From positions 65,357 through 129,356 of the forward strand of contig JACPKY010000001.1 of NCBI GenBank assembly GCA_016186795.1: a stretch of DNA of 64,000 nucleotides, read 5' to 3'. Below, piece by piece: positions 1 to 64,000 of this stretch. Within the stretch, counting starts at the first letter, position 1; every line of letters begins with the position of its first letter. This DNA comes from Candidatus Gottesmanbacteria bacterium. GTDB taxonomy: Bacteria > Patescibacteriota > Microgenomatia > 2-02-FULL-39-11. The notes below the pieces were generated by a model. The model was not told where the DNA came from, ran no database searches, and saw nothing but the letters and a program-made list of their open reading frames with translations. The translations under genes were made by a program, and so were the position numbers.

Positions 1-263
1 GGGGAATCGTAGAATTCATCACTTTCTTCCGGAGCATCGGTCGGAGTGATTGTTGGAGGTTTTGGGGTAGGTGTCCGAGAAATAATTCTAGAAATTTCAC
101 TCGGGACCGGTTGGGGAGAAAACGCTCGAGGAATAAATCGTGTTCCTACCTCGGAAAGTTTCGGTCCAGCAATTGCCCCAAGCAGAAGAACAATAAGACT
201 TCCTATTGCAATAACTGTACCTATTTCGCCCTGCTGATTATTAAATCGATTTTCATCTAACAT
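1..263 (-). CDS. Partial CDS running off the left edge: membrane-anchored protein with Pro/Thr-rich linker (N-terminal part only)
   Basis: The reverse-strand frame from ATG (rc of 261-263) stays open to position 1. Translation begins MLDENRFNNQQGEIGTVIAIGSLIVLLLGAIAG (one TM helix) followed by a PTPKPPTITPTDAPEE linker. It is not in the ORF track because it is truncated. Confidence 0.35.
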   Translation of the reverse strand, partial: MLDENRFNNQQGEIGTVIAIGSLIVLLLGAIAGPKLSEVGTRFIPRAFSPQPVPSEISRIISRTPTPKPPTITPTDAPEESDEFYDS

Positions 264-283
264 GAGAAAAACATCAAATGGAT

Positions 284-829
284 TTATTGTGCTCCGACTC
301 CATATCCTACAATCTGTAAATACCTGTTATCATCTGGATATTTAATTACTGCTTGACCGCTTTGTTTTGCTTTGAATGTGATCTTGGCAAGCATCATCGA
401 GCCTACCGGAAGAGTATTTGTTGCTCCTTTTACTACAAGGGCAACTCGGACAAAGTTATAGGTATTATCAAAACTCCCTTCTTTCATAACAACCGGCGCT
501 TCGGTAAACGCATAGGACGGATTTACTGTTTGAACTGCCGGAACAACATTTGTTGCCATAAGTTTCGCCTTATCATAAAGAATAGTCACATCCGCTCCAG
601 AAAGTTTTGCGCTTGAATCATTCATCTGAATCGTCGCAACAACGTCAAAATACTCTCCTGCATCGGGATTCGTATTCCCGGTAGATAAAAGAAGGTTAGC
701 ATTTCCTTGGAGTGCTCGAGGCCGAATATCTTGACCTTTCCGCGTCAGGTATAGAGTCACGGGAAGAGCAAAAAGAAGGAAAAGAAGGAAAAAGATAATG
801 AATTTTGAACGATTATTCATAGGTTGCAT
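284..829 (-). CDS. Hypothetical secreted/membrane-anchored protein (181 aa)
   Basis: N-terminal hydrophobic signal/TM (FIIFFLLFLLFALPVTLYL). It sits immediately downstream of, and overlaps, the subtilisin gene on the same strand. No recognisable catalytic motif. Confidence 0.5.
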   Translation of the reverse strand: MQPMNNRSKFIIFFLLFLLFALPVTLYLTRKGQDIRPRALQGNANLLLSTGNTNPDAGEYFDVVATIQMNDSSAKLSGADVTILYDKAKLMATNVVPAVQTVNPSYAFTEAPVVMKEGSFDNTYNFVRVALVVKGATNTLPVGSMMLAKITFKAKQSGQAVIKYPDDNRYLQIVGYGVGAQ

Positions 830-3371
830 ACAACGCTTGAATTTCTGTTGCCGTCAAAACTTTGTTGTACAATCGAACCTCATCAATTCGCCCTTTGAAT
901 GTTTTCCTCTCTGCATATAAATTCCCTATCGCTGCTTTTATATTACTATCATCCAGTCGGCTCCCGACACCAGTTGATTTCTCATTATGTTCATTTGCGG
1001 GAGCACCATTTTTATAAAACTTTACACCACTTGGATTTACAGACCCGTTCCATGTCACACAGACAAACTGCCACTGATCAAGTGCAATGAGATTATTCGG
1101 TCCAGATACTCGAAGATCCGATCCCGAGTAATTCACGCCGAACCGAAGTGTTTTATCAACGGTTCCCGCATTGTCATTTTCCAGTGAAAACCACAGTCTT
1201 GGACCTTTCGCATATATTCTTCCTTTGCCATCCTCACCAAAACTTTTCGGAAAAATCCATGCACATATGGAAAGTGCTGCAAGATTATTCAAAGATACAT
1301 CCGGATTCATGTACACTTTATCGTCGTCTCCATCAAACCTCCTCGCATTTCCAACTTTCCCGGGTTGAATTGATGTGCCTTCCGCAATCCCAGGATTTCT
1401 TCCTCTTTGATCAGCAACCGTTGTTCCAGATGTCTCATCCATCTTCCAATAACTGACAAGACCAGGAGAAACAGAAGGTGTTGGCGTTGGACTCCGTTGA
1501 GGAGTAGGAGTTGCTGTTGGATTCCCTCCTGGGGTAGGTGTAGACGTCGGATTCCCTCCTGGGGTAGGTGTTGCTGTTGGAACAGGACCGGTTGGAATTA
1601 CTTTTTTTCGTCTCCAAATTTCATAATCACTTAAATCAACAAAGTACGTTGATGAATTTCCTTCCACACATGAAAAATTGGCATTACTTTGAGAAGAGGG
1701 ACTCACAAATGTATTGTATTGCTGTACCCACAGTGCATAGTCCGCCTCATTTATAACGTTGTCACAATTCGCATCACCACTATTTTTTTGCGAACAATTC
1801 GCAGAAGGCGATGGACAATATGGACCTTGTGGATAGGGCGATGGAGGTATTTTGAGTAATTTTGGTGCTCCAGTTGTGGGATACGGTGTCATTGTTGGAA
1901 TTGTCGTAGGAGTTGGGGTTACTGTTGCTTCTGGCTGGTTTGATGGTGATGGAGTTGCGGTTGCCGCAACAGATGGCGTTCCTGTTAGTAAACTTTGGAG
2001 AGCAACAAGTGAGTTTACTCCGCCATGCGTACTTGCATTTCCTCCCCACGAGGAAACTCCAGCAGATTCAATAATTTGTCGAACAGCAGAATTTGAAAGT
2101 CCAGAATTTTTGGCAAGAATGAGAGCGGCAAGGGCTGCAACATGAGGAGATGCCTGTGACGTCCCTGCCATATAGGCATACTGACTATTCTTATAAAGAG
2201 AGACAATACACATGGCAACCTCACTATCCGGACAATCGTTCGGATTTGCATATCCAGTGCAACAATCGCCTCCTGGAGCTGCAACATCAACCCAATTTAC
2301 ATTTCCGCTATTGTGCTCAGAATATGAGGCGAGTTGGTTTGTCTTGGTAAGAGCAGCAACTGATATGACATTTGGGAAAGCTGCCGGATACATATTGGGG
2401 TTTGTCTCATAACCGGTTGGGGTAGGGTTTGTCCCATAAAAAATTGGGCAACTATTCGTTCCTCCGCAATTTCCTGCTGCTGCAACAACAACAATTCCCG
2501 CATTCCAGGCGCGATTTACTGCATCCCTTAGATCATTTTTTTCTGTTGCGTCAATATTTCCTTCATTCACTCCTAAACTCATATTGATGACATCAACATT
2601 TTGGGAAATAGCCCAATCGATACCACGGATAAGCATTGCCGTTGTTCCGGCTCCTTGGTAATTGAGAACTTTTGCCGAAACAATTTTTACTCCCCATCCG
2701 ACACTTGCTACACCTACTGAATTATTGGTCACTGCTCCAATAATTCCTGCCGCGTGGCTCCCATGTCCATGATCGTCAGCTCCTCCTGAGACACAACTTC
2801 CTGAAAGACAGTTCACACTTGTAACAATTTTCCCAGATAAATCGGGGTGATTTGCATCAACGCCGGTATCAAGAATTGCTACTTTAATCCCAGACGTTGC
2901 CGTATTAATTGCATTTCCCGAATTTCCCAAAATATCCCATCCCGACTGATTACCAGGGGTTGGATCGGCAACGCGAAAGGTAGAAAGATTCCATTGATCG
3001 GCAAACCCTGGATCGTTGGCCGTTGCCAGTGCATAGACGGTTGCCGGAATATATGCTGCCTCAACGTTCGGATTTGCCTTCACCTGAATGAGCGCTTGAT
3101 TTGCATCTCCAGTTACTCGGTAAACCAAGGCGTTTGTATTGGGGAGTCCACCCTCAAGGGACGTACCGGGCATAGAGGAAGACACTGAAAGGATCGATTC
3201 ACTTGCGGGAGCACTTTTTAATTTCACGACGATTTGCGTCGGTACGTCAGACGATTGGGCGATTTCTGACCGAGGAACAAAATCCTGTGCCGAAACGGTG
3301 AATCTCCCGATTGTTATAAGGAGCACCAATGTAAAAACACCCACAACTAATGTGGTGAGCTTTTTGGGCAT
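813..3371 (-). CDS. Secreted subtilisin-like serine protease (peptidase S8) with Pro/Thr linkers, a single dockerin-like Ca-binding repeat and a C-terminal LamG/ConA-like lectin domain
   Basis: Signal peptide (LVVGVFTLVLLITIG). S8 catalytic triad motifs: VAILDTGVDANHPDL (Asp), HGHGSHAAGIIGA (His), AAAGN (oxyanion Asn), GTSQASPHVAALAALIL (Ser). Tandem PTPTPGGNPT linkers. NCDNVINEADYALWVQQY resembles one dockerin repeat. C-terminal WKMDETSGTTVAD...RFDGDDDKV...RIDEVRLYNKVLTATEI matches the LamG_3/ConA-like fold. Confidence 0.85.
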   Translation of the reverse strand: MPKKLTTLVVGVFTLVLLITIGRFTVSAQDFVPRSEIAQSSDVPTQIVVKLKSAPASESILSVSSSMPGTSLEGGLPNTNALVYRVTGDANQALIQVKANPNVEAAYIPATVYALATANDPGFADQWNLSTFRVADPTPGNQSGWDILGNSGNAINTATSGIKVAILDTGVDANHPDLSGKIVTSVNCLSGSCVSGGADDHGHGSHAAGIIGAVTNNSVGVASVGWGVKIVSAKVLNYQGAGTTAMLIRGIDWAISQNVDVINMSLGVNEGNIDATEKNDLRDAVNRAWNAGIVVVAAAGNCGGTNSCPIFYGTNPTPTGYETNPNMYPAAFPNVISVAALTKTNQLASYSEHNSGNVNWVDVAAPGGDCCTGYANPNDCPDSEVAMCIVSLYKNSQYAYMAGTSQASPHVAALAALILAKNSGLSNSAVRQIIESAGVSSWGGNASTHGGVNSLVALQSLLTGTPSVAATATPSPSNQPEATVTPTPTTIPTMTPYPTTGAPKLLKIPPSPYPQGPYCPSPSANCSQKNSGDANCDNVINEADYALWVQQYNTFVSPSSQSNANFSCVEGNSSTYFVDLSDYEIWRRKKVIPTGPVPTATPTPGGNPTSTPTPGGNPTATPTPQRSPTPTPSVSPGLVSYWKMDETSGTTVADQRGRNPGIAEGTSIQPGKVGNARRFDGDDDKVYMNPDVSLNNLAALSICAWIFPKSFGEDGKGRIYAKGPRLWFSLENDNAGTVDKTLRFGVNYSGSDLRVSGPNNLIALDQWQFVCVTWNGSVNPSGVKFYKNGAPANEHNEKSTGVGSRLDDSNIKAAIGNLYAERKTFKGRIDEVRLYNKVLTATEIQALYATYE
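1490..1580. repeat. Imperfect ~30-bp tandem repeats encoding the PT-rich linker of the S8 protease
   Basis: Units gattccctcctggggtaggtgt[agacgtcg/tgctgttg] at 1520-1549 and 1550-1579, with a partial upstream copy. They encode PTSTPTPGGNPT repeats on the minus strand. Confidence 0.7.
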
Positions 3372-3435
3372 GTCCGTGTATTTATTCCAGTGTTGCAGAA
3401 AAAGAAAGTGGTGTCAATACAAAGATGCTAAGAAG

Positions 3436-6006
3436 TCATCTGCCAAATCGAGATCGGATCTCTTGGGTAGAAAGTACCCCACGATACATTTGCACTTCGT
3501 CAAGCGCCCCATCATAATAAAGTCCTTCAGGACCAATGGCACCAAAATAGAGATTCCTTGCTGAACTGTACTTTATTTCACCAGAAACTGATTTTGATGC
3601 TTTCTTTGCTCCATCGATATACAAAGCCATTTCTCCACTTCCGTAGGTACCAACTACTGAGTGCCATGTACCATCTAGAATAAGATTTTGAGGAAGTGAA
3701 AGTGAATCAGAGGTAATTTGCCCCTTCCCTACCAAAAAGTAAACAGTGTCTCGATACGTTCGAAATGTAATACCACTATAGGAAACAATATCGGTATTGG
3801 TGAAAAAATATTGACTACTACTGAATCCACCCAAATATTTTTGCGGAACTTGGGTATAATCAAATCCTGAAGGCCCAGGTGGTGGAACACCTTTTACCCA
3901 AAATCCAACAGTGAATGATTGCGGCTTGAGATTCTGGTTCATTGGAATTTCCACATATGACTTTTTGTTCCTGTCAAACACCCGCGCCAATCCCTCTTTT
4001 CCATTGGTAATTGTTGTTTGATAGGCAGTTCCATCATGATTTTTTTTGCTATCGCTTACGTTGTTTCCGGAATTTTCATCCATCTTCCAATCAGCTAAAA
4101 ATGTAGTATTTGCCGAAAGTGTAGGAGTTGGAGTACGGTTAGCCTGAATTGGTGTAGGTGTCTTTGTTGGTTGACCGGGGATAAGTGTCGGAGTCGGTGT
4201 TTTTGTCGGTTGTCCAGGTATAGTGGGTGTGGGAGTTCGTGTGGGAGTAGAAGGCTGCGTCGGTGTTGGCGTCTTGGAAGGATGTGGTGTTTGAGTGGTC
4301 GGAGTAGGAGTCGGGTTACCGCACTGGGGAGTTTTCCTGGCAACATGAGTACATGTTTGGAGTCCAGGTGGCTGCTGTACTATTTCGGTTGCCTCAACAA
4401 CTTTCCGCACCTGGTCACATGTTGATCCTGTTTTATAAAGATCATTGCAAGAACGCTTGAGGGCCTCTGCCATGTCTCGGAAGTTTGAACCTGCAGATAA
4501 ATATTTGTCCATCGCCCTATAAACAATTTGTATGGCTTTTTGTCTCTCAATACCTTGCATCGTGCACCCATTAAACGAACCTCCTTCTACGAGAAGATAG
4601 TACGTCTTATTCATAACTCCACTATTTGTATGCACCCCACCCGCATCGCTTGTACCACAATAGTAATAATTCGAATAGAGCCTGTCTGGATCGGATTTTT
4701 TGGGCGGATCATCCATGTATCGAAAAGGAGCATTGGGAATACTAGTATTTTCTCCTATCATCCAGTTTCCATCCATTTCCGATCCCATAATATCTGCCCA
4801 TGACTCATCAAGAGCTCCGGATTGGTTTTTGTAGACAAAATTCGATGTATAATCCGTCACTCCGTGCCCGAATTCATGACCAATAACATCGTACGCTACC
4901 ATTCCATTACAAAGCCTCATATGATCTCCATACCACCAAGCGTTTGGACAATACGGTGTAGTAGAGTCAACATGTACCCATGCCCGTTGTTTGGCTCCAT
5001 GATTATCGTAACTGTTCCGATGAAGTGTCTTGGAAACATAGTTGTATACGCTCCCCAATACGTCATATGAACCATCGACATCTGCATCGCCGTATGCAGG
5101 CTGTCCTTCTGTTCGCACAATTGGACACCCTCCGACGTTACAGTCTTTTATCTCCCGATTTGCCTCTTTCAGAAGAGATTCTTCGAAAATAACTGTTCCA
5201 TTTGACCTCTCAATAAAATATTTCATGGCAACTTGGGGATTTTCCGACTCTTCTTCGACGAAAACAGCAAACGTACTGTAGTTCGTCTCATCGTCAGAAA
5301 CGCCCAAGATACTTAAGTTGACAATGTATGGTTCTACTTTCATGACGCGGAAACCTTGAGCATTAGGATAGTCACTTTTTGCTTTCCCAAGAGCAATTCC
5401 TCTCGCCTGATCCTCAGAAATTGTTTGGACAGTTACTTCTGTACTTGTAGTGAGTGTTGCATCAATGGCATAAATCTCATTCCCATGACGCTCATGAAGA
5501 ATCATCTGCGCTGCGTATACTGGAGTTCCTCCAATTGTTTGCGTGTAAAAATAATGCTCCCCTTGCTTTTCAGGTGGTACCTCGGAGGTAGAATCTTCAG
5601 AATCGAGAATGACCCGAGAAAGTGTTGAGGAGGAAAAAAACCCGTCTGGAACAATCTTTACGAAGTCATCTCCACCCACTACCCTTCCCATAATTCCAAC
5701 CGTATTCCTGCCACTGGGAGCAGAATACGAAGGTGGGGAATTTAAAAATTCTGCAATCCCTGCTGCCCCTGACGATTGTGTCGTATAGAGATTTCCCTCC
5801 TCTGAATACAGAGAGTAACGCATTACTTTTGTTCCTGACGAAAAATACGAACCTCCAGAAAGGGCCGACGTATTGAGTGTTTTTAATGTTTGGGCTTTTC
5901 CCTGAAAGTAGGAACTGGTAGAAACGACCAATCCTGCGGTGATCAGGTTAAGGAGAAATAGAAGAAGAATCTTTGTGTTAAAAAGGTGATATCGACTTTT
6001 TTTCAT
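3436..6006 (-). CDS. Secreted thermolysin-like zinc metalloprotease (peptidase M4) with Pro/Thr linker and C-terminal LamG/ConA-like lectin domain
   Basis: Signal peptide/TM (ILLLFLLNLITAGLVV). M4 zinc-binding signature VIGHEFGHGVTDYTSNFVYKNQSGALDESWADIMG (HExxH plus ExxxD). Long PTPTxT linker (NPTPTPTTQTPHPSKTPTPT...). C-terminal WKMDENSGNNVSD...WHSVVGTYGSGEMALYIDG...LDEVQMYRGVLSTQEI module is paralogous to the C-terminus of the S8 protease. Confidence 0.8.
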   Translation of the reverse strand: MKKSRYHLFNTKILLLFLLNLITAGLVVSTSSYFQGKAQTLKTLNTSALSGGSYFSSGTKVMRYSLYSEEGNLYTTQSSGAAGIAEFLNSPPSYSAPSGRNTVGIMGRVVGGDDFVKIVPDGFFSSSTLSRVILDSEDSTSEVPPEKQGEHYFYTQTIGGTPVYAAQMILHERHGNEIYAIDATLTTSTEVTVQTISEDQARGIALGKAKSDYPNAQGFRVMKVEPYIVNLSILGVSDDETNYSTFAVFVEEESENPQVAMKYFIERSNGTVIFEESLLKEANREIKDCNVGGCPIVRTEGQPAYGDADVDGSYDVLGSVYNYVSKTLHRNSYDNHGAKQRAWVHVDSTTPYCPNAWWYGDHMRLCNGMVAYDVIGHEFGHGVTDYTSNFVYKNQSGALDESWADIMGSEMDGNWMIGENTSIPNAPFRYMDDPPKKSDPDRLYSNYYYCGTSDAGGVHTNSGVMNKTYYLLVEGGSFNGCTMQGIERQKAIQIVYRAMDKYLSAGSNFRDMAEALKRSCNDLYKTGSTCDQVRKVVEATEIVQQPPGLQTCTHVARKTPQCGNPTPTPTTQTPHPSKTPTPTQPSTPTRTPTPTIPGQPTKTPTPTLIPGQPTKTPTPIQANRTPTPTLSANTTFLADWKMDENSGNNVSDSKKNHDGTAYQTTITNGKEGLARVFDRNKKSYVEIPMNQNLKPQSFTVGFWVKGVPPPGPSGFDYTQVPQKYLGGFSSSQYFFTNTDIVSYSGITFRTYRDTVYFLVGKGQITSDSLSLPQNLILDGTWHSVVGTYGSGEMALYIDGAKKASKSVSGEIKYSSARNLYFGAIGPEGLYYDGALDEVQMYRGVLSTQEIRSRFGR

Positions 6007-6011
6007 AAAAC

Positions 6012-6659
6012 CTAATACTCAAACGAGGAAAGCATTGGTTGGTAGATAAACTCAGGACTGCCTTTTTTGTGAGAGATGAGGTAGACATAATTTTCCGACC
6101 AAAAAGCAGTTACTTCAAGAGGGTATTGAAAATACTCAGAAATTCCACCAAGGGTATAAACTTGTTTATTCGATACTGTTGATGCTGATGGTGTCGACAC
6201 ATGATAGAGAGCAAACGACCGTCTGAGTGGAGCAACCTCCTCACCAGTTGAGGTGCTCGTATTTCCTTCTAACCACGAAGATAAATCCTGGTAAGTTCCA
6301 CGATAGTAAGATGAGAGTCGAACCGAACCATCTTGTGAAGAGAGATCTTTCGGTATAAATTCAAGTATTTTATAGGCATAATTATTTTTCTCACTTCCAA
6401 TAGCGACTGGAATAACGTCATGCGTTGCTGGATACCTTAGTGAAAATTCGAGATCAGGATCATGATAGGTTAACCACGAAGTGTTTGGTTTCGGTTGAAT
6501 ATAAATGGCAAATCGTGGTCCCTCATACATTGTCAGCGTTGCTTCAAACAGTCGGAACCACACGATGACAAGAATAGCCATCAGAAGTATTCCAAGTGAG
6601 AGAACAATGGTAAAATCTGAAATTTTATTTGCGAAAAAATTCCTCATACTAAGAGTCAA
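6012..6659 (-). CDS. Hypothetical membrane-anchored protein (215 aa)
   Basis: N-terminal TM helix (FTIVLSLGILLMAILVIVWF). Shares a short SL(R/K)YP motif with the adjacent upstream paralog. No known domain recognised. Confidence 0.45.
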   Translation of the reverse strand: MTLSMRNFFANKISDFTIVLSLGILLMAILVIVWFRLFEATLTMYEGPRFAIYIQPKPNTSWLTYHDPDLEFSLRYPATHDVIPVAIGSEKNNYAYKILEFIPKDLSSQDGSVRLSSYYRGTYQDLSSWLEGNTSTSTGEEVAPLRRSFALYHVSTPSASTVSNKQVYTLGGISEYFQYPLEVTAFWSENYVYLISHKKGSPEFIYQPMLSSFEY

Positions 6660-7261
6660 TCAAAAGAAAGAGAAGAAATCATTTGGTGATAACTACTTCC
6701 AATTTTCTGGGCCTGTTGGGCGACAAAAATTGCATATTTATCAGTCAGAAAAAGTGTTGCCACTAAAGGATCGGCGATATCCGGATCGCCTATTGTAAAC
6801 TTGGCCGCCTCTTTGTCGTTTACAGTGCGATAAATAACGTTGTTGACTTGATATAACAAGAATTTCCCTGAGGACAAATCGCCAGAAGAAGTTGTATTTT
6901 CGACAATCCAATCTGATAGATTCTTACTATTTCTCTTTGGTAAAACCGTAACTAGAATTGGACTTTGCGCATCTTTTCCAGAAGGAATAAATGAAAGTGC
7001 GAGTAAAAAATCTCTACTTGTTGCAGTTAAATCTTCCATCGAATAAGTCAGTGGATATTTCAGTGATAATCCGAGATCTTCATTCGTATAGGATTGCTCA
7101 GTTCCCGATGTGGGATTTATTTCCGCTGGCCACTCAGATGGAGAAAGCCGGTCTGTTTTAACTAGTCTTACCAAAAAAAAGACAGCTATAAGAAAAACAA
7201 GAACTAACAGTGCAACAAGAATGTGATAAATATTTTTAATCATAAATAGCTCCCAAAACAT
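6656..7261 (-). CDS. Hypothetical membrane-anchored protein (201 aa), likely paralog of 6012-6659
   Basis: N-terminal TM helix (ILVALLVLVFLIAVFFLV). Similar length and architecture to the downstream gene, with a 4-nt overlap suggesting co-transcription. Confidence 0.45.
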   Translation of the reverse strand: MFWELFMIKNIYHILVALLVLVFLIAVFFLVRLVKTDRLSPSEWPAEINPTSGTEQSYTNEDLGLSLKYPLTYSMEDLTATSRDFLLALSFIPSGKDAQSPILVTVLPKRNSKNLSDWIVENTTSSGDLSSGKFLLYQVNNVIYRTVNDKEAAKFTIGDPDIADPLVATLFLTDKYAIFVAQQAQKIGSSYHQMISSLSFD

Positions 7262-9310
7262 TTAACATCCACCACCACATTTACACTGACCATTCGGGCA
7301 ACATACCGGATTATTATTCTCGCAAGGATAGCTATCACAACTGCCTGGATTGAAATTACATCCACCACCACCATCACCGGTACAACGTCCGCAGCAACCG
7401 CCATTACAGCCATAACCTGGCTCTTTATTACAACACTGTTCTGGACTTGAACAGCCTGAATGGCCATTGGGAACGCAGTAGGGCGGTTCTGTAGGTTCAG
7501 CTTTTTTTCCGCCGACGCAGTCATACCCCCATGTTTTGCTGGCATCAACGTACACACAGTAAACAGTTCCATCGGGGCATTCTGGCTTATCACCGCTACA
7601 TTTACTCTCATCAATCACTCGACAGATTGGTTCCCACGTATCATCTTCTTTCTGTGCACAGAGGATTGTTCCGGTGGAAGGACACGAAGGAGCAGTTTTC
7701 CCTTCACATTTATCCGCGTTCGGATCTACATCACATACGTCATCATTCCATTCCCACTTATCTTCCTCATCTTCTCCAACATTGATACACTCTTTGGCTT
7801 CCTCACAGGGTTTTTCCACATCCTTACACTCCTCTCCGTCGCTACTTACCGGATAACAATTTAATTTATATTTTCCGGAATCTTCCGAATCCTCTTCACA
7901 TTTGGTAGAATATTTTTTCCCGTCATCTGGACAATCTGCAGTCTGTCCCTCACATTTGTCTTTCGTAGTTGGAGGTGAAGTTGAGGCGGCAACACATGCT
8001 CCGGCAACACATGTTCGTTTGGGATCGTATGAGGCGCAATCTTCTCCAGTATCTTGCCATTTATAGGAAGTTTTTGTGTCATCGGGATCTGTATCAACAC
8101 ATGCTTGGGGATTCTTTGAACTAGGTGAACATCTCCTCTCGTTATTCGCAACTGCTACCTGATCACATTCGCTCTTAGTACTGTCTCCGCATGTGGCGTC
8201 TTTATCTGCTGCTGGTTGTATACAGTATGGTCCGTTGCATGAAACCTTGTCCTTTTTATAGCGGTGACTACTCGTATCACATTCCCAGTATCCACTTCGA
8301 TCACCCGTACAGGTATTGACACTACATGATGCTGGACTTTGAGAGAATGGCACGCACCCGGTTCCCTCAACACAATCCTCTTCGGAACCACAATCTTTCT
8401 TGGTGAGAGTTTTTCCATCGCTACTGCAGGAAACTTGGCGCTTTTTCCTCTGTCCCATGTCCTGGCAGGTAATCCCATTATTTTTGGCTTCATAGGTACA
8501 AAGCGTATCATCACATTTGCCGGTGGATTGGTTACATACTTTTCCATTAAGACAACCGTTGGGATCGGCAACCCACTGATTGCCGCTACTGCAGTTGTAC
8601 AATTTTCCATTAAAACATGCGGTGGTGTCATTGTCTGAATCACATGCCTTCTCCTTTTTTGGTTTACATTCGGCCTTGTCTGTACAATACTGGCTGTCTG
8701 CATCACACGGCGGATTAATATCGATCCAATTAGTCGAGTATTTGGGGCACTTTGATCGATAAATAACATTGTCCACCGGAGTGCAGTCATACAACTCTTC
8801 GGTGTTATTCCCATCGCACCCATCCGTCCCCAATGCACTTATATACTGCGCTTTCCCTGCTGCGGCAAGCTGATTATTGGCACAGAGTTGATTGCAGGCA
8901 ATTTTGTCATCAAGACTATCACTGTAAAACTGGCACGTCGACATCTGGTTGGTAAATAAATCTCGTTCGCAATATCCGTTCGTATTACAAACAAGGCATT
9001 GCCGAACCAAACTTGCCCCAGGTTGTTCAAGCTGCGTATCATCTCCAATCCCAATCCCCAGAAACGGTCCTTCAAAAATTGCTCTGGGGTTCATTGTAAA
9101 CACTCGTACAGTCATTGATCCGGCGTAAAAAGAGGCAAGGAGTGTTACTAAAACAAGAAGGAGAAGAAGAATCAGGGGAAACCGATGGTTTGACTCCAGA
9201 TGATGTTTCATCTGGTTCCATCGGGAAGACTTTTTCACTTGCATAGAAAACAGAGTGCTTTTACATGCACCCCTTTCTTCTAGTAAATGCTTTTTCCTTA
9301 GTCTTGTCAA
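7262..9310 (-). CDS. Large secreted, very cysteine-rich acidic protein (682 aa; roughly 90 Cys by eye)
   Basis: N-terminal TM/signal (FPLILLLLLVLVTLLASFYAG; alternative internal starts at MQVKK or MKHHLE are possible). The remainder is D/E/K/C-rich with dense CxxxC/CxC spacing. It ends in CCNKEPGYGCNGGCCGRCTGDGGGGCNFNPGSCDSYPCENNNPVCCPNGQCKCGGGC. No enzymatic motif. Confidence 0.6.
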   Translation of the reverse strand: MTRLRKKHLLEERGACKSTLFSMQVKKSSRWNQMKHHLESNHRFPLILLLLLVLVTLLASFYAGSMTVRVFTMNPRAIFEGPFLGIGIGDDTQLEQPGASLVRQCLVCNTNGYCERDLFTNQMSTCQFYSDSLDDKIACNQLCANNQLAAAGKAQYISALGTDGCDGNNTEELYDCTPVDNVIYRSKCPKYSTNWIDINPPCDADSQYCTDKAECKPKKEKACDSDNDTTACFNGKLYNCSSGNQWVADPNGCLNGKVCNQSTGKCDDTLCTYEAKNNGITCQDMGQRKKRQVSCSSDGKTLTKKDCGSEEDCVEGTGCVPFSQSPASCSVNTCTGDRSGYWECDTSSHRYKKDKVSCNGPYCIQPAADKDATCGDSTKSECDQVAVANNERRCSPSSKNPQACVDTDPDDTKTSYKWQDTGEDCASYDPKRTCVAGACVAASTSPPTTKDKCEGQTADCPDDGKKYSTKCEEDSEDSGKYKLNCYPVSSDGEECKDVEKPCEEAKECINVGEDEEDKWEWNDDVCDVDPNADKCEGKTAPSCPSTGTILCAQKEDDTWEPICRVIDESKCSGDKPECPDGTVYCVYVDASKTWGYDCVGGKKAEPTEPPYCVPNGHSGCSSPEQCCNKEPGYGCNGGCCGRCTGDGGGGCNFNPGSCDSYPCENNNPVCCPNGQCKCGGGC

Positions 9311-9475
9311 GAATTATTCATATCCAAACCCTATTCAGAAAGTCCTCTTTTTGGTACAATACCTTGCACCTATACTCTTCTTACTGTATTTTGCAACTTT
9401 TTCGTAAGAAAAATGTTGCTAAATCAGTCTAGAAGGAGTTATACCCGTAACAATTTCAATTGTGAAGGGTATATC

Positions 9476-9549
9476 GCCTCCTTAGCTCAGTGGCAGAGCG
9501 ACGGTTTTGTAAACCGCTGATGACAGTTCGATTCTGTCAGGAGGCTCCA
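9476..9549 (+). tRNA. tRNA-Thr (anticodon UGU), CCA encoded
   Basis: Manual cloverleaf: acceptor GCCTCCT/AGGAGGC, D-arm GCTC-AGTGGCA-GAGC, anticodon stem ACGGT/ACCGC with loop TTTGTAA (anticodon TGT), T-arm GACAG-TTCGATT-CTGTC, discriminator T followed by CCA. Confidence 0.8.
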
Positions 9550-10053
9550 GCTGAGGTGGCGGAGTGGACAACTAAATTTTTTGATTTAGAATACATACAT
9601 CATGTAGCCACATTGATAAAAAAACTTTTTGGTATTGATTCAAAGATAGCAACATCGAACAGTGGGTATTACGTGGTATATTTTGGCTCAACGGAGACGG
9701 TACGATGGTTACTTGGAATGGGACTGGTCTTCAATAAGGTTAAGAGCCAAGTCAATGCACCGGATTGGATACTTTCTCAGAAAGAGTATATGAAATTTTT
9801 CTTAAAGGGATTTTTTGATACTGATGGCTCAGTATATAAATTACGATTTGGTATCCAATTGTCCTTTACGAACAGATCAATACCCTTATTGAATTCGTTG
9901 CGACGTTGTCTTTTCGTACTTGGTTTCAAACCATCAATTATCAGCTGTTACCATATATACTTGACAAGACGTGATGATGTGAGTAAGTTTTTCCGAGAAG
10001 TTGGTCCTGCAAACAAGAAACATAGAGAAAGATTTCGACTATTCCATATGTGA
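9490..10053 (+). CDS. LAGLIDADG homing-endonuclease-like ORF (possibly N-terminally degenerate; true start probably downstream of the tRNA overlap)
   Basis: Contains ...SQKEYMKFFLKGFFDTDGSVYKLRF..., a classic LAGLIDADG block (hydrophobic-K/A-G-F-x-D-x-D-G-S). Only one clear motif is present, at about residue 112. The annotated ATG lies inside tRNA-Thr, so the N-terminus is uncertain. It is intergenic between two tRNAs. Confidence 0.5.
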   Translation: MAERRFCKPLMTVRFCQEAPAEVAEWTTKFFDLEYIHHVATLIKKLFGIDSKIATSNSGYYVVYFGSTETVRWLLGMGLVFNKVKSQVNAPDWILSQKEYMKFFLKGFFDTDGSVYKLRFGIQLSFTNRSIPLLNSLRRCLFVLGFKPSIISCYHIYLTRRDDVSKFFREVGPANKKHRERFRLFHM

Positions 10054-10066
10054 GATGCCCTTATTA

Positions 10067-10149
10067 GCCAGGATGGCTGAGTGGACTAAAGCACGAGACT
10101 GTAAATCTCGCGCCGTAAGGCTTCCTAGGTTCGAATCCTAGTCCTGGCA
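10067..10149 (+). tRNA. tRNA-Tyr (anticodon GUA), long variable arm, no encoded CCA
   Basis: Acceptor GCCAGGA/TCCTGGC, anticodon stem CGAGA/TCTCG with loop CTGTAAA (anticodon GTA), long variable arm CGCCGTAAGGCTTC, T-arm CTAGG-TTCGAAT-CCTAG, discriminator A. Confidence 0.8.
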
Positions 10150-10185
10150 CTGAAGAGGATTTTGGCCCATGTCAGTTTAGACATG

Positions 10186-10722
10186 TCACTTTAGGATAGT
10201 GATATTTGGTTGGCCAATCGGCAGATCTGATTTGGCCGGATCCCAAAGTAAGTAAACTTTCCCATACGTCTCATTTAACATTTCCACCACTTTGGCTGCT
10301 TCCGTTTCTGATAAATCAGGAAGTTTCGCATTGATTTTGGGAATCTCCTCTCTATGATAATGCCACAACTTTTGTTCGCCAGCGGTTAATCCTTTCCACG
10401 TATTTGTATCGACCACCGTCTCTACTCCTACAAGTCTTGCGTCTTTATCATCTGAATCGTACAGCTGACACTCAAACATACCGCCTTTGACCTGTTTACA
10501 GAAGTGATGTGCTATTTTTTTCTCATCAGCTGGGAAATGTTTCTCTGCATCAATATGAAGAGTAAATCCTTGGTATGGTTTATTTTCTACCTGAGTCATG
10601 GGAGAAGGCTGTGGTGTTTGTGTTGTTGTAGGGCTAACAGTTGCACCGCCTCTTACTACATATCCTAAAACTGCGCCAACGATCAGTACTACTCCTAGCA
10701 TCATCCATTTATTTTGTTCCAT
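10186..10722 (-). CDS. Hypothetical membrane-anchored protein (about 179 aa from the internal start)
   Basis: Best start is MEQNKWMMLGVVLIVGAVLG (TM helix), preceded by an AAGGAAGGGGGTGAG RBS on the minus strand. The longer ORF to 10860 lacks an RBS. Thr/Pro linker, then a His-rich soluble domain (HHFC...WHYH). Confidence 0.45.
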   Translation of the reverse strand: MEQNKWMMLGVVLIVGAVLGYVVRGGATVSPTTTQTPQPSPMTQVENKPYQGFTLHIDAEKHFPADEKKIAHHFCKQVKGGMFECQLYDSDDKDARLVGVETVVDTNTWKGLTAGEQKLWHYHREEIPKINAKLPDLSETEAAKVVEMLNETYGKVYLLWDPAKSDLPIGQPNITILK

Positions 10723-10810
10723 GTTTTTGGAACTCACCCCCTTCCTTTGTGATATACGCCACAACAAGTTTTTACTATAAAACTTTACCTTTTGCAATCT
10801 GGTATAATAA

Positions 10811-11023
10811 TTGTGTATGAAAAACGTCATTTCGATGCCGAAAGTATTCCAAGACCCCAAGTATCGGGGAAAACATATTATTCTCGCAGCTGGAAAAGTA
10901 TATACGGCTACTACTGGTGAGCAAGCGGCAAAAATTTTGAAGCGTCTGGAAAAAACACACCCCGAAGTAACCCCAGAAGTGGCCTATCTCCCCAAAGCTC
11001 GTTCCCTTATCTTATGGATGTAA
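10811..11023 (+). CDS. Small hypothetical protein (about 60-70 aa), conserved-looking partner of the downstream aspartic protease
   Basis: MPKVFQDPKYRGKHIILAAGKVYTATTGEQAAKILKRLEKTHPEVTPEVAYLP. Overlaps the start of the retropepsin-like gene by 10 nt, which suggests translational coupling. Confidence 0.45.
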   Translation: MCMKNVISMPKVFQDPKYRGKHIILAAGKVYTATTGEQAAKILKRLEKTHPEVTPEVAYLPKARSLILWM

Positions 11024-11424
11024 AATTTTCCTTCGAAGATGGAGGAAAAACTGCTCTTGGTCACATTTATCGACCCATTGCCAAAGTCACTTTTCATTCA
11101 CCAAAAGTAGAAAAAGCCGTTGATGTTTGGATGGTGGTTGATACTGGAGCAGACTATACTATACTTCCCCGTCATATTAGTAAAAAACTGCGTATTTCTT
11201 TTAAATCTGACTGTATCAAAGATAAAACCTTTGGTGTGGGAGGAAATCAAACAATTTATTTTTATAAATCGAAACTGAAAGCGACCATCGGATCAATTGA
11301 AAGAAAAATTCCGATTGCTTTTTTTGATAACAATGAAATTCCTCCTCTGTTAGGACGCCTCGGATTTTTGGAATCATTTGATACGGAGTTTCTAAAAACC
11401 CATATTGTAATCTTCAAAGACTAA
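11014..11424 (+). CDS. Retropepsin-like (clan AA) aspartic protease, 136 aa
   Basis: VWMVVDTGADYTILP contains the D-T-G-A active-site signature of single-domain retroviral-type aspartyl proteases. Size fits a homodimeric bacterial retropepsin-like protein. Confidence 0.6.
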   Translation: MDVKFSFEDGGKTALGHIYRPIAKVTFHSPKVEKAVDVWMVVDTGADYTILPRHISKKLRISFKSDCIKDKTFGVGGNQTIYFYKSKLKATIGSIERKIPIAFFDNNEIPPLLGRLGFLESFDTEFLKTHIVIFKD

Positions 11425-11425
11425 A

Positions 11426-12385
11426 ATGAAGATCATCGTAAGTTTGGGAATAATTCTAGTTGTAATACTTTTTGTAGTAAGCCTCTATTTCCTAGCTCCG
11501 ACAGGTTTTTCCGATGAAAAAATTCGTATCGTTCGCCCGCTCGATTTTCCTGCCGATACCATTTTTTCACAATTGGAAGATCAGAATCTTATCCGGTCGA
11601 AAACACTTCTTTCACTTCTCCTTTTCGTACTAAAACCCGGAGGAACTATTGAACCAGGAGCCTATCAACTCTCACATCGCATGAATCTATTCCAAATCGC
11701 AGACACTCTCCTCAATCACCCGTATCAGAAATGGGTAACTCTTATACCCGGTCTCAGAAAAGAGCAGGTTGCAGAAAAATTGGCAGAAAAATTTTCATGG
11801 AAAGATTCGCAAACGAAAGAATTTCTTGAAATTGCGAAGGAAGGATACCTTTTCCCGGACACGTATTTACTAAACGTCGATTATTCTCCTGAGGAAATGT
11901 ACCAGCGGATACTTTCCAATTTCAACGAAAAATTTGATGCGCAAATGCAAAAGGATTTACTTTCCCAAAACATTCGAAATGATACGGCAATCAAAATTGC
12001 CTCCCTCATCGAACGAGAAGCAGGTGGAGAAGATGATAAAGCATTGATTGCCGGTATCATTTGGAACCGGCTGAATAAGAATATGAAGCTGCAAATAGAT
12101 GCGACGATTCAGTATGCTATGGGAAAAGGTCATGGCTTTCCTGCCGATAGTTGGTGGCCGGAAGTTTCCCATGATGATATTCTCACAAATGAATCACCAT
12201 ACAACACGTATAAATATGAAGGACTTCCCCCAGGACCAATTGCTAGCCCTTCGCTTTCTTCAATCAAATCCGTTGTCTATCCCCAAGAAACCGATTGCCT
12301 CTACTACCTCCATGATGCTAATAAACAAATCCACTGTGCCGAAACTTACGAAGAACATCTGGAGAATATCAAAAATTATTTGTAG
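11426..12385 (+). CDS. mltG: Endolytic murein transglycosylase MltG (YceG family)
   Basis: N-terminal TM (IIVSLGIILVVILFVVSLYF). YceG-like body with EAGGEDDKALIAGIIWNRL, LQIDATIQYA and YNTYKYEGLPPGPIASPS motifs typical of MltG. Confidence 0.85.
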   Translation: MKIIVSLGIILVVILFVVSLYFLAPTGFSDEKIRIVRPLDFPADTIFSQLEDQNLIRSKTLLSLLLFVLKPGGTIEPGAYQLSHRMNLFQIADTLLNHPYQKWVTLIPGLRKEQVAEKLAEKFSWKDSQTKEFLEIAKEGYLFPDTYLLNVDYSPEEMYQRILSNFNEKFDAQMQKDLLSQNIRNDTAIKIASLIEREAGGEDDKALIAGIIWNRLNKNMKLQIDATIQYAMGKGHGFPADSWWPEVSHDDILTNESPYNTYKYEGLPPGPIASPSLSSIKSVVYPQETDCLYYLHDANKQIHCAETYEEHLENIKNYL

Positions 12386-12870
12386 TATAAAAGAAATATA
12401 TGAAGAAACTTTTTAATTGGGAACTTATTCTTTTTTCGGCAATTCTGTTCGTGGGAGTGGGCCTGACACAACTTTCCTCGATGAGTTTCTTGGATATCCA
12501 ACTCCCTTCAAATTTATTCAATACACAACCAAGTGTAACCCCTACCCCAACGCCTGAATCGTAAATTATTTTCGAAGTAAAAGAGGAAGAAAATGGCCAA
12601 TAACGCCTATCGCCAAAAATGACAACCCCCACCTTAAAGGATGTCCTCCAACTATCGGGTATGTAATAAGAATTCCCACTCCAACCCCGGCACACCAATG
12701 AATAACTGCATTGTAGTTTTCATGTTCCTTAAAGTAATCGCGCAGTTTTTGAAAATATGATTGCACAAAAATCACCCCTGAATACATTGTGAAAGATCGT
12801 ATAAACAAAGTCAATTGACTTTAGATTATTGAGGAATGGACGTATATTCTGATAGAATAAGACGTCTTTT

Positions 12871-12952
12871 GCCGAGGTGGCTCAGTGGTAGAGCGAGTAC
12901 TTGGTAAGTACTAGGTCACGGGTCCAATTCCCGTCCTCGGCTCAGAAATTTT
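12871..12952 (+). tRNA. tRNA-Thr (anticodon GGU) with atypical T-loop (TCCAATT)
   Basis: Acceptor GCCGAGG/CCTCGGC, D-arm GCTC-AGTGGTA-GAGC, anticodon stem AGTAC/GTACT with loop TTGGTAA (anticodon GGT), T-stem ACGGG/CCCGT. Position 55 is C rather than U, which is unusual. Confidence 0.7.
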
Positions 12953-12992
12953 GTTGAGTCAGATAAACGGTCCCGACTCAGTCGGGATTGAC

Positions 12993-13030
12993 TGTGGGTT
13001 CGATTCCCACCTCAGGCTCACAACGCGACC
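12993..13030 (+). other. tRNA-like 3' fragment (canonical T-arm plus 3' acceptor strand plus CA) lacking a matching 5' acceptor strand
   Basis: GTGGG-TTCGATT-CCCAC, then CTCAGGC-T-CA, sits 40 nt after tRNA-Thr(GGU). No GCCTGAG 5' partner exists nearby. It could be a pseudo-tRNA or an integration-site remnant. Confidence 0.3.
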
Positions 13031-13060
13031 CTAGAAATGGGCTTTTGGTGAATATTATAT

Positions 13061-13318
13061 CTATTGATTGATAACGTAATAGTCAATGAGTCGGCGTATC
13101 ATTGCTTGATAAGATGCTTTGTGTTTTTTGGCAACGCTCTTAAAAAAATCTAGGCTTTTCGAAGTCAACGTCAATGTTACGCGCGTTTTTTTCTCCTTAA
13201 GAATAAGATCTTCAGGCTTAGGGAGAAAATCGCTTACCACTCGTGCTTCAATTGGTTCGTTATTGTACCTGATTTTGCTTTTCATAGATTTTTTTCCCCT
13301 TTCTCCAGTAACCGGCAC
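13061..13318 (-). CDS. brnA: BrnA-type antitoxin (CopG/RHH-like)
   Basis: MKSKIRYNNEPIEARVVSDFLPKPEDLILKEKKTRVTLTLTSKSLDFFKSVAKKHKASYQAMIRRLID matches BrnA family antitoxins. Overlaps the 3' end of the upstream BrnT gene. The true start is probably the internal MKSKIRY at 13285. Confidence 0.6.
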   Translation of the reverse strand: MPVTGERGKKSMKSKIRYNNEPIEARVVSDFLPKPEDLILKEKKTRVTLTLTSKSLDFFKSVAKKHKASYQAMIRRLIDYYVINQ

Positions 13319-13544
13319 CGATTATTCGAATACGGTTTGCCCGGTAGGTAAATCGGACAGTTAGTACACCTCCTTTCACTTTTCCAAAAACATAATATCT
13401 TTTTTCTTTTTTACTATGTGATGTATCTTCGGCAACAATACGCATTGGATCTATAAATGCATATTGAGCCGTCTCAAAATCTACTCCATGTTTTTCTACA
13501 TTTTCACTATTTTTCTTCTCATCCCACTCAAATGAAGTTTTCAT
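13260..13544 (-). CDS. brnT: BrnT-family toxin (DUF497 ribonuclease toxin)
   Basis: FEWDEKKNSENVEKHGVDFETAQYAFIDPMRIVAEDTSHSKKEKRYYVFGKVKGGVLTVRFTYRANRIRIIGAGYWRKGKKIYE follows the DUF497/BrnT consensus (F.WD..KN..N..KHGV.F.EA...F.DP; ...IRIISAR...E...YE). Confidence 0.7.
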   Translation of the reverse strand: MKTSFEWDEKKNSENVEKHGVDFETAQYAFIDPMRIVAEDTSHSKKEKRYYVFGKVKGGVLTVRFTYRANRIRIIGAGYWRKGKKIYEKQNQVQ

Positions 13545-13645
13545 ATAGGTATGACTATTTTTCATATATTTTAGCATATATTTATATGAAATATCAATCC
13601 ACAAAAAAGCACCAAAATAAGAAATCTGCTACAATAGTCTAGCTT

Positions 13646-14446
13646 ATGCAGTCTACAAAATCTCGCATCGATATCGCCCGTGAAGGGTTTATGAAGAAGG
13701 AGAAAGATCTTTCTCTTGCCGCACATACCAAAAAAACAATTCAAGCATCGATAAACCACAAAGAAGGCCACAAGACGAGCTTTAATCTTCCTGAGATTAT
13801 TTTAGGCGGACAAGATGGACTGGTGAATGTCTTGGGGGTGATACTCGGAGTTGCAGCAGCAACTGGAGATACCCGAATCGTTGTTATTGCCGGACTTGCG
13901 GCCACATTTGCTGAAAGTATTTCCATGGGAGCTGTTGCCTACACCGCAACTCTTGCTGAAGTCGACTATTACCACTCAGAGCATGAAAGAGAAAAATGGG
14001 AAATAGAACACTTTCCAAAAGGCGAAAAAGAAGAAGTACGAAGTCTCTATAAGCGATATGGATTCAAGGGAGATCTTTTAGAAAAAATTGTCGACACAAT
14101 TACGTCTGATAAAAAGGTCTGGTTGGAGGTTATGATGAATCAAGAACTCAAACTCGAACCTGTGGATCGAGGAAGCGCACTGCAAAAGGCGTTCATCGTG
14201 GGAATTTCTGCAGTCATCGGATCGTTCATCCCTCTTACCCCCTATTTTCTTTTTTCGGTAAAAGACGCAACAGTCGTCTCGCTTTTTTTCTCGGCTTTTG
14301 TCCTTTTTGCAATCGGATACTATAAAGCGCGGGTAACACTTGGAAGGAAACTCATAAGTCAAGGTCTGCAGATGATGGTCATTGGAATGGTATCGGCAAT
14401 CGTGGGATACTTTATCGGGACACTTTTTAAAATAACTGGGTTCTAA
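13646..14446 (+). CDS. VIT1/CCC1-family (vacuolar iron transporter-like) membrane protein
   Basis: GGQDGLVNVLGVILGVAAATGDTRIVVIAGLAATFAESISMGAVAYT is the hallmark N-terminal TM block of the VIT family (PF01988). A C-terminal second TM bundle is present. Confidence 0.6.
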   Translation: MQSTKSRIDIAREGFMKKEKDLSLAAHTKKTIQASINHKEGHKTSFNLPEIILGGQDGLVNVLGVILGVAAATGDTRIVVIAGLAATFAESISMGAVAYTATLAEVDYYHSEHEREKWEIEHFPKGEKEEVRSLYKRYGFKGDLLEKIVDTITSDKKVWLEVMMNQELKLEPVDRGSALQKAFIVGISAVIGSFIPLTPYFLFSVKDATVVSLFFSAFVLFAIGYYKARVTLGRKLISQGLQMMVIGMVSAIVGYFIGTLFKITGF

Positions 14447-14497
14447 AAAACCATCCGTATTGCGGAAATCTTCTCGCTTGTATATAATTGCCGAACT

Positions 14498-14671
14498 ATG
14501 GCAAAGAAAGAAAAACGTGTCGTCATTGCTCTTGTCTGTACTGTTTGCAAAAGCCAAAATTACATAACGTCAAAAAATAAGTTAAACCAAAAAGAGAAAC
14601 TCGTACGGAGCAAATTCTGCAAGCATTGTCGCAAACATACCCAACACAAAGAGACGGAGAAGCTGGACTAA
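14498..14671 (+). CDS. rpmG: 50S ribosomal protein L33
   Basis: MAKKEKRVVIALVCTVCKSQNYITSKNKLNQKEKLVRSKFCKHCRKHTQHKETEKLD carries the L33 pattern (MAK...I.L.C..C..NY.T.KNK....L.L.K.C..C..HT.HKE.K). It is below the 60-aa cutoff of the ORF track. Confidence 0.8.
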   Translation: MAKKEKRVVIALVCTVCKSQNYITSKNKLNQKEKLVRSKFCKHCRKHTQHKETEKLD

Positions 14672-14674
14672 GCC

Positions 14675-15235
14675 ATGCCTAAAGGTACTGCATATCTTTT
14701 CATTGTCCTTTCTGCACTTGCATTTTTCCTGATTGGCTTTAATGCGGGCAAGATTCTTGGTCCCAAAAATGAAAGTATCACCATACTTCCTTCTCCAACA
14801 CCTTTTCCGCCAACACCCACCCCTTCACTCCTCCCTACCCTTCCATTGAAAGAGTCGACATCTTCGGGGCAAGTACAGGGAACATCAACATACACCAACA
14901 GGTCATGCGGATTTTCATTCTCCTATCCGGGATCGTACCTAAACCAAAAATCGGTCAATAACCAATCGATTATTCTGACCGACCCAAATAATCCAAATCT
15001 GGCAATAGCAACAACGTGTGCTGCACGACTACCAAAACCCTCCATAGGGCCTGAAAATATTGAGATTATTACTCTTGGCGGAGAAACGGCAACCCTCTAC
15101 CATGATAAAGATGAAGAAGGAAATCCGAGGGAAGATGTGTTTGTTACTCACCCGGAAACTGGGATGGAAATTATCATTGCCGGCTTTGGCGCAGCCTTCC
15201 AAAGCGCTCTTTCTACCTTTAAATTTATTCGATAA
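14675..15235 (+). CDS. Hypothetical membrane-anchored extracellular protein
   Basis: TM helix (YLFIVLSALAFFLIGF), then a PSPTPFPPTPTPSLLPTLP linker and a soluble domain. Its start is 4 nt after the rpmG stop. First gene of a tight plus-strand four-gene block. Confidence 0.5.
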   Translation: MPKGTAYLFIVLSALAFFLIGFNAGKILGPKNESITILPSPTPFPPTPTPSLLPTLPLKESTSSGQVQGTSTYTNRSCGFSFSYPGSYLNQKSVNNQSIILTDPNNPNLAIATTCAARLPKPSIGPENIEIITLGGETATLYHDKDEEGNPREDVFVTHPETGMEIIIAGFGAAFQSALSTFKFIR

Positions 15236-15250
15236 GCCCCATTTTTTGGT

Positions 15251-16045
15251 ATGCTGATGAAGCTCCACGGGCTTACGCCCGTGGTATCTTCAAATTCTTC
15301 GGCGAGCGGAATCCGCCGAAGCATAAAAACCTCGCTATCGTTATTGCAAATGGTTGTACTCCCCTGTAAAATTAATCAACTCATGTATCAATTCATCTTC
15401 CTAAAAAGTGCCATTTCTCACACTACAACGACCGAACTCGTATTGGCACTTGTTCAGAAAATCTCGGAACCGGGCCTCACAGTTCAAATACTCAAGCTCC
15501 CATATACTTCAAAGGTACCTGTCAAAGCCAACTACCTGAAAGAGCTGTACCTTTCACCGGATCTTTTCTCTTCTCTCCCCATAGAAAAATTGACAGCTGA
15601 GGAAATCCAGTCTGACGAATTCATTATCCATTTCCCATTCAAAGGCCAATCTCTTGACCCTCTCGATAACCGTTTTGGAGACCTCTTTGGAACTCTTGTA
15701 CGAGTCAACCACATGCTCTTTCCCCTTCCCCACACCGACCTTATAACACTAAACACCTCCGTCGACAGCCTGAGTGTAAGCCGATTTGCAACAGACTCAT
15801 CAACCCCCCAGAAACTCTATACCACCGAGCCTTTTTATCAATCTCTGGACCCAAACACCAACCCCGCATCTATCCAATGCCAAGTTAGAGACCCGAAAAC
15901 GGGGAGGCAATATTCTCGTGAAATTCAACTCAGTAACACAGGATTATCTTTTGACCTAGATCTTTCCGACCCTCTCAGAGAGGAACCAATAAGAGAAAAA
16001 TTTGCCCAATCAGGGCTTGCACTCGTATCATCACTCCTATGTTAA
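15251..16045 (+). CDS. Hypothetical protein (264 aa)
   Basis: Long ORF tightly packed with its neighbours (16-nt gap upstream, 7-nt overlap downstream). No recognisable motif. Confidence 0.4.
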   Translation: MLMKLHGLTPVVSSNSSASGIRRSIKTSLSLLQMVVLPCKINQLMYQFIFLKSAISHTTTTELVLALVQKISEPGLTVQILKLPYTSKVPVKANYLKELYLSPDLFSSLPIEKLTAEEIQSDEFIIHFPFKGQSLDPLDNRFGDLFGTLVRVNHMLFPLPHTDLITLNTSVDSLSVSRFATDSSTPQKLYTTEPFYQSLDPNTNPASIQCQVRDPKTGRQYSREIQLSNTGLSFDLDLSDPLREEPIREKFAQSGLALVSSLLC

Positions 16046-16338
16046 AGAAAAAGTCCCTCATACGAGAAATTCTTGTTGCAGATTGTCCTGTCTGCAAAGA
16101 AGATTTTTCCCTGGACTGCACCAACACCGCACCGTCACGGGGTGACTACGGTCTTTTCTTCCTTTATCCCCCTCTCAACAAAAGAACTCCCAGTGAAAAA
16201 TTTGCAGAACTAAACGAGCAATTACGAACAGAGTCTCCTTGCAAAGTAATCGAGGTCTGGGAAGAAAAACTCGAAGAGCACAGAAAAAACTGTCAAGGGC
16301 AGATCACAATTCAAGGACTCGAAACGAAGCCAAGCTGA
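16039..16338 (+). CDS. Hypothetical small protein with CxxC pair (99 aa)
   Basis: CPVCKEDFSLDC near the N-terminus and a C-terminal CQGQ. Overlaps the upstream gene by 7 nt. Confidence 0.4.
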   Translation: MLKKKSLIREILVADCPVCKEDFSLDCTNTAPSRGDYGLFFLYPPLNKRTPSEKFAELNEQLRTESPCKVIEVWEEKLEEHRKNCQGQITIQGLETKPS

Positions 16339-16344
16339 ACTACT

Positions 16345-16602
16345 ATGTCATCAACGTATCTGGTCTTCACTTGTCATAAATGCCAAAAAAGCCTCCAACT
16401 ATACCAAAAGTCTGAAGTAGACGTAACCTTGGTCGGATCACTTCTGAAAGAAAAAAACCAAAAAACAATTCGAACCGTTGGGATACTTTTGGTATGTCAA
16501 CAAAACATCCGCCACTTTCATCACTGGCTTGACGAAATTGTCATGCACCGTGTCGCGTGTGACGGAAGCGTGGAATTCGGCGGCCAGGGATTCCTTGACT
16601 AG
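16345..16602 (+). CDS. Hypothetical small protein with CxxC (85 aa)
   Basis: FTCHKCQKSLQLY. Begins 7 nt after the previous gene. Last member of the four-gene block. Confidence 0.35.
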   Translation: MSSTYLVFTCHKCQKSLQLYQKSEVDVTLVGSLLKEKNQKTIRTVGILLVCQQNIRHFHHWLDEIVMHRVACDGSVEFGGQGFLD

Positions 16603-16629
16603 TTTCTCGTATCGATCACCATTTTACGT

Positions 16630-18162
16630 ATGGAAGATAATTCTTCAATTCATTCCTCCCTCAACCACCACCGATACGCAACCTTTGCAATCGTCACTTT
16701 TCTTATCATTCTGACAATCGGTGTTGTCTTTATCTCTCAACAATTTCAACATCAGCTCGTTGCAATTTCTCAATCGAAAGCTGCAGAACCGACCCTTGCG
16801 GGAACAAATACATTCACTCATGGACCTCTTGTTGGTGCTGTTTCTGATACATCGGCAACGGTGTGGGTCCGAATACAAGAAGCCAAAACGAATCAAAATC
16901 TTTCTGTTTCCCTGAAATCACAAACGGCAGGAGAAGCCGTTAAAACGGCATCCCTTATTCCTGTCCACTTCACAACCGACTCAGGTTGGGACTATACGTG
17001 GAAGGCAGAAGTGGAAAATTTGACTCCACTCACGACCTATATCGTCAATGTCCGGAACAATGGCATCAATCTCGCTCCACCAATTGGGAAAAAAACTCAG
17101 TTCAAAACCTTTGCATCAAAAGGTGTGGATAAGGATTTTAAAATCCATATCTTTACCGATTTTGGCACGAAGAATTCGAGCCAGGATTACGTCGTAACAA
17201 ATACGTTTCCCTCAGCAGCAAGTGAGCCAATCAAGCCTGATATGGTTGTTGTTGGAGGAGATTTCTGGCACTTCAATAGCGCCCAAGGACTCAAACCTGA
17301 TCAACTGAATAAATTCATCAAAAACCAGCAGCAATATTTCAAATACAGCTATATGCTCAATAGTCCGATTGCTCCTCTTGATGATTTTGTCAGTCAGTTT
17401 CTTGCCAACTATCCGCTGGTACATTTTTTTGATGATCATGACCAAGGATTAAATAACACTGATAAAACATTCCAGTGGAAGACTCAATCAATTCAAGTTT
17501 TGAAAGATTTCTTCCCAGTCTATCAAGAAGAAAGTATGACGAATGGTGATTGGCAACAATTTTCCTATGGTCAGGCAGATTTCTTTGTTCTTGATACACG
17601 AAGTCAAAGAGATCCGAATAGTACTGCCGATGGTCCAGCGAAATCAATGCTTGGTCAAGAACAATTGCAATTTCTGAAAAATGGACTCATTTCTTCAACA
17701 GCGAAATGGAAAATCATCTTTTCACCCTCTCCGTTTAATCCAACCCTTCCAAAGAATGATGCATGGGCTGGGTTCAAATTTGAACATGACGATATCGTAA
17801 ATTTTGTCAAAACGAACGGAACACAAGGAGTTATCGTTATTTCAGGAGATGCTCATGCAGGAGGAATCGATGATGGAACCAATGCTGGTCTTGCTGAACT
17901 GTTTGTTCCTTCCCCTAACGTTGACCACTGTGCAACCGTTGGTCCAACACTTGGTACATGGAGTCATGGATCATATGGGACTGCAGACCATGGAGGAGAT
18001 GATCCTCCATGTCCGGGATATGGAACGGTGCGAATTTTAACCAATCCCGATCGGGCCGTCCTTCGTGTAAAAGATGATAATGGTAGGAAAAAACTCATGT
18101 ACCGATATTTTCTGAATCCTCAAGATAGCCAACGATACAAAAATCTTGCGGAAGATGAGTAA
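16630..18162 (+). CDS. PhoD-like metallophosphatase (alkaline phosphatase D family), membrane-anchored
   Basis: N-terminal TM (FAIVTFLIILTIGVVFI). PhoD_N-like GPLVGAVSDTSATVWVR, then the calcineurin-like core with VVVGGDFWH, FFDDHDQG and VISGDAHAGG metal-ligand motifs. Confidence 0.65.
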   Translation: MEDNSSIHSSLNHHRYATFAIVTFLIILTIGVVFISQQFQHQLVAISQSKAAEPTLAGTNTFTHGPLVGAVSDTSATVWVRIQEAKTNQNLSVSLKSQTAGEAVKTASLIPVHFTTDSGWDYTWKAEVENLTPLTTYIVNVRNNGINLAPPIGKKTQFKTFASKGVDKDFKIHIFTDFGTKNSSQDYVVTNTFPSAASEPIKPDMVVVGGDFWHFNSAQGLKPDQLNKFIKNQQQYFKYSYMLNSPIAPLDDFVSQFLANYPLVHFFDDHDQGLNNTDKTFQWKTQSIQVLKDFFPVYQEESMTNGDWQQFSYGQADFFVLDTRSQRDPNSTADGPAKSMLGQEQLQFLKNGLISSTAKWKIIFSPSPFNPTLPKNDAWAGFKFEHDDIVNFVKTNGTQGVIVISGDAHAGGIDDGTNAGLAELFVPSPNVDHCATVGPTLGTWSHGSYGTADHGGDDPPCPGYGTVRILTNPDRAVLRVKDDNGRKKLMYRYFLNPQDSQRYKNLAEDE

Positions 18163-18300
18163 CCTCCTCTTACACTTTTGGCAAAACTGCGCCTAGCCCG
18201 TTCATCTGTCTCCATACTCCAGCTTCCCGCCCTACAACATTTCCATCATACTCTATCGTATGGAAACACGAAAATTGGTATAATAAGCGGATTAAACGAT

Positions 18301-18374
18301 AGGCCCATAGGTTAATGGTAGACCAGAGGACTCCAAATCCTCTAGTGGGGGTTCGATTCCCTCTGGGCCTGCCA
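18301..18374 (+). tRNA. tRNA-Trp (anticodon CCA), CCA encoded
   Basis: Acceptor AGGCCCA/TGGGCCT, D-arm GGTT-AATGGTA-GACC, anticodon stem GAGGA/TCCTC with loop CTCCAAA (anticodon CCA), T-arm GGGGG-TTCGATT-CCCTC, discriminator G plus CCA. An extended -10 (TGgTATAAT) lies at about 18279-18287. Confidence 0.85.
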
Positions 18375-18378
18375 GCTT

Positions 18379-18816
18379 TTATTTGTACTTTGCCAGAGGT
18401 ACAACTCTTACGCCTTTGATTTTTGATTGATGCTTGGGGTTATCGGTAACAAGAATGGCGTCCTCTTTTTTAGCCAAAGCTGCAAATGCAGCATCATAAT
18501 ATGTGAACTTTTTATCACCAAGTAACCTCACTTCATATGCCATTTGATAAGTTTGAAAAGCTAGGTTAGGAGTTTCAGAAATAAACTCTATCGGAAGACT
18601 GGAGATTGTTCCCAAATTTTGATTAGCTTGATTCACTTCTATACCCTTTTTAAGTATCGCATTTCCCACCTCATATTTAGCAAGTTCGGGAGCTATCAAA
18701 ATCGCTTTTCCCGCCTGGGCATCCACAAGTATTTGGTTTGCCTCTTTTATATTCGATTCGTTATTCTGCTTGACCCATTTAACCATCACCGAACTATCCA
18801 CTACTACTTTTTTCAT
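18379..18816 (-). CDS. vapC: PIN-domain toxin (VapC-like)
   Basis: KKVVVDSSVMVKW (Asp-containing N-terminal strand), ...YDAAFAALAKKEDAILVTDN (conserved acidic residues of the PIN fold). Follows an antitoxin gene with a 2-nt spacing. Confidence 0.75.
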   Translation of the reverse strand: MKKVVVDSSVMVKWVKQNNESNIKEANQILVDAQAGKAILIAPELAKYEVGNAILKKGIEVNQANQNLGTISSLPIEFISETPNLAFQTYQMAYEVRLLGDKKFTYYDAAFAALAKKEDAILVTDNPKHQSKIKGVRVVPLAKYK

Positions 18817-18818
18817 AT

Positions 18819-19100
18819 CTATCTACGTGCTTCTCTATCTCTTGCTATAAATTTTGAAAGGCTACCTTTATATTTACCTTTATAAGAACGGGCTAAATTT
18901 ATTTTCCTCCATAACTCATCCCAGTCGACCTTTTTTTGACTTGAAGTATGGGGTCTTATAATGACTTCATCCTCTTTTTCGGCAATAATAGTTACCGCCG
19001 ATTGGGGAGACATCCAATCTCTACTCTTTCTTATAGATTCGGGTACTGTAAGCTGTCCTCGATCTCTTATAATGACTGTTTCCTGAATTTGCGTGTTCAT
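18819..19100 (-). CDS. vapB: AbrB/SpoVT-type antitoxin (VapB-like)
   Basis: VIIRDRGQLTVPESIRKSRDW is a swapped-hairpin AbrB/MazE-like DNA-binding motif. Immediately upstream of the PIN gene. Confidence 0.65.
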   Translation of the reverse strand: MNTQIQETVIIRDRGQLTVPESIRKSRDWMSPQSAVTIIAEKEDEVIIRPHTSSQKKVDWDELWRKINLARSYKGKYKGSLSKFIARDREARR

Positions 19101-19133
19101 TCTGAAAATCAGAATATCAGAAAATCAGAATAA
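19101..19133. promoter_or_regulatory. Putative vapBC operator: inverted plus direct repeats TCTGAAAATCAGA / TCAGAAAATCAGA
   Basis: tctgaaaatcagaatatcagaaaatcagaata lies directly upstream of the vapB start codon (rc at 19098-19100). TTCTGA-N3-TCAGAA is an inverted repeat, and the 13-mer recurs directly. Confidence 0.3.
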
Positions 19134-19252
19134 TGTCAAGGAAAATAAAACCCCGATAGATACTCCTCTGTGATTGCACCGAACCAACTGATGAATCAGC
19201 AGATCAATGACTAGTTTCTCTATCGGGGCTTTCGCACGTTCCTCCTTGGGGA

Positions 19253-19771
19253 TTATTTCAAAAGTACCACCACTCCTATGGCAATCAAGACAAACGCAAC
19301 GATTTGGATGGGCTGTATGGATTCTTTGGCGATAACCACTCCCAGAATTACCGGAATAAGGATTGATAATCCAACGGTAATTTGGGTTCCTACTGCAACA
19401 CTCAATCCCCTCGAGTATGCAATGAAGCTCAGGATTTCGGCAGTCCCAACTGCCAATCCTGCAAGTATCGCCAATACCACTCCGTGAGTCGTTACGTGTA
19501 TTGGTTGCCCGGTGACATACAAAAATAGTACCACCGCGATACCTTCGACCGCTGCGGTCACTTGCAATACCGCAGCTCCGAACGATGTGGTTATTCCTGT
19601 TTTGGCAGATCTGGAAATCAGGAATGTGTAGCCCCCGTATGCCACTCCTGCCATCAGTGCGAACACGCTGGGAATCACGATTTCCTCCTTCTTGATTGGC
19701 TTGGAGAAGGCGGCCTCCAAGGTTACTGTCGTCGCAGTACGACTATTAGGTCTGACGAACTCGAACGTCAA
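19253..19771 (-). CDS. Small multi-TM membrane protein (EamA/DMT-like half-transporter?)
   Basis: Four predicted TM helices rich in A/G/V/I. GC content is higher than the surrounding genome. Confidence 0.4.
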   Translation of the reverse strand: MTFEFVRPNSRTATTVTLEAAFSKPIKKEEIVIPSVFALMAGVAYGGYTFLISRSAKTGITTSFGAAVLQVTAAVEGIAVVLFLYVTGQPIHVTTHGVVLAILAGLAVGTAEILSFIAYSRGLSVAVGTQITVGLSILIPVILGVVIAKESIQPIQIVAFVLIAIGVVVLLK

Positions 19772-19961
19772 TCTGTGTCCACTTCGGATTCCACTCCTCG
19801 GAGAGTTCAGCGTAGCCGCCGATGATTTTTACTTTGGTATACTCTCTCGGCATTTTTGCACCTTGGTCGCTGGCTTTTTTGAGGATATCCGAAATCTTGT
19901 CACCCGTGGATGCATATACTTCCCACCGTTTACCGGCATTATCCACAATGGTAATTTCCAT
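19746..19961 (-). CDS. Hypothetical small protein (71 aa)
   Basis: ORF overlapping the start of the membrane protein by 26 nt. No motif recognised. Confidence 0.3.
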   Translation of the reverse strand: MEITIVDNAGKRWEVYASTGDKISDILKKASDQGAKMPREYTKVKIIGGYAELSEEWNPKWTQIDVRVRQT

Positions 19962-20367
19962 ATTGCCTCCTTTAGACTGTAAATCTTATCCTGCTTCCGC
20001 CCTTGAGAGGATTCTTACCCACTGTCACGGTTTCCCCAAGCAAGATGGTGTTGTGGGATACCAGTTGTCAAAAATGTGACACCTCGTACCCCACAACACT
20101 CCCCTGCAAGGAGAAAAGCTCTCTAAAATTTAAACGTGCGAATTCGAAGTTGGTTCAAAACTTCGATTAAGATAAACTGTTATAAGTCTTCCATTGACTT
20201 AGTGAAGTTCTTGATTTGAGAATAAAAACTCATTCTTCCTCAAGAACTATAGGATTCTATCGCTCACTATTTTGTCTGTCAAATATTATCAACATGAAAC
20301 CGTAATAACTCTTCTTTTTGAAGCTAAAATGCGTCAATATTTACTGTTGTGATATAATGACAACAAT

Positions 20368-21108
20368 ATGGAAGATTTCTTTCTTCGCTTCGGCCTGACC
20401 CAAAAAGAAAACACAGCCTTTCTGGAGTTGGTAAAGCTGGGTGCCTCTCCTATAAGCCTGTGGGCAAAACACGCCGGAATTCATCGCTCTTCGATGTATG
20501 TTCTTTTGGAAAGGCTAAAGTCAGAGGGACTTGTCACCACATTTATCCATAAAGGGGTGATGCACGTCCAGGCTATCCCAATGGCTGAGCTTTCTTCCCT
20601 TCTGTATGGCAAAGAACAAATTCTTGACCACACCAAAAACCTTCTTGAGAAATATTTACCTGACTTACAAAAGCTGGAAAAAACGTACGGAATTACTCCA
20701 AAAGTGAAATTTTACGAGGGAAAAAAGCGGGTCGAGGCAATGTACGAGGAGATTCTCAAAGAACGATCATTTAGAGCATTTTTCCACCCTGAGAGAGTCA
20801 AAAGCATGATGCCAGAGTATTTCCATAAGATTCCCCTCGCCATACGAGAAAATCACGGATCGGCACAAGAGCTCGTGATCCGCTGCAAAGAGGCTGACGA
20901 ATATATACGGTTATACCGGTCTGCCAACCATCAGATAGAACGTTTAGCTCCATCAATTACGTTCTCATCTGATACAATTATCACTAAACAGAAGATTTTT
21001 TTGGTCGGCTACTCCGAAAACGACGTCGTGGCAACAGAGATCTGGAATAAAGAACTTGCCCAAACCCAAGCAGTTTTGTTTGACTTGATTTGGTCAACGA
21101 TGACATAG
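20368..21108 (+). CDS. TrmB-family HTH transcriptional regulator
   Basis: N-terminal winged HTH: LTQKENTAFLELVKLGASPISLWAKHAGIHRSSMYVLLERLKSEGLVTTF. About 245 aa with a C-terminal effector domain, like TrmB-type sugar regulators. Confidence 0.5.
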   Translation: MEDFFLRFGLTQKENTAFLELVKLGASPISLWAKHAGIHRSSMYVLLERLKSEGLVTTFIHKGVMHVQAIPMAELSSLLYGKEQILDHTKNLLEKYLPDLQKLEKTYGITPKVKFYEGKKRVEAMYEEILKERSFRAFFHPERVKSMMPEYFHKIPLAIRENHGSAQELVIRCKEADEYIRLYRSANHQIERLAPSITFSSDTIITKQKIFLVGYSENDVVATEIWNKELAQTQAVLFDLIWSTMT

Positions 21109-21356
21109 TCTATGACAGAAGGCGTAGAAAGAATTGACCTATTTGCGATTCCCCAGCGGTACAGATACAACCCTTGGCTTGATGATGGGAGCGGAAATTT
21201 AAATGTCCGAAGCGATGTTCGCCCTAGCACCTTTGAATCTCGCTTTAAAGGACTTAACGAAAGAAACGCGATTGAAGGAAGCGGAAAAATATGCAAAGCT
21301 TGCGGGTTTTGCAACACTACAAGATTTTATTGATTCACAGGGATAAACTGATTGTA

Positions 21357-21647
21357 TTACCCATACAATTCTTCGTGCGTTCCCAGTAGAACAAAGTAAG
21401 CAACTACTTCATCTCCAACCCATATCTCTTTATAGATTGCTCGGTAATCTGAGGTGATATTTATACTTCTTTGACTCGAATATTCTCGATGGAGTAAGTG
21501 ATTATTTAGTTGAGGATCGTATGGATTTTTTGAAAAAAGTTTTATCCTCTCTCTTACTAATATTCTAATTCTGACGTCTACTTTTTTGAGTTTTTCATAA
21601 AACTCAGGGTCAAAAGCGACATTCATATTCCCTGTTTGTCTAACCAT
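21357..21647 (-). CDS. relE: RelE/ParE-superfamily toxin (YafQ-like)
   Basis: Size (96 aa), basic composition and a C-terminal ...YRAIYKEIWVGDEVVAYFVLLGTHEELY block typical of RelE/YafQ toxins. Overlaps the upstream antitoxin gene by 25 nt. Confidence 0.6.
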   Translation of the reverse strand: MVRQTGNMNVAFDPEFYEKLKKVDVRIRILVRERIKLFSKNPYDPQLNNHLLHREYSSQRSINITSDYRAIYKEIWVGDEVVAYFVLLGTHEELYG

Positions 21648-21907
21648 GCAACTGCCTCTTTTCCAGTTTTAAAAATTGGAGAGTGTTTTCCCTCTTTCCA
21701 ATTCTTTTCTGCTTGTTTTAAGATGGCACGCGTTTTTTTATTGGGAATTTCGGGAGTAGTAGTGAAAGTAACCGTTTTTGTTTTGACAAGCTGGCGAAGA
21801 TACGCATTGACCAAAGAGCTCAAACTAAATCCCAACTCTTTGGCAATCTTTTGGGCTTTGGCTTTTATCTGCGGTTCTGTTTTGGTGATAATGACTGCGG
21901 TATTCAT
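21623..21907 (-). CDS. relB: RelB/DinJ-family antitoxin
   Basis: MNTAVIITKTEPQIKAKAQKIAKELGFSLSSLVNAYLRQLVKTKTV is the RHH-like RelB/DinJ N-terminal fold. Upstream partner of the RelE-like gene. Confidence 0.6.
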   Translation of the reverse strand: MNTAVIITKTEPQIKAKAQKIAKELGFSLSSLVNAYLRQLVKTKTVTFTTTPEIPNKKTRAILKQAEKNWKEGKHSPIFKTGKEAVAWLDKQGI

Positions 21908-22022
21908 ATATACAAAGTATATATAATGTATAAATACTTGTCAAGAAGTGTTGATGTGTACCAGACTGAAAGCGATTGCGTGAAGGCCCCTCGCCTTCAA
22001 GTCTGGTACACATGCGATGCGA

Positions 22023-22880
22023 TTACTGCGTCGGCAGGACTTCGAAATCGGAGACGACTTTTACGAACTGGAGATAGTTTGGCTGGGTATAGTGCCAGAA
22101 GGCGACATACCCTTCCAAACGGCACGGACCGGAAAAATCGTCCGGCACCTGAAACTCCAGGTGGAATTCGGTATAGGTAATTCGGATCCCACCGCCCCAG
22201 TGGTTGATCAGCTTCAATCCACAGCTGCTCTCAAACGAGTTCCCCGCCGGACGTTCAAAATTCACTAGATGACGAATATTTGTCAGTTGCCCTGAGGGGA
22301 GCAAAAGTCCGATATCCGTCAGTTCCGCCGGGCTTTTGGCGACGATGCCAAACGAAGCGGTCAATCCTTGGTATGCTGGCGGATTGAACCACATTTCGGC
22401 GCTGGGCGGCTCGGTGCCTTGGACAATCTTGATCGATCGCGTCCTATGCTTGGTCTGCCCATTGATCTCGCCTTTCACGTCGAGTAATTTGAATGTCCCC
22501 AAACGCCGACCGCTTTTGAGCGTAAACAAGAGCGTCGTGTAATCGCCGGGCAAAATGTCACCCGTCCACAGATAGCGGCATCTTTTCGCACACCCAAGGG
22601 AACTCACGGTGCTGTTTCCAGATACCAGAACACCAGGTTCTTGCTTATTTGTCGCCCGACCTCCGACGACCACCTGCAGTTCAAAGTGCATCGGCTTGTT
22701 AGTCTCGTTTCGAACCATAGCACCAGCGCTGAAAGGGACCCACCCGAAAATCACTTTAGGCGGGATTTCGAAAGCAATCGAACCATCCGGCGCGGCGCTG
22801 GCGGGGGTGCTGCCCACGAGCAAAAGCGCGAGCGCAATCGAAACGAACAGCACGAACATTGCAAAACGTAGCGTTTTCAT
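22023..22880 (-). CDS. Hypothetical secreted protein (285 aa) on a GC-rich segment
   Basis: Clear Sec signal peptide MKTLRFAMFVLFVSIALALLLVGSTPASAAP. By eye the GC content is about 50%, against the mid-30s elsewhere. Confidence 0.5.
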   Translation of the reverse strand: MKTLRFAMFVLFVSIALALLLVGSTPASAAPDGSIAFEIPPKVIFGWVPFSAGAMVRNETNKPMHFELQVVVGGRATNKQEPGVLVSGNSTVSSLGCAKRCRYLWTGDILPGDYTTLLFTLKSGRRLGTFKLLDVKGEINGQTKHRTRSIKIVQGTEPPSAEMWFNPPAYQGLTASFGIVAKSPAELTDIGLLLPSGQLTNIRHLVNFERPAGNSFESSCGLKLINHWGGGIRITYTEFHLEFQVPDDFSGPCRLEGYVAFWHYTQPNYLQFVKVVSDFEVLPTQ

Positions 22881-23370
22881 TTTTTGCCTCCTGGCTGAAT
22901 TTGGTGCAAATTACACCTGATTTGAGACGTACGATCGAAAAAACGCGGAGTGAACTGACGGATGTTTCACCTCCTAAAAAATTTCTACGGACTTCAATTG
23001 ATGCAGAAAAGATTTGCATCAAATCAATCCGTAGAAACTAGAACTCATCTCATAAGCTGCTTTCGTTGCGAAAGACGGATTCTATAATCGCATCTTGTAA
23101 AAGAGCTCCGCCTCTTCGGCGGATAAATCTATTTGCCAACAAAAAAGAAGTGTTGCATATAACACTTCCCTCTATGGGCAAATGGTCCTCTTTATAGCAT
23201 AATCCCAATGGAATGTCAATCACTATAGGATATCTATTTGAATATCCACATCACTTCTGATAGGATCGCCTCAATCTTGTGACTTTTCTCACAGGCGAGA
23301 AACAGTCGCTCTTTTTAGTTTAATCTTCAGAGCGTCCTATCGGGAATCAAAAAGGAAAGGAAATCGGTCA

Positions 23371-23712
23371 ATGAAAACAGGAACTTCAGCTCGACCAAGA
23401 TCTCCGTCGCCGACCGGAATTTTGCTCAGACTTATTCAGGAACGAGCAAAAAGAGAGATAAAAGTCCGAACAGACATTTTGGTCATAACAGTGAAACTCA
23501 GCGTTCCATGGGAGGTGGTAAAAAGATTGATTGAGCGTACCGATTTGAGATATTCGATAATTATTCTCCAAGGAATTCATCGGTACAACGTTCCCCATCT
23601 CATTCTTGTTGCAGGGTCAAGAGAAACCTTGATGCAAGAATGGGAAAGACGAAAATCAGAGTTCAATCAAAAGGGTTATAACATCCATAACCCCACATCC
23701 AAGTATTTTTAG
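23371..23712 (+). CDS. Hypothetical protein (113 aa)
   Basis: ORF with no recognised motif. Lies in a moderately GC-rich island. Confidence 0.3.
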   Translation: MKTGTSARPRSPSPTGILLRLIQERAKREIKVRTDILVITVKLSVPWEVVKRLIERTDLRYSIIILQGIHRYNVPHLILVAGSRETLMQEWERRKSEFNQKGYNIHNPTSKYF

Positions 23713-23725
23713 AAGGAGGACTTCC

Positions 23726-24076
23726 ATGTTCGCAACTGATAATCTCATCAGGCAGATTGTCCCGCGAATGCAAGCTAGTCTTACCAAGCCGACCTCTTTT
23801 CTCAAAGTTGAGGTTCCGGTGACGATGGCTGACTATCCAGCAGTACGGGGACTGCTTGTCCGCGGGGAAATGCCCGTATATATCATAACCCTTCAAGGCT
23901 GGGACCATCCCCGAGTGAGGCAACCTCATGTCGTTTTGATGGCGCACACCGAAGCGGGTATCATTGGTGCCATCGATAAACATTTCGATGCGCTACGGGC
24001 ACAAGGGTATGAATTCAAAACGCAAACAAAACCGGCAATGATTGCGTATATAAAAACCCGAAAGATTGCCGGCTAG
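23726..24076 (+). CDS. Hypothetical protein (116 aa)
   Basis: Begins 14 nt after the previous ORF. Followed by a long nested palindrome. Confidence 0.3.
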   Translation: MFATDNLIRQIVPRMQASLTKPTSFLKVEVPVTMADYPAVRGLLVRGEMPVYIITLQGWDHPRVRQPHVVLMAHTEAGIIGAIDKHFDALRAQGYEFKTQTKPAMIAYIKTRKIAG

Positions 24077-24390
24077 ATTCTTGACGACTCGGTGTGTAAT
24101 ACACCAACCAATTTGCATACCGAGTCGTCTCCATTCAATCCACTCTTTCATTCACTCCCTTTTCTTTGATCTACATTACAATCTTGATATAATACCCATC
24201 TTCACAATAAATGAACTCCAGATATATGATTTTGGACAGTTTATTTGTTGTGAAAATTTTTGTACGTTAACAACTTGCGAAATGAATCTATAAGCGTGGT
24301 TGTTGGCGGAATATCTGCAAATTTTGTAGCTATCCTGTCAACAATCATGCACTCCGTTGACAAATCCAAAATTCCTTAAGGAGGACCCAC

Positions 24391-25236
24391 ATGTTCTACA
24401 CGTTTGCATTCCTGTTCATTTTCGCACTAGCGGCGTACGTGCTGTCTATCCGCTACATCGAGCAGCACCCAGGAGAAAGTGGCATGCTCACATTTCCCAA
24501 ATTTGGGATCGAGGGAGAGAGCAGCTGGAAGGGAGCCGCGACGTTTGGAATTCTGCTTCTGATAGTTCTCATCGTCGGGGTTGTCATCATGACGGTACTG
24601 ACCAAGATCGTCAGTCTCTTTAACGCATTCTTTGCCCTCATGATGATTTCCATGTCGCTGCTTTTTGTCAGCGACTACAGTAATAGCATGGCAAAACTCG
24701 TGCGCCATCGGACATTCGGGCTGATCATCCAAATCGGTCTGGCATTGTTTTTGGGACTAGGATGGTTGATTGCGCCATCCTGGCCTACGTATGATGTCGC
24801 CGCGTTCATTGCCATCTATGTGATACTGCGGAACATCGGCCCAGTAAGACTACGATATCTTTTACTGGGATTTGCCGGAATAATGATCTATGATGTCTGG
24901 GGCGTTTTGGGATCGGGACTCATAAGCGGAATCGTTATGGGGAAAACCCTCCCCCCGCTCCTGATTCTTGTTCCTGATAATCTGTTCTCGGTGAAATCCC
25001 AGGTATCATATCTCCTCGGCGCCGGAGATCTGCTTGTCGGAGGAATCGCCGTTATGACAGCCCGAAAGTACCACATCGAGAAGTACGTTTTCCTAGGATT
25101 TGCGGTGGGATTATTCTTGGCGCCGGTTGTGACCATGTTCATCCGCGTCGTACCGGCAACGGTTCCTATTGCCATTCCGGTCTTGATTGCTTTCCTCATT
25201 GCAATGAGGATTAAAAAAATCAGCCCCGAGTGGTAA
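24391..25236 (+). CDS. Polytopic membrane protein, candidate presenilin/signal-peptide-peptidase-like (GxGD) intramembrane aspartyl protease
   Basis: About eight hydrophobic helices. One helix contains IMIYDVWGV (YD motif), a later helix YLLGAGDLLVGGI (GxGD motif), and the C-terminal helix PIAIPVLIAFLI (PAL-like). GC-rich codon usage; preceded by an AAGGAGGA RBS. Confidence 0.45.
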   Translation: MFYTFAFLFIFALAAYVLSIRYIEQHPGESGMLTFPKFGIEGESSWKGAATFGILLLIVLIVGVVIMTVLTKIVSLFNAFFALMMISMSLLFVSDYSNSMAKLVRHRTFGLIIQIGLALFLGLGWLIAPSWPTYDVAAFIAIYVILRNIGPVRLRYLLLGFAGIMIYDVWGVLGSGLISGIVMGKTLPPLLILVPDNLFSVKSQVSYLLGAGDLLVGGIAVMTARKYHIEKYVFLGFAVGLFLAPVVTMFIRVVPATVPIAIPVLIAFLIAMRIKKISPEW

Positions 25237-25341
25237 TAAAAAAGGAGGAAATCATTTCGCAAGGAAAAGAGCAAAGGTGCTGGGTTGGCTTATCCAACTC
25301 GTTGTTAAAACCCAGTACCTTTGCTCTGATATAATCTCCTT

Positions 25342-25770
25342 ATGAATACTTCACCAACTACACATAAATTTGTCGCAGTCCTGAATAAAAAGATTGAAAT
25401 TGGGAAACTTGTAAATGCCTTGGGCCACATGGCAGCAGGACTCTCCTCTCTTATTCCTGATAAAGTTTCCATGCGTTTTGACACGTACATAGATAAAAGC
25501 GGAAGTGAACACAAAAATATTTCAGATAATCCATTTATTATCCTCGCAGCAGATAACTCCAATCAAATAAGAACACTTCGAAACGAGCTTATTGCGCTAC
25601 AAATCCCTTTTACTGATTTCACAAACACGATGACCGTTGGAACATTTTTGGAACAAAAACAGAAAACGCGTGAAACACCGGAACTAGAGCTGGAATACTA
25701 CGGCATCTGCTTTTTTGGGGAAATTACCCAACTTTCCGATCTTACTCGAAAATTTTCCCTGTGGAGATAA
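25342..25770 (+). CDS. Hypothetical cytoplasmic protein (142 aa)
   Basis: Compact ORF, no motif recognised with confidence. Confidence 0.4.
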   Translation: MNTSPTTHKFVAVLNKKIEIGKLVNALGHMAAGLSSLIPDKVSMRFDTYIDKSGSEHKNISDNPFIILAADNSNQIRTLRNELIALQIPFTDFTNTMTVGTFLEQKQKTRETPELELEYYGICFFGEITQLSDLTRKFSLWR

Positions 25771-25825
25771 TTTTTCAGAGAATCCCATTGACAGGGATAG
25801 GAAGACTCTCTATGCTGAGAGTATT

Positions 25826-26626
25826 ATGGCCTCATCAGCAGAAAAAATTCCTTCAGATCTCTACCCAACACTGAAAATTACCCGCATCAAAAATCCAAAC
25901 AAATTTTATGCAATCCCTCTACTTGGTTTTTTGGTAAAAATTATTATCCTTCTTCCTGTGTATATCGTCTTTGCTATTTACGGAGTTGCACTCTTCCTTA
26001 TCCTTGCAATAAATTCGTTTTATATCCTTTTTACTGGCAAATTTTGGAAAAGCGCATATGACTTTGAACTCGGATTCATGCGCTATACCGCAAAATTGTA
26101 CTTTTTCTTTTTCGGACTAACTGACACGTATCCTGGTTTTGACTTCACCATCCATGACTCATATACTTTGGATATTCACTATCCCAAAAATCCCAGTCGC
26201 TTTTTTGCCATACCGATCCTGGGGGGAATTGTCCGGATGATTCTCCTTGTGCCATATTTTATCTTCGAACAGGTCGTGAGCACCGGCGGATTTATTGGTG
26301 TTGTTGTATCATTCTATAGAGTGTTAACAAAAGGAGAATATCCCGAAAGCACCTTTGAATTGGCACGCGACTCAGTCCGTATCCGAGAAGCTGCCGGAGC
26401 CTACATGATGGGACTATCAGACTCCTACCCAAGTTTCTGGATTTCCTTCAATCACAAAAATATAAAAATCGCCCTCATCATCGCAGGTATCGTTGTAAGC
26501 TTCGGAAACTGGACCAATCAAGATTTCTTCCACAATCAGTACGAGTACGATAGCAAATATCGTGATGAAAAACCTTTCTATGTCCCCAACCTTGAAGGAA
26601 GAGACCGAGGAATTCGTGCTTTGTAA
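25826..26626 (+). CDS. Membrane protein with two DUF4389-like repeats
   Basis: Two homologous halves, each with a hydrophobic hairpin followed by ...YTAKLYFFFFGLTDTYPGF... or ...AGAYMMGLSDSYPSFW.... The internal start MASSAEK is used to avoid overlap with the previous gene. Confidence 0.45.
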   Translation: MASSAEKIPSDLYPTLKITRIKNPNKFYAIPLLGFLVKIIILLPVYIVFAIYGVALFLILAINSFYILFTGKFWKSAYDFELGFMRYTAKLYFFFFGLTDTYPGFDFTIHDSYTLDIHYPKNPSRFFAIPILGGIVRMILLVPYFIFEQVVSTGGFIGVVVSFYRVLTKGEYPESTFELARDSVRIREAAGAYMMGLSDSYPSFWISFNHKNIKIALIIAGIVVSFGNWTNQDFFHNQYEYDSKYRDEKPFYVPNLEGRDRGIRAL

Positions 26627-26694
26627 CGTATTTTGGTTTAGGTTCTGGTAAATTTTCCCTTGCAATTCCCATTTTTTTATGATGTACTATTCCC

Positions 26695-27423
26695 ATGACT
26701 CCTGCCCAAGATAAAACTCAAAACCAACCATCGACTCTCCCACCCACTCCACCGCAAGTACCCACTCCACCTCCAATTGATCCACTCACTTCACCAATCT
26801 CACAATCACCAAGTCAAGCCCCACAAGTAAACGAACCAGGTATTCCCCTTCATCATGATACTTTGGGTGAAACCACGTCTCAAACTCCTCCAGTCTCACA
26901 ATCTGAACCTCTCCAAAGGGCAGTTCCACCAATTCCACCCTCAACAATTGCATCTCCGCCACCAAAAGACGAATCCATGCCTCATCCGCCACCATCAGCT
27001 CCACCTTTCGAGACTCCTCCATCACCTCCGCCGCCGCCTCCACCGCCACCAGGAGTTCCTCCTCCGCCGGTTATCGCAAATCCCAATGCGTATGGAAGTA
27101 AATTCCCGCATATGTTTGTCACCATCCTTATCGCTATCGTCATGCTTGGATTTTCTGGATCATTCCTCTACTTCCAATTGGTTCGTTCAAAACCAAATGT
27201 CACCAAACCTGCCATCACTCCTCCGGTATCCATACCGGTTGAACCATCAATCACCCCAGTGGTAAACCCATTTGCCACATCATCTGCTGAACTTGAAAAT
27301 CCATTCGCTACACCTTCTGCTGCAGTTGAAAATCCATTTGGACAAGCAGAAAATCCCTTTGAGCAATTTTCCGAAAGCACCAATTCCGGATCAGCACCCT
27401 ATACAAATCCATTTGCGCAGTAA
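26695..27423 (+). CDS. Proline-rich single-pass membrane protein with C-terminal NPF repeats
   Basis: N-terminal 140 aa are P/T/S-rich and include a PPSPPPPPPPPPGVPPPPV polyproline run. One TM helix (MFVTILIAIVMLGFSGSFLYF). C-terminus carries five (E)NPF(A/G/E) repeats. Confidence 0.5.
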   Translation: MTPAQDKTQNQPSTLPPTPPQVPTPPPIDPLTSPISQSPSQAPQVNEPGIPLHHDTLGETTSQTPPVSQSEPLQRAVPPIPPSTIASPPPKDESMPHPPPSAPPFETPPSPPPPPPPPPGVPPPPVIANPNAYGSKFPHMFVTILIAIVMLGFSGSFLYFQLVRSKPNVTKPAITPPVSIPVEPSITPVVNPFATSSAELENPFATPSAAVENPFGQAENPFEQFSESTNSGSAPYTNPFAQ

Positions 27424-27429
27424 CTTCGT

Positions 27430-28671
27430 ATGCAAAAAAAAATTACAACAATTCTTATCATCGTTATTTCCTTTTTTTTCCTAAGTCTTTTCGCCCCCTC
27501 AAATACGTCGGCACAGTACGTCCGGTTCCCGATTCCTGAACTTGGCTACTGTGAGGATCCAATCAGCTGTTATGATTTCTGTCAAATTCCAGAAAATTCT
27601 CCCGCTTGTTGGTCGTATGGGAAGTTTATCCTTAAAAAAAATGTCCTTGGAGAAGAAACGGAAACTCCGGAAGAAAAGGCAAGAAAAGCGGGAATTACTT
27701 TTCCTGTTGCGGAACTTGGGAATTGTACGGATGCAAAGTCTTGTATGGCCTACTGTAATGAGCCGGACCACTACGAAGCATGCAGTCAGTTTGCCCAAAA
27801 ACACGGTCTTAGGAAAAACGAAGATAACCAAAATGAGCCAAATCAGAAAATTCTCCAAGCTGCTGCCACTGAGCTAGGCTGTACCACTCCTGATGCATGC
27901 AAAGCTTTTTGCCAACGGGAAGAAAACGCAACGAAATGTAGTGAGTTTGGAGAAAAACATAAGCTCATCCAGTCAAAAAATAAGGTCACACGAGAGGTTA
28001 TTGCAAAAGCAAAACAAGAGCTCGGGTGCAACTCTGAATCCTCATGTCGAACCATTTGTAGTCAGGTAGAAAATCAGGAAAAATGCATGGCGTTTGGGAA
28101 GAAAGTTGGACTTGTAGAAGAAGAGAAATTCCAAAAATTTCAGGAAAACCAACAGGATCAGATGCGGACTTTAGAAAAAGCAAAACAGGAGCTTGGATGC
28201 GACTCGAGAGAATCTTGCAGTAATTTTTGTGAAAGAGAGGAAAATAAAGATAAATGCATACGGCTTCATGAAAGTGTGAGCCGGGACGATCGCGAAGGAA
28301 AAAATACAATCCAATCGGAAAATCGAGGTCCGTCAGAAAACCAAGGTCCATCCGAAAACCAGGGTCCAAGTGATAAGCGACCAGTTCAGACAAATCAATC
28401 CAGAGGTTCCGATACTCAAGGCTGCAAAACAGAAGCAGAATGCAAGGCAATTTGCGAAAAAAACCCAGATAAATGTCCCGGATTTTCCGAGTCTTCCTCA
28501 AAGATGGGAAAATCAAGCGCTGGATTTGAGGCCATTCGAGTCAAGGAAGAAGAAGAATTACGACGACAAAAAGGAAATAGTCCAAACGATTCACCTCGGG
28601 AGATTCCCAATCAGGAAAAACCAAAAGAAAATACTTCAACCAATACGTCGAATGGTGGATTCCCTCAATAA
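27430..28671 (+). CDS. Secreted cysteine-repeat protein (6 x about 35-aa four-Cys ELGC modules)
   Basis: Signal peptide (ILIIVISFFFLSLFAPSNTSA). Six copies of the [A/Q/T]ELGC-x4-5-C-x3-C-x5-8-C-x2-(F/H)G-x-K-(H)-x-L module, plus a tandem ENRGPSENQGPSENQGPSD repeat. Confidence 0.6.
   Translation: MQKKITTILIIVISFFFLSLFAPSNTSAQYVRFPIPELGYCEDPISCYDFCQIPENSPACWSYGKFILKKNVLGEETETPEEKARKAGITFPVAELGNCTDAKSCMAYCNEPDHYEACSQFAQKHGLRKNEDNQNEPNQKILQAAATELGCTTPDACKAFCQREENATKCSEFGEKHKLIQSKNKVTREVIAKAKQELGCNSESSCRTICSQVENQEKCMAFGKKVGLVEEEKFQKFQENQQDQMRTLEKAKQELGCDSRESCSNFCEREENKDKCIRLHESVSRDDREGKNTIQSENRGPSENQGPSENQGPSDKRPVQTNQSRGSDTQGCKTEAECKAICEKNPDKCPGFSESSSKMGKSSAGFEAIRVKEEEELRRQKGNSPNDSPREIPNQEKPKENTSTNTSNGGFPQ
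28321..28377. repeat. 18-bp tandem repeat (x3) encoding (S/R)ENQGP within the Cys-repeat protein gene
   Basis: ggtccgtcagaaaaccaa / ggtccatccgaaaaccag / ggtccaagtgataag. Confidence 0.6.
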
Positions 28672-28694
28672 TGTGAAATTGGGGCTTTCTTCCT

Positions 28695-29339
28695 ATGAAC
28701 CAAGATTCCTCTGCTCACATTCTCCTTCTTACCCTTCTGATTGTCATCACGATTAATCTCTTTATCCTTGATATTAAAATTTTTACACCAGCTGCCACCA
28801 GGTTTTCCGATATTAGTACGACTATTGTCCCAACTGCTCCTGTCGTATCGGCAGATGCAAATGAAAATAGCTGCCCGGCAAGTTGTGTAGGACTTATTCA
28901 AAATATCCAAACCTCTCAAACAAGTGCTGAATTGCCAATTCAATCCCAGACATCCTCCCAACTTCCCACAACTCGTGAATACTACATCCCTCTTGGGAGC
29001 GGATCAACCCAAAATACCCAGTGGGAAGATCTCACGACCACCGAAACGCTTATCGATACCGCTCTCTATGGGACAGTGAAAGAAGCGTATTTTATCGCTG
29101 CCCTTTCTAATCCTACGCAAAATGGCATTATCGAGGCTCAACTGTATAATGCGACTGATAAACATGCAGTATGGAATTCAAAAGTCACTATGAACGGTCC
29201 GTCATCACAGACCATCTCTTCAGGCTCGATAACGCTTGATGCTGGATCCAAACTTTACCGAGTTCAGCTTAAAAGCGGACTGGGATTTTCTGCATCTGTC
29301 ACTTCGGCAAAGATTAGAATTGTGACAACCCAGTGGTAA
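28695..29339 (+). CDS. Hypothetical membrane-anchored/secreted protein (214 aa)
   Basis: N-terminal TM (AHILLLTLLIVITINLFIL), then a Ser/Thr-rich region. No motif recognised. Confidence 0.45.
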   Translation: MNQDSSAHILLLTLLIVITINLFILDIKIFTPAATRFSDISTTIVPTAPVVSADANENSCPASCVGLIQNIQTSQTSAELPIQSQTSSQLPTTREYYIPLGSGSTQNTQWEDLTTTETLIDTALYGTVKEAYFIAALSNPTQNGIIEAQLYNATDKHAVWNSKVTMNGPSSQTISSGSITLDAGSKLYRVQLKSGLGFSASVTSAKIRIVTTQW

Positions 29340-29914
29340 AAATCCATTTTCCATTCTGGGAAATCCTTCTTATTTCTTTTTTGATTTCCCTCGGATTATT
29401 TTTACTGTATAGCAGCATTTCCACCTCTCCTTCCCCCACCATTCCATTGCCTTCGCCAACGCTTTCTCCTCCACTATCCCAATTCCCCTCCCTTTCTCCA
29501 ACACCTCATGATACTTTGGAGACAGCTACCGTCGGTCGTATTGTTGATGGCGATACCATTGAACTTACCGACGGACGAAAAGTTCGATATATAGGGATCG
29601 ATACTCCTGAATCGAAAGATCCACGATCTCCCGTTGAGTGTTTTGGACAAAAAGCTTCGGAGAAAAATGCAGAACTAGTTTTGGATAAAGAAATTACGAT
29701 GGAGAAAGATATTTCGGATAAAGACTCTTTTGGAAGACTGCTACGGTATGTTTTTGTTGGTGATGTATTTATAAATGACTACCTTGTCCGCCAAGGGTAT
29801 GCGCAGATAAGTATCTACCCCCCAGATGTGAAGTATCAAGACGAATTTCTTGCCTCACAACAAGAAGCCAGGGAGAATAATCGAGGATTGTGGAAGGAAT
29901 GCACCAATAGTTAA
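29333..29914 (+). CDS. nuc: Membrane-anchored thermonuclease (staphylococcal nuclease/SNase family)
   Basis: TM anchor plus PS/PT linker, then SNase fold motifs: ATVGRIVDGDTIEL, VRYIGIDTPES, ECFGQKASEKNAELV, and the FGRLLRYV(F)... Arg/Tyr cluster. Confidence 0.75.
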   Translation: MVKIHFPFWEILLISFLISLGLFLLYSSISTSPSPTIPLPSPTLSPPLSQFPSLSPTPHDTLETATVGRIVDGDTIELTDGRKVRYIGIDTPESKDPRSPVECFGQKASEKNAELVLDKEITMEKDISDKDSFGRLLRYVFVGDVFINDYLVRQGYAQISIYPPDVKYQDEFLASQQEARENNRGLWKECTNS

Positions 29915-30027
29915 CTATCAAATAAATAATTCCGGTTTTTATGCCAAAGAATCTTAGAAAAAAATATTTCTCTTTCTATAATGACGGATTGACATACTAA
30001 TTTAAACACCCCTACAATGGAGAAAGA

Positions 30028-31155
30028 GTGACAAAACTGATTTTGGTCATTAGTTGTTTTTTTATTTTCCTACTCCTCTTTACCCTTCAACCTGTCCAAG
30101 GCGCATATAGCCTTCGGCAAAGTTCAGTCGATGGAAAATCCCAAATCATCCTTATAAAAGAACCAGAAAACAGTGTAATGCCAAATGTGAGCTTTGGTAA
30201 TCTCCTTGGTCTTCCATCAAAGACTCAGTCGCTAACGCCTTTCCTAAATTCAACCCTTCGCGCAAACAATATAAAAAGTGTCCTTGCGCAACTTGATGAG
30301 TATCAACCGATTAAAAATAATTTCCCCACTCCCACCCCGCAGATACTTGGTACGTCGACCTCAATGGCGATTCCTACTCTAATCTCTGCAGTTTCTTCCT
30401 TTGTCCAAGGTGACGATGAATTGCTTCCTCTGTATACCCCTACTCCAACCCCAATAACTACTCTAGTGCCACAAATCGGCGATCTTGTAAAAAATCCAAA
30501 AAACACCTACATCATTGCCCTTTTGGGAGATTCAATGGTAGACACGATGGGAAGGGATTTACGTGTCCTAAACGATTATCTCAAAGAAGCATTCCCTACA
30601 GGCTCTTTCGCACTTCTGAACTACGGATTTGGGTCAACAGATATGGAAAGTGGTTTGACGAGGCTCACTCGCTATTCAACATATTTAGATAAATTCTATC
30701 CACCGGTTCTTTCCTATAGACCAGACATCCTCGTTGTCGAATCGTTTGCATACAACCACTGGAGTGGAAACCAGTACGATCTGGACCGGCATTGGTTAAC
30801 AATTGCCAAAATCATTGACATCGTGAAAGAGAAATCGCCAAGTACGCAAATTGTCCTGTTCTCAACGATTGCCCCCCACCCACTCATATTTGGCGACGGA
30901 GCACTTAACTGGCCGGCAACAATGAAATGGCAATCTGCCCAAATTATTAAAAGCTATCTCGAAAATATGACCCGCTTTGCGATTTCAGAAAAATACCCGC
31001 TTGCCGATGCGTACCATCCCTCGCTTGACTATCAAGGATACGGCATCAAAACGTATATTAATCCCGGCGATAACCTTCACCTCTCCGATGAAGGAAGACG
31101 ATTTGTCAGTAAAAAAATCGTCGATACGATAAAAGAAAATAAACTGATACAGTAA
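30028..31155 (+). CDS. SGNH/GDSL-type hydrolase (lipase/esterase-like), secreted
   Basis: Signal/TM (LILVISCFFIFLLLFTL). YIIALLGDSMVDTMG (GDS block I with nucleophilic Ser), the GFG(S) block and a C-terminal NLHLSDEG (DxxH-like block V). Confidence 0.5.
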   Translation: MTKLILVISCFFIFLLLFTLQPVQGAYSLRQSSVDGKSQIILIKEPENSVMPNVSFGNLLGLPSKTQSLTPFLNSTLRANNIKSVLAQLDEYQPIKNNFPTPTPQILGTSTSMAIPTLISAVSSFVQGDDELLPLYTPTPTPITTLVPQIGDLVKNPKNTYIIALLGDSMVDTMGRDLRVLNDYLKEAFPTGSFALLNYGFGSTDMESGLTRLTRYSTYLDKFYPPVLSYRPDILVVESFAYNHWSGNQYDLDRHWLTIAKIIDIVKEKSPSTQIVLFSTIAPHPLIFGDGALNWPATMKWQSAQIIKSYLENMTRFAISEKYPLADAYHPSLDYQGYGIKTYINPGDNLHLSDEGRRFVSKKIVDTIKENKLIQ

Positions 31156-31156
31156 T

Positions 31157-31927
31157 ATGCACTGTCCATCTTGCGGCAATCTACTACAGAAACTGGAAGT
31201 CACGACTCTTGGAGGTATAAAATTCTCCGTTGACCACTGCGGCTACTGCGGTGGTACATGGTTTGATCCATTTGAAATCAATCGAGTTCCCTATCATGAG
31301 GTAGTGCGTCTTGCAAAACTCACTGTTCTTCCGAAACATGCACCAATTCCACCAAGGACACTCCTTTGCCCACGAGATCATACAAAACTTGAGCGGTTCC
31401 ACTCTGAAAGTCTGCCAACCAATGTCATTATTTTCCGCTGTCACAAGTGTCACGGGTACTGGGCGACACAAAAGAGTCTGGAAATCCTCAAAGAGACAGA
31501 GGAAAAACGAGAAGATCGATTTTCCAAAAAGCGCGGTTTTTATAAATCTGTCAGCGCCATACTCTGGCCGGCTTCATTTCTTGTCCTTCTTCTTATTGCG
31601 TCTTTTGTAACAATCGTCAATACTGGAAAACCACAAACTGTTTCGACGAAAGCAACGGAGGTTATAACAGCTCTTTCCATTATTCCCATTACAAAAACTT
31701 CAGTCACGATTTCTTTCCAAACCCAAACTCCCTACCGCTCTTCCATTTCCTATGGCAGGACACTCCTTGATATGCGTACTCTTCCTATTTCAACCGTTCC
31801 AACGACATCACACAGCCGAATCCTTATTGGTTTGGACGAAGATACTTCCTATATCTACCGGCTAACTCTTATTGACCAAAATAATCAAACGCTCACCTCA
31901 CCAGAGAGCGTATTTTCCTCAAAGTAG
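31157..31927 (+). CDS. Membrane protein with two N-terminal zinc-ribbon (CxxC...CxxC-GxWFD type) domains
   Basis: MHCPSCGNLL...HCGYCGGTWFDPFE and CPRDHTKL...CHKCHGYWATQKSLE (zf-TFIIB-like, PF13453 pattern), then a TM helix (ILWPASFLVLLLIASFVTIV) and a T/S-rich extracellular tail. Confidence 0.5.
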   Translation: MHCPSCGNLLQKLEVTTLGGIKFSVDHCGYCGGTWFDPFEINRVPYHEVVRLAKLTVLPKHAPIPPRTLLCPRDHTKLERFHSESLPTNVIIFRCHKCHGYWATQKSLEILKETEEKREDRFSKKRGFYKSVSAILWPASFLVLLLIASFVTIVNTGKPQTVSTKATEVITALSIIPITKTSVTISFQTQTPYRSSISYGRTLLDMRTLPISTVPTTSHSRILIGLDEDTSYIYRLTLIDQNNQTLTSPESVFSSK

Positions 31928-32570
31928 TCAAATAACCATCAACAAATAACGTCCTATGGAGGCGAGTAACCCCGTATTTTTGTATTGCCTGTTGATGATC
32001 ACCGGTCCCGTAGCCTTTATTCTTCCCCCACTGATATCTTCTATATTTCTTTGCTAACTTCTGCATCAAAGTATCTCTATAGACTTTGGCAATAATTGAT
32101 GCGGCGGAAACTGAAAGGCATTTTTCATCACCTTTTATAATCGCCTTTTGACGATTTAGACCAATCCCGGCTATATACTTTACATGAAAAGCATCTATTA
32201 AAACGAATTGTTTCATTGTTGCATTGATATATTGTTTAATTGTTAAATTTTTTATTGCTCTTCTCATCGCTTTCTCGGTGGCTTTTACTATCCCAAAGCG
32301 ATTTATTTCTTCTACACTTCCCTCGCCGACAGCCCAATGAAAGTATTTTTTAATGTATGGGACAAGTTCTTTTCTCTTCGTAGCGGAGAGTTTCTTCGAA
32401 TCATTCACTCCCAAATCTATCACGAATGATTGACTACTAATTTCTTTCAGTGCAACAGCACCAGCAACGACAGGCCCAGCAAATGCACCACGGCCTACTT
32501 CATCAACTCCGATAATCCGTCTATATCCTTTCTTCCACAACAAAAGCTCATAGGAAAAGTCAGGAAGCAT
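31893..32570 (-). CDS. rnhB: Ribonuclease HII
   Basis: GVDEVGRGAFAGPVVAGAVAL (catalytic DEVGRG motif) and ...DSKKLS...; length about 225 aa. Confidence 0.85.
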   Translation of the reverse strand: MLPDFSYELLLWKKGYRRIIGVDEVGRGAFAGPVVAGAVALKEISSQSFVIDLGVNDSKKLSATKRKELVPYIKKYFHWAVGEGSVEEINRFGIVKATEKAMRRAIKNLTIKQYINATMKQFVLIDAFHVKYIAGIGLNRQKAIIKGDEKCLSVSAASIIAKVYRDTLMQKLAKKYRRYQWGKNKGYGTGDHQQAIQKYGVTRLHRTLFVDGYLTTLRKIRSLVR

Positions 32571-32598
32571 ATCTATCGTTTATTGTATAGGGGGAGTA

Positions 32599-33480
32599 TT
32601 ACAGTTTCAAACTCTTGAGGTATTTGCGGAAGTTTCCATTGACATCCGGATGCTGGAGCGCAAACTCAATGACAGTTTTCAAATACTCGTACTTATCTCC
32701 GGTATCATAGTACGTAGCATCCTTTATTTCACAGACGAGTACTTTTTCGATTTTTTTGAGCTGCTCGATTGCCTCAGGAAGCCACAGTTCTCCACCTTTC
32801 CCTGGTTTGAGATTTTCAATGATCGGGAAGATTTCCGGAGGAAGGATGTATGCTCCATGAGCTGCTAAATTTGAAGGGGCTCGATCAGGATCGGGCTTTT
32901 CAAAAATATCGATAAGCTCATATACATTGTCTTTCACATTTTTGACTTTTGCTATCCCGTAACGGGAAAGATCGCTCTTCTCTTTAATTCGGACACCGGA
33001 AATAACAGGCTTCCCATACTCGGCATAGACATCAATCATCTGTTTGAGACGGGGAGGCTTGGAATGGATAAATTCATCACCCCAGAGGACTGCAAAAGGC
33101 TCGTTCCCAATGACATTCTTGGCACAAAGAACTGGAGTTGCATTCCCATATGGGCCCTTCTGACGGACATAAATAAAATTAGCCATTTCGGCAATGCGGC
33201 GGACTTCTGCAAGTTGCTTTTCTTTCCCTGCCTCTTCTAATCGCTTTTCTAATTCGAACGGATAGTCAAAATGGTCCTCGATCGACCGTTTATGCCACCC
33301 TGTTATCATGACAATATCCGTAATACCAGATGCCACAATCTCTTCCACAACATACTGAATAACGGGTTTATCAACAATCGGAAGCATCTCCTTGGGCATT
33401 GCCTTGGTTTGGGGAAGAAATCTGGTACCAAATCCTGCAGCTGGAATAACGGCTTTCCGAATCTTTGTGTTATGTTTCAT
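32599..33480 (-). CDS. galU: UTP--glucose-1-phosphate uridylyltransferase
   Basis: KAVIPAAGFGTRFLPQTKAMPKEMLPIVDKPVIQYVVEE (GalU G-rich loop), VLCAKNVIGNEPFAVLWGDE. The ORF extends a further 49 codons to 33627, but the conserved start is MKHNTKIRKAVIPAAG. Confidence 0.8.
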   Translation of the reverse strand: MKHNTKIRKAVIPAAGFGTRFLPQTKAMPKEMLPIVDKPVIQYVVEEIVASGITDIVMITGWHKRSIEDHFDYPFELEKRLEEAGKEKQLAEVRRIAEMANFIYVRQKGPYGNATPVLCAKNVIGNEPFAVLWGDEFIHSKPPRLKQMIDVYAEYGKPVISGVRIKEKSDLSRYGIAKVKNVKDNVYELIDIFEKPDPDRAPSNLAAHGAYILPPEIFPIIENLKPGKGGELWLPEAIEQLKKIEKVLVCEIKDATYYDTGDKYEYLKTVIEFALQHPDVNGNFRKYLKSLKL

Positions 33481-33730
33481 AGAATAAAGAAAGTATTCTC
33501 GATGATACACCGTCCAATATTCATAAGTCAAACTATCATACCCGCCATAAAATGGAATTTCGTCCTGAGGAAAACCTGTTGTATAATCCTCTCTTACCCA
33601 AAACTTGTCCTTGGGGCAGTTTAACAATCTGGATCAAAACGAGAGATTTCTTTTTCCGCCGGATTACTCCGACAGAAGAAGGAGTCTCTCGTGAGGGCGA
33701 CACGAAAGTCTCGATAATCACTGGAGGAAC

Positions 33731-34079
33731 GATGAAAACCACCATAAGATTAAGATACGAAAAAGTGCGACCTCGAAAATGCCACATCTGTGGAAAACCA
33801 GTACCCTTTCACGAGAATGCAGATGCAGTTCTGGCATTCTCCACAAACAATGCGAAATTGTTTTGTAAAGTGCTGGACAATCGCACCAGAGTTCATCATG
33901 CCCTCCCGAAAGGGAAATGTCCCGGCGATCCGAAGATCGTCGAAGCCAATCAAGGCAAAACAACCCACCAAGCCGCCGCTAGTATCCGCCGGACATTAAA
34001 ACTTTTTTCCGCGTGGGGCAAATACAACTACGACCGTGGTACATGGCTCGCGGAGTTTTTCGACGATATTACGTCATGA
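33731..34079 (+). CDS. Hypothetical basic protein with CxxC (about 116 aa)
   Basis: Start at MKTTIRLRYEKVRPRKCHICGKPVPFHENADAVLAF, preceded by a GGAGGAACG RBS. The longer track ORF (33552) overlaps galU on the opposite strand. Confidence 0.3.
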
Positions 34080-34391
34080 GAAACCACAAGAAAAGGAGGA
34101 ACTATCGGTAACTGAAAAAATTCTCGCGTGTAACACTGTACACGCACATAACAACTTCAGTAATAACGGTGAAGCAGGTTAAGGCAGGAATTATCTGCCT
34201 CAGGATCTGCCTGAGGAGGTCTGCAACTCAATGCGGCCGTTGATCCAGAAAAATCTCAATGTATCAGAGAAGATGCCTCAAAGCATTTCGTCGCCCATTT
34301 CCAGATGCTGCACTTCTCTGATACATTATTCTTTCCTTCTCTTTCCAATAGAATTGCACTTCCGCGTCTATTTATGATACACTCGTATCCT

Positions 34392-34610
34392 ATGCAATCG
34401 CCAACAATTATGATGCCGGATTTCAAGGGAAATCCAGTGGTATTTCTCAAAGAAGTACGTGCAGAACTCGTAAAAGTGATCTGGCCAGGACGAGCGGAAG
34501 TTATAAAATTAACAATAGTTGTCATCATGATTTCATTGGTATTCGGACTCTATATCGGCGGACTTGATTTGCTTTTTACCAAACTTACTGATGTACTTAT
34601 AAAACGGTAA
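34392..34610 (+). CDS. secE: Preprotein translocase subunit SecE
   Basis: ...NPVVFLKEVRAELVKVIWPGRAEVIKLTIVVIMISLVFGLYIGGLDLLF is the SecE signature (K.l.Ev.aElkKV.WP.r.e) plus a single TM. Stop overlaps the nusG start, which is the canonical arrangement. The start codon among the M30/M36/M37 candidates is uncertain. Confidence 0.65.
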   Translation: MQSPTIMMPDFKGNPVVFLKEVRAELVKVIWPGRAEVIKLTIVVIMISLVFGLYIGGLDLLFTKLTDVLIKR

Positions 34611-35263
34611 TGCCAGACGAATCAAACAAGACAAAACAAGCACAAACAGGAGAAATTCCTCAAAAAGAAGAACAAAAACCTGAGGTAAAAACTCCTACTG
34701 AAGCTCTCCCTGAAGAAAAACCGCAACCTGCGCCAAAACCGCCCGGACAATGGTTTGTCGTCCATACGTATTCTGGCCATGAAAATAAAGCAGCTGAAGC
34801 TCTTAAACAGCGCATCAAGACAATGAATTTAACTTCCAACGTTTTTGATGTTGTTGTCCCAACGCGAAATATTGTCGTAGTCCGTCATGGAAAAAAGGAA
34901 GAAACAAAAGAGAAAATCTTCCCCGGATACATCCTTGTCAATATGAACCTCAATGACGAAACGTGGCTTGCGGTACGCACAACTCCGGGAGTTACGGCAT
35001 TCGTCGGAGTTGGCAATAAGCCAACACCTATTTCTGATAAAGAGGTTGATGCTATCCTTAAATTTACCCAACTTGCAGCTCCCAAATTCAAAACTAAATT
35101 TAGTAAAGGCGAAGCTGTTAAAATTATTGACGGACCATTTGTCGACTTTCTGGGAACAGTTGATGTCATCGATGAAGATAAAGGAAAAGTCAAGATTTTG
35201 GTATCAATCTTTGGCCGCGAAACCCCAGTTGAGTTAGACTTCCTCCAGGTCGCCAAACTGTAA
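34610..35263 (+). CDS. nusG: Transcription termination/antitermination factor NusG (with about 45-aa K/E/P-rich N-terminal extension)
   Basis: NGN domain: GQWFVVHTYSGHENKAAEALKQRIK...FPGYILVNMNLNDETWLAVRTTPGVTAFVG. KOW domain: FSKGEAVKIIDGPFVDFLGTVDVIDEDKGKVKILVSIFGRETPVELDFLQVAKL. Confidence 0.85.
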   Translation: MPDESNKTKQAQTGEIPQKEEQKPEVKTPTEALPEEKPQPAPKPPGQWFVVHTYSGHENKAAEALKQRIKTMNLTSNVFDVVVPTRNIVVVRHGKKEETKEKIFPGYILVNMNLNDETWLAVRTTPGVTAFVGVGNKPTPISDKEVDAILKFTQLAAPKFKTKFSKGEAVKIIDGPFVDFLGTVDVIDEDKGKVKILVSIFGRETPVELDFLQVAKL

Positions 35264-35384
35264 AGATTCATTTCCTGTGAATTGTGTCATATTTATATCC
35301 TATATTTTCCGTGAAAACTTTTCTATAGGTTATTATGTGGATAATTTATCCATGACTTATAATAATTTCTCCCAAAAACGCTCT

Positions 35385-35651
35385 CTATTCCCATACTTCC
35401 AATCCTTTATAAATAAGTTGTTTTAAGAAAGATTGGTATGGAATATCCATTTTATGAGCCCGAATCTTGACCCGATCAATGAGTCCAACTGGAAGTCTTA
35501 TTGTGATGGGACGGGTTGTAAGCCGGAGATTGGGAAAACTGACTCTTACCGCTTTGGAATAATCCACATACTCGGTAGAATCGTGCGTTTGCCACCATTC
35601 TCGTTCTTCTTTCTCATTGTCAAATTTTGGAATCTTTTTCAACTTCTTCAT
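35385..35651 (-). CDS. brnA: BrnA-type antitoxin (second copy)
   Basis: ...REWWQTHDSTEYVDYSKAVRVSFPNLRLTTRPITIRLPVGLIDRVKIRAHKMDIPYQSFLKQLIYKGL fits the BrnA consensus. Overlaps the 3' end of the BrnT gene by 32 nt. Confidence 0.6.
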   Translation of the reverse strand: MKKLKKIPKFDNEKEEREWWQTHDSTEYVDYSKAVRVSFPNLRLTTRPITIRLPVGLIDRVKIRAHKMDIPYQSFLKQLIYKGLEVWE

Positions 35652-35943
35652 ATTGCCTCCTTTCTTTTTTATTTGCAGCTCTTACAGAAATAATTCTGAT
35701 AAAAATTCCCCGTATGGTAAATATTGCGAATAGTCTTTTCCGATTGACTGTTTTTCCTATGGCGATAAACCGTTCTTCTTTTTCTGAATGGGATACGTCT
35801 TCAAGGAAGAGAATCTGTTCATCCAGAAATATTTCTTCTGCTTCCCTCGGTGTAATTCCATGCTTCTGATAGCTTTTATCAATATTTCCCTTGTCCCATT
35901 CAAATTGAAAAGGCTTCTGGAAATCAACCATTGTACATATCAT
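35620..35943 (-). CDS. brnT: BrnT-family toxin (DUF497), second copy
   Basis: FQFEWDKGNIDKSYQKHGITPREAEEIFLDEQILFLEDVSHSEKEERFIAIGKTVNRKRLFAIFTIRGIFIRIISVRAANKKERRQYEE matches the DUF497 consensus including IRIISAR...ER..YE. Confidence 0.7.
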   Translation of the reverse strand: MICTMVDFQKPFQFEWDKGNIDKSYQKHGITPREAEEIFLDEQILFLEDVSHSEKEERFIAIGKTVNRKRLFAIFTIRGIFIRIISVRAANKKERRQYEEVEKDSKI

Positions 35944-36115
35944 ATATGTACACTATTTACCTGTCAAGTTTTTCGCTTCTCCTCTTTCATTTTTTATCCC
36001 TCTATGATATAGTTACCCTACCTCGGAAAACTCTGAGGAAGTTGGCCTAAACGGCAACGAGATACCTCTTTACGCTTTCCATTTTTGTATCCGTTGTATC
36101 CGTTTCAATTTAATC

Positions 36116-36538
36116 ATGGCAAAAAAAGTAAAGACGATCATTAAACTCAACCTCCCAGCCGGTGAAGCAACTCCTGCACCCCCTGTTGGTCCGGCTCTTG
36201 GACAGCATGGGGTCCCTATTATGGATTTTGTCCGCGCGTATAACGAAAAAACCGCAAAGCTCAAAGGACAGATAATCCCTGCTGTCATTACCGTCTACGT
36301 TGATCGAACATTTGCGTTTATCACGAAACTCCCGCCGGTTGCCGAGATGATCAAAAAGAAGCTTGGCATCCAGAAAGGATCTGGAAAAACAGGTCGGGAA
36401 CAGGCAGGGATACTCAAAAAGGCCCAAGTTGAGGAAATTGCCAAGGAAAAAATGGCAGATTTAAACTGTGACACGGTTGAGTCTGCAGTAAAAGTTGTAG
36501 AAGGAACAGCAAGGAGCATGGGAGTGAAAGTAGAATAA
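36116..36538 (+). CDS. rplK: 50S ribosomal protein L11
   Basis: [33 protein letters not shown]...; full-length, about 140 aa. Confidence 0.9.
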
Positions 36539-36539
36539 T

Positions 36540-37412
36540 ATGGGTAAAATACGTGTTTCAACATTAGGTAGTGAGGAAGAGCAAGAGATTCGAAATAAGC
36601 AGAAAACTCGCCGTGAAGAGAAAAAGAAGCGAGTACAAGCTGCAAAAGTCCATATTTCCGGGATGAAAGGTGGCGAGAGAGTCAAAAGTGTCGGCGCAGA
36701 ATCTGAAGAAGAAATAGAAAGACTGGCAAAATTGACAGAAGAAGTAGAAAAAGACCAGGCAGAAGGTATTAAAATCGGTGAAAAGCCGGAAAAAAAGAAA
36801 AAGTTTAAGGTTAGAGAGCGTTCCCCCCGCTATAAGCAGGCAGCAATGAAAGTAGATCAGGGGAAGATATATCCGATTTCTGAAGCACTACCTCTTCTTC
36901 GGAATATTTCGCTAACCTCATTTGATGCAACGGTTGAACTCCATATTAATACTACGGAGAAAGGTCTGCGGGGGGCGGTCACCCTCCCTCACGGGACAGG
37001 AAAAGAAGTTCGTGTAGAAATTGCCAACACTACGACAATTGACAAAATTATTGAAAAAGTAGAAAAAGGCACAATTGACTTTGATGCTCTCATCGCCCAC
37101 CCTCAAGTGATGCCCCAACTTGCCAAAATCGCACGGTATTTAGGCCCAAAAGGTCTTATGCCCAACCCAAAAGCCGGAACAATCTCACAAACTCCAGAAA
37201 AAGTTGCAGAGAAGCTTAGAGGCGGAGAAATCCAGTGGAAAACAGAATCAGATTTCCCTCTCATTCACATGCGCCTAGGGAAACTCTCGTTTAAAGACAA
37301 CCAACTTGAGGAAAACTTCAAAACGCTCATCAAAGCAATCGGTGAGACAAAAATCAAGGCCATCACCCTTAAGTCAACGATGAGTCCTGGAATAAAAGTG
37401 CAAGTAGAATAG
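36540..37412 (+). CDS. rplA: 50S ribosomal protein L1 (with about 85-aa K/E-rich N-terminal extension if the first ATG is used)
   Basis: L1 core begins at ...RYKQAAMKVDQGKIYPISEALPLLRN... and continues through ...GPKGLMPNPKAGT.... The ORF starts 2 nt after the rplK stop with MGKIRVSTLGSEEEQEIRNKQKTRREEKKKR.... Confidence 0.85.
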   Translation: MGKIRVSTLGSEEEQEIRNKQKTRREEKKKRVQAAKVHISGMKGGERVKSVGAESEEEIERLAKLTEEVEKDQAEGIKIGEKPEKKKKFKVRERSPRYKQAAMKVDQGKIYPISEALPLLRNISLTSFDATVELHINTTEKGLRGAVTLPHGTGKEVRVEIANTTTIDKIIEKVEKGTIDFDALIAHPQVMPQLAKIARYLGPKGLMPNPKAGTISQTPEKVAEKLRGGEIQWKTESDFPLIHMRLGKLSFKDNQLEENFKTLIKAIGETKIKAITLKSTMSPGIKVQVE

Positions 37413-37480
37413 TCATAACCTCAAACCCGTCCGCCTACTGGCGGATCCACCATGAGTCCGGGGATAAAAGTCCAATTCCC
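37380..37480. repeat. Degenerate direct duplication of the rplA 3' terminus flanking a hairpin (insertion scar)
   Basis: 37380-37408 atgagtcctggaataaaagtgcaagtaga versus 37452-37480 atgagtccggggataaaagtccaattccc (about 80% identity over the first 20 nt). Between them lies the hairpin gtccgcc-tact-ggcggat (37428-37446). Confidence 0.5.
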
Positions 37481-37509
37481 TTGACAATTCCTACCAACAA
37501 TCATATACT
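37481..37509 (+). promoter_or_regulatory. Sigma70-like promoter for the vapB-like/PIN cassette
   Basis: TTGACA, a 17-nt spacer, then TATACT, starting immediately after the duplicated rplA terminus. Confidence 0.45.
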
Positions 37510-37531
37510 GAGTATGAATTCATTTCATACT

Positions 37532-37759
37532 ATGGATACTCAACGCATCACCATCAGTCTTCCTGGATACATCTATAAACGTCTCAGAAAGACAATACCG
37601 TCTCGTGGTATAAGCCAATTTGTGGCAAAAACCGTGGAAAAAGAACTTATGGATATGAAAGCAGAAGACCCTATCCAAGGATTTTTTGAACTTCAGAATC
37701 ATTTTCCAAAACTGACCACAAAACAAATTCTCAACGCAATCAGAAAAGGAAGAACGTGA
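37532..37759 (+). CDS. RHH (CopG/Arc-like) antitoxin
   Basis: MDTQRITISLPGYIYKRLRKTIPSRGISQFVAKTVEKEL is the ribbon-helix-helix N-terminal beta-strand plus helices. Its stop overlaps the start of the PIN gene by 4 nt. Confidence 0.5.
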   Translation: MDTQRITISLPGYIYKRLRKTIPSRGISQFVAKTVEKELMDMKAEDPIQGFFELQNHFPKLTTKQILNAIRKGRT

Positions 37760-38169
37760 AGATTTTTATTGTGGATGCTTCTATACTGCTCCGAACTCTC
37801 TCAAATAAAGGTGGTACCGCTGACATTTTCCTTCGGAAACTTCTTGCAGACCAAAAAAGCAATTCTACTCATCTCTATTCCACTTCATTTCTGATGATAG
37901 AAGTTGCAAATGGATTACGTTTCTCTCTTGGCGATGAAAAATTTGCTAGAGATTCCCTAAGACGGCTTTCAATTCTGCCAATTCGGTATATCGAAATAAC
38001 CAGTTCTTATCTCGAAGAAGCGCTACGGTGGTCCTATACGTACAAAACAACCGTCTACGACAGTATCTATCATGTCGTAGCAAAAATGCTTGATGGGACG
38101 TTTCTGACATGCGATGACGAGTATTACCAGAAAGCAAAATCAGTCGGGAATATCAAGCTTCTCAGTTAA
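37756..38169 (+). CDS. vapC: PIN-domain toxin (VapC-like), second copy
   Basis: MKIFIVDASILL (first conserved Asp), ...FLMIEVANGL..., ...IYHVVAKMLDGTFLTCDDEYY (conserved C-terminal Asp). Confidence 0.7.
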   Translation: MKIFIVDASILLRTLSNKGGTADIFLRKLLADQKSNSTHLYSTSFLMIEVANGLRFSLGDEKFARDSLRRLSILPIRYIEITSSYLEEALRWSYTYKTTVYDSIYHVVAKMLDGTFLTCDDEYYQKAKSVGNIKLLS

Positions 38170-38582
38170 CATTTGACTTCTCTTCCCTACTTTTTTACAA
38201 TACTTTCTTAGTAGTGACAATGATGTCCTCCCAGTAACATGGGAGGCTTATTTTAAGGAAGGCACTTTAACATCTGCATACCCAAATAGCCAAAACCCGG
38301 AACGCAGTAATGAGGAAATAACGTCGTACTAACTGATCTCAGCTTTATCTCTTGGGGTCCTGCCGCGCGGCAGCCCAAAAATCATCCACAAGGGGTCCCC
38401 GATTTTCGGGCTCCCGCCTTGCGTCACCCCTACATCTGTGTTGATGTCAGTTTATTACGGTTGAATAGAAGTGCTTATTTTCTCTCTGCTGCGTTCTTGG
38501 TTCATGGCGAAGATGTATCGTGGGCGGGTATACATTTGAAACGTGAACAAAGAAAGCAGCGATTCCAAGGAGGAACCAAACC

Positions 38583-38798
38583 ATGAAAAACCCGATTTTG
38601 ATCCTGGCACTTGGAGCAGCCATAGTTGCTCTTGCGCTGACTCAACTTGGCGGTGCTACTCTACCTACAAACGAACCGAATTGGAGATGTAAACCAAACG
38701 GTCACCGCTTCTATTCGGCGACGAAACCTGCCAAGTGCCCTTCATGCTATTCCGGCGACATCGAACCGTTCAGCTATCCTGGCGCGAAGAAAACCTAA
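38583..38798 (+). CDS. Small secreted Cys-containing protein (71 aa) on a GC-rich segment
   Basis: Signal peptide MKNPILILALGAAIVALALTQLGGA, then CKPNGH...CPSCYSG (zinc-ribbon-like C..H...CxxC). Preceded by a GGAGGAAC RBS. Confidence 0.3.
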   Translation: MKNPILILALGAAIVALALTQLGGATLPTNEPNWRCKPNGHRFYSATKPAKCPSCYSGDIEPFSYPGAKKT

Positions 38799-39175
38799 CC
38801 GTCGCCCGGCGCGATTCCAATTGCCACAAAACCCGCCCGTTTGTATTCAATCTCAGTATAATTGCAAGGTAGGAGATACAGAAATCTCAAGTATCATCAT
38901 AATCATCTGTATCTCCTGTCTGAAGGGAGGTTTTATTTTTTTTTGCGGTATGCAGTTTTTTCCGGTTTTATTGGGGTTGATTTTTGAAGGATCAAAGCAA
39001 TTGATCCCTCTTGCAATAACCCCAATAAGACTTAGAGCCTGTTTGAGAAGTCCCTTTCGTTACGAAAGGTTGCAGGTTCAAGCGAAAACAGCGCATCATG
39101 ACGAAGGAGTATACGAAGGTATACTTCTAGGAATGATAAGCTGTTTGCAGCTGAATCCTGCAATCTTGCAGTAGA

Positions 39176-40126
39176 ATGCGACTTTTCAAACAGGCTCTTA
39201 AATCAAAAATCCCCTTAATTCCTTTTGCGGAATCTGAGGGGATTTTTGCTGTTGATTTCATTGGTTTGAACCTCTACAATGCGCCCATGCCAGCCGAAAG
39301 ACTTGCTGCTTTACCTATTGATGAAATTCTAGAGTACGAACAGATACGTCGAGATGCCCTCCAATCTCGACTTCTTGCTGTATATCGCTGGATTCCTGAT
39401 GTACTTGGACATGATATGCGATTTCCTGTAGGTTATTTTGCCGATATCGGAGGATACGATCTTTTCCAAACTGGGACTATCGCACAATTTGCCCACCATA
39501 TTACAGAAATTGATATTGATAAAGATATCATGGAGAAAGGCAAAAGTCGTCCTGAAGTCCAGGAGCTTATTAAAGCTGGAAGTGTAGATTTTGTTGTCCA
39601 TGATGCTCAGAATTTACCCATGATCCCTTCCCGCTCACAAGATATTACTGCACTTGTAGAAGTTTTGGGTGCAGGGCTTGAGGGCCCTGAAGAATTTCAA
39701 ACTGTCTATAACGTTATTCACGAAGCTCAAAGGATAACCGCTCCTCATGGCGCCTTGGTATTAACTGCCAAAAATGCTGTCCTTGCGCTTCATCTAGCCG
39801 GACTTGGAGTCCATATGGAAAAAGGTATCCCGGTTCATATAGAACAGCTGGAGTTTTTAAACCAGATGTTTGGAAAAGTAACAGTATATGGACAAATAAA
39901 TTATTTCAATGCATATGATGATGGAAGAGATAGATTATGGCTAAGACCTCCTCCGGGAACAGCCGCTTATGATTCCAAAGGTCGTAGATATATGAGATAC
40001 ACAGATGATGACCTTATTCCCCGTCTTTACCTTCCTGAGGCTGATGTAACTCCTGCATTTATGGTATTAGTCTGTCAATACCCTATAGATTTGGAAGAAC
40101 GGCATATAGGTATTGACAACACGTAG
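39176..40126 (+). CDS. Hypothetical protein, possible class I SAM-dependent methyltransferase fold
   Basis: YFADIGGYDLF (motif I-like hhDhGxG), ITEIDIDKD (acidic end of beta2), DFVVHDAQNLP (motif II-like). Ends 4 nt before the IS1595 transposase gene. GC-rich. Confidence 0.35.
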   Translation: MRLFKQALKSKIPLIPFAESEGIFAVDFIGLNLYNAPMPAERLAALPIDEILEYEQIRRDALQSRLLAVYRWIPDVLGHDMRFPVGYFADIGGYDLFQTGTIAQFAHHITEIDIDKDIMEKGKSRPEVQELIKAGSVDFVVHDAQNLPMIPSRSQDITALVEVLGAGLEGPEEFQTVYNVIHEAQRITAPHGALVLTAKNAVLALHLAGLGVHMEKGIPVHIEQLEFLNQMFGKVTVYGQINYFNAYDDGRDRLWLRPPPGTAAYDSKGRRYMRYTDDDLIPRLYLPEADVTPAFMVLVCQYPIDLEERHIGIDNT

Positions 40127-40150
40127 TAGATGTGTTATACTGAGGCTAAC

Positions 40151-41041
40151 ATGAAACAGTTTAGCCTCAAAACATTTTTGCGAAAATATCCTAATGACGA
40201 AGCGTGCCTAGAGGAGATTAAGAATACCCGTTGGCCTCAAGGTATTACTTGCCCCAAATGCCAAAAAATCACCAAATTCTATAAAATAACAGACCGCACA
40301 GCTTACTCTTGTGAGTTCTGTAGGACGCAGGTATTCCCATTAGCAGGTACTATCTTTGAGAAAAGCACAGTATCCCTTAGATTATGGTTTTATGCCATGT
40401 TTTTGATGATTAAGACACGGTCTGGTATATCTGCAAAACAACTAGAGAGAGAATTAGGAGTTTGTTACAAAACCGCCCACCGCATATTTAAGCAAATCCG
40501 TATGCTTATGGACGAAGGAAACGGAGATAAATTGACAGGAAATGTAGAAGTAGATGAAACATTTATCGGCGGAAGGGGTGTGAATAGAAGATATAAGCCT
40601 AATTTTAGTGAGATACCAAAAGAAGTAGTTATGGGTATGATACAAAGAAACGGAAAAGCATATTTAAGACATATACCAAACACAGGTAAATGGACACTTC
40701 TAAAACAGATAAGAGATAATGTTGATGTAAAAGCACGAGTTATTACAGACCAATGGTTAGCTTATGGTAGTTTACCCAAATATGGATATAAACACGATTT
40801 TGTAAATCATCAGGAAACCTATGTAAAAGGCGATATTCATACACAAAACGCAGAGATGATGTGGAGTATCTTAAAAAGAGATATTTACGGAGTTTATCGC
40901 CATGTATCGGCTCAATATTTACAAAATTATGCCAACGAATATGCCTGGCGATACAACCATAGAAACAGTGAAGATATGTTTACTGATTTACTCAAGCAGA
41001 TTGCTTTGGTGAAGGTCGTGAAGGCGAAACAGCTCGTCTGA
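40151..41041 (+). CDS. IS1595-family (ISXO2-like) transposase
   Basis: N-terminal transposase zinc-ribbon (CPKCQKITKFYKITDRTAYSCEFCRTQ), then the DDE_Tnp_IS1595 core (VEVDETFIGG..., ...ITDQWLAYGSL..., ...HQETYVKGDIHTQNAE...). Confidence 0.8.
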   Translation: MKQFSLKTFLRKYPNDEACLEEIKNTRWPQGITCPKCQKITKFYKITDRTAYSCEFCRTQVFPLAGTIFEKSTVSLRLWFYAMFLMIKTRSGISAKQLERELGVCYKTAHRIFKQIRMLMDEGNGDKLTGNVEVDETFIGGRGVNRRYKPNFSEIPKEVVMGMIQRNGKAYLRHIPNTGKWTLLKQIRDNVDVKARVITDQWLAYGSLPKYGYKHDFVNHQETYVKGDIHTQNAEMMWSILKRDIYGVYRHVSAQYLQNYANEYAWRYNHRNSEDMFTDLLKQIALVKVVKAKQLV

Positions 41042-41122
41042 GAAGTTCTAAGAAGTCTTTTTTTTCAATCGTTGGATTTTTCTTTAATTGTCCGTTCTTA
41101 AGAGAGAATTTTGTTTTTTTCA

Positions 41123-41356
41123 TTATTTACATTCCTTAATCCATTCTTCTTCAGGAATACCTGTTCTTTTCACCATTTCTTTTACGTTTTTCCAATGAAT
41201 AGTTTTATAATTAAAGATTACTTGAACACTTTTAGTTATACCATTTTCGTTTTTTATATATGTTTCGTGTGTTCCTTCTCTATTTATAAATTCCCACCCT
41301 CTATTAATTAGAAACCTAGCCGCTTTTTCTGGTCTTAGATTGTTAACCTTTGTCAT
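41123..41356 (-). CDS. hicA: HicA-family mRNA-interferase toxin
   Basis: LRPEKAARFLINRGWEFINREGTHETYIKNENGITKSVQVIFNYKTIHWKNVKEMVKRTGIPEEEW follows the HicA/YcfA pattern (L.K.GW....GSH..Y.....G......P.H....I..G.L..IL...GI). Confidence 0.7.
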   Translation of the reverse strand: MTKVNNLRPEKAARFLINRGWEFINREGTHETYIKNENGITKSVQVIFNYKTIHWKNVKEMVKRTGIPEEEWIKECK

Positions 41357-41733
41357 TATTGGAATGCAATTCGTTGTCCTTCATAGGGAAGATTTATGAG
41401 AGTAAAATAAGAGGGTTTTTTATTTTTGGCGATAGGGTTCTTTTTGTTAAAAGACCTATTAATTAATTCACTCGCATATTCAATTTCTTTTAACTTGTCT
41501 AAGAATCTTTTTTCTGGAATTTGATTTAAATAGTCTTCAGAAAGCTTTTTTTTCCTGACTGTTTTTAAATACGACAAAGATGCCTCTTCAATACTTTGTT
41601 TGAGCTTTTTAGGATCAGAGTCATATTCTACTAAATTTAAATTCAAACAAACTGCAACATAATCTTCATCTTCCTTATACATTATGTAAGTAAAAAATCC
41701 TTTATCTTTAGTATTTAAGTAAGTTTTAAGCAT
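41356..41733 (-). CDS. hicB: HicB-like antitoxin (UPF0150 fold)
   Basis: FTYIMYKEDEDYVAVCLNLNLVEYDSDPKKLKQSIEEASLSYLKT resembles the HicB N-terminal RNase-H-like fold (Y.a...kE.dgy.a.cPeL.v...g.T.eEA..nl.EA). Its stop overlaps the hicA start. Confidence 0.55.
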   Translation of the reverse strand: MLKTYLNTKDKGFFTYIMYKEDEDYVAVCLNLNLVEYDSDPKKLKQSIEEASLSYLKTVRKKKLSEDYLNQIPEKRFLDKLKEIEYASELINRSFNKKNPIAKNKKPSYFTLINLPYEGQRIAFQ

Positions 41734-42046
41734 ATTACTTTCCCTTCTTAGGATAATTATTATCTCATGTCATGTCAATAGATCATAATCATTTGGAGCT
41801 TTGTAACAATCTAAAAAAAGGTGCTAATAAAAGTGTTAAAGGAGCGTATCATTTTTAATTTGATCTAGAAGTTAATTGAGGGATATAAAAGAGGGGTATT
41901 GATTTTTTGACAAATTAGTTGCAATAATGGTAATATACATGTCCTCTGTTCACTTGAAACATACTTTGATAGGTAGCTTTAAAATTAACTTGTTAGAAAT
42001 CTATGTTTTACCGAGTTAGGTAATAATAGTTTACTATTCTTTTCAA

Positions 42047-42081
42047 AGAAAAAACCTCGCATTCGCTTGCGGGGTTTTTTT
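42047..42081. terminator. Bidirectional rho-independent terminator-like hairpin
   Basis: aaaaaacctcgcattcgcttgcggggttttttt: GC-rich stem CCTCGCA/TGCGGGG flanked by an A-run and a T-run. Confidence 0.4.
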
Positions 42082-42590
42082 GTACGTTGATAAGTGTTCA
42101 CATGCAGCACTTCCTTCCTGTTTCTTGATTGAAGGTATGAAACACCTGAAGCTTGGTAATGTAGAAAAGGGGAAAGTTAACTTGGCTGTCTATCAAGGCA
42201 GGTTCCAAATATTATTTTGCAAATATCTAAAACTCCTGATTCCGCTGGTACAAGCTGGCTTACAGAAGGCCAATAAACCAGCGGAACCAAGAGTCTTAGT
42301 TCTGTAATTTGCTTGTTTTTTAAAGTGCTATTTTTCTAGAATCATTTTATCAAAAAAGCAGATGCAGTCAAGTAGTTCTGTGATATTTCTTCATAAATAG
42401 AAAAATGAGGCTAGATAAAAGTACTTTTCATTTACGTGTTCTCCCTACATATGTGCCGGAAGAACCTATTGCTAAAGTTGAACCCTTATGATATAAATAC
42501 CTTTATCCAAAGACAGTAGGCAACCATAAGACCTACCGAGGAAAAATTAGTATCTAGTATTTGGTATCAAGTATTTAGAAGATTAATTTA

Positions 42591-42613
42591 CCTCGGAAAT
42601 CCGAGGTTTTTTG
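42591..42613 (+). terminator. Hairpin plus T-run immediately upstream of rplJ (leader attenuator or terminator)
   Basis: cctcggaaatccgaggttttttg: stem CCTCGG/CCGAGG, loop AAAT, then T6. It ends 20 nt before the rplJ start. Confidence 0.4.
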
Positions 42614-42632
42614 TTATTTGTTTTCTGAAACT

Positions 42633-43181
42633 ATGCCATCACAGAAAAATAAAGACTTAGTATTAGTTTTAAAAGAAAAGCTCTCCAAAGCGTCAACTCT
42701 TTTCCTTACTGACTACCGGGGACTTACTCATCAGCAATTGGAACAACTTAGAAAGTCACTAAAAAAAGTCAAGGCGGAATATATCGTTGCTAAAAATACT
42801 CTTTTGAAAATTGCTTTGAAAGAGGATAAGCGCAAAGGTTTGGATGAAGAATCACGAACAAAACTAGAAGAAAAGCTTCAGGAACCAACTGCAACGCTTC
42901 TTTCATACGGTGACGAAATGGAAGCGATTAAAACCCTTGATACATTCATAAAATCAGCCCAAATTCCCAAAATAAAAATAGGATTTTTTGCCGGAAAAAT
43001 CGCTACAGAAATGGACTTTAAATCCCTTGCAAATCTCCCAAGCCGAGATGTACTTCTGGCAACTCTTGTTTCTCGCCTACAATCCCCTCTTTATGGGCTT
43101 CATCATGCCATGAGATGGAATCTGAGTAAATTGGTATATGCGTTAGATGCTGTTGCCAAGAAAAGGGCCATAAATTCGTAA
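42633..43181 (+). CDS. rplJ: 50S ribosomal protein L10
   Basis: MPSQKNKDLVLVLKEKLSKASTLFLTDYRGLTHQQLEQLRKSLKKVKAEYIVAKNTLLKIAL is the L10 N-terminal domain. The ORF extends 5 codons upstream, but MPSQ is the likely start. Confidence 0.85.
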   Translation: MPSQKNKDLVLVLKEKLSKASTLFLTDYRGLTHQQLEQLRKSLKKVKAEYIVAKNTLLKIALKEDKRKGLDEESRTKLEEKLQEPTATLLSYGDEMEAIKTLDTFIKSAQIPKIKIGFFAGKIATEMDFKSLANLPSRDVLLATLVSRLQSPLYGLHHAMRWNLSKLVYALDAVAKKRAINS

Positions 43182-43209
43182 TTTTCAAAGTAGAAAAAGG
43201 AGGTGATTT

Positions 43210-43611
43210 TTGATGGCAAAACATACAAAAGATGAACTATTAAAAGCTGTTGAGGAAATGACAGTCTTGGAACTAGCTGATTTTGTGAAATCGCTTGAGG
43301 AGAAATTCGGCGTTACAGCAGCAGCTCCTGTTGCAGTTGCCGCGTCTCCACAAGCAGGTGGTCCGCCAACTGGCGGAGGTGAAGCAGCTCCTGAACAAAC
43401 CTCATTTAATGTTGTTTTGGCAAATGCCGGAGCCAATAAAATCTCCGTCATTAAAGCAGTTCGGGAACTAGTTCCCACACTTGGCCTTCAGGAAGCAAAA
43501 ACACTCGTTGAATCTGCACCAAAGGAAGTTCTAACTGGTGTGAACAAAAAAACCGCAGAAGAAGTAAAGACAAAACTCACAGCAGCTGGTGCAACTGTTG
43601 AGTTGAAGTAA
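43210..43611 (+). CDS. rplL: 50S ribosomal protein L7/L12
   Basis: [34 protein letters not shown], then an Ala/Pro hinge, then [77 protein letters not shown] upstream. Confidence 0.9.
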
Positions 43612-43639
43612 TTCTCGACAGTTTGTATAATCGCGTATT

Positions 43640-43662
43640 CCCCTCTTATTAGAGGGGTTTTA
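43640..43662 (+). terminator. Rho-independent terminator after rplL
   Basis: cccctcttattagagggg followed by tttt: 7-bp GC-rich stem, TATT loop, then a T-run. Confidence 0.6.
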
Positions 43663-43674
43663 CGTATAATTTTT

Positions 43675-44370
43675 ATGATAGAACAATTGGATCGACCCCC
43701 TATAGAATACCTACCCCTTACTCCTATTGTCATTAATAATCAACAAGGCAACCTTCATCAAGATGTATTACCGTTTGTTCAATATTTTCTAGAACTATAT
43801 AACAGAGGCCGAAGACTTCAAGGAAAGGAGCGAGCTCTATTTCCTGGTGTAATTTCTCGCGTTGAGATTCAATTAGGTCAGGCAAGCATAGCACAAACAG
43901 AACCTCCATATATATTTGCCATTGGAGCAAGTGGTACTACTGGATCTGCCGGAGGACACAAGAGAGAATTTGCCAATATTATTGGTTGGGACGGTCAACG
44001 TGCACAAGCCACATCAGCAAAAACTGTGCGAGTAAACTTTACTCACCAACAAAATATTCGTCAACAAGAAGGAGCTATTATAGAACTTGCCACATGGGAA
44101 AATATTCTTGACCGTATTATCCAAGCTACAGATGAAGAAATTTGGAGAAGGCATTTACAAGCTACCAAAGGTACACTCTTGAGCGTCCCTTATGCAGAAA
44201 TTATGGCGCAAGATAACGAATTAAAACTAACACGGGAGTGGCTGGAAAATAATTGGAATCTTCTACCAGATTTTATAGGGACTGGAAGAACTTCAGCGGG
44301 ATTTTCAGAATATTTTATATCTGCTGCTGCTTTTCGAAATGCTCCTGCAGTAGTAGTATACATACCATAA
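43675..44370 (+). CDS. Hypothetical protein (231 aa) occupying the position where rpoB normally follows rplL
   Basis: No recognised motif. Gly/Thr/Ser-rich centre (AIGASGTTGSAGGHK). Confidence 0.4.
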   Translation: MIEQLDRPPIEYLPLTPIVINNQQGNLHQDVLPFVQYFLELYNRGRRLQGKERALFPGVISRVEIQLGQASIAQTEPPYIFAIGASGTTGSAGGHKREFANIIGWDGQRAQATSAKTVRVNFTHQQNIRQQEGAIIELATWENILDRIIQATDEEIWRRHLQATKGTLLSVPYAEIMAQDNELKLTREWLENNWNLLPDFIGTGRTSAGFSEYFISAAAFRNAPAVVVYIP

Positions 44371-44558
44371 CAATCTATCTCGAAGTGATTGCGTATCTTT
44401 GATGTCTATTGACAACATTCAAATCCATATGTTACAGTAACAACCGTATTGATGCGCTCATGGTAATGGTGAGCGTCCTAGAAGCATAAACTGTCCGTTT
44501 TATTAATTTTTTAAACTAGCTGCAAACAGACAGTTTTCAAAAAGGAGTAAACCTACAT

Positions 44559-44765
44559 ATGGCATTCGGTGATGAATGGCCGGACCTTTTAACTGTCCGG
44601 GAAGTTGCAAAAATTCTCCGTGTTTCCCCCCTCACGATCAAACGGTGGGGTAAGCGTGGAAAACTTCCTGCGATTAGAATCAATTCTCGAGGTGATCGAA
44701 GATACAAGAAAGAAGCGGTCCTTTGGCTCTTGGGGCTTCAACAAAAGGGAACATCAAACAGTTAA
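44559..44765 (+). CDS. Excisionase-family HTH DNA-binding protein (HTH_17/MerR-like)
   Basis: LLTVREVAKILRVSPLTIKRWGKRGKLPAIRINSRGDRRYKKEAV matches the excisionase/XisF-type HTH (LT..E.A..L.VS..T..RW...G.LP....G...R....). Confidence 0.6.
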   Translation: MAFGDEWPDLLTVREVAKILRVSPLTIKRWGKRGKLPAIRINSRGDRRYKKEAVLWLLGLQQKGTSNS

Positions 44766-45634
44766 TTTTCTTCTTTTTCCGAAATTACCTTCTTTAATTC
44801 CTCTGCTGCTTTGGAAGGATCAATGATATTTACGGATAGTCCAGTACCTAACTCAAATCCAGCTCTGTGGATAAGACGTGGAATAATCCGGATAAACCAA
44901 TCTTTCGCATGATGAATATAAAAGTTATAGGCAAATGTTTTCTCTCCATGAATCTTTTTCACTTTTGCATCTTCATACAGTACTGCTAATCGTTTGATAC
45001 TCCGCTGTAATATCGTTGCCAAATCTTCCAACTCTTCATTTTGGATTTCAGAAAATGTGGTGCCGAGCTTTTTGGGAGAAATCCATACTTCATACGGCCA
45101 TTGGGAAAAATCAGGGCAATAGGTCACAAAGTACTGGTTATCTTCAACTACATTCATAAGAGGTTCACGAACAAGTGCATCAAGGTTAATCTGGTGAGGA
45201 ATAACTACAAGTTGAGAGTGTGGATGCGAGAGGGAAGCCCCGGAATGCTCACCATGATTATGGAAAATCATAACCTGACCATTTTGCATATTTGCCTGGA
45301 ATCGGACTCTATAGACATTGAGAAGATCAATAACGAGAGATACATCTGTGGACTCAATATCTTTTTCGTGATCCGGGCTATGGATGATGACCTCATGGAT
45401 ATCGGTGATGGGAAATAAGTTGGGAACAACTCGTATTTTCCATCCGGGTTTATCTTTTTCTCCAGATCCTACTCTCATAATTTCAGACGGCGTCATGGAT
45501 TCATTTCCGCTACAAAAAGGACACGCATGTTGTTTTGGGGGTACAACTTCTTTCTGTTCATCCGGTCGATCAACTCGAGAAGGCGCAATAACAATCCACC
45601 GTTGCGTTTTGATATCAGGTACAAATTTAGCCAT
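44762..45634 (-). CDS. galT: Galactose-1-phosphate uridylyltransferase-like (HIT superfamily, GalT family)
   Basis: HACPFCSGNESMTPSEI (Zn-binding CxxC...), GWKIRVVPNLFP, HEVIIHSPDHEKD, HGEHSGASLSHPHSQLV (HPH.Q active-site histidine motif). Confidence 0.7.
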   Translation of the reverse strand: MAKFVPDIKTQRWIVIAPSRVDRPDEQKEVVPPKQHACPFCSGNESMTPSEIMRVGSGEKDKPGWKIRVVPNLFPITDIHEVIIHSPDHEKDIESTDVSLVIDLLNVYRVRFQANMQNGQVMIFHNHGEHSGASLSHPHSQLVVIPHQINLDALVREPLMNVVEDNQYFVTYCPDFSQWPYEVWISPKKLGTTFSEIQNEELEDLATILQRSIKRLAVLYEDAKVKKIHGEKTFAYNFYIHHAKDWFIRIIPRLIHRAGFELGTGLSVNIIDPSKAAEELKKVISEKEEN

Positions 45635-45654
45635 AGCGTTGGTATGAAGATCGG

Positions 45655-46422
45655 TTAGTTTTTCTCAAAGTAGAGGGTAACGGTTGAGGTAATTGTTTGT
45701 ACACCGGGCTCAAATGATGGGCCGCCACCACCTCCTGCTTCTGCAGCATACCTGGCTGATTGATACGGGAGAACAATTCCATTTGGACTTACCTCGACAA
45801 TATTAGTAATTTTGCCCAATCGGATCCCTAAAGAACTTGCTAGCTGCTGCGCTTGCTCTCTTGCATTGGCAATTGCTTTGTCCCGAGCGAGCTTGCGATA
45901 CTTCTCAGGTTTATCAATAACAAAGCGCGTCCCCTGAATCTGATTTGCACCTGCTTTTGTTGCTTCGTCAACAACTTTTGTAGCTAAATCTGGATCCCCC
46001 ACTTTGATTGTCAACATGGCGTTCCCGTTATAACCACTTATGCGATTTTGATTATTCTCATAGACGTAATTTGGGTAAACTGAGTAGTTTGTGGTTTTAA
46101 TGTTTTGGGTATCAATCCCCAGACTTTTCATGGCGGCAATTATTTTGTTATTAACCGTTGTGAGTGTCTGCTGTGCAGCTTCTGTTGTTGCTGCATTACT
46201 AACAGCAATCCCTGCATCGATATAAACTGTATCGGGAACTGCATCCACTTTCCCCTCTCCAACGACAGCAAGCTCTGTCGATTTTGTGGTTGTTGTGATA
46301 GTTATCGGGTAACTAACATCGAATGTTTTAATGATAATAAGAATCAAAAAGATGGCAAAGAAAAAGGTGAAGTACGAGAGGAGTTTTTCTGCCAGATTTA
46401 AATCTTTTACATTCATCAACAT
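45655..46422 (-). CDS. SIMPL/DUF541-family secreted protein
   Basis: N-terminal TM/signal. Two-domain DUF541 pattern with ...GNAMLTIKVGDPDLATKVVDEATKAGANQIQGTRFVIDKPEKYRKLARDKAIANAREQAQQLASSLGIRLGKI.... Confidence 0.6.
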   Translation of the reverse strand: MLMNVKDLNLAEKLLSYFTFFFAIFLILIIIKTFDVSYPITITTTTKSTELAVVGEGKVDAVPDTVYIDAGIAVSNAATTEAAQQTLTTVNNKIIAAMKSLGIDTQNIKTTNYSVYPNYVYENNQNRISGYNGNAMLTIKVGDPDLATKVVDEATKAGANQIQGTRFVIDKPEKYRKLARDKAIANAREQAQQLASSLGIRLGKITNIVEVSPNGIVLPYQSARYAAEAGGGGGPSFEPGVQTITSTVTLYFEKN

Positions 46423-46470
46423 ACCTTTCTATTGAAATACTTTTGGGGTAGAAAATCAAGGGGATGAAAA

Positions 46471-46502
46471 GGTGGCCAAGACAGGCAGAATTCTTGGCCA
46501 CC
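46471..46502 (-). terminator. Perfect 11-bp-stem hairpin downstream of the minus-strand gene 46515-46961
   Basis: ggtggccaaga-caggcagaat-tcttggccacc. On the minus strand it is followed by TTTTCATCCCC. Confidence 0.4.
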
Positions 46503-46514
46503 TCCAGGTGGCAA

Positions 46515-46961
46515 TCATTTCATCTCCGCCTGCAGCATGCGCAGGATTTCTTCGCGAGCGTTTCTGGCCTGAATCACGACCAGGTATTTTTCCGTCTGAT
46601 ACTTTTGGGGAACTTTGTCTTCTTCTCTGTAAATCATTACCACAAAGACGCAGTTCCTCCACTTTCGCCGTGCCTCTGTCACTACCTCATCCATTCTCTG
46701 CGGTTTTCCGATAGGTGTGGCATCTATGATCACAAGATGAATGGGCGGTTTAACATCATCCACGGCATTTGTATTTTGAACCCGGCGGAAATAGAGGTTC
46801 GGAATATGGGGTTGGAGAAACTGCTCCAACAGTCTCCCGTACCCCATATTTTTTGAGATGATAACGACTCGGTTGAACATCTTCGCTCTCCTTGTAAACT
46901 CACTGTCCGGTATTGTTGTCCAACTTGAGAAGGACAATGGGAACAAAGTCGGTGACAGCAA
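46515..46961 (-). CDS. Hypothetical protein, possibly CheY-like receiver fold (GC-rich segment)
   Basis: Likely start MFNRVVIISKNMGYGRLLEQF..., then PIHLVIIDATPIG and CVFVVMIYREED, reminiscent of receiver-domain beta-strands with acidic pocket residues. Weak call. Confidence 0.3.
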   Translation of the reverse strand: MLSPTLFPLSFSSWTTIPDSEFTRRAKMFNRVVIISKNMGYGRLLEQFLQPHIPNLYFRRVQNTNAVDDVKPPIHLVIIDATPIGKPQRMDEVVTEARRKWRNCVFVVMIYREEDKVPQKYQTEKYLVVIQARNAREEILRMLQAEMK

Positions 46962-47496
46962 AGATCATATCCGTTCCCTCGGGCAGTTCTCCGCGGAAGC
47001 ACTGAATTCCTCCGACCTCATTGAGCGCCTTATTGTACCGAGCCCATTCGGGAGGACACTCTGTCAATTCGAGATTTAACGGAGTCTCCTCGACAAACTC
47101 TATCGCCCGATATCCTATCACAACAGGTACATTTTCCTGATAGTCATTCGAGGCGACCAAAAAGAATCCCCTTGAGACGAACTCGCTTGTCATTGCGATA
47201 ATCGTTTGCTGTCCAGTGTAGGAAGTGAATGTCTTCTGACCTTCTACAGCCGGACCAAAGACGACAAGGAACGTCGCTGTTGGTTCCTTCTGGAAGCGCT
47301 TGTCAATAGCGCGGACCGCGTAGCCAGTCCCAAAACTCCCCGCGACGATTCCCATCGCGATCAATGCGAACACGACCACCGCCGCAATCTTTGGTAGCGT
47401 TTTCACCTCGTAACCCTCCGTTGATCTCTCATCCGTTATTTCCATTGGAAATAAAGGCAAAAGATCGTGATTTAAGTCTTGCCACCAGTATCTCAA
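46900..47496 (-). CDS. Hypothetical membrane-anchored protein (GC-rich segment)
   Basis: TM helix IAAVVVFALIAMGIVAGSF, then a soluble domain. No motif recognised. Confidence 0.35.
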   Translation of the reverse strand: MRYWWQDLNHDLLPLFPMEITDERSTEGYEVKTLPKIAAVVVFALIAMGIVAGSFGTGYAVRAIDKRFQKEPTATFLVVFGPAVEGQKTFTSYTGQQTIIAMTSEFVSRGFFLVASNDYQENVPVVIGYRAIEFVEETPLNLELTECPPEWARYNKALNEVGGIQCFRGELPEGTDMIFAVTDFVPIVLLKLDNNTGQ

Positions 47497-47556
47497 AGAG
47501 CGAGATGGGCCGATTATACCAAATAATCTTAAATATGAAGAATTGAGGGAATACAG

Positions 47557-48405
47557 TTATTGAAGGAGACTATTCCAGTCTTCCCAAAATTTAGCAATTC
47601 CAATAGTGGTTAAATCGTGGGAAATATTGTATTCTTGCCATGGTTTTCCCAGAGTAATATCCTCTTTGTATGGAATTGGTTTAAGCTTTCCAACGGGATA
47701 AACATAGCTTGTATCTGGTATTGTAAATCCACCATCTGCCCACGTTTTGAAGACTTTAAATGGACAGGTAATAATGTCCGAACCAAGTCTGAGAGCATAG
47801 AGGATATGGTCAACTCCTCGAAGGCTTGCTGTTAATACTTCTACATGTCCGTCCCCTGAGGTATACATCTCCAGAATATTTTCCACAACCTGCATCCCAT
47901 TCTCTCCTCTATCATCAAGTCTACCTACAAAAGGAGAAATAAAAACAGGATACTTTGCTCCCTTTGTTGCTTCATAGACTGCGGCTGCTTGTGATTGAGA
48001 AAATACCAATGTTATATTAACTGGCATTTCTTTACAGGCAATTTCTGCTGCGGTAAGTCCTTCTTTCGTGCATGGAAATTTTATCGAGTGGTTGGGTATC
48101 CATGTTTTCCTTGCCCGGGCTTGTCTGAGCATTTCATCAGCCTTTGTTTCTTCCTGAGCAAAAACTTGAATGGATATTGAGCCTTCTGGAATAATTCCGC
48201 TCATCTGCCTAACCACTCGTTTGTATTCATCAAGTGCTTGAGTTTCAGTAAGCTTTGTTCCCCCGGCTTTTGCGGTATAGTTTTTTGCAATAAGAGATGG
48301 ATTGGTCGTCTGACCATCTAAGAAACCTAGAAGTACTTTGGCCTGACGAGTTTCTTGAGGAGACCCCCCATCAATAAAAATTTTCGAGCTAATATTTTTT
48401 GGCAT
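47557..48405 (-). CDS. tal: Transaldolase
   Basis: IFIDGGSPQETRQAKVLLGFLDGQTTNPSLIAKN is the transaldolase N-terminal signature (D...TTNPSL). Confidence 0.75.
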   Translation of the reverse strand: MPKNISSKIFIDGGSPQETRQAKVLLGFLDGQTTNPSLIAKNYTAKAGGTKLTETQALDEYKRVVRQMSGIIPEGSISIQVFAQEETKADEMLRQARARKTWIPNHSIKFPCTKEGLTAAEIACKEMPVNITLVFSQSQAAAVYEATKGAKYPVFISPFVGRLDDRGENGMQVVENILEMYTSGDGHVEVLTASLRGVDHILYALRLGSDIITCPFKVFKTWADGGFTIPDTSYVYPVGKLKPIPYKEDITLGKPWQEYNISHDLTTIGIAKFWEDWNSLLQ

Positions 48406-48409
48406 AGAT

Positions 48410-50299
48410 TTATTTTACTAACTGTACAGCTTCTCTCACAATCGATTTGGCAGATATTCCCTCAAAATCCATAAGTTCATCGGGCTTTCCGCTTCTGGGA
48501 AGCTTGGAAACTGCTAGCTTTTTCACCTGAATATTTTCTAAATTAATAAGCTCATTTAATACCGCATCCCCCAGTCCTCCCTCGTACCAATGATCCTCGA
48601 CAACGATAACATTTCTTGCTTCTTTTGCAAGTTTCCGAAGGGTTACTCCATCAATCGGTTTGACAGAATAACAGTCAACAACAATCGCTTCAATATTTTT
48701 CTTGATTAACTCTTCCTGTGCTTTTAACGCTTCAAAAAACGTCACACCAGCTCCGATAATAAGTACTTTTTTCTGTTCTTTGTTTTTTGTCTGCCCTGAG
48801 CGGAGCCGAAGGGTTTTCTGTTTACTGATTCTATGAATCTTACATCCACCTATAGGAAATTTCTCAGATGGAGCATAGATTACCGGCGTTGCCGGCCGTG
48901 TTGTTCTCATATATCCCATGTGCGGTGCACGGATCATTTCTCCGACAAGCTGAAACGTTGATGTTGCATCCGATGGGTAGACAACAAAACATCCTTGAAT
49001 GGTTCGAAACATAGAAAGGTCCTCAAGTCCCATCTGCGATGGACCATCTTCACCGATAGATACTCCTGCATGAGAACCGCAGATTTTGATATTTGCCCCG
49101 GACAAAACTCCCATCCGGATTTGGTCGTACGCTCGTGTTAAAAATGCGGCAAAAGTCGATGCGAAGGGAATCTTCCCCATTTTGGATAGCCCTATTGCCG
49201 CTCCCATCATGTTCTGTTCGGCTATGTACATTTCAAAGAACCGTGTTGGAAATTCTGCTTTGAATATTTCTGCAAAGGTTGAATTTTTCACTTCGCCATC
49301 CAGTACGACGAGATTTGGTACAATTCTCCCGTAGAACGCCAAAGCCTCTCCGTAGGCTTTGCGTGTTGCGACTTTATCACCGAGTTTGTAGGGAGCTTTG
49401 ATATTTGATCCGCCAACTAGCGGATGATATTTGATATTTGCTGCAGGCGGTTTCTTAACACTAATTTTCAAATCTGTATCAATGTCTCCTAATTCTTTAA
49501 TAGCCTGTTCATATTGATCTTGCGGCAACGGCTTTCCATGCCAACCAAGTTTATCTTCAAGAAACGAAACTCCCTTCCCCTTAATCGTTTTTGCGATAAT
49601 CATGTATGGACCGGTTGTTCTCCCAATCTGCTCATATGCTTTCTCAATCTGCCGAAAGTCATGGCCATCAATGATTTTCGTTGCCCACCCAAAACTTTCG
49701 ACTCGTTTCTGGTAAGTCGATAGATCATATTCAAGCATTGTTGCCTCACTTTGACCCAGGCGGTTCACATCCAAAATTGCTGTAAGATTATTCAGTTTGT
49801 ATTTTCCAGAAAGTGCAAGAGCTTCCCAGACAGATCCTTCGGCCATTTCCCCATCGCCTAAAAGGACGACTGTCATATAGTCGGATTTATCCAAATACTT
49901 TCCATTGAGCGCACACCCAACGCCAATCGATAACCCTTGGCCTAAAGAGCCCGTTGCAGCCTCTGCATAGGGAAAACGAAACGTCGGATGCCCTTCAAGA
50001 TTACTTGTAAAAGTCCGGTAGGAATGCACATCTTCCTCTTTTAGAACATCTGCAAGCATAAAAAGGGCATAATACAGGGGCGATGCATGGCCTTTACTAA
50101 ATATTAATCTGTCATTGGTGGGATTTTTCGGATTTTTAAAATCATAGCGGAAGTATTTTGAAAAAAAAACACTCATAAGATCTGTTGCAGAAAGTGATGA
50201 AGTGGGATGGCCAGATGCTGCCAAAGTTGACATCTGAAGAATCAAATATCGAATCTTTTTGGAAATTTTTTCAAAATCAGGGTTTGGTGAGATCTGCAT
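48410..50299 (-). CDS. tkt: Transketolase
   Basis: ThDP-binding signature ASGHPTSSLSATDLMSVFF, GDGEMAEGSVWEA, and the pyrimidine/C-terminal domains across 629 aa. Confidence 0.9.
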   Translation of the reverse strand: MQISPNPDFEKISKKIRYLILQMSTLAASGHPTSSLSATDLMSVFFSKYFRYDFKNPKNPTNDRLIFSKGHASPLYYALFMLADVLKEEDVHSYRTFTSNLEGHPTFRFPYAEAATGSLGQGLSIGVGCALNGKYLDKSDYMTVVLLGDGEMAEGSVWEALALSGKYKLNNLTAILDVNRLGQSEATMLEYDLSTYQKRVESFGWATKIIDGHDFRQIEKAYEQIGRTTGPYMIIAKTIKGKGVSFLEDKLGWHGKPLPQDQYEQAIKELGDIDTDLKISVKKPPAANIKYHPLVGGSNIKAPYKLGDKVATRKAYGEALAFYGRIVPNLVVLDGEVKNSTFAEIFKAEFPTRFFEMYIAEQNMMGAAIGLSKMGKIPFASTFAAFLTRAYDQIRMGVLSGANIKICGSHAGVSIGEDGPSQMGLEDLSMFRTIQGCFVVYPSDATSTFQLVGEMIRAPHMGYMRTTRPATPVIYAPSEKFPIGGCKIHRISKQKTLRLRSGQTKNKEQKKVLIIGAGVTFFEALKAQEELIKKNIEAIVVDCYSVKPIDGVTLRKLAKEARNVIVVEDHWYEGGLGDAVLNELINLENIQVKKLAVSKLPRSGKPDELMDFEGISAKSIVREAVQLVK

Positions 50300-50341
50300 G
50301 GATGTTAATGGTTGTTATTGTAACGCAGACGATGCCTTTTC

Positions 50342-51010
50342 TCAAGACTGAGGAGGGGGTTTGTCGGGATTTCGAAGTGAAGAATCTGCTTGCCCAAGTA
50401 TCTGAATAGCCTTGGAAACATCTGGGGAAGAAAAAATATATGAATTGGCATTGATTCGTGTTGCACCAGAAGATAGTACTTTTTTTGCATTCTCCGGATT
50501 CATCGCCCCATCAACAGTAATTGGTATATCCATATCAATTTCCCGAATTTTTTTTATTTTTTCAACCGTATCCTCTCTATAAGGCCGTCCAGAGAATCCG
50601 GCATCAATTGCCATAACTAAAACACCATCTAAATGGATAATAAACTTATGAATTTTCTCAAAATCAGTCGGGCCATCAATTGCCAGACCTACCTCAACGC
50701 CAAGTTTATATGCTTGTTCAATGTACTCATCGACATAGTCACCTTCAACATGGGCATAAAAGCGCTTAAACCCAACTTTTGCAAAATTCTCCAAGTACCT
50801 GAGTGGATCTTTCACCATCATGTGTAGTTCAAGCTTTGCAGGAGTTTTGAGTGCAGCAAATGCTTGAGAATCAGTAAACGTTTCGTTGGGAACAAGGGTT
50901 CCATCTGCTATATCAATCTGAATCCACGAAACAAATTTTTCAACTAGATGGATCTTTTTTTCTATTTCTCCAAAATCTTTCTCGAGGATGGCAGGAATGA
51001 CTTCAACCAT
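50342..51010 (-). CDS. rpe: Ribulose-phosphate 3-epimerase
   Basis: MVEVIPAILEKDFGEIEKKI, LELHMMVKDP, HLDGVLVMAIDAGFSGRPY (RPE TIM-barrel motifs). Confidence 0.8.
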   Translation of the reverse strand: MVEVIPAILEKDFGEIEKKIHLVEKFVSWIQIDIADGTLVPNETFTDSQAFAALKTPAKLELHMMVKDPLRYLENFAKVGFKRFYAHVEGDYVDEYIEQAYKLGVEVGLAIDGPTDFEKIHKFIIHLDGVLVMAIDAGFSGRPYREDTVEKIKKIREIDMDIPITVDGAMNPENAKKVLSSGATRINANSYIFSSPDVSKAIQILGQADSSLRNPDKPPPQS

Positions 51011-51476
51011 ATTCTTCTATCTGCTTCAGCCTTCTCACATGCCGTTCTTCTCCGGAAAATTCCGTATCAAGCCATGTTTTAAGAATCTTTTTTGCTTCAT
51101 GCTCTTCCAGCCAATCGCCTGATAACGCAAGAATATTCACGTCATTATGTTCTCGACAGTGCCTTGCGGAGCGAACATCAAATGCAAGCGCAGCTCGTGC
51201 GCCGGAAACTTTGTTTGCCGCAACCACCATTCCTGCAGCAGATCTACAGCACAAAATCCCTTTTGATCTGTCTTTCCAGTGGTAGGGGAAACGAATTCCT
51301 TTCTTTTCGTCAAGACTCACTTTCTGCCCAACAAGAAAGGCAAATTGGGGATAATCATCTTCTTTGTCATACATGGCATTTCCCACATCCTCAACACTAT
51401 ACCCCCAGGTTTTTAACCATCCCTTTATTTTTTCTTTAAGATCAAAACCTCCGTGATCACTCCCTATGTAAATCAT
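51003..51476 (-). CDS. rpiB: Ribose-5-phosphate isomerase B
   Basis: MIYIGSDHGGFDLKEKIKGWL...ILCCRSAAGMVVAANK (RpiB/LacAB family). Confidence 0.8.
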   Translation of the reverse strand: MIYIGSDHGGFDLKEKIKGWLKTWGYSVEDVGNAMYDKEDDYPQFAFLVGQKVSLDEKKGIRFPYHWKDRSKGILCCRSAAGMVVAANKVSGARAALAFDVRSARHCREHNDVNILALSGDWLEEHEAKKILKTWLDTEFSGEERHVRRLKQIEEYG

Positions 51477-52408
51477 TTATGTCCTCCGAATTCAAATCTT
51501 AACGCCTGTACGATTTTACCAGAAAATGTCGGCTTCTCAACTGATTTTTTCCTAGCCGCAAGTGATGTTTTTATCACAGGAACCTCAACCTTCAACCTAC
51601 GGGCAGTCCGTACAGCCCACTCTCCAGTTGTTCCACCTCCTACCATCCCTGAAACATTTGCAAGTCCTGGATCATTGGCCAAGGCGCGATTCAAAAGTTC
51701 CATGAGGAATCCACGGACAATACTTCCATGACTCCAATTGTGTGCCACCCGCTTTAGATCGATTGGAAAAGGAGATTTCGCCAAAAGTTCAAATCCCTCG
51801 CCAATTGCTTCAAGCATGCCATATTCAACCCCGTTATGGACCATTTTCACAAAGTGGCCTGACCCAGATGGACCAAAATACTCAAATCCGCTGGGTGTAG
51901 CAATTGTTGAGAAAAAATCTTTGAGCTGAATAAAAATTTCCTCATCTCCCCCAATCATCAGACAGGCGCCATCTCTTGCTCCTTCAAGACCGCCGCTTGT
52001 ACCAATATCGAGAAAGTGGATTCCCTTTTTCTTCAACTGATCGTGCCGCTTCATTGAATCTTTATAGAAAGAATTACCTCCATCAATAAGAATATCTCCA
52101 ACTTTCAGCTTTGCTTTCAGAAGTCCGCGAATGAGGCTCTCGACAGGATTACCATGTTCAACCATTATCCAGATGATACGAGGTGGAGAAACGTTCTTTA
52201 TAAGCTGTTCTAAATTGTAGGAGGGAGTAAGATTTCCGTACGGAGAGGGTGGAAACGGATTTTTCTGCAAAGTCTTCTCAAAGTCTTGTAAAAGCTCTTG
52301 GGTCTTTTCTGGGCTTCGATTGAAAACAACAACGTCAACACCTTTTTCCAGAAGATGCAATACCATGGCCCTCCCCATTCTTCCCAAACCAATAAACCCA
52401 AGTTTCAT
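51473..52408 (-). CDS. gnd: 6-phosphogluconate dehydrogenase, decarboxylating (short-chain form)
   Basis: NAD(P)-binding MKLGFIGLGRMGRAMVLHL. 6PGDH catalytic block DGGNSFYKDSMKRHDQLKKKGIHFLDIGTSGGLEGARDGACLMIGGDEE. Confidence 0.75.
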   Translation of the reverse strand: MKLGFIGLGRMGRAMVLHLLEKGVDVVVFNRSPEKTQELLQDFEKTLQKNPFPPSPYGNLTPSYNLEQLIKNVSPPRIIWIMVEHGNPVESLIRGLLKAKLKVGDILIDGGNSFYKDSMKRHDQLKKKGIHFLDIGTSGGLEGARDGACLMIGGDEEIFIQLKDFFSTIATPSGFEYFGPSGSGHFVKMVHNGVEYGMLEAIGEGFELLAKSPFPIDLKRVAHNWSHGSIVRGFLMELLNRALANDPGLANVSGMVGGGTTGEWAVRTARRLKVEVPVIKTSLAARKKSVEKPTFSGKIVQALRFEFGGHK

Positions 52409-52465
52409 GTTTTCATTATATTCTACTTTCTTTGCGTACTCAAAGAAATAGATAATAATGTATAT

Positions 52466-53170
52466 ATGGATAATATTTGGCTAAGCCAAATTATAAGAAA
52501 TCTAGAACTATTTGAACGTGATTTTGTAATCGCTTGCCAAAAGGCTGGGAGGAAAAAAGAAGATGTACAGATTCTCTACGCCACAAAATATCTTCAACCC
52601 CACGAATTTTTGGAATTTGTAAACTTTCTTCACGATACAAAGCGCCCGATCATCATCGGAGAAAATCGCATACAGGATGGAAAGAAGAAGTTAGACTTTG
52701 TTAAAAATCAAAAGCCAATACTTTTCAAGTACATTACTCCAATATCTATTGGGACTCTTCAAACGAACAAAATAAATACCGCACTGACCTACTTTTCAGA
52801 AATTCACTCGGTCGATTCTCTTGACCTCGCTGTGGACTTGAACAATCGTCTCGCAAGATCGGGAAAAACCCTTGCTGTGTATATAGAAGTCAATGCGTCA
52901 GGAGAACAAGCAAAGCATGGATTGACTCCTTCTGAATTTCCACGCGTGTATACTACAATTCAACAATTGAAATATATTCATGTAAAAGGACTTATGACAA
53001 TGGCACCATTAACAGAGAATGTAAAAACTATTCATAATGTCTTCAGGAAAGCAAGAACCTTGGCCAACACATATGGTCTTCTCACGTCTATGGGCATGAG
53101 TCATGATTGGAAAATAGCGCTCGAAGAAGGAAGCGTTATGATAAGAATTGGTTCAGCAATTTTTTCATAA
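52466..53170 (+). CDS. yggS: YggS-family pyridoxal-phosphate homeostasis protein (PLPBP)
   Basis: [11 protein letters not shown] (PLP Lys), [55 protein letters not shown]. The track ORF starts at 52298, but that overlaps gnd; the internal MDNIW start is used instead. Confidence 0.7.
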
Positions 53171-54679
53171 CCACGTTCTCCCGTCCTTTTCTAAAAGACG
53201 CTTTGCTTCATCTGGACCCCAACTTCCAGGAATATAGATTGGAAGAGGATACGTCTCATTTTTCTCCCAAACATGCAATATTCTCGTGATAAACTCCCAA
53301 CTTGCAGCTAACTCATCACTTCTATTAAATAACATCTGATCTGCTTGAAACGCCGAGAGTAATACTCGTTCATAGGCTTCTATTGGCTTTCTGCCGACAA
53401 AGGACTGCTCATAGTGCATCTCTAAATCAGCCGGTTTCATGACAAATTTATGCTGTGGCTCTTTGGTAATAAAACGGATTCGAATTCCCTCTTTGGGGCT
53501 TATACAAAAAGTAAGAACATTCCCCTCCTCCGGACATCCGTATTCTTTAAAGAGGATATGACATGTCTGTTTAAATACTATTGAGATTTCTACCCTATCC
53601 TCCTTCATTCGCTTACCGCTTCGTAAGTACCAAGGTACTCCTTGCCAACGGGCAGAATCTGAAAAGACTTTCATTGCAACAAACGTCTCTGTTTTGGATA
53701 ATCGATCGACACCTTTTTCCTCTCTATATGGACCATATTGGCCGCGGATAACGTGAGAGTTTACCTCACTTTCTTTCAAACACCGAAGCGATTTTATTGC
53801 CGAAGTACGAGCGTCACGCACACTATCACCTGAGAAACTCTTTGGCTGTTCCATAGCAATAAGAGCAAACATTTCAAGTACATGATTTTGCATTACATCC
53901 CGAAGAGCTCCAAGTCCATCGTAGAGCTTACCCCTTCCATCAACTCCACCGGCCTCAGCCATGGTAATTTGGATATGATCAACATATTCCTTATTCCAAA
54001 TCGGCTCAAAGATACTGTTAGCAAATCTAAATGTAATAATGTTTTGGATTACCTCTTTGCCAAGATAATGATCAATTCTATAAATTTGTTTTTCTTCAAA
54101 CGTAGCTGCCAGCTTCTCTTCAAGTAACTTTGCCTGGTCTATATCTTTTCCAAAGGGTTTCTCAATAAGAATTCTTGTCCAACGGTTACTACCCTGTCCA
54201 CAACCTTCTGCAAGTTTTGTTTTTTCAAGCTTTGTCAAAATTGTTGAATAATTTTGCGGGGGAGTTGCCAAATAAAAAAAACGACTAATACACGCGCCCA
54301 TTTGTTTATCAAATGAGGAAAGAAGTTCTATAAGCTTTCCATATGGGCTATCATCTTCAAAAAGACCCTCTTGATAAAAGAGATTTTTAGAAAGTTTATT
54401 CCAGACTGATCCATCGACATTTTTTGTCAGTCTCTGTTTATCCAAGGATACTCTGATCATTTTCCGGAACTCCTCATGTGACATTGGACGACGGGAAAAA
54501 CCAACGATGAGAAACGCCTCAGGAAGGATCTTTTGTGAAAGTAAACTCAAAAGAGCCGGTATAAGTTTTCTTTGCATCAAATCCCCTGTTGCGCCAAAAA
54601 TGACCATGACGAAAGGAGAAATTGTAGGATTCATAGCCGCTTTATTTTTCTTTCTTATGATGCGAACTGCCAATTGCAC
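53165..54679 (-). CDS. zwf: Glucose-6-phosphate 1-dehydrogenase
   Basis: NADP-binding [21 protein letters not shown], active-site [16 protein letters not shown]. Confidence 0.85.
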
Positions 54680-55028
54680 TCAGAATTAATGCAAGAAACA
54701 GAAAACCCCACCCTGCAATATAGAAAAGTATAGGAAAAAGGTCAGACAGAATAAGGTTGACGATCCGTTGAAGTTTGAAATGAGGTTGAACCGTAATGAG
54801 AGATCGTAATGTCTGTTCCCGAAGACCAGTTATAATATGTTTGTCGTACTCATAGGAGAAAAGAAGGATAGCAAATGCCAGAAGAATGAAAGTTGAGACC
54901 CGTGATGGTCGATAAAGAGAGAGACTAATTCCAAGAATAATCCCCATGAAGTAGGCAAATGCTTCATAGTTGTGGGAAAAAAGAAGATACACTGTTACTA
55001 TGATATTCTGTTGAAGATCCGGAGCCAT
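54642..55028 (-). CDS. Hypothetical small membrane protein (128 aa)
   Basis: Three or four TM helices. Sits between pgl and zwf in the same orientation. Confidence 0.4.
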
Positions 55029-55040
55029 TCTCTTATTCTA

Positions 55041-55823
55041 CTAGATTTGAACATCAGTAAAAAGGTGAACATACTTTATTTCATCTAAGATTATTGCTGG
55101 AAAAATACCAAGGTTTTTCCTATTGTGATAGTCCTGTAACTTTTTTAAAATGGATCTTTTCTTCTCACCAACAACATAAACAACAGCCACATCCATCAAT
55201 CGAAGAGCTTTCGGAGTTAAAGTAATCCTTTGAGGAAATTGTCCTGTGTTTCTATAACCTACAACGAGGTGATCTATGTTCCATTTCTGTCCGTACCCAG
55301 GCAAGAGTCCAGCGGTATGGCCATCCTTCCCCATCCCTAGAAGAGCAATTTTATAAAAATCTTCCGAAAATAATTGCTTTATTTCTTTTTCGTATCCTTG
55401 TGCCGAAATCCCGAGCGTCCCTTTTTGAGAAACTAGATGTACCGGAATATTTTTCCCTTTGCAAACGTTCCAAAGTCCAGTTTTGCCTATCTCAATAGCA
55501 TTAATAGAGCTTGTGTTCTTTTGTCCTCTGTTTACTGTTATCTGTTTACTGTTATCTGTTTTCTGAGATGGCTGGAATCGTTCATCAACTTGCGCAAGAG
55601 CAAGATGGGTATGTCTCACTTGTTTAAGATAAATGCCGAATTGGACATAAACATCTACCAAACTTCCTCCGGATAAAAAGAGGGAAACTCCTTTGTTTAA
55701 ATTCCTCTGGAGCTGAGATAAAATGAAAACCACTAAATTTTCAATAGTTTTCTCTCTGGATACAAAAGTATGGACTAAAACACTCTCCATTGATTTAATC
55801 TTTCTTTTGAAGAAGATCAGCAA
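55041..55823 (-). CDS. pgl: 6-phosphogluconolactonase-like (NagB/Pgl family) with an internal low-complexity insertion
   Basis: LFLSGGSLVDVY and LLGMGKDGHTAGLLPG match the Pgl/NagB family. The central segment QPSQKTDNSKQITVNRGQKNTSS is encoded over a 14-bp tandem repeat. Confidence 0.55.
   Translation of the reverse strand: MLIFFKRKIKSMESVLVHTFVSREKTIENLVVFILSQLQRNLNKGVSLFLSGGSLVDVYVQFGIYLKQVRHTHLALAQVDERFQPSQKTDNSKQITVNRGQKNTSSINAIEIGKTGLWNVCKGKNIPVHLVSQKGTLGISAQGYEKEIKQLFSEDFYKIALLGMGKDGHTAGLLPGYGQKWNIDHLVVGYRNTGQFPQRITLTPKALRLMDVAVVYVVGEKKRSILKKLQDYHNRKNLGIFPAIILDEIKYVHLFTDVQI
55528..55565. repeat. 14-bp tandem repeat (ctgtttactgttat x2 plus a partial third) inside pgl
   Basis: ctgtttactgttat ctgtttactgttat ctgttttctg. 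Confidence 0.6.
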
Positions 55824-56892
55824 GTTTTTCTTTTATTCTCTCGGTTACTTCAACAAACACAACTCCTTCTTCGGGTTGGCCGTACAAAACGACTGACCCT
55901 AAAGGAGCAAGAAGAATAGCCGGCACCCCGGCAAGGTCATCTTCACCGTCAACCACAATGATGGTTGATGTAAGATTAAAAACTGCACGATGAAATGAAT
56001 CATAAATTGCATCAACAAGATTTTTTGTAATGGTACTAGGCGGATTGAATGCCTGTACTCGTATATATTGTTTGGCATCGGCGGATTCGCTCAGGATGAC
56101 AGAATCAGGAAATCCCAACTCAGAAATTGAATTATATTTCCTGATTCTGTGCACTTTAAAATCAATAACCGCGATATGGATTTTTTGATCAATGGTATTG
56201 AACAGTTTGGTTACCTCATCCCCAATTGTGATCACAAGATTTTCTTTCTTTAACTTCGCTTGGAGAATATCTGTTAGTTCACCTAAGTTGTTTGGGTTAC
56301 CGGCAACAAGTTCCCCTTGTGGTTTCTTCAGTTTCTGCCGGATATCTTCTGGAATACCGGACTCAAAAAAGCAAAGAGATCTATAGAGATGACCATATCT
56401 ATCAATTTCACCCTGCCGAATCCGGGTTGATGCAATTGAACGGTTATCTTCGGCCATTATCAAAGGTACTTCAATAAGTTTGAGTTTGGGAAGATTTAAC
56501 TCAACTCTTTTTCGATTTACCTCTTCTCCTCCTTTTTGTGAATCTTTTGTCACTACAAGAGCTTGGATCTGGGTCCTTTCTATAGCAGGTCCATAGACAT
56601 CATGAATTTCCACAATTTCCGCCCGTGGTAAGAAACCTTTTTCCTTCAAAAAATTTTCTAACTCTTTTTTTCTCTCTCCAAATTTTTGATATGTGATATG
56701 TATTTTTGATTTTTGTCCGCCAGCTGGCGGATTGATTTTTGATTTTGTGTAAACATCCGATGTTAATCCAATAATAACTTTGTCGCTTAACTCAAACGCC
56801 TTAAGGATAAAGGATTTGTGTCCCTGATGGAGACGGTCAAAGGTACCAGCAATGGCAACAACGGGATACGAATATGAAGACTGTTGAACCAT
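55795..56892 (-). CDS. Predicted bifunctional CoA-biosynthesis enzyme: archaeal-type phosphopantetheine adenylyltransferase (cytidylyltransferase fold) fused to a DUF359 GTP-dependent dephospho-CoA kinase-like domain
   Basis: N-terminal VVAIAGTFDRLHQGHKSF (the (H/T)xGH nucleotidyltransferase motif), IIGLTSD, and SIASTRIRQGEIDRYG (ISSTxIR motif) as in archaeal PPAT. C-terminal half has ...VITIGDEVT..., ...IAVIDFKVHR... and IIVVDGEDDLAGVPAILLAPLGSVVLYGQPEEGVV, matching my recollection of DUF359 (archaeal DPCK). Confidence 0.45.
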   Translation of the reverse strand: MVQQSSYSYPVVAIAGTFDRLHQGHKSFILKAFELSDKVIIGLTSDVYTKSKINPPAGGQKSKIHITYQKFGERKKELENFLKEKGFLPRAEIVEIHDVYGPAIERTQIQALVVTKDSQKGGEEVNRKRVELNLPKLKLIEVPLIMAEDNRSIASTRIRQGEIDRYGHLYRSLCFFESGIPEDIRQKLKKPQGELVAGNPNNLGELTDILQAKLKKENLVITIGDEVTKLFNTIDQKIHIAVIDFKVHRIRKYNSISELGFPDSVILSESADAKQYIRVQAFNPPSTITKNLVDAIYDSFHRAVFNLTSTIIVVDGEDDLAGVPAILLAPLGSVVLYGQPEEGVVFVEVTERIKEKLADLLQKKD

Positions 56893-56906
56893 ATAATAAA
56901 TATAAA

Positions 56907-58298
56907 TTAGAATGTTCCGGAAAGGAGTTTTTCGTACAATTCTCGGTATTTTCCAGCACTTTTCTCCCAGGAAAAATCAGTTTGCAATGCATTTTGTACC
57001 ATCGTCTCATATGACTTCCTATGGTTTTTCCAGATATTGATTGCTTTTGATACAGTATTTTCCAGAGACTTTGCCGAATAATTCTCAAATAAAAATCCGT
57101 TGAACCCATCCCGTATGGAATCGGCAAGTCCTCCGGTTTTGTGAGCAATGGGAAGTGCTCCAAACTCCATCGCACTCATCTGAATAAGCCCACATGGTTC
57201 AAATCTCGATGGGATAAGAATGAAATCTGCTCCACCATATATTTGATGAGCTAAAATTGTATCAAAGGTAAGTCTTGTTGCAATGGTTTTCGGATAAAAC
57301 GTTGATAACCATTGAAACCGATCTACCCATTGAATGTTACCCGATCCAAGAACTATCATCTGGTAGTCGTCCCGGTTACTCCCCTGCAGCATCTCGTAAA
57401 GAATTTCAATTCCTTTTTGGTTTGGGTCAAATCTGCCGATAAACGCAAGAAGTGGAATGGCGTTTCCTACTTTGAGCTTCAGTTTCCTTTGCAAAAACAG
57501 CTTATTCTTTCGCTTTACTTCTTCCCAATCAGGAAGTGTTGGAATCTTCACATAGCGATTGTTTTTCCAATGGTTCTGAATGCCATTGAGAATTCCAAAT
57601 AGCCTTCCTTCTTTTCCGCGTAATATTTCATCCAAACCCATCCCGTATTCTGTCGTTGTGATCTCCCGAGCATATGTTGGAGAAACTGTTGTGACAATAT
57701 CAGTATGAATAATTCCTTCCGCAAGCATTCGAGACGTTTCGCTACTGCCCTCCCACTTGGATACTTTCGATGAAAGATGTGGATATCCCATTTTTGTAAA
57801 GACTCCAAGCGGTATCGATCCCTGATATAAAAGATTATGGATGGTAAGAAGTGTTTTCATGGGAATCTTTTCCTCCTTTAAAAGAAGGGGAATAAGTCCT
57901 GTATGGTGATCGTTACAGTGGATAATATCCGGCCTCCAGTCGAGAATTTTCTGCTTGATGATGGAAATAATAACGCTATTGAAGAATGGGAATGTATCTG
58001 GAGGTTTTGGAACATCAAAAAAGGTGGAATTTTGCAAAAGGTATACGGAAATAGCCGAAGTAGGATGACGAATGGTAAAAATTTCAATTCGCTCTTTTTT
58101 CCTATCATAGGCAAGAGTGAGATTTCCTATTTTTGTTTTCCGCGATTGGTGAAGTTTTATCGCCTTGTAGTAAGGCATGATGACCCGTACTTCAACTCCG
58201 AGTGTCGACAAAGCTGCAGGAAGAGAGGAAGCAACATCCCCAAGACCTCCCCTTTTTAAGAACGGATCCATTTCCCAGGAAACAAAAAGAACGTTCAT
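56907..58298 (-). CDS. glgA: Glycogen/starch synthase (GT5, GlgA-like)
   Basis: MNVLFVSWEMDPFLKRGGLGDVASSLPAALSTLGVEVRVIMPYY is the GlgA N-terminal K-x-GGL motif. C-terminal GT-B domain with ...SRFEPCGLIQMSAMEFGALPIAHKTGGLADSI. Confidence 0.8.
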   Translation of the reverse strand: MNVLFVSWEMDPFLKRGGLGDVASSLPAALSTLGVEVRVIMPYYKAIKLHQSRKTKIGNLTLAYDRKKERIEIFTIRHPTSAISVYLLQNSTFFDVPKPPDTFPFFNSVIISIIKQKILDWRPDIIHCNDHHTGLIPLLLKEEKIPMKTLLTIHNLLYQGSIPLGVFTKMGYPHLSSKVSKWEGSSETSRMLAEGIIHTDIVTTVSPTYAREITTTEYGMGLDEILRGKEGRLFGILNGIQNHWKNNRYVKIPTLPDWEEVKRKNKLFLQRKLKLKVGNAIPLLAFIGRFDPNQKGIEILYEMLQGSNRDDYQMIVLGSGNIQWVDRFQWLSTFYPKTIATRLTFDTILAHQIYGGADFILIPSRFEPCGLIQMSAMEFGALPIAHKTGGLADSIRDGFNGFLFENYSAKSLENTVSKAINIWKNHRKSYETMVQNALQTDFSWEKSAGKYRELYEKLLSGTF

Positions 58299-59482
58299 CG
58301 TGATGCTTTTTTCATCTTTATCACCTTCTGATAAACTTTTTCATATCCACCAACGAAAGTGCGGATGGAAAAATTCTTTTCGACGTGCAAACGTGAGTTT
58401 TCTCTCATTTTTTTATATTCGAAAGGAGCGAGTGATTGAAGTTTTTTCAACGCTTCGATAAGTCCCTTTTCACCAACCTCTTTTATTAGATAGTCACCTG
58501 TTCTGTGATTGCTATCTGAATTTACTAAAAATCCCGTTACCCCATCAATTACAATTTCCGAAACTGCTCCCCTCGCAAATGCAATAACTGGAGTCCCACA
58601 AGCCATCGCTTCAATCATGACCATCCCAAACGGCTCCTCCCACTCTATGGGAAAAAGAAGCGCCTGAGCACCTCCATAGAGAAGAAACTTATCCCTCCCG
58701 TTTACCATCCCCGGTTTTCCGATGAGCTTGTTCCCCAAATAGGGCTTTACGCTGTTGACAAAATAATCTGATTCATGTGTTGCGTCAGGAAATTCAGTCC
58801 CAATCTCGAGCCGATTATTAACTGCGAGACAAGCAGAAATTGCATGGTGGAGTCCTTTTTCAGGGATGAGTCTTCCCATAAAAAGAAAATAATCCGATGC
58901 CTCTTTATATACAGGAAAATGTTGAGATTTTACTCCATGGTAGACTGTATCAATAAAATTTAATTTCAAATCTTTATGATGGCGAAATGAATTACTGATT
59001 GAGACATATGGATGATCTTTGAATTTTTTCAAAAGCCAGTAGACAAGCCCGTTTTCCTCAATCGGTAAAGGATCATGAAGCGTATACACTGTCGGAACAA
59101 GACTTAACGTATCAAAAAAATGAGCCATCGTATCATGGTATGAATGAATAATATCGAACTTTTCTACCTTTGCCATTTTGTAGCAACGAGAAGTCAAATC
59201 TATTTCATAGTTTCTTTTCAATCCGAAAAAACTAGACCATTTCGCTCTTTCAGTATAGCCTCGCATTTTTTCCTCAATCATATTTTTCCCAAGCAAATTA
59301 GGATCTCCTGAGATAATCTTAGCCTTTGTCGGCGTATCGGGGGTTGTAAAAAAATAGACTTCGTGTCCCTCACTAACTAGACCATCCGCAAGATCAATTG
59401 CAAGATCTCGAGGGGCAAATATCATTTCCCCATATCGTTTTGGAGACATATAGATGGATGGCAAAAGAAGTCCTATTCTCAT
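58295..59482 (-). CDS. Glycosyltransferase family 4 (GT-B, GT1 domain)
   Basis: EEPFGMVMIEAMACGTPVIAFARGAVSEIV (EX7E motif region). Confidence 0.75.
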   Translation of the reverse strand: MRIGLLLPSIYMSPKRYGEMIFAPRDLAIDLADGLVSEGHEVYFFTTPDTPTKAKIISGDPNLLGKNMIEEKMRGYTERAKWSSFFGLKRNYEIDLTSRCYKMAKVEKFDIIHSYHDTMAHFFDTLSLVPTVYTLHDPLPIEENGLVYWLLKKFKDHPYVSISNSFRHHKDLKLNFIDTVYHGVKSQHFPVYKEASDYFLFMGRLIPEKGLHHAISACLAVNNRLEIGTEFPDATHESDYFVNSVKPYLGNKLIGKPGMVNGRDKFLLYGGAQALLFPIEWEEPFGMVMIEAMACGTPVIAFARGAVSEIVIDGVTGFLVNSDSNHRTGDYLIKEVGEKGLIEALKKLQSLAPFEYKKMRENSRLHVEKNFSIRTFVGGYEKVYQKVIKMKKASR

Positions 59483-60567
59483 TGAATTGATCCTTTCGGA
59501 TTATGTGTTGCAAAAAAACTATCTGTCACCTCTCCTACCGTTTTTGCTAATATGCGATACGATTGTGTCGTTTCCGGTGCAGAATATTCTTTTGTTACCG
59601 GACGCATCTCACTAGCTTGGAAGGCTTTCTTGAAAGTAGAAAAATCAAAATGCTCGTCAAAACTATCTGGTAATTTATTATATATATCAGGAACGGCAAT
59701 ATCACGTTCCTGGTAATACCGTTTAAAACTGGTTGCTATTTCCCAAAATCTCCTTGGCGACACAATTGATGCTAAACGAGCCGATACATAATATGGATTA
59801 TTCCGTAAATTTTCCATCTGAATTGATTGTCCCTTATACGTAATCTCTTCATGAGGGGCAAAAGGAATTAGATCCTCGTATATCCGACCTATCTCAGGCT
59901 GAGTCTTGTCCAGATTCGCATAAATTTTCTGATAGTCAGGATTGTAACCATAATGCCGAAGAACTCGCTCCGTAGATAAAACAGTAACTCCTCTTTTATC
60001 CAACCCGAATGCTTTGATCGTTTCCCAAAGCCTGGGAATATGCCATTCAGATGACATAATCGCTAAATTCCCTTCCCAATATCCTCCAGCCTCCTTATCA
60101 AGAAAATTAATACCTTCCAAAATATTAAAGGTCGTTGAACTGGCTTTAGTATCCAATATTCTCGTTTTCTGATCGGCAATTTGTCTTTGCTCAGGACGTA
60201 TATGTTGTGGCTGAGTTCTATCGTACGTTGCGGCTAAAAGGCTAGCCTCGGTTAACGCTTGTTCAATAGGATGAGAATGAGGATTATTTTTTGCACTATC
60301 GTAACCGCTTAAAATGACTCTTTCTGTCATTCCACCGACAACAAGTAATTTTGCTGCCACAGCATTAAGCGTCGTATATATATTTTTCGCAACAGGATTA
60401 TCTTCTTCCATAACTAAACCTCTTCCTACTCCTTGTACTAATTGATTATTACTCTTAGCCGGCTCTAGATGTCTTCGGAGAGCCAATGGACCCATTCCAC
60501 AAACAATGACTCCATCAAGTGGTGCTTTCCCAACAGTTTCAACTCTTGGTGGACCCTCTCCGTTCAT
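59479..60567 (-). CDS. Hypothetical protein (362 aa) embedded in the glycosyltransferase cluster
   Basis: No motif recognised with confidence. Starts 4 nt inside the upstream GT4 gene. Confidence 0.4.
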   Translation of the reverse strand: MNGEGPPRVETVGKAPLDGVIVCGMGPLALRRHLEPAKSNNQLVQGVGRGLVMEEDNPVAKNIYTTLNAVAAKLLVVGGMTERVILSGYDSAKNNPHSHPIEQALTEASLLAATYDRTQPQHIRPEQRQIADQKTRILDTKASSTTFNILEGINFLDKEAGGYWEGNLAIMSSEWHIPRLWETIKAFGLDKRGVTVLSTERVLRHYGYNPDYQKIYANLDKTQPEIGRIYEDLIPFAPHEEITYKGQSIQMENLRNNPYYVSARLASIVSPRRFWEIATSFKRYYQERDIAVPDIYNKLPDSFDEHFDFSTFKKAFQASEMRPVTKEYSAPETTQSYRILAKTVGEVTDSFFATHNPKGSIQ

Positions 60568-61651
60568 ACGAATAATTTTTCAAAACTTTCTCTAATGCTT
60601 TCTCATACCCATTGACCATTTTTTCAATCGTAAAATTTTCCTCAATGTGCTTTCGACAATCCTCGCGCCGAATAGAATTTATTTTCTTGACTGCTTCTAC
60701 CATCCTTACTTCACTATTATCTTCTATAACAAAACCGGTCTTACCATCAACTACTATCTCAGTAATTGCACCGTTTCCAAAAGCAACAACCGGCGTCCCA
60801 CAGGCCATTGCTTCAATTAATACTAATCCGAACGGCTCTTCCCAAAGAGTTGGAAATAGAAAGCCTCTTGCTTCTTGATACAGGGTAACAATCTCTGATT
60901 TGGAAATTTCTCCAACCCATTGAATGTCTGTTCCATTGATATGTGGGGCAATTTCCGTTTGATAATACCCCTGATCTTTTATTCTCCCTCCGATTTTAAG
61001 TGGAACACCGGCTTTTTTTGCTACACGAATTGCAGCTACCGGATTTTTGTTTCGAGCAATTGATCCGAGATAAAGGAAATAATTCTTCGGTGTATCATTG
61101 TATGCAAAAACCCCCGTATCTACTCCATTGTAAACTGTCGCTATATAGTTTAAATGTGGGTACGCTTTTCTTTGCGCATTCGATATTGAAATAAGCGGAG
61201 TCTTATATTTTTCTAGTTGAGAAACAAGTTCATCAAAAAGAGGCAAATGCATCACATGAACAACCGGTTTCTTGATATAGTGAAGGACCGGTAAAACTAT
61301 TGATTCCCCTCTCAAATTATTTAAAACTATATCATAATCATTTTGCCGTTTTATAAGTTCTTCCAAAACATTCCCCAGTTGGGCAATTTCAAGGCGAAGT
61401 TTATACGATGATCCAATCCGGATAGTATCCTCATCTATCTTTTTCCCAACGCCTAAAAGCGTTTCTCCGACTCCAATATCAACAAGATCAATATGTGCAT
61501 GATGAATCGTTGATGTCCCCGGTGCAAAAAGGGAAACCTTGTGATTTTTCGCGGCAAAACCAAGCGCTTGAGAATATACAAGCTGTTCTATTGCGGCCTG
61601 TCCAGACGGAGGAATTGAGGTAGATACCGATCCTAAGAGCGCAATACGCAT
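60539..61651 (-). CDS. Glycosyltransferase family 4
   Basis: EEPFGLVLIEAMACGTPVVAFGNGAITEIV. Confidence 0.75.
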   Translation of the reverse strand: MRIALLGSVSTSIPPSGQAAIEQLVYSQALGFAAKNHKVSLFAPGTSTIHHAHIDLVDIGVGETLLGVGKKIDEDTIRIGSSYKLRLEIAQLGNVLEELIKRQNDYDIVLNNLRGESIVLPVLHYIKKPVVHVMHLPLFDELVSQLEKYKTPLISISNAQRKAYPHLNYIATVYNGVDTGVFAYNDTPKNYFLYLGSIARNKNPVAAIRVAKKAGVPLKIGGRIKDQGYYQTEIAPHINGTDIQWVGEISKSEIVTLYQEARGFLFPTLWEEPFGLVLIEAMACGTPVVAFGNGAITEIVVDGKTGFVIEDNSEVRMVEAVKKINSIRREDCRKHIEENFTIEKMVNGYEKALEKVLKNYSYERRGSTKS

Positions 61652-61711
61652 GAATCTATCATAGCGGGAATTAGTGGAGGAGTAAAGCTGAAGGAGTGGG
61701 AAAATTCGGTA

Positions 61712-62917
61712 CTATTTATTCCGGACAAGACCCCGATATACGCTATCAAATCGCTCTGCAATTTTTGTCCAAGTAAATTTCTCCTCAACTGTCTTTCTTG
61801 CGGCAAGACCCATTTTTCTACATTTTTCCTCGTTAGTAAAAAGTCCATTTACTTCTCGTACTATCTCTTTACTATTTCGGGGACGGACAAAGATCCCATT
61901 GACGCCATCTTTTATTGCCATGACAGTTCCTCCCTTTCTGGTGACAATGACAGGAGTACTACTTGCCATGGCTTCAATCGTTGTCAGTCCCAATGGCTCA
62001 TCCCAGACAGCTGGAGAAACAAAAACATCAGAAAGATAGTAAAGATCGATAACTTTTGCAGGGTCATTAAAAAACCCAAGCATGGTCACGTTTTTCAGGT
62101 TCATATCCTTTATCATTTGCTCTAAGAATTTCTTTTGCGGTCCATCCCCTGCTATCACCACCTGACCATGGATGTTTTTGGCAGCTTTCACAAGATACGC
62201 TACACCTTTCTCACTGATAATACGACCAGTAAATAGTGCAATCTTCTTCCCTTGAAGGCCTAGTTCTTTCCTTAAACCATCAGTGTTTTTACGAATGGGA
62301 AACATACTAAGAGGAATGCCACCAGGAATTGTCCGGGTTTTTTGGGAAAGATTTGTCCCAAACATTTTAATAAGTTTTGCTCTGGTATCACCAGATACGA
62401 CTGTAATGGCAGAAGCGGCATTCAGCGCGTCTCGACTCAAGCGGAAATAGCGACGATCACGGCTAATAGCATGGATGCAACTTCCATGAGAGGTAACAAT
62501 GAATTTAATGCCAAAAATGCTACGAACAAAACGCGCAGCCCAACTATTCACTGCGACATGATGGACGTGAATAATATCCGGTTTGAAACTGTTCACTGCT
62601 TCGATTGTGCCATCAATGAACCCTTTATAGAGATCCGCAATCTCACTTGGGTTCAGTTCTGCATATCGCTTGGATTTTGGAAGACCAGGTCTTCCGATAA
62701 AAACGGGAATTTGCGGAAGTTTTATTGGGAAAATGGGAATCCTTGGATCAAAGACATGCTTTTCAGGAGCAGCAATTGCTATTTTATCCTTATAATGGTA
62801 TCTCTCTACCAGCCTAAGTGCCAAATACTTCACATAGGCACCTGATCCCCCACCATGGAGAGGAAAATCATAGAGGAACAGAATCTTCGGTCTGCCATTT
62901 CCGTTTCCTTTCATCAT
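61712..62917 (-). CDS. Glycosyltransferase family 4
   Basis: DEPLGLTTIEAMASSTPVIVTRKGGTVMAI. N-terminal GT4 donor-binding domain with HVHHVAVNS. Confidence 0.75.
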   Translation of the reverse strand: MMKGNGNGRPKILFLYDFPLHGGGSGAYVKYLALRLVERYHYKDKIAIAAPEKHVFDPRIPIFPIKLPQIPVFIGRPGLPKSKRYAELNPSEIADLYKGFIDGTIEAVNSFKPDIIHVHHVAVNSWAARFVRSIFGIKFIVTSHGSCIHAISRDRRYFRLSRDALNAASAITVVSGDTRAKLIKMFGTNLSQKTRTIPGGIPLSMFPIRKNTDGLRKELGLQGKKIALFTGRIISEKGVAYLVKAAKNIHGQVVIAGDGPQKKFLEQMIKDMNLKNVTMLGFFNDPAKVIDLYYLSDVFVSPAVWDEPLGLTTIEAMASSTPVIVTRKGGTVMAIKDGVNGIFVRPRNSKEIVREVNGLFTNEEKCRKMGLAARKTVEEKFTWTKIAERFDSVYRGLVRNK

Positions 62918-62949
62918 GAACTTGATAGTACAGATTCAAGGTAAGAAAA

Positions 62950-63795
62950 TCAAGAATGAATACGGGCCATCAGGACGCGGTAAAAAAACTCTCCTCCGCG
63001 TAATTGCCGAGGAAGTCTTTGAGGATTTAGAAGGAGACGAAAAAGCCATTCAAAACCTCTCTCTCGTACCCACTTTGGCGCCCGGGGAACACTTCCTGAT
63101 AAATAATCCAGCGCACCTCCAACAGCCATGAGAACGAGAGGACGGGAAGAGAAATGGGAGAAATGAGACGAGAGAAGATGAATGAAATATTCTTGTTTGG
63201 GATGACCTAGTGCGACAAAGAGAATGTCAATATTCTTTTGACGCACGACTCTTGCAAGATTCCGAAAGTACTTCTCCGCTCCCAGAGGTGGGTTTCCGTT
63301 TGAATGAATCAGAATCTGTTGAGGACTTTGTGCCACTTTTATTTCTGGTGCATCCAACACTGTAACACGAAGATTGTTATAGCTTCTTTCTAAGCACTCA
63401 CCTGCACTGAGTGCTACTTTCCCTTTCCCACCTATAAGTCCTATCCGAAAGCCCTTTTGAGACGACAACTGACACAACTCAGCTACGAAATCAACTCCGG
63501 AAATTTTTTCGATTCGGCCCTTTTGCAAAAACCGCAACGCCCACACAATGCCATTCCCGTCGGGAATGTTTATATGGGCCTTTGCAACAATCTCTTTAAA
63601 TTTCTTATCATGAAATGAAAACGCAATAATTTCCGGGTTCGGAGTAAAAATAGAAAGTGTTTTTGGCTGTTTTTTTTTCTTTTTTTCTTCGCTCTTTCTC
63701 GTTTTTCCTAACCACTTTTCAATTTCCTCTAGGATAGTAGCCTTTTTAGCACTTGTTATTGGTATTCCGAAAAGTTCTTTAAAATTTTTCCTCAT
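62950..63795 (-). CDS. WecB/TagA/CpsF-family glycosyltransferase (GT26)
   Basis: ...GVDFVAELCQLSSQKGFRIGLIGG..., NIDILFVALGHPKQEYFI, FEWLFRLLLNPQRLPRQ (typical GT26 C-terminal block). Confidence 0.75.
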   Translation of the reverse strand: MRKNFKELFGIPITSAKKATILEEIEKWLGKTRKSEEKKKKKQPKTLSIFTPNPEIIAFSFHDKKFKEIVAKAHINIPDGNGIVWALRFLQKGRIEKISGVDFVAELCQLSSQKGFRIGLIGGKGKVALSAGECLERSYNNLRVTVLDAPEIKVAQSPQQILIHSNGNPPLGAEKYFRNLARVVRQKNIDILFVALGHPKQEYFIHLLSSHFSHFSSRPLVLMAVGGALDYLSGSVPRAPKWVRERGFEWLFRLLLNPQRLPRQLRGGEFFYRVLMARIHS

Positions 63796-64000
63796 AACAA
63801 ATCCTACAAGTCTTTTTTATCAGATTTCTTTCCTCCGAAAAAGTGCAAGATTGAGTACATTTTGTTTTTCTGTCTTTCTTATTTTTATAAAAGGAAAATA
63901 TGATCAAATTTTTTGGGAAAAAAAACTCTTTTTTTGCCTTTTTTGCCTATTTACTATGAGTCCTTATATAAAATTCCTTTTCACTGCTGAAAAATAATCT

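Follow-up and report, generated by a model that had tools for sequence, protein, structure and literature searches.

A 5'-truncated LAGLIDADG endonuclease gene beside a displaced tRNA-Tyr 5' end in a Candidatus Gottesmanbacteria genome: a probable decayed copy of a mobile cassette of Patescibacteria

Genes and gene remnants between tRNA-Thr and tRNA-Tyr

The window analysed here is a 64,000-nt stretch of a Candidatus Gottesmanbacteria genome. It carries genes for tRNA-Thr(UGU) and tRNA-Tyr(GUA), and the sole long open reading frame between them in the ORF list occupies 9490-10053 on the + strand (564 nt, 187 aa, GTG start), its stop codon lying 13 nt from tRNA-Tyr. In the NCBI annotation of this Candidatus Gottesmanbacteria MAG the ORF is 177 aa long and named 'hypothetical protein HYW55_00340' (P0001), a length that by our own arithmetic corresponds to an ATG at 9520; both candidate starts fall within the mature tRNA-Thr. 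An earlier sequence-only reading had described a LAGLIDADG homing-endonuclease-like ORF with a single motif, a start inside tRNA-Thr(UGU) and two intact flanking tRNAs, and this description was borne out. Pfam LAGLIDADG_3 (PF14528) matched residues 101-172 (E=1.4e-11; 44.9 bits, cut-off 22.5), the only LAGLIDADG motif in the ORF, KFFLKGFFDTDGSV, was located at residues ~101-114, the start is that of the ORF list, and ARAGORN and Rfam both identified the tRNA genes. For residues 32-75 the WhiA-type LAGLIDADG model scored 21.8 bits, just short of its cut-off of 23.2; these residues are the leftover of a first domain without its motif helix. Direct sequence search of the PDB with the ORF returned no match at E<=10. 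The features distinguished at the locus are as follows.

9476-9549, + strand: tRNA-Thr(UGU), intact (ARAGORN tRNA-Thr(tgt); Rfam tRNA model, 66.3 bits)
9550-9572, + strand: displaced 5' stub of a tRNA-Tyr gene (pattern searches, shuffles and comparison with tRNA-Tyr genes)
9557-9587, + strand: cassette leader remnant overlapping the stub, with homology to the 5' flank that immediately precedes full-length endonuclease genes
9588-9591, + strand: deletion junction, with ~342 nt absent relative to the related locus L008 (its nt 2162-2503), from protein and DNA alignments
9592-10053, + strand: endonuclease remnant (Pfam LAGLIDADG_3, homolog identity and conserved residues)
10067-10150, + strand: tRNA-Tyr(GUA), intact (ARAGORN tRNA-Tyr(gta); Rfam tRNA model, 61.4 bits)

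The stub, which the sequence-only reading had passed over and which is the key to the mechanism proposed below, directly abuts the encoded CCA of tRNA-Thr (9547-9549) and comprises the 5' acceptor strand GCTGAGG, U8, G9, the 5' strand of the D stem and the D loop. A 20-mer from it occurs once in the window, and none of 100 shuffles contained a match at <=3 mismatches. Apart from two same-strain contigs, the only other occurrences of its 18-mer GCTGAGGTGGCGGAGYGG were in L001-L005 and L009, where it forms the 5' end of the functional tRNA-Tyr gene. The stub and the functional tRNA-Tyr at 10067-10150 are different alleles: 16 of 23 positions are identical between them, compared with 18-20 of 23 for other Microgenomates tRNA-Tyr genes, and the stub is closer to the Woesebacteria-type tRNA-Tyr than to that of the endonuclease-free Gottesmanbacteria L090 and L091. 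Its acceptor strand mismatches the 3' acceptor strand TCCTGGC of the functional gene, with three Watson-Crick pairs, three G-U pairs and one mismatch as read from the sequence. Thus, simple insertion of a new 5' third would not suffice to explain the window, and either the whole tRNA was converted or the stub arrived with the cassette.

Local alignment of the leader remnant gave a score of 37 with the leader of L001 (shuffles 16.0 +/- 3.1, maximum 31) and of 32 with that of L008 (shuffles 16.4 +/- 3.0, maximum 27). A MAFFT alignment that set the stub against endonuclease codons instead (~11/17 identity, own count) was overruled by these local alignments and by the pattern searches. The segment 9565-9592 contains a sigma-70-like site, TGGACA and TAGAAT separated by 16 nt, which scored 10/12 in the promoter scan as a consensus match only, and whose -35 hexamer falls inside the D loop of the stub. 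The window presents a displaced, non-functional gene end and a functional copy of the same gene on either side of an endonuclease ORF.

Full-length relatives measure ~260 aa (range 258-279) and consist of an N-terminal helix-turn-helix (HTH) and two LAGLIDADG domains; they carry two motifs per chain, as in monomeric LAGLIDADG enzymes, where each motif supplies one catalytic acidic residue, whereas the window copy, 55-64% identical to 260-aa homologs, has motif 2 only. In the protein alignment it matches homologs only from about residue 107 on, and in the DNA alignment its leader follows the homologs' 5' leaders and then skips ~342 nt. Lost with this segment are the remainder of the leader and codons 1 to ~106, which in relatives hold the start codon, the HTH domain and motif 1 (LAEFxGIMLGDGHL). 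The single motif is thus explained by a deletion that took the first third of a two-domain gene, and not by a single-motif enzyme; the degenerate endonuclease that the sequence-only reading had considered is confirmed. The remnant corresponds approximately to codons 107-261, with the C-terminal half of domain 1 and the whole of domain 2 (motif FFDTDGS), ends with TGA at 10051-10053 and has no usable start codon of its own.

Of the residues conserved in the family, 45 of 47 are kept in the remnant, so that some residual function is conceivable. Most likely, however, the ORF is a non-functional, 5'-truncated remnant representing the 3' two-thirds of the gene, whose frame, in our reading, is still open because the deletion is recent and the frame chances to run back into tRNA-Thr. 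The 'hypothetical protein' overlapping tRNA-Thr is best annotated as a pseudogene. Comparison of dN/dS between the remnant and its nearest relatives was uninformative, as synonymous sites were saturated (pS 0.75-0.84). Further, independent 5'-truncated copies were found at L039 and L041.

Relatives beside tRNA-Tyr in Patescibacteria

The family was recovered sporadically, with 116 matches among 185,579 species genomes and close relatives lacking it, and forms ~20-30 clusters at 50% identity with the full-length architecture. Pfam recognised three domains in these relatives: an HTH (HTH_7, 28.5 bits in P0014), followed by the WhiA-type LAGLIDADG model over residues 81-148 (31 bits) and by LAGLIDADG_3 over residues 171-244. 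The AlphaFold2 model of P0008, from Woesebacteria GWA1_41_8 (pLDDT 91.4), displays the N-terminal HTH as three helices, and a Foldseek search with it returned as best PDB matches the monomeric LAGLIDADG enzymes: the endonuclease domain of the TliVMA intein (E=7.7e-11), I-Tsp061I and I-DmoI, with E-values of up to 1e-6 in this group. A profile of full-length relatives searched against PDB sequences reached V-ATPase intein entries at E=5e-9. WhiA structures were also among the fold matches, and some members are named 'WhiA' at JGI. The motif aspartates (LGDG and FDTDG) were both invariant in 30 sequences.

The genomic position of the gene was compared in 79 species-level Patescibacteria loci, all motif-bearing and taken from one-genome-per-species contigs. 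A tRNA-Tyr(gta) gene lies directly 3' of the relative on the same strand in 78 of the 79, the exception being a contig end, and it is complete in 78 of 79; its start ranges from 21 nt past the ORF stop codon to 54 nt before the ORF end, and in roughly 27 loci the ORF terminates at the TAA of the anticodon loop. Most relatives have no tRNA-Thr upstream. The proposal of a free-standing endonuclease aimed at the tRNA cluster therefore comes close to the look of the family, while its target has to be narrowed, the linkage being to tRNA-Tyr and not to the Thr-Tyr pair. Comparison of tRNA-Thr/Tyr spacers in relatives, also suggested from the sequence alone, showed that the same-strain contigs L088 and L089 carry the allele of the window, whereas L090 and L091 have an unrelated minus-strand gene between the two tRNAs and no endonuclease.

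The stub is likewise a property of the family. The sequence GAGTGGTCAATTGCAA (<=3 mismatches) was found within 150 nt upstream of the ATG in 39 of 78 loci, against a background of 0.003 per 150 nt, with a modal distance to the ATG of 29 nt. Several loci, such as L052 and L047, retain complete nt 1-26 of the tRNA gene, and L055 retains nt 1 to ~24. Between nt 8 and nt 26, most positions show an agreement of 0.5-0.9 between stubs and real tRNA-Tyr genes; at nt 27 the agreement drops to background. In most loci the stub is decayed, the acceptor strand included, and the sublineages L006, L022, L024, L028, L025 and L035 have no recognisable stub. Between stub and tRNA the ORF is the only gene, and the cassette amounts to ~0.9 kb.

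Of note, the 3' strand of the stub's D stem together with nt 26 (TTGCAA) coincides with a -35-like hexamer of the endonuclease gene. A -10-like hexamer at 16-18 nt spacing was present in 28 of 47 loci (7.0 +/- 2.3 in shuffles) and ended 6-7 nt before the ATG in 26 of those 28. Exact repeats of the tRNA 3' end, seen 130-190 nt downstream in 8-12 loci, were considered as the displaced 3' part of the resident gene and rejected, because the same element occurs in the endonuclease-free L099 and L160 and is an independent feature.

Endonuclease-free tRNA-Tyr genes and the proposed replacement

The D arm preserved in stubs, GGCAGAG(T/C)GGTCAATTGCA, was found in 67 intact tRNA-Tyr genes of metagenome contigs, and the endonuclease was absent from all 53 of these loci that extend >=900 nt upstream. 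This endonuclease-free set was picked by the D-arm pattern itself, and only three species were sampled without that bias: L218, L219 and L221, reached through TypA synteny with the tRNA not consulted, all have the stub-type D arm and no endonuclease. Conversely, the stub-type D arm is absent from the functional tRNA-Tyr in all 77 endonuclease-bearing loci compared, most of which differ from it at 4-5 of the 11 nt 5' of nt 27. At Paceibacteria-type loci it is the stub, and not the functional copy, that matches endonuclease-free relatives in the D arm.

Presence and absence of the gene at one conserved site with shared flanks was observed at the level of the family, with L023, L213 and L077 filled and L212, L113, L218 and L221 empty. 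Syntenic pairs are provided by L212 (empty) and L023 (filled), and by L113, an endonuclease-free tRNA-Tyr gene containing GGTGGCAGAGTGGTCAATTGCAATTGACTGTAAATC, and L213, L077 and others (filled). For the lineage of the window itself, MltG synteny yielded no informative empty site, and the D arms of the endonuclease-free L090 and L091 differ (GGTCTAACGCA and GGCCAAACGGG). The endonuclease genes of L020 and L030 share 88% identity, compared with 70% for the upstream housekeeping flank, and similarity collapses right after the tRNA.

On these grounds the region 9550-10150 is read, with a probability of about 0.72, as a decayed copy of a free-standing mobile homing-endonuclease cassette that is specific for the tRNA-Tyr of Patescibacteria (CPR) and replaces the gene it cuts. 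The product of an intact cassette is a LAGLIDADG homing endonuclease of ~260 aa, monomeric and composed of two such domains behind an N-terminal HTH. This enzyme may cut endonuclease-free tRNA-Tyr genes near nt 26/27, where the D arm meets the anticodon stem, a position that is deduced solely from the point where the similarity of the stubs ends. Its putative substrates are genes of the GGCAGAGTGGTCAATTGCA type and not the replacement genes, whose D arm is unlike the cut type and should confer immunity. Repair from a cassette-bearing copy would then leave, in order, nt 1-26 of the old gene as a dead stub, the endonuclease gene and a complete tRNA-Tyr. The stub appears to be recycled, as its TTGCAA lies 16-18 nt ahead of a TATAAT-like box and only 6-7 nt separate that box from the ATG, an arrangement that predicts a leaderless endonuclease mRNA reading on into the tRNA. 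In the window, the stub and the replacement tRNA-Tyr are still present, and the ~342-nt deletion has taken the start codon along with the HTH and motif 1.

A wider proposition, to which we give somewhat better than even odds, is that this LAGLIDADG family enters an essential and probably single-copy tRNA gene with no intron to shelter it: tRNA-Tyr would be split at nt 26/27 and supplanted by a resistant copy, and the orphaned D arm would become the promoter of the endonuclease. Such a 'tRNA gene replacement drive' would force turnover of the D arm across the CPR radiation.

The arrangement was not described in the literature searched on LAGLIDADG with tRNA-Tyr, Patescibacteria or CPR, and the family is apparently undescribed; to our knowledge, no LAGLIDADG family that targets a bacterial tRNA gene independently of an intron would have preceded it. 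The 23 nt that follow tRNA-Thr in this Gottesmanbacteria genome acquire a meaning as a tRNA-Tyr fragment, and the case suggests that a selfish nuclease can persist in an indispensable gene of a minimal genome by bringing the replacement with it. The predicted natural target of ~20 bp, GGTCAATTGCA followed by the anticodon stem with CTGTAAA, is directly testable, and the family offers compact HTH-fused meganuclease scaffolds. It also provides a concrete hypothesis for the varied D arms of tRNA-Tyr in cassette-carrying CPR genomes.

Alternative readings and known systems

The alternative that survives best, although unlikely, is a domesticated host factor for the expression or processing of tRNA-Tyr, a WhiA-like regulator or maturase-like helper inherited vertically, with the stub acting as promoter or operator. 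The dN/dS of 0.10-0.23 among intact family members and the strict linkage to tRNA-Tyr in 78 of 79 loci are equally expected of a host-useful protein, WhiA, found among the fold matches, is a precedent for a regulator joining HTH and LAGLIDADG, and the stub is conserved precisely at the promoter-like element. In some pairs the endonuclease gene also outpaces its flanks, as in vertical descent (79% against 84% identity for L022/L024). Against this, both catalytic aspartates are invariant in the family, while WhiA has lost them; the distribution is sporadic, 5'-truncated copies occur in the window and at L039 and L041, the stub takes in a decaying acceptor strand that serves no purpose in a promoter, and the D-arm types of endonuclease-bearing and endonuclease-free loci are mutually exclusive.

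It is considerably less probable that the 177-187-aa ORF is a working single-motif LAGLIDADG protein that functions as a homodimer and has its start codon inside tRNA-Thr. Single-motif homodimeric enzymes such as I-CreI do exist, the frame is open for 187 codons, and the C-terminal domain is complete with nearly all of its conserved residues. Nevertheless, the N-terminal 20 residues would be encoded by tRNA-Thr and the stub, excision of the tRNA from the transcript would sever the start codon, and the sole promoter-like site (9565-9592) lies downstream of both starts. Moreover, residues 36-100 make up half a domain without the motif helix and first strands, and all relatives of similar size are fragments or truncations.

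Still more improbable is the view, raised in the sequence-only reading, of an endonuclease left behind by loss of an intron from a tRNA or rRNA gene. It could appeal to the LAGLIDADG genes common in CPR rRNA insertion sequences and group I introns (PMC11270868) and to a fold nearest to that of intein- and intron-borne enzymes. Yet Rfam detected no non-tRNA family on the + strand of 9000-10600 even at E<=0.01, no group I or II intron or other RNA family in that interval even at E<=10 and none in six related loci at E<=0.1, and in gathering mode it matched tRNAs alone over the whole window; the group I fold looked for in the spacer was thus absent from these searches. Each of the 78 relatives stands free at the same position, followed by a complete tRNA-Tyr. 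The idea that stub and downstream gene together make up a split or intron-containing tRNA-Tyr was likewise rejected: the downstream tRNA is complete, and the poor pairing of the stub with its 3' strand and the decay of most stubs mean that the two cannot be exons.

A chance likeness of the stub, with the ORF a stray endonuclease pseudogene in a tRNA spacer, might be argued from the mere 23 nt and the alternative MAFFT placement, and is considered rejected, being scarcely credible given the shuffles, the exact recurrence of the 18-mer at functional tRNA-Tyr 5' ends, the continuation of the homologs' leader over the next 15 nt and the recurrence of this stub, always similarly spaced from the gene, in about half of the related loci.

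The mobile cassette, our preferred reading, shares traits with several known systems. Integrase-type islands use a tyrosine or serine recombinase to insert into tRNA genes and repair the interrupted gene with a copy of its end that they bring along; the tRNA 3' end is duplicated as att repeats. In both cases the tRNA target is kept functional by the element's sequence and a partial tRNA duplicate marks the boundary; the cassette, however, encodes a nuclease and no integrase, and duplicates the 5' end.

WhiA resembles the family in combining LAGLIDADG domains with an HTH, and the WhiA-type model matches domain 1 of the relatives. The family is not a WhiA ortholog: its HTH is N-terminal, while that of WhiA is C-terminal, its motif aspartates are kept, and, unlike WhiA, which is near-universal in its host clade, it is sporadic, confined to a small minority of species and tied to tRNA-Tyr. 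With the monomeric two-domain enzymes (the TliVMA and PI-SceI intein domains, I-Tsp061I and I-DmoI) the full-length relatives share the predicted fold and both catalytic aspartates; unlike them, the cassette has no intein or intron context and adds an N-terminal three-helix HTH.

The LAGLIDADG enzymes of CPR rRNA genes belong to the same phylum and superfamily and also target conserved structural RNAs (PMC11270868), but they are located within 16S or 23S genes and have to be excised from the RNA, a step that the cassette does not need because a whole tRNA follows; that paper, on CPR rRNA insertion sequences and introns, makes no mention of tRNA. Free-standing endonucleases of T4-like phages (SegB, mobE, SegF/G) are intron-less and intergenic, cut a nearby endonuclease-free allele and spread through its repair, during which flanking markers are co-converted; SegB resides within a tRNA gene cluster (PMC2988022, PMC2790892, PMC13096335). 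They differ in family (GIY-YIG/HNH) and in their phage hosts, the target is left unsplit without a stub, and immunity comes from polymorphism in the neighbouring gene.

In fungal mitochondria, mobile endonuclease ORFs (mORFs) are free-standing LAGLIDADG or GIY-YIG genes that occupy an essential gene without an intron or intein and carry a substitute gene end, the native end persisting alongside as an unexpressed, diverging duplicate; gene-end replacement of this kind is known for atp6 of Allomyces macrogynus and for atp6, atp9, cox2 and nad3 of Glomus (PMC3630166). As in the cassette, the endonuclease ORF is found between a displaced gene end and a functional copy. The host gene of the cassette is a bacterial chromosomal tRNA and not a mitochondrial protein gene, the duplicated end is the 5' and not the 3' one, the displaced piece is apparently reused as a -35 region, and the protein has an extra N-terminal HTH.

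The open reading frame and its flanking tRNA genes

The contig of a Candidatus Gottesmanbacteria MAG carries a sole long ORF, on either strand, between two tRNA genes that were delimited with ARAGORN and scored with the Rfam tRNA model.

Features of the tRNA-Thr/tRNA-Tyr interval in the window
9476-9549, tRNA-Thr(tgt), 66.3 bits
9490-10053 (+), ORF of 187 aa from GTG
9550-9572, 5' stub of tRNA-Tyr, GCTGAGGTGGCGGAGTGGACAAC, 23 nt directly after the tRNA-Thr CCA
10067-10150, tRNA-Tyr(gta), 61.4 bits

NCBI annotates the same frame as the 177-aa hypothetical protein HYW55_00340, the ATG of which falls at 9520 as calculated from this length; both this ATG and the GTG at 9490 are inside mature tRNA-Thr. 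Residues 101-172 matched Pfam LAGLIDADG_3 (E=1.4e-11, 44.9 bits, cut-off 22.5), and a match of residues 32-75 to the WhiA-type LAGLIDADG domain was just sub-threshold. The LAGLIDADG identity and the placement between tRNA-Thr and tRNA-Tyr, with a start inside tRNA-Thr, that the sequence-only reading had proposed were thus borne out by the profile match and by ARAGORN, Rfam and the ORF listing, respectively. The group I intron fold that it proposed looking for in the spacer was not recovered, as Rfam detected neither an intron nor any other RNA family there.

A 682-aa ORF (7262-9310, minus strand) lies just upstream of tRNA-Thr. Its product is extremely cysteine-rich, has repeats rich in Asp, Glu and Lys and a hydrophobic segment at the N-terminus, and resembles a protein that is secreted or exposed at the surface. 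The first gene downstream of tRNA-Tyr (10186-10860, minus strand) encodes a DUF1264-family protein (precomputed Pfam), and the window's only non-tRNA Rfam match is a ribosomal protein L10 leader (RF00557, 50.8 bits) at 42489-42621 (plus strand). L088 and L089, Logan contigs from the same strain, both begin inside tRNA-Thr, a hint that the tRNA/endonuclease locus is prone to breaks in assemblies.

A tRNA-Tyr-linked family and its truncated window copy

Of the 159 relatives that a protein search retrieved, nearly all are 258-279 aa long, with 50-64% identity to window residues 32-187. In the alignment they have about 105 extra N-terminal residues, including a helix-turn-helix (HTH; aa ~15-50) and the first LAGLIDADG motif, LAEFxGIMLGDGHL. 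An AlphaFold2 model of the full-length member P0008 (pLDDT 91.4) predicts three helices at the N-terminus and, after them, two alpha-beta-beta-alpha-beta-beta-alpha domains. Its best PDB matches (the TliVMA intein endonuclease domain, I-Tsp061I, I-DmoI, PI-PfuI and WhiA) are monomeric two-domain LAGLIDADG enzymes, and a PDB-sequence profile search agreed. An exhaustive profile search found 388 representatives at E<1e-30, and the full-length architecture in ~20-30 clusters at 50% identity.

Window positions 9557-9587 align to the untranslated leader 5' of full-length genes (scores of 37 with locus L001 and 32 with L008; shuffles ~16 +/- 3). As the leader match ends at 9587 and coding homology restarts at 9592, equivalent to codon 107 (YIHHVA versus YSHHVA), ~342 nt are missing from the window copy, a loss that takes in the start codon, the HTH and motif 1. 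Of the 47 positions that are at least 90% conserved among 76 near-full-length members, 45 are retained in the 153 codons left, so that the deletion looks recent. The only promoter-like site, at 9565-9592, has no start codon left downstream of it. tRNA processing excises a tRNA from its transcript, and the annotated starts would therefore be severed once tRNA-Thr leaves. Most likely the ORF is a pseudogene, and residual function has a small probability. Independent 5'-truncated copies occur in other species, namely L039 (endonuclease residues ~115-265 only), whose truncation point nearly coincides with that of the window copy, and L041 (residues ~37-264). The proposal of an endonuclease degenerated after intron loss holds for the degeneration, given the 5' deletion, and fails for the intron, none being detectable.

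The first homologs located, on Woesebacteria and other contigs, lie immediately upstream of tRNA-Tyr(gta). A scan with one genome per species gave 116 matches, and 80 of these loci, from many Patescibacteria lineages, were fetched. A same-strand tRNA-Tyr(gta) was present at 78 of 79 motif-bearing loci, the exception being a contig end, and starts from 21 nt past the ORF stop codon to 54 nt before the ORF end; three more loci with a variant motif have the same arrangement. Since tRNA-Thr(tgt) precedes the gene in a minority of loci only, the family is linked to tRNA-Tyr; the suggestion of an enzyme targeting the tRNA cluster survives as a free-standing family beside a tRNA gene, narrowed to tRNA-Tyr. 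At ~27 loci (L012, L016, L020, L030 and L077 among them) the ORF enters tRNA-Tyr by 37-38 nt (manual count), and its stop is the anticodon-loop TAA made by the GUA anticodon and A37. If ORF and tRNA were co-transcribed, RNase P, which cuts at the 5' end of the tRNA, would detach this stop and leave a non-stop mRNA, a possible intrinsic brake on endonuclease expression.

Some Paceibacteria-type loci, but not the window, contain a structured element that measures 105-175 nt and follows tRNA-Tyr at a distance of 130-190 nt, beyond a terminator-like hairpin.

Structured element downstream of tRNA-Tyr (locus, positions)
L059, 3106-3249
L049, 3086-3232
L213, 1421-1547
L081, 1283-1404
L060, 3087-3191
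L064, 3097-3240
L041, 3085-3235
L065, 3102-3249
L033, 3098-3249
L038, 3096-3238
L085, 3095-3268

The element is found in loci with the endonuclease and in loci that lack it, such as L099 and L160. Its final 18-25 nt exactly repeat the 3' end of the same locus's tRNA-Tyr, spanning T loop, T stem, acceptor strand and discriminator. The 5' part has complementary strands co-varying with the repeat, an invariant GGA(C/T)TCGAA and inner hairpins, of which some have an anticodon-like UGUAA loop. The element had no Rfam match and may be an undescribed tRNA-like RNA derived from tRNA-Tyr.

Displaced tRNA-Tyr 5' ends and empty sites

A 20-mer of the window stub had no near-match in 100 shuffles, and further copies of an 18-mer were confined to contigs of the same strain and to other loci, there at the 5' end of the functional tRNA-Tyr gene. 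Of its 23 positions, the stub shares only 16 with the tRNA-Tyr of the window, versus 18-20 with other Microgenomates tRNA-Tyr. Within 150 nt upstream of the ATG, GAGTGGTCAATTGCAA (up to 3 mismatches) was found in 39 of 78 loci (background 0.003 per 150 nt), with a modal spacing to the ATG of 29 nt. Complete stubs (nt 1-26) are kept in some loci, such as L052 (GCGTCGGTGGCAGAGCGGTCAATTGCA) and L047, and nt 1 to ~24 in L055. In a per-position comparison with real tRNA-Tyr genes, agreement is low in the acceptor strand, 0.5-0.9 at most positions of nt 8-26, and at background level exactly from nt 27, which places the left boundary of the inserted DNA at the D-arm/anticodon-stem junction.

In 28 of 47 loci (shuffle control 7.0 +/- 2.3, maximum 14), a TATAAT-like hexamer lies 16-18 nt past TTGCAA, which is formed by the 3' strand of the stub D stem and nt 26; in 26 of these 28 the hexamer ends 6-7 nt ahead of the ATG. 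At the level of consensus, the stub would double as a promoter-like element, with a leaderless endonuclease mRNA predicted; this putative role would account for the conservation of nt 10-26 while nt 1-7 decay. A sublineage (L006, L022, L024, L028) has no recognisable stub between tRNA-Thr(tgt) and the ATG and shares promoter-like TTGACT, 17 nt and TATTAT/TATATT, ~57-60 nt past tRNA-Thr; in these loci the stub has apparently been replaced or lost.

A metagenome scan with the pattern GGTCAATTGC-N6-CTGTA gave at least 120 stretches, and 67 among the 120 matches listed were intact tRNA-Tyr with the D arm GGCAGAG(T/C)GGTCAATTGCA. No endonuclease accompanied any of the 53 listed stub-type tRNA-Tyr with at least 900 nt of upstream sequence. 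Because this set was chosen by the D-arm pattern itself, relatives were also sampled by TypA alone, and all three endonuclease-free species so obtained (L218, L219, L221-224) had the stub-type GGTAGAG(T/C)GGTCAA(T/A)TAC(A/T). Many endonuclease-free metagenome contigs are syntenic with endonuclease-bearing loci (70-77% DNA identity). In the empty locus L212, tRNA-Tyr lies 28 nt past the stop of the upstream gene; the same place in the filled L023 holds a decayed stub, the endonuclease gene and tRNA-Tyr, the two tRNAs sharing the acceptor stem and differing in D, anticodon and T stems. Empty L113 and filled L213 have the common order ClpB, tRNA-Tyr, TypA, with TypA proteins 87% identical. A search of the lineage to which the window belongs yielded no empty site.

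GGTCAATTGCA preceded nt 27 in none of 77 endonuclease-bearing loci compared; the modal difference was 4-5 of 11 nt, and in the three closest loci the difference is a swapped 10-25 base pair, which adjoins the junction. Such a distribution would be expected if the enzyme recognised a site across nt 26/27 to which the carrier allele is immune. In L164, where tRNA-Tyr comes without the endonuclease, a GC-rich, structured-looking stretch of ~400 nt (~5480-5870) separates this tRNA from the upstream gene; the stretch had no Rfam match at gathering thresholds.

Nature of the family and comparison with known systems

The dN/dS of the family (0.10-0.23) and the strict tRNA-Tyr linkage are equally compatible with a mobile selfish element and with a domesticated host protein. 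The sporadic distribution, the truncated copies (window, L039, L041), the invariance of both catalytic aspartates and, in one group (L020, L030, L036), an endonuclease gene 83-88% identical versus ~70-73% for flanking housekeeping DNA, with the similarity stopping abruptly at the tRNA 3' end, argue for a mobile selfish element. Domestication is improbable. We rate the family as a probable free-standing homing endonuclease with gene-end replacement, of which the window holds, most likely, a dead copy.

The putative enzyme would most likely cut a naive tRNA-Tyr gene near nt 26/27, and repair off a cassette-bearing template would insert the leader, the endonuclease gene and new tRNA sequence, either the 5' third or the entire tRNA, stranding the old nt 1-26 upstream. 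The recognition site would be destroyed at the stub and altered in the functional gene, with tRNA-Tyr function kept. In the window the acceptor strand of the stub does not fit the 3' strand of the functional tRNA, so that either the whole tRNA would have been converted or the stub would have come with the cassette.

In a full-text literature search, CPR LAGLIDADG genes were described in rRNA insertions only, the main paper (PMC11270868) never mentioning tRNA, and nothing was retrieved on a tRNA-Tyr-linked LAGLIDADG family. The closest documented mechanism is that of fungal mitochondrial mobile endonuclease ORFs, which replace the 3' end of atp6, atp9, cox2 or nad3, the native end staying as a duplicate (PMC3630166).

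Follow-up and report, generated by a model that had tools for sequence, protein, structure and literature searches.

What is the protein encoded by a gene with regularly spaced cysteines in a candidate phyla radiation (CPR) genome, and does it belong to any described family? We examined ORF 27430-28671 in a 64,000-nucleotide stretch of a Candidatus Gottesmanbacteria genome (assembly GCA_016186795.1, contig JACPKY010000001.1, positions 65,357 to 129,356; hereafter the window). The gene encodes a 413-aa protein with a predicted signal peptide and six copies of a small four-cysteine module that matches no described family, yet occurs across the CPR and is almost always paired with a small upstream membrane protein whose tail carries NPF motifs.

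Six modules with a fixed cysteine register

An earlier note, made from the sequence alone, described a secreted protein of six tandem four-cysteine modules of about 35 aa, and this observation is confirmed. The ORF has an ATG start and exists exactly as described. It contains 24 Cys in six groups, with the spacing C-x5-C-x3-C-x8-C in five groups and C-x5-C-x3-C-x6-C in the sixth. To test whether this pattern could arise by chance, we shuffled the mature sequence 20,000 times. No shuffle gave more than two such motifs, compared to the six observed. A module HMM recovers all six as separate domains (Table 1). The ENQGPS tandem repeat that the note placed between repeats 5 and 6 is real, as are the NPF motifs of the gene directly upstream. 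However, the conserved unit is about 38-46 aa, extending from about 8-10 residues before Cys1 to about 9 after Cys4, and the period is 49-58 aa (75 aa before the last module), rather than about 35 aa in tandem. The Cys spacing is fixed rather than variable (x4-5 and x5-8), as the note had written it.

Table 1 Features of the Cys-module gene and its neighbours in the window
Coordinates	Strand	Feature	Basis
26695..27423	+	Partner gene: 242-aa single-pass membrane protein with a Pro-rich N-terminal region, one TM helix and a C-terminal tail of five NPF motifs ending ...PYTNPFAQ; stop codon 6 nt before the start of the Cys-module gene	ORF; no Pfam family; an equivalent gene directly upstream of the module gene in 74 loci
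27112..27174	+	Predicted transmembrane helix of the partner (aa 140-160, MFVTILIAIVMLGFSGSFLYF)	Hydropathy maximum; short homologues have the helix at the N-terminus
27265..27414	+	Predicted extracytoplasmic NPF-repeat tail of the partner, with NPF at nt 27265, 27298, 27331, 27352 and 27406	Tandem Repeats Finder, period-33 repeat at 27264-27340
27430..28671	+	Gene for the secreted six-module four-cysteine repeat protein (413 aa)	ORF; 90 full-length homologues, E-values from 2e-130 to 8e-17
27430..27513	+	Sec-type signal peptide (aa 1-28; MQKKITTILIIVISFFFLSLFAPSNTSA|QY); no twin-arginine motif	Cleavage site after TSA predicted by eye
27508..27645	+	Module 1, 'first-module' type (FPIPELGYC...CWSYGKF); Cys 41/47/51/60	HMM E = 8.9e-16; pLDDT 88-94
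27682..27819	+	Module 2 (FPVAELGNC...CSQFAQKHGL); Cys 99/105/109/118	HMM E = 3.7e-19; pLDDT 89-96 in the full model, 83 in the single-module model
27838..27975	+	Module 3; Cys 151/157/161/170	HMM E = 1.4e-17; pLDDT 89-96
27985..28122	+	Module 4; Cys 200/206/210/219	HMM E = 7.6e-20; pLDDT 92-96
28156..28290	+	Module 5; Cys 257/263/267/276	HMM E = 4.6e-15; pLDDT 96-97
28315..28371	+	SENRGPS/ENQGPS low-complexity linker repeat between modules 5 and 6	Tandem Repeats Finder, 28314-28368, period 18, 3.1 copies; pLDDT below 50
28387..28512	+	Module 6, C-terminal 'x6' type (GCKTEAECKAICEKNPDKCPGF); Cys 332/338/342/349	HMM E = 1.7e-12; the x6 type dominates the last positions across the family
28513..28668	+	Disordered, charged and polar C-terminal tail (aa 362-413)	pLDDT 38-45; lacks the hydrophobic end seen in some Parcubacteria relatives
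28695..29339	+	Downstream 214-aa signal-anchored protein, probably not part of the core pair	blastp and tblastn hits only in five loci of the closest subclade (L004, L005, L007, L011 and L012); no Pfam family

No described family, but a wide distribution in the CPR

The note proposed a small disulfide-stabilised or metal-binding unit of no recognised family, and this interpretation is supported. Two outcomes had been named in advance as counting against it, a missing Cys register and a clear hit to an existing family, and neither was found. All four Cys are present in 2,027 of 2,066 module instances from 299 proteins, and the remainder are alignment-edge gaps plus one substitution. For the query, the best hit in Pfam-A 2025 has E = 0.066 and 13.8 bits (RRM_MARF1) and the best in NCBIfam 20.0 has E = 0.12. 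We detected no recurrent family over the modules of 64 diverse relatives, and searches of PDB sequences and PDB folds gave no significant match. The only recurrent Pfam signal is a borderline AtDEF-like hit (PF25052; 25.5 bits against a cutoff of 25) that covers the signal peptide plus module 1 of one relative and does not appear in the query. Literature searches found no description of the module or of the gene pair.

The note underestimated the scope of the family, which is not a one-off protein. A profile search found 1,951 protein clusters with the module, with up to 13 modules per protein, in many Microgenomates and Parcubacteria lineages. A word-indexed homologue search with the 46-column module alignment found nothing. 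The full-length family alignment was too divergent for back-translated locus searching, so loci were retrieved using an alignment of modules 1-2 from 16 close homologues. An N-terminal hydrophobic segment is present in 200 of 225 family proteins. Many relatives have long P/Q/G-rich tails, and 32 of 299 have a hydrophobic C-terminus of their own. Some relatives add Laminin_G_3, Kazal, Big_13 or an N-terminal beta domain to the same array. One locus lies in a record titled Aenigmatarchaeota, but its neighbouring genes do not diagnose the domain of life. No phage carriage of the module was detected in IMG/VR with the patterns used.

Predicted fold and comparison with known cysteine-rich modules

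AlphaFold predicts each module as a short N-terminal turn carrying Cys1, then helix 1 carrying Cys2-x3-Cys3, then helix 2 carrying Cys4. The pLDDT is above 90 inside the modules and below 50 in the linkers, with a pTM of 0.47, which fits independent beads. The conserved polar residues read as helix-capping boxes (S-x-x-E before helix 1, [N/H]-x-x-E before helix 2). Conservation is therefore dominated by fold determinants, as expected for a structural module.

We compared the module with the closest known systems. Twin-CX3C small Tim proteins, twin-CX9C CHCH proteins such as Cox17, and plant alpha-hairpinins (C-x3-C...C-x3-C) are also small helix-loop-helix units with four Cys, including a CxxxC on one helix, and there too the expected role of the Cys is to staple the helices after transfer into an oxidising compartment. 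However, these have two equally spaced Cys pairs, one on each helix, whereas the register here is C-x5-C-x3-C-x8(6)-C in 517 of 520 modules of the close family. There is thus only one CX3C, and the other two Cys lie in the N-terminal turn, five residues before Cys2, and two turns into helix 2. The modules are also repeated in tandem 3-13 times in secreted bacterial proteins, and no sequence or Foldseek similarity was found.

Kunitz/BPTI domains are likewise small secreted disulfide modules that can occur in tandem, and they share local motifs with the module (S-x-E-E-C-x2-Y-C and G-P-G-G-C-K/R, compared to S-x-E-[ED]-C-x3-C in the Kunitz C-terminal helix and its G-P-C-K loop). The relationship was rejected because Kunitz domains have six Cys in a different register (C-x8-C-x15-C-x7-C-x12-C-x3-C) and a central beta-hairpin, hhalign against BPTI gives 6% probability over 11 columns, and the PDB profile E-value is 0.22. 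Plant defensins share a signal peptide and the C-x5-C-x3-C-x9/10-C spacing of their Cys2-Cys5. They require the downstream C-x-C...C strands, eight Cys in all and the CS-alpha-beta fold, whereas the module has four Cys and is predicted to be all-helical. The hhalign probability is 4%, and the borderline AtDEF-like hit does not lie over the mature peptide alone; this relationship was also rejected. Zinc ribbon, zinc finger and ferredoxin-type Fe-S motifs require CxxC knuckle pairs or CxxCxxCxxxCP and, for Fe-S proteins, a cytoplasmic or Tat-exported location. They do not apply: there is no CxxC in any module, and the signal peptide is Sec-type without RR.

A near-obligate upstream partner gene

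In 74 loci from many Microgenomates and Parcubacteria lineages, including the window, the gene directly upstream encodes a single-pass membrane protein with Y-x-N-P-F repeats. Junctions are mostly -4 to +11 nt, with frequent 4-nt overlaps, and an NPF lies within the last ~8 residues of the partner in all 74. The family-wide motif is Y-x-N-P-F-[ED], spaced 7-11 aa. The number of NP motifs rises with the number of modules (Spearman 0.46 overall, 0.57 and 0.44 within the two clades), although this correlation is not corrected for phylogeny. We define the pair by a signal peptide, at least three modules with the C-x5-C-x3-C-x6/8-C register, and a directly upstream same-strand gene for such a membrane protein. 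The window and 73 other loci fit this definition. The downstream gene was rejected as a third component because it is syntenic only in the closest subclade. Promoter and terminator scans around the pair were at chance level.

We also looked for fusions of the two genes and found none; the N-terminal extensions in some relatives are a different beta-rich domain or a lectin domain. NPF is not enriched within module proteins (19 observed against 24.6 expected). The eukaryotic EH domain offers an analogy of mechanism only, in which a repeated N-P-F motif in a disordered tail would be read by a small helical domain. The EH domain, however, is a cytosolic EF-hand pair of about 100 aa with a conserved Trp pocket, and no EH or EF-hand signal is present in the query or in 64 relatives. 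In non-covalent surface-anchoring pairs of monoderm bacteria, such as cohesin-dockerin and WxL proteins with their small membrane partners, a secreted multi-domain protein lacking its own anchor is encoded next to a small membrane-anchored partner. No homology to any of those domains was found, and binding in the present pair is only inferred.

Cysteine parity of exported proteins

To evaluate whether the organism oxidises exported Cys, we compared Cys counts across the window. All 11 Cys-containing exported proteins have even counts, against 5 of 19 cytoplasmic ones (Fisher p = 8.7e-5). A VKOR gene lies 1.3 kb from the orthologue in one related locus (L005), and an MdbA-like oxidoreductase and VKOR are reported as CPR-enriched (PMC6744442). 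No VKOR, DsbA-like or other oxidoreductase gene was found in the window itself. Based on export, the even and invariant Cys count and this parity, the module falls in the functional class of disulfide-bonded extracytoplasmic domains, although the disulfides themselves are inferred.

Interpretation

We tentatively favour a Sec-exported envelope or surface protein in which six modules are strung on flexible, low-complexity linkers. In this view the four Cys of each module are most likely oxidised after export to two disulfides that staple the mini-domain, giving a protease- and stress-resistant, beads-on-a-string scaffold. The protein is co-expressed, and often translationally coupled, with the upstream membrane protein, whose Y-x-N-P-F motifs we infer to dock onto the modules and so hold the otherwise anchorless scaffold at the cell membrane. 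In other lineages the scaffold carries lectin, Kazal, Ig-like or other head domains. The gene, its repeat and export signals, the breadth of the family, the Cys invariance, the predicted helical fold, the conserved gene pair and the even-Cys bias rest on the analyses above. Disulfide formation is a likely inference, the scaffold role is inferred, a Cys pairing of C1-C3/C2-C4 or C1-C4/C2-C3 is only a guess from helix geometry, and docking of NPF to the modules is speculative. The evidence favours disulfides over metal binding but does not prove it. There is no direct evidence for disulfides, and the invariance of all four Cys fits a metal site equally well. An attempt to infer disulfide partners from pairwise Cys loss was uninformative, because the Cys are never lost in pairs. 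The absence of fusions and of NPF enrichment within module proteins leaves docking without Rosetta-stone support, and relatives with a hydrophobic C-terminus of their own would not need a separate anchor. It should also be noted that these organisms live mostly in anoxic groundwater, where extracellular disulfides are less favoured.

The best surviving alternative, although unlikely, is a free-standing wall-spanning protein, S-layer-associated protein or adhesin, with the NPF-tail protein a separate envelope component that merely shares the operon, with no direct docking. The long P/Q/G-rich tails, the hydrophobic C-termini of some relatives and the absence of fusions are consistent with this, and lectin and Ig-like accessory domains suggest adhesion. 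Against it, the adjacency is near-universal and tight across very divergent lineages, which with the 4-nt overlaps is typical of subunits of one complex, motif and module numbers co-vary, and the query has no anchor of its own.

Somewhat less likely, though still possible, is that each module is a Cys4 site for Zn, Cu or Fe in an extracellular metal-binding, metal-buffering or metallochaperone array. The four Cys are retained all-or-none, an N/H position five residues after Cys3 is 95% conserved with His in 40%, and CxxxC pairs bind copper in Sco and CuA proteins. However, a Sec-type rather than Tat signal means that no cofactor can be pre-loaded, there are no CxxC knuckles, the N/H position sits where a helix N-cap is expected and Asn is its more frequent residue, and the even-Cys bias points to disulfide chemistry. 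AlphaFold folds the module confidently without a metal, although this is weak evidence.

A multi-headed protease inhibitor, with each module presenting a reactive loop (for example G-P-G-G-C-[K/R]-[S/G/T]) that protects the cell surface or a host interface, remains possible but is very doubtful. Tandem arrays of small disulfide modules are typical of such inhibitors, 5 of 64 relatives carry a bona fide Kazal domain after the array (E = 8e-14), the variable residue after Cys1 is K or R in 37% of instances, the best, non-significant PDB sequence hits are Kunitz domains, and the window encodes secreted S8 and M4 proteases. Against this, the similarity to BPTI is negligible by hhalign, the predicted all-helical fold has no canonical inhibitor loop scaffold, and the near-obligate partner is left unexplained. 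A chance Cys pattern or non-coding ORF is refuted by the shuffling test, the 90 full-length homologues and the 1,951 clusters.

Small disulfide-stapled helical modules in secreted repeat proteins are familiar as a general kind, but at the level of the family and the gene pair nothing described matches. The analysis turns one odd ORF into a domain family with a fixed Cys register, a predicted fold, about 2,000 sequence clusters and a near-obligate partner gene conserved across both Microgenomates and Parcubacteria. This provides a concrete two-protein target for structural and binding experiments and a candidate new Pfam family or pair of families, and the Cys parity gives a clean in-genome signal that this organism makes extracytoplasmic disulfides. 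A further reading is unlikely on present evidence but not excluded: the two genes would form a CPR-specific envelope system with no described counterpart, in which a disordered tail of YxNPF motifs docks multivalently onto a chain of disulfide-stapled mini-domains, building a tethered extracellular scaffold that in different lineages presents lectin, Kazal, Ig-like or other heads for contact with host cells. It would then be a core piece of the unknown surface architecture of these episymbiotic ultra-small bacteria. CPR bacteria make up a large share of bacterial diversity, are mostly uncultured and appear to live attached to other cells, yet the proteins that build their surface are almost entirely unknown, and the pair described here is a possible handle on CPR envelope organisation and host attachment.

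The ORF encodes six four-cysteine modules

The ORF starts with ATG and encodes a 413-aa protein. Its product has 24 cysteines in six groups of four, of which five are spaced C-x5-C-x3-C-x8-C and the last C-x5-C-x3-C-x6-C. To test whether this arrangement could arise by chance, we shuffled the mature sequence 20,000 times, and no shuffle produced more than two such groups. A profile built from the family finds six modules in the protein, with individual E-values between 1.7e-12 and 7.6e-20. The N-terminus (MQKKITTILIIVISFFFLSLFAPSNTSA, predicted to be cleaved before QY) is a classical Sec signal peptide without a twin-arginine motif.

The observation made in the earlier note is thus real and needs only small corrections. 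The note described tandem units of about 35 aa with variable Cys spacing, whereas the conserved unit is about 38-46 aa with a period of about 50-58 aa, and the Cys spacing is fixed. The ENQGPS repeat that it placed between modules 5 and 6 is confirmed (period 18 nt, 3.1 copies), as is the NPF protein encoded immediately upstream, which carries five NPF motifs.

Features of the window and of two homologue loci considered in the analysis
Coordinates	Strand	Feature
27430-28671	+	Gene for the secreted protein with six four-cysteine modules
26695-27423	+	NPF-tail partner gene; five NPF motifs, TM helix at aa 140-160, ends PYTNPFAQ 6 nt before the module gene's ATG
26695-27111		139-aa extremely Pro-rich N-terminal extension of the partner, including a run of nine Pro
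28695-29339		Downstream gene
25342-25770 and 25715-26626		DUF2000 and DUF4389 genes preceding the pair
813-3371 and 3436-6006	-	Two large exported proteases, a subtilase (S8) and a thermolysin-like enzyme (M4), each fused to a C-terminal ConA-like lectin domain (Laminin_G_3)
7262-9310	-	682-aa ORF with an N-terminal hydrophobic segment and 68 Cys (10%) in the mature part
42489-42621	+	Ribosomal protein L10 leader (Rfam RF00557, 50.8 bits)
9476-9549, 10067-10150, 12871-12943, 18301-18374	+	Four tRNA genes (Thr-TGT, Tyr-GTA, Thr-GGT, Trp-CCA)
2947-5234 of homologue locus L005		DUF2000 and DUF4389 genes preceding the pair, with an AbiEii gene inserted between them
625003-633434 of CP066684.1 (homologue locus L046)		Full pair: a 90-aa NPF-tail gene and a 579-aa module gene with a 0-nt gap

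The modules match no described family

We scanned 64 diverse relatives against Pfam at E <= 1, and no recurrent family was found over the modules. The one recurrent signal, AtDEF-like, is a borderline hit of 25.5 bits against a cutoff of 25 that spans the signal peptide plus the first module of one relative, and it reflects the C-x5-C-x3-C-x9 spacing that plant defensins share. Direct hhalign comparisons of the module profile with BPTI and with a plant defensin, using reference sequences that were not retrieved from a database, gave 6% and 4% probability over 11-14 columns. Literature searches found no description of the module or of the gene pair.

The module is widespread in, and as far as seen restricted to, the CPR

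A homologue search returned 90 full-length relatives at 24-52% identity. All are unannotated, and every named source is Candidatus Gottesmanbacteria. They have 3-7 modules with the same register, 322 of the x8 type and 195 of the x6 type, the x8 modules at the N-terminal positions and the x6 modules at the C-terminal positions. A profile search of 1.84 billion cluster representatives found 1,951 proteins at E <= 1e-3 and 1,086 at E <= 1e-30, with up to 13 modules and lengths up to 1,555 aa.

We also scanned GTDB species representatives. Although only two narrow peptide patterns were used, 160 species were found. On the Microgenomates side the records are titled Gottesman-, Levyi-, Roizman- and Woesebacteria, and on the Parcubacteria side Yanofsky-, Lipton-, Nomura-, Azam-, Harrison-, Kaiser-, Uhr-, Colwell- and Doudnabacteria and Paceibacteria. 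Many TPA 'binchicken' MAGs carrying the pair (within loci L006-L085 of the homologue loci) are titled 'uncultured Gammaproteobacteria' or 'uncultured Candidatus Saccharibacteria', but their sequences group with Gottesmanbacteria or Parcubacteria members, so these titles are probably placeholder taxonomy. One record is titled Eisenbacteria and one Aenigmatarchaeota. The latter (L046) is a complete 875-kb chromosome titled 'Candidatus Aenigmatarchaeota archaeon', in which the genes neighboring the pair (DinB-type polymerase, DUF454, carbamoyltransferase) do not distinguish a mislabelled record from an occurrence in DPANN archaea. The best identity to any species representative is 52% and the exact protein is absent from a collection of 15 billion proteins; the organism of the window is therefore not itself represented. 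No phage contig in IMG/VR was found to carry the module with the patterns used.

Conservation and predicted structure of the module

Across 2,066 module instances from 299 proteins, all four Cys are present in 2,027, and the remainder are alignment-edge gaps plus a single substitution. The consensus is F-P-I-x-E-L-G-N-C-x-D-x-x-E-C-x-x-Y-C-D-I-P-x-N-x-x-A-C-W-S-F-A-K-x-x-G-L for first modules and G-P-G-G-C-x-S-x-E-E-C-x-x-Y-C-x-D-P-x-[N/H]-x-E-E-C-x-x-F-A-x-K-x-G-L for internal modules.

AlphaFold2 with the family alignment gives pLDDT above 90 for 206 residues, all inside modules, and below 50 in the linkers and the C-terminal tail. The pTM is 0.47, which indicates independent beads on a string. 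Each module is predicted as a short turn with a beta-bridge carrying Cys1, then helix 1 carrying Cys2 and Cys3 one turn apart, then helix 2 with Cys4 about two turns in. The conserved polar positions fit helix-capping boxes, S-x-x-E at the start of helix 1 and [N/H]-x-x-E at the start of helix 2, although this is our inference. The conserved aromatics (Y/F before Cys3, F three residues after Cys4) fit a mini-core. Conservation is thus dominated by fold determinants, as in structural repeat modules.

A conserved upstream gene encodes a membrane protein with an NPF tail

Beyond what the earlier note had seen, the upstream gene proved to be a conserved partner. In homologue loci a small gene sits directly upstream on the same strand, and a systematic analysis of the retrieved loci found this arrangement in 74 loci including the window, which is nearly every locus with a complete module ORF. 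The upstream product is a single-pass membrane protein of about 75-280 aa. Its tail carries NP[F/L/I] repeats with consensus Y-x-N-P-F-[E/D], spaced 7-11 aa, and an NPF lies within the last ~8 residues in all 74. The junctions cluster at -4 to +11 nt, with 19 cases of 4-nt overlap, which is typical of translationally coupled subunits.

The Pro-rich N-terminal extension of the window's partner is lacking in the short (75-130 aa) homologues, whereas longer versions (197-281 aa) occur in its closest relatives, in loci L004, L005, L007 and L012. With a short or long cytoplasmic N-terminus and a single TM helix, the tail is inferred to be extracytoplasmic, in the same compartment as the secreted module protein. 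The number of NP motifs rises with the number of modules (Spearman 0.46 overall, 0.57 in the Gottesmanbacteria-type clade and 0.44 in the rest), but it should be noted that these points are not phylogenetically independent. The partners have no Pfam family. No fusion of tail and modules was found, and NPF is not enriched inside module proteins.

The downstream gene is syntenic only in the closest subclade. The DUF2000 and DUF4389 genes precede the pair both in the window and in L005, the closest syntenic relative; the listed TTG start of the DUF4389 ORF in the window overlaps DUF2000 by 56 nt and is probably too far upstream. Otherwise the neighborhoods differ. Thus, we conclude that the pair is the conserved unit. 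The L10 leader and the tRNA genes of the window are ordinary bacterial chromosome content.

Disulfides are favored over metal binding

Invariance of all four Cys does not discriminate between disulfide bonding and metal binding, but three observations favor disulfides. First, the protein is Sec-exported. Second, among window ORFs of at least 150 aa, every protein predicted to be exported (by a crude hydropathy rule) that contains Cys has an even number in its mature part (11 of 11, with counts 14, 10, 68, 2, 2, 2, 4, 24, 2, 2, 2), whereas 14 of 19 cytoplasmic proteins are odd (Fisher test, P = 8.7e-5). This is the signature expected of organisms that oxidise exported cysteines, a logic that reportedly goes back to Dutton et al. 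2008. The protein with 68 Cys is a second, unrelated Cys-rich exported protein with no Pfam family and irregular Cys spacing, ending in a very dense C/G-rich stretch. Third, Méheust et al. 2019 report an MdbA-like extracytoplasmic thiol-disulfide oxidoreductase family enriched in CPR and often adjacent to VKOR (PMC6744442), and a VKOR gene lies 1.3 kb from the orthologue in L005. Against disulfides, no oxidoreductase is seen in the 64-kb window and these organisms are mostly from anoxic habitats. The disulfides are inferred, without support from the S-S geometry of a model.

The array is combined with other extracellular domains

In relatives, the same array is combined with C-terminal or N-terminal ConA-like lectin domains, with Kazal domains (5 of 64 relatives) and with a Big_13 Ig-like domain. 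The lectin domain is the same as that attached to the two exported proteases of the window. In twelve proteins of the family set (P0101, P0132, P0141, P0163, P0169, P0171, P0176, P0192, P0201, P0208, P0216 and P0217), a conserved beta-rich domain of about 100 aa (residues ~30-130; ...LKKDxxGLFTLTIxDPxGIxxFSLxPxGxxxYGGxLxxCPxxxxxxNVxFxDPxDFTPxMxAxIxDCxGN...) sits between the signal peptide and the first module. The three of these that were scanned (P0101, P0132 and P0192) gave no Pfam hit over that region, and it is possibly another undescribed extracellular domain. In relatives the array is also combined with long P/Q/G-rich tails, which in 32 of 299 proteins end in a short hydrophobic segment. 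Parcubacteria-type members (P0100, P0106, P0175 and about 30 others) often end in a long P/Q/G/S-rich low-complexity region followed by a 12-20-residue hydrophobic segment and one or two basic residues, for example ...LVGTIISAFVSAFVALFTR. This may be a C-terminal anchor or sorting signal, and it is absent from the Gottesmanbacteria-type members, including the protein studied here.

Interpretation

We consider it likely that the module is an extracytoplasmic, disulfide-stapled structural unit. Docking of the NPF tail onto the modules is doubtful on present evidence, and the combination of the two is only tentative. The gene, its repeat and Cys register, the breadth of the family, the gene pair and the Cys parity come directly from the analysis, whereas disulfide formation, helix capping, the location of the tail, the scaffold role and docking are inferred, and the function is not established. 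Among the alternatives, an envelope protein or adhesin that stands free of its operon partner, with no binding between the two, survives best but is unlikely, and a Cys4 metal-binding array is less likely still. A multi-headed protease inhibitor is the least likely, although it gains some support from the Kazal co-occurrence, the G-P-G-G-C-[K/R] loop and the secreted S8 and M4 proteases.

The interpretation offered in the earlier note, an unrecognised Cys-repeat family that is disulfide-stabilised or metal-binding, is supported and can be widened. Small disulfide-stapled helical modules in secreted repeat proteins are familiar as a general kind, but at the family level the module matches nothing described. 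It is a CPR-wide domain with a near-obligate NPF-tail partner. Its modular usage suggests a scaffold or stalk that presents heads at the cell surface. The protein studied here has no head domain and no anchor of its own, which makes tethering by the membrane partner the most economical reading, and confirmation of tail-to-module docking and of a core envelope role would give the pair greater significance.

Follow-up and report, generated by a model that had tools for sequence, protein, structure and literature searches.

A second, displaced rplA tail as a possible att-like integration scar in a Candidatus Gottesmanbacteria genome

In the Candidatus Gottesmanbacteria (CPR) genome studied here, the ribosomal-protein gene rplA is followed by a second copy of its own last codons, which is split by a hairpin insert and runs into the promoter of an antitoxin/PIN toxin cassette. 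We propose that this arrangement represents a tail-restoring, att-like integration scar at the rplA 3' end, a reading to which we assign a probability of roughly 0.5. The analysis covered 64 kb of DNA (the window) and the corresponding loci of related lineages (designated L001, L012 and so on); the anatomy of the site, the coding-type divergence of the two tails, the synteny with L012 and an architecture shared with L020 and L017 were all observed. Coordinates are given in Table 1.

A second rplA tail in the window and in relatives

The two tails (copy 1, the current end, and copy 2, the displaced one) agree at 25 of 30 positions (37446-37475 vs 37374-37403), are spaced 72 nt apart and are in frame with each other. 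An earlier note on this DNA had described a 29-bp degenerate copy of the rplA end; the copy does exist, but the pairing proposed there matches at only 22 of 29 positions. When searched as a 24-mer with up to three mismatches, the sequence occurred only at these two places in the 64 kb, with 0 occurrences expected in shuffles. Beyond the 30 nt the two repeat units are unrelated; they enclose only 42 nt, and both lie upstream of the toxin-antitoxin (TA) cassette. rplA itself is full length, with the conserved end of the L1 family, and its N-terminal extension of about 93 amino acids is family-wide (120 homologues).

Copy 2 begins with an ATG and translates in frame into an ordinary L1 terminus (nhmmer E=4.7e-8), ending within the -35 box of the TA promoter. 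It is identical to the rplA end of L001 at 29 of 31 positions, and ends of the KVQF(x) type are common among 120 Gottesmanbacteria L1 proteins. All five differences between the copies are synonymous and fall on third codon positions (P=0.004 for the window alone); when the two relics of L020 are pooled with the window, 19 of 22 differences are at third positions (P=4e-7). Read from the sequence, this divergence is of the coding type and not the decay of a duplication. Copy 2 is most probably a former coding tail and not a target duplication, given its synonymous differences, its ordinary in-frame L1 terminus and the position of the copies, which do not flank the TA cassette.

The small hairpin that had been noticed beside the repeat is present (TCCGCC-TACT-GGCGGA, 37430-37445) and folds better than shuffled sequences (z=-2.25 as RNA, z=-3.3 as DNA). 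It was rejected as an intrinsic terminator because it lacks a T-run, and as a genome-wide repeat because it occurs once in the window. Its similarity to the post-rplA sequence of five relatives was not significant, and an Rfam search over 37400-37490, covering hairpin and relic, gave no match. Nor do the repeat and hairpin belong to the L10 leader, which lies elsewhere (Table 1), and an assembly chimera was discarded, given that the copies share exact words of 8 nt only and that four independent assemblies agree, the identical sequence having been assembled in contigs from four sequencing runs.

Table 1. Features of the secE-rplL region of the window
Feature	Position	Strand	Evidence or remarks
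secE	34305..34610	+	PF00584 on identical gene in L004
nusG	34610..35263	+	PF02357; 80% aa identity to L012 nusG
Conserved element 3' of nusG	35299..35363	+	Palindrome TGTGGATAA-N-TTATCCA(C/T), then TATAAT
BrnA antitoxin (CopG_antitoxin)	35385..35651	-	PF12441 E=5.3e-28, 98 bits vs cut-off 28
BrnT toxin	35620..35943	-	PF04365 E=1.2e-22, 80.5 bits vs cut-off 34.5
BrnT-BrnA promoter	35939..35967	-	TTGACA-17-TATGAT, 11/12 match
Proximal rplK promoter-like -10 box and L11-leader-like hairpin (inferred)	35995..36115	+	
rplK (L11)	36116..36538	+	PF03946/PF00298
rplA (L1), 290 aa	36540..37412	+	PF00687 E=1.9e-31
Current rplA tail (copy 1)	37374..37412	+	STMSPGIKVQVE*
Relic left piece	37414..37425	+	CATAACCTCAAA vs rplA consensus ATCACCCTCAAA (ITLK codons)
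Hairpin insert, 20 nt	37426..37445	+	CCCGTCCGCCTACTGGCGGA; exactly between relic K and S codons
Relic rplA tail (copy 2)	37446..37484	+	STMSPGIKVQFP*; stop TGA 37482-37484 inside -35 box
TA promoter	37481..37509	+	TTGACA-17-TATACT, 11/12, joint best in region
Operator-like palindrome	37511..37531	+	AGTATGAA-N5-TTCATACT
Antitoxin partner of PIN, 81 aa (75 aa from ATG 37532)	37514..37759	+	RHH-like N-terminus RITISLPGYIYKRL
PIN (VapC-like) toxin	37756..38169	+	PF01850 E=3.1e-9, 37.9 bits vs cut-off 23.6
Promoter-like site 3' of PIN	38173..38201	+	TTGACT-17-TACAAT, 10/12 match
Small protein, 71 aa	38583..38798	+	N-terminal hydrophobic segment and CxxC...CxxC Zn-ribbon
Conserved structured block	38871..39031	+	Hairpins with 12-bp and 13-bp stems
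Methyltransferase-like protein	39176..40126	+	PF08241 E=1e-4
IS1595-family transposase	40130..41041	+	PF12762/PF12760; NF033547 E=1.2e-53
HicA-like toxin, weak assignment	41123..41356	-	PF07927 E=0.0013, under cut-off
Partner ORF, putative HicB-like	41356..41733	-	Position alone; Pfam/NCBIfam without match
L10 leader	42489..42621	+	Rfam RF00557, 50.8 bits vs gathering score 44
rplJ (L10)	42618..43181	+	PF00466 E=5.4e-22
rplL (L7/L12)	43210..43611	+	Translation; 74% nt identity to L008 rplL

A profile built from 11 functional rplA tails found only three extra copies across 12 lineages, and relics were present at 2 of 11 rplA loci. The other two copies belong to L020, in which a hairpin insert interrupts each at the codon boundary seen in the window and the pair bounds two cassettes. 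Their build repeats that of the window: ITLK-type codons, an insert starting with CCYGYC exactly between K and S, and then S(T/A)MSPGIKVKF(N/A)*, the left piece of relic 2 being intact. Both lie at the right ends of promoter-bearing cassettes, one encoding an AAA_14/DUF4143 ATPase and the other a Phd-PIN pair. The inserts of the three relics measure 20, 22 and 38 nt, and the stability of the hairpin in L020 relic 2 was not significant. A comparable arrangement at another gene was found in L017, where a repeat of the 11 final codons of rpiB begins immediately behind the BrnA stop of a BrnTA cassette, with synonymous differences only and no hairpin.

L012, with its shared TA pair, and nine other lineages lack the second tail. 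The possibility that it is a conserved L1/L10 leader element was not borne out, as the cassette-free L001, L008, L010 and L011 lack a second tail and the L10 leader is 5 kb away. L010 and L011, the closest relatives in L1, have TCA AC- codons as the current tail does and lack the TA block; 'TCA ACG' was dropped as a signature of an element-derived tail, given that the insertion-free L011 also has TCA AC-. No gene-tail or tRNA relics were found beside the other TA loci of the window (tRNA-Thr, tRNA-Trp, YafQ/RelB).

Self-promoted cassettes at the joints of the ribosomal cluster

The cluster is ordered secE-nusG / rplK-rplA / rplJ-rplL, and accessory cassettes gather at its two joints between transcription units. 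Both joints are hot spots of variable genes among 11 Gottesmanbacteria lineages. In 10 of the 11, rplA is separated from rplJ by other genes or has genes directly behind it, and three carry TA pairs there; the window alone holds at least six TA loci. The presence of TA pairs in this cluster, which the earlier note had considered unusual, is thus commonplace in the clade. The antitoxin/PIN pair does sit in the rplA-rplJ gap, although rplJ is not its neighbour: the gap spans about 5.1 kb, with rplJ 4.4 kb beyond the cassette, and it harbors five more genes (for a Zn-ribbon protein, a methyltransferase, an IS1595 transposase and a HicAB-like pair).

The antitoxin/PIN pair (37514-38169), with its own promoter as first described, appears from its sequence to be a self-contained, VapBC-like type II TA cassette driven by a near-consensus promoter. 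In keeping with VapBC systems, the PIN protein has four acidic residues (D7, E49, D102 and D120, invariant in 13 homologues), its antitoxin is encoded upstream with a 4-nt overlap, and a palindrome covers the promoter; unlike them, the antitoxin fits no described family, and RNase activity and its neutralisation are predicted only. The PIN protein carries the NCBI name VapC family, with a score of 14 bits against the cut-off of 80 for the NCBIfam VapC equivalog. The antitoxin starts at ATG 37514 or 37532, the TTG at 37481 being the -35 box. It gave no match in Pfam, NCBIfam or PDB, its AF2 model has a pLDDT of 60.7 (helices 12-21 and 24-41), and its likeness to BrnA and to RHH_5-like N-termini is at motif level only; on these grounds we do not regard an RHH fold as established. 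This partner is kept in L012-L017. A putative operator, the palindrome covers the -10 box and start codon, as would suit an antitoxin that regulates its own cassette; L012 keeps both arms unchanged around another spacer, and in L013 a related inverted repeat occupies this position. The promoter is homologous in both lineages.

In L012 the same promoter, operator and RHH-PIN pair directly follow rplA. Nucleotide identity between the window and L012 is 74% for the RHH gene and 63.5% for the PIN gene, compared with 71% for rplA and 76% for rplK. This shared site, together with a divergence matching that of the flanking core genes, indicates that the pair was not inserted recently. Unrelated loci carry homologous cassettes, promoters included, which suggests that these are mobile. 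A blastn search with 37374-38290 against phage and plasmid collections gave no match.

At the other joint, the BrnT/BrnA pair described on the minus strand between nusG and rplK (35385-35943) was confirmed by Pfam. It, too, reads as a self-contained type II TA cassette with a near-consensus promoter. As in known BrnT/BrnA systems, both Pfam domains are present, the toxin comes first, the genes overlap (by 32 nt) and the promoter is their own; a point of difference is the NCBIfam BrnA score, which is under the cut-off (36 bits vs 60, E=5.7e-9), and ribonuclease toxicity neutralised by BrnA is predicted. The likely true start of BrnT is the ATG at 35931, the -10 box overlapping the first ATG. 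The promoter region resembles that upstream of BrnTA in L017. No relic of nusG or rplK was found around the cassette. It had been suggested that toxin expression might be coupled to transcription of the ribosomal-protein genes; this is not supported, as both cassettes are self-promoted, their promoters are kept at unrelated loci, and BrnTA is antisense to the cluster and upstream of the proximal rplK promoter.

How the scar may have arisen

No gap separates the displaced tail from the TA promoter, and the stop of that tail lies inside the -35 box, which suggests that rplA once ended at copy 2 with the TA cassette already in place. The displaced sequence would be the earlier functional 3' end of rplA, of about 16 codons, split by the 20-nt insert between K and S. 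DNA with its own replacement tail would have recombined into rplA at the K|S boundary and displaced the old tail; this latest event would have added only 72 bp (new tail, stop, left piece and hairpin), and its cargo would have been lost or never there. We infer this order of events, as well as site-specific recombination by a recombinase encoded elsewhere. That the rplA-tail copy is a genuine recombination scar, as the earlier note had it, is supported.

By analogy, the displaced tail and the new end resemble the attL and attR of elements that integrate at gene 3' ends and restore them. Ribosomal-protein gene 3' ends are known as integration sites for streptococcal ICEs, which enter rplL, rpsI and rpmG and generate direct repeats corresponding to the gene end (PMC4701971). 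As with such ICEs, IMEs and genomic islands, the direct repeats come here from a ribosomal-protein gene 3' end, the gene product is preserved (rplA is intact) with an end that the incoming DNA would have supplied, and in L020 the repeats bound inserted DNA and the elements are tandem-stacked. On the other hand, no integrase is present in cis and the cargo is 0 to 1.4 kb; the repeats differ at synonymous sites instead of being exact, a hairpin interrupts the displaced copy, and in the window the repeats enclose no cargo. Against the att-like reading also stand the lack of a relic to the right of the TA pair, the small share of rplA loci with relics, the unequal lengths of the three inserts, and the codons that the current tail has in common with L010 and L011, by which either tail may be the native one. 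A Pfam search of the genes between 31 and 55 kb of the window and of the L020 locus found no integrase or recombinase; the sole mobility gene is the IS1595 DDE transposase of the window, 2.6 kb away. Scans of viral contigs for the tail pattern gave 0 hits, no circular or viral form was found in viral contigs or in phage and plasmid collections, and literature searches on TA and integrative elements in CPR bacteria and on rplA as an integration site brought up nothing specific.

The alternative that survives best, although we judge it unlikely, is homology-facilitated illegitimate or unequal recombination between diverged alleles, leaving a stub of the rplA tail. DNA from a related genome would have recombined through homology at one end and through an illegitimate junction at the other, so that neither recombinase nor att site would be needed. 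Two alleles of different lineages would account for the coding-type divergence, no recombinase is seen at this locus or in L020, and the rpiB relic of L017 is hairpin-free and directly follows the BrnA stop. In addition, what follows the relic on its right (TA pair, post-PIN segments and methyltransferase start) matches L012, while L1 is closest to L010 and L011, which lack this block. What speaks against random junctions is repetition: three relics in two genomes share the K|S position, the left piece and a related CCYGYC insert.

In-situ tandem duplication of 72 bp by slippage, followed by drift, is very unlikely. The 72-nt spacing preserves the reading frame, as this would have it, but the units are unrelated outside the 30 nt, L020 has the same hairpin-split build, and a decaying non-coding copy should also have changed at positions 1 and 2 (by a rough estimate, P ~0.02 for 5/5 third-position differences). 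We give slightly less credit still to a functional cis-element, whether it acts as a stabiliser or terminator at the 3' end, mimics an L1-binding site or contains a mini-ORF of 10 codons (MSPGIKVQFP) that is coupled to the TA promoter: the fold of the hairpin and the start and stop of copy 2 would agree with it, but there is no T-run and no Rfam match, the variation tracks codon positions and not base pairing, and the element is missing from L012 and the nine further lineages. Least probable of all is the proposal of the earlier note, taken as a transposition of the RHH-PIN cassette with target duplication, for although a direct repeat adjoins mobile DNA, as in a transposon target-site duplication, and homologous cassettes occur at unrelated loci, the repeat is 83% identical with all differences synonymous, both copies lie on one side of the cassette with none 3' of PIN, the cassette is old at this site, and 30-39 nt is too long. 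Known transposon target duplications are far shorter than this.

A wider extension of the att-like reading, which we hold to be quite doubtful, is a CPR cassette-capture system in which small cassettes of defence or TA genes, each self-promoted, would be stacked at the 3' termini of essential genes (rplA, rpiB) through a tail-mimicking, hairpin-bearing attachment site and a recombinase acting in trans. If true, it would amount to an integron-like platform lacking attI and IntI in cis, and its fossil tails would preserve the sequence in which cassettes were captured. The likeness to integron attC cassettes lies in small one- or two-gene cassettes in an array with a hairpin sequence at each downstream end (L020); the differences are that a reading of the sequence showed no IntI, attI or GTTRRRY core, that the cassettes are self-promoted, and that the repeat is a copy of the host gene tail.

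If the tail-restoring integration holds, accessory DNA would repeatedly enter Gottesmanbacteria genomes at the rplA 3' end, and the displaced tails would be datable fossils of successive captures. Their signature, a second and synonymously diverged copy of a gene's last codons, could serve to map the gain of defence and TA cassettes beside essential genes in streamlined CPR genomes, which are poor in recognisable mobile elements.

Other features of the cluster

No convincing terminal inverted repeats were found at the ends of the IS1595 transposase. Neither the rplK leader nor the post-PIN region matched Rfam, which at gathering and E-value thresholds gave the L10 leader as its single hit. The element 3' of nusG is kept in six lineages by alignment and blastn, and the region upstream of rplK is partially conserved with L001, L011 and L012. 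Downstream of PIN, the promoter-like site is also present in L012; the 71-aa Zn-ribbon protein, with a weak rubredoxin-like match, is missing from that lineage. The structured block, which includes a terminator-like site (38911-38931), is 83% identical to L012 at the nucleotide level, and the 5' end of the methyltransferase gene is 77% identical to L012, its product sharing 26% amino acid identity with the L010 methyltransferase.

The displaced rplA tail and its proposed origin

The second copy of the rplA 3' end, described in an earlier note on this DNA, was confirmed: 25 of 30 positions match between 37374-37403 and 37446-37475, and no repeat of like quality was found in the rest of the 64 kb or in shuffled sequences. 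The sequence was identical in contigs from four sequencing runs. The 72-nt spacing leaves copy 2 in the frame of rplA, whose current tail is copy 1; within the first ten codons all five differences are synonymous third-position changes (P = 0.004 for this bias under uniform placement), and both copies encode STMSPGIKVQ. Copy 2 continues with FP and a stop codon, the TGA (37482-37484) lying within the -35 hexamer of the antitoxin/PIN promoter. Nearly all of 120 Gottesmanbacteria L1 proteins share the end LKSTMSPGIK(V/I)Q(F/V/I)x, with KVQF(x) a common form, and 29 of 31 positions of copy 2 agree with the rplA 3' end in the related lineage L001. Together, the synonymous differences, the L1-type end and the match with L001 identify copy 2 as a former coding rplA tail. 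The hairpin preceding it is unique within the window and, on folding, more stable than its shuffles.

Another lineage, L020, has two extra rplA-tail copies. The order there is the rplA tail (STMSPGIKIKFN-stop), a promoter with an AAA_14/DUF4143 ATPase, relic 1 (KN VTLK, a 38-nt hairpin insert, STMSPGIKVKFN-stop), small ORFs with a Phd-PIN pair, and relic 2 (ATCACCCTCAAA, a 22-nt insert, SAMSPGIKVKFA-stop). In all three relics, counting that of the window, the insert lies exactly at the K/S codon junction and starts with CCYGYC. The variable last codons of each relic resemble the L1 of its own host (K-F in L020, Q in the window), and 19 of the 22 pooled relic-host differences fall at third codon positions (P = 4e-7). 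In lineage L017 (4601-5723) the last 11 rpiB codons are repeated directly 3' of a BrnTA cassette, all four differences being synonymous; a perfect 29-nt repeat (GTATTCTAGCCAGTGTGTGTGGATGTCAA) precedes both toxin-antitoxin (TA) promoters there, and each TA unit has a small minus-strand ORF.

We give roughly even odds (about 0.5) to the reading that DNA with a surrogate rplA tail recombined into rplA at the K/S boundary and displaced the old tail. By such an event rplA would retain a working end, supplied by the surrogate tail, and the old tail would come to lie where the insert ends on the right, together with the left piece of the element and the hairpin, as an attR-like junction. As copy 2 abuts the TA promoter in the window, rplA would formerly have ended there with KVQFP-stop, and the latest event would comprise 72 bp only, with no cargo. 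Integrative elements act in this way at gene 3' ends: streptococcal ICEs insert at rplL, rpsI and rpmG, and their direct repeats are the 3' end of the gene (PMC4701971). The scar in the window, a displaced gene tail, is of this known general kind, alike in that the direct repeats represent the gene end and the gene stays functional; unlike such elements, its displaced tail is split by a hairpin and there is no integrase in cis. Recombinase genes were found near neither the window locus nor that of L020. The surrogate-tail reading is weakened by the hairpin inserts, which differ in length and sequence and of which one is not stable on folding, by the presence of relics in only two of 11 lineages, and by the right side of the TA cassette, which bears no relic. 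Either tail, current or displaced, may be the native one, a further weakness of this reading.

Homology-facilitated illegitimate recombination between diverged alleles, the main rival, appears rather doubtful to us: it would account for the coding-type divergence of the copies and for the absent recombinase, but it leaves the repeated junction unexplained. An in-situ duplication of the tail is unlikely, as is a functional cis-element; neither the second tail nor the hairpin is present in lineage L012. Also unlikely is a duplication of the target on insertion of the cassette, as the earlier note had proposed, since both copies lie 5' of the cassette and enclose only 42 nt, and all five differences are synonymous; a search for a further rplA-tail copy 3' of the cassette found none.

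Features of the locus and of related lineages (window positions unless a lineage is named)
Feature	Position	Strand	Remark
TA loci	13061-13604; 18379-19100; 21357-21907		
secE	34305-34610		
nusG	34610-35263		
Post-nusG element	35299-35363		
BrnA	35385-35651	minus	
BrnT	35620-35943	minus	
BrnT promoter	35967-35939	minus	TTGACA-17-TATGAT
rplK	36116-36538		
rplA	36540-37412		
Relic, left piece	37414-37425		CATAACCTCAAA
Relic, insert	37426-37445		20 nt
Hairpin	37430-37445		
Relic, tail	37446-37484		
Antitoxin/PIN promoter	37481-37509		TTGACA-17-TATACT
Antitoxin partner of PIN	37514 or 37532 to 37759		81/75 aa
PIN	37756-38169		
ORF-free stretch	38290-38580		5' of Zn-ribbon gene
Zn-ribbon protein	38583-38798		71 aa
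Non-coding block	38871-39031		L012 4352-4540
Inverted repeat	39034-39058 / 39174-39198		
Methyltransferase-like gene	39176-40126		
IS1595 transposase	40130-41041		
HicA-like ORF and partner	41123-41733	minus	weak
L10 leader	42489-42621		Rfam, 50.8 bits
rplJ	42618-43181		
rplL	43210-43611		
Methyltransferase, L010	1935-2723		
Methyltransferase, L012	4620-4653		
Methyltransferase, L019	9952-10857		
Methyltransferase, L021	6681-7391		

The two toxin-antitoxin cassettes

Both TA pairs are real. Every Pfam match of BrnT, BrnA and PIN exceeds its cut-off, and 13 homologues of the PIN protein all keep D7, E49, D102 and D120. For the antitoxin partner of PIN, family and PDB searches gave no match and the AlphaFold model was poor (pLDDT 60.7), so that its putative RHH label rests on an N-terminal motif (RITISLPGYIYKRL) and the order of secondary structure. 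The promoter claimed for the antitoxin/PIN pair was recovered, and it and that of BrnT (each 11/12) are the joint best promoter matches in the region. An ATG, kept in L012, lies 4-7 nt past the -10 box of both cassettes (35929-35944; 37504-37516), and this spacing suggests leaderless mRNAs. Judging from their families, PIN and BrnT would be ribonuclease toxins neutralised by labile antitoxins, each cassette would be transcribed from its own promoter, and the palindrome that covers the -10 box and start codon of the PIN cassette would serve its autoregulation. No support was found for the proposed coupling of TA to ribosomal-protein transcription, the cassettes having their own promoters; read-through from rplA across the hairpin, in which no T-run was found, is possible. 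Both pairs are unremarkable new additions to known families.

In L012, secE-nusG-rplK-rplA is followed by the same antitoxin/PIN cassette; its promoter region reads cccTTGACAAT...TATAAT, its operator arms (AGTATGAA/TTCATACT) are those of the window with a different spacer, and the homology runs on 3' to the methyltransferase start. When L012 and the window are compared, the antitoxin has 74% and PIN 63.5% nucleotide identity; the core genes have 71% (rplA) and 76% (rplK and nusG). The cassette is an old resident at the rplA site. In lineage L013 a homologous cassette at an unrelated locus has a like promoter and operator layout, and one in L016, again at an unrelated locus, shares the promoter region; the promoter is therefore part of the cassette.

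Gene order at the rplA-rplJ and nusG-rplK joints

DNA around rplA was compared between the window and ten further lineages. Only in L011 does rplA lead to the L10 leader and rplJ without intervening genes. The gap holds one small gene in L008, and in L018, L019, L021 and L001 unrelated genes fill 2.7 to 7 kb of it; rplJ was not found within 7-10 kb in L020 and L023, and a methyltransferase lies directly 3' of rplA in L010. As the gap is about 5.1 kb in the window, the PIN pair sits between rplA and rplJ only loosely. The nusG-rplK joint is as variable (0.2 to 6.3 kb), and both joints are hot spots in the clade. TA pairs lie 3' of rplA in three lineages (window, L012 and L020), the window holds at least six TA loci, and L017 has homologues of both cassette types within a TIM-rpiB-...-PGK-GAPDH cluster; it is thus normal in this group for TA cassettes to adjoin core genes. 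The observation of the earlier note stands with its pairs, promoter and scar, and its interpretation holds in part, without the target duplication, the coupling or the view that such modules are unusual in a ribosomal cluster. Three of the window's TA loci (first table row) comprise a second BrnT and its partner, close to tRNA-Thr, a PIN adjoining tRNA-Trp whose partner has 93 aa, and a YafQ/RelB-like pair; a search next to these loci found neither gene-tail nor tRNA relics.

BrnTA has the post-nusG element on one side and the proximal promoter/leader of rplK on the other; it therefore lies between transcription units, antisense to them. The element (~65 nt, conserved in six lineages, BrnTA inserted just 3') contains a palindrome of two DnaA-box-like 9-mers (TGTGGATAA / TTATCCACA) followed by TATAAT.

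Five lineages have methyltransferase genes in the rplA-rplJ gap; these are only distantly related to one another, and one has a weak match to PrmA, the L11 methyltransferase. In the window the IS1595 transposase starts 4 nt past the methyltransferase stop; neither terminal inverted repeats nor a target duplication were found for this element (40126-41110). The ORF-free stretch is GC-rich and hairpin-rich, absent from L012 and without an Rfam match. The non-coding block shows 83% identity between the window and L012, above that of neighbouring genes. It comprises a hairpin with a 12-bp stem, a terminator-like hairpin that overlaps this one and has a T-run, and a 13-bp stem (TTTTATTGGGGTT...AACCCCAATAAAA) whose interior varies; the block may represent an attenuator or a small MITE. 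The 25-nt inverted repeat (88% complementary, 115 nt enclosed) sits 5' of the methyltransferase start and overlaps it.

An L1 identical to that of the window is a Candidatus Gottesmanbacteria protein by NCBI naming. The window L1 has a K/E-rich N-terminal extension of ~93 aa (MGKIRVSTLGSEEE..., 36540-36820), kept in all of the best 120 L1 homologues, every one Gottesmanbacteria-type, and the Pfam L1 model aligns with residues 164-283 only. In the window rplJ-rplL does not lead on to rpoB/rpoC; instead, 43612-45700 holds the gene of a 231-aa protein of unassigned family and one that is GalT-like, the latter present 3' of rplL in L019 too.
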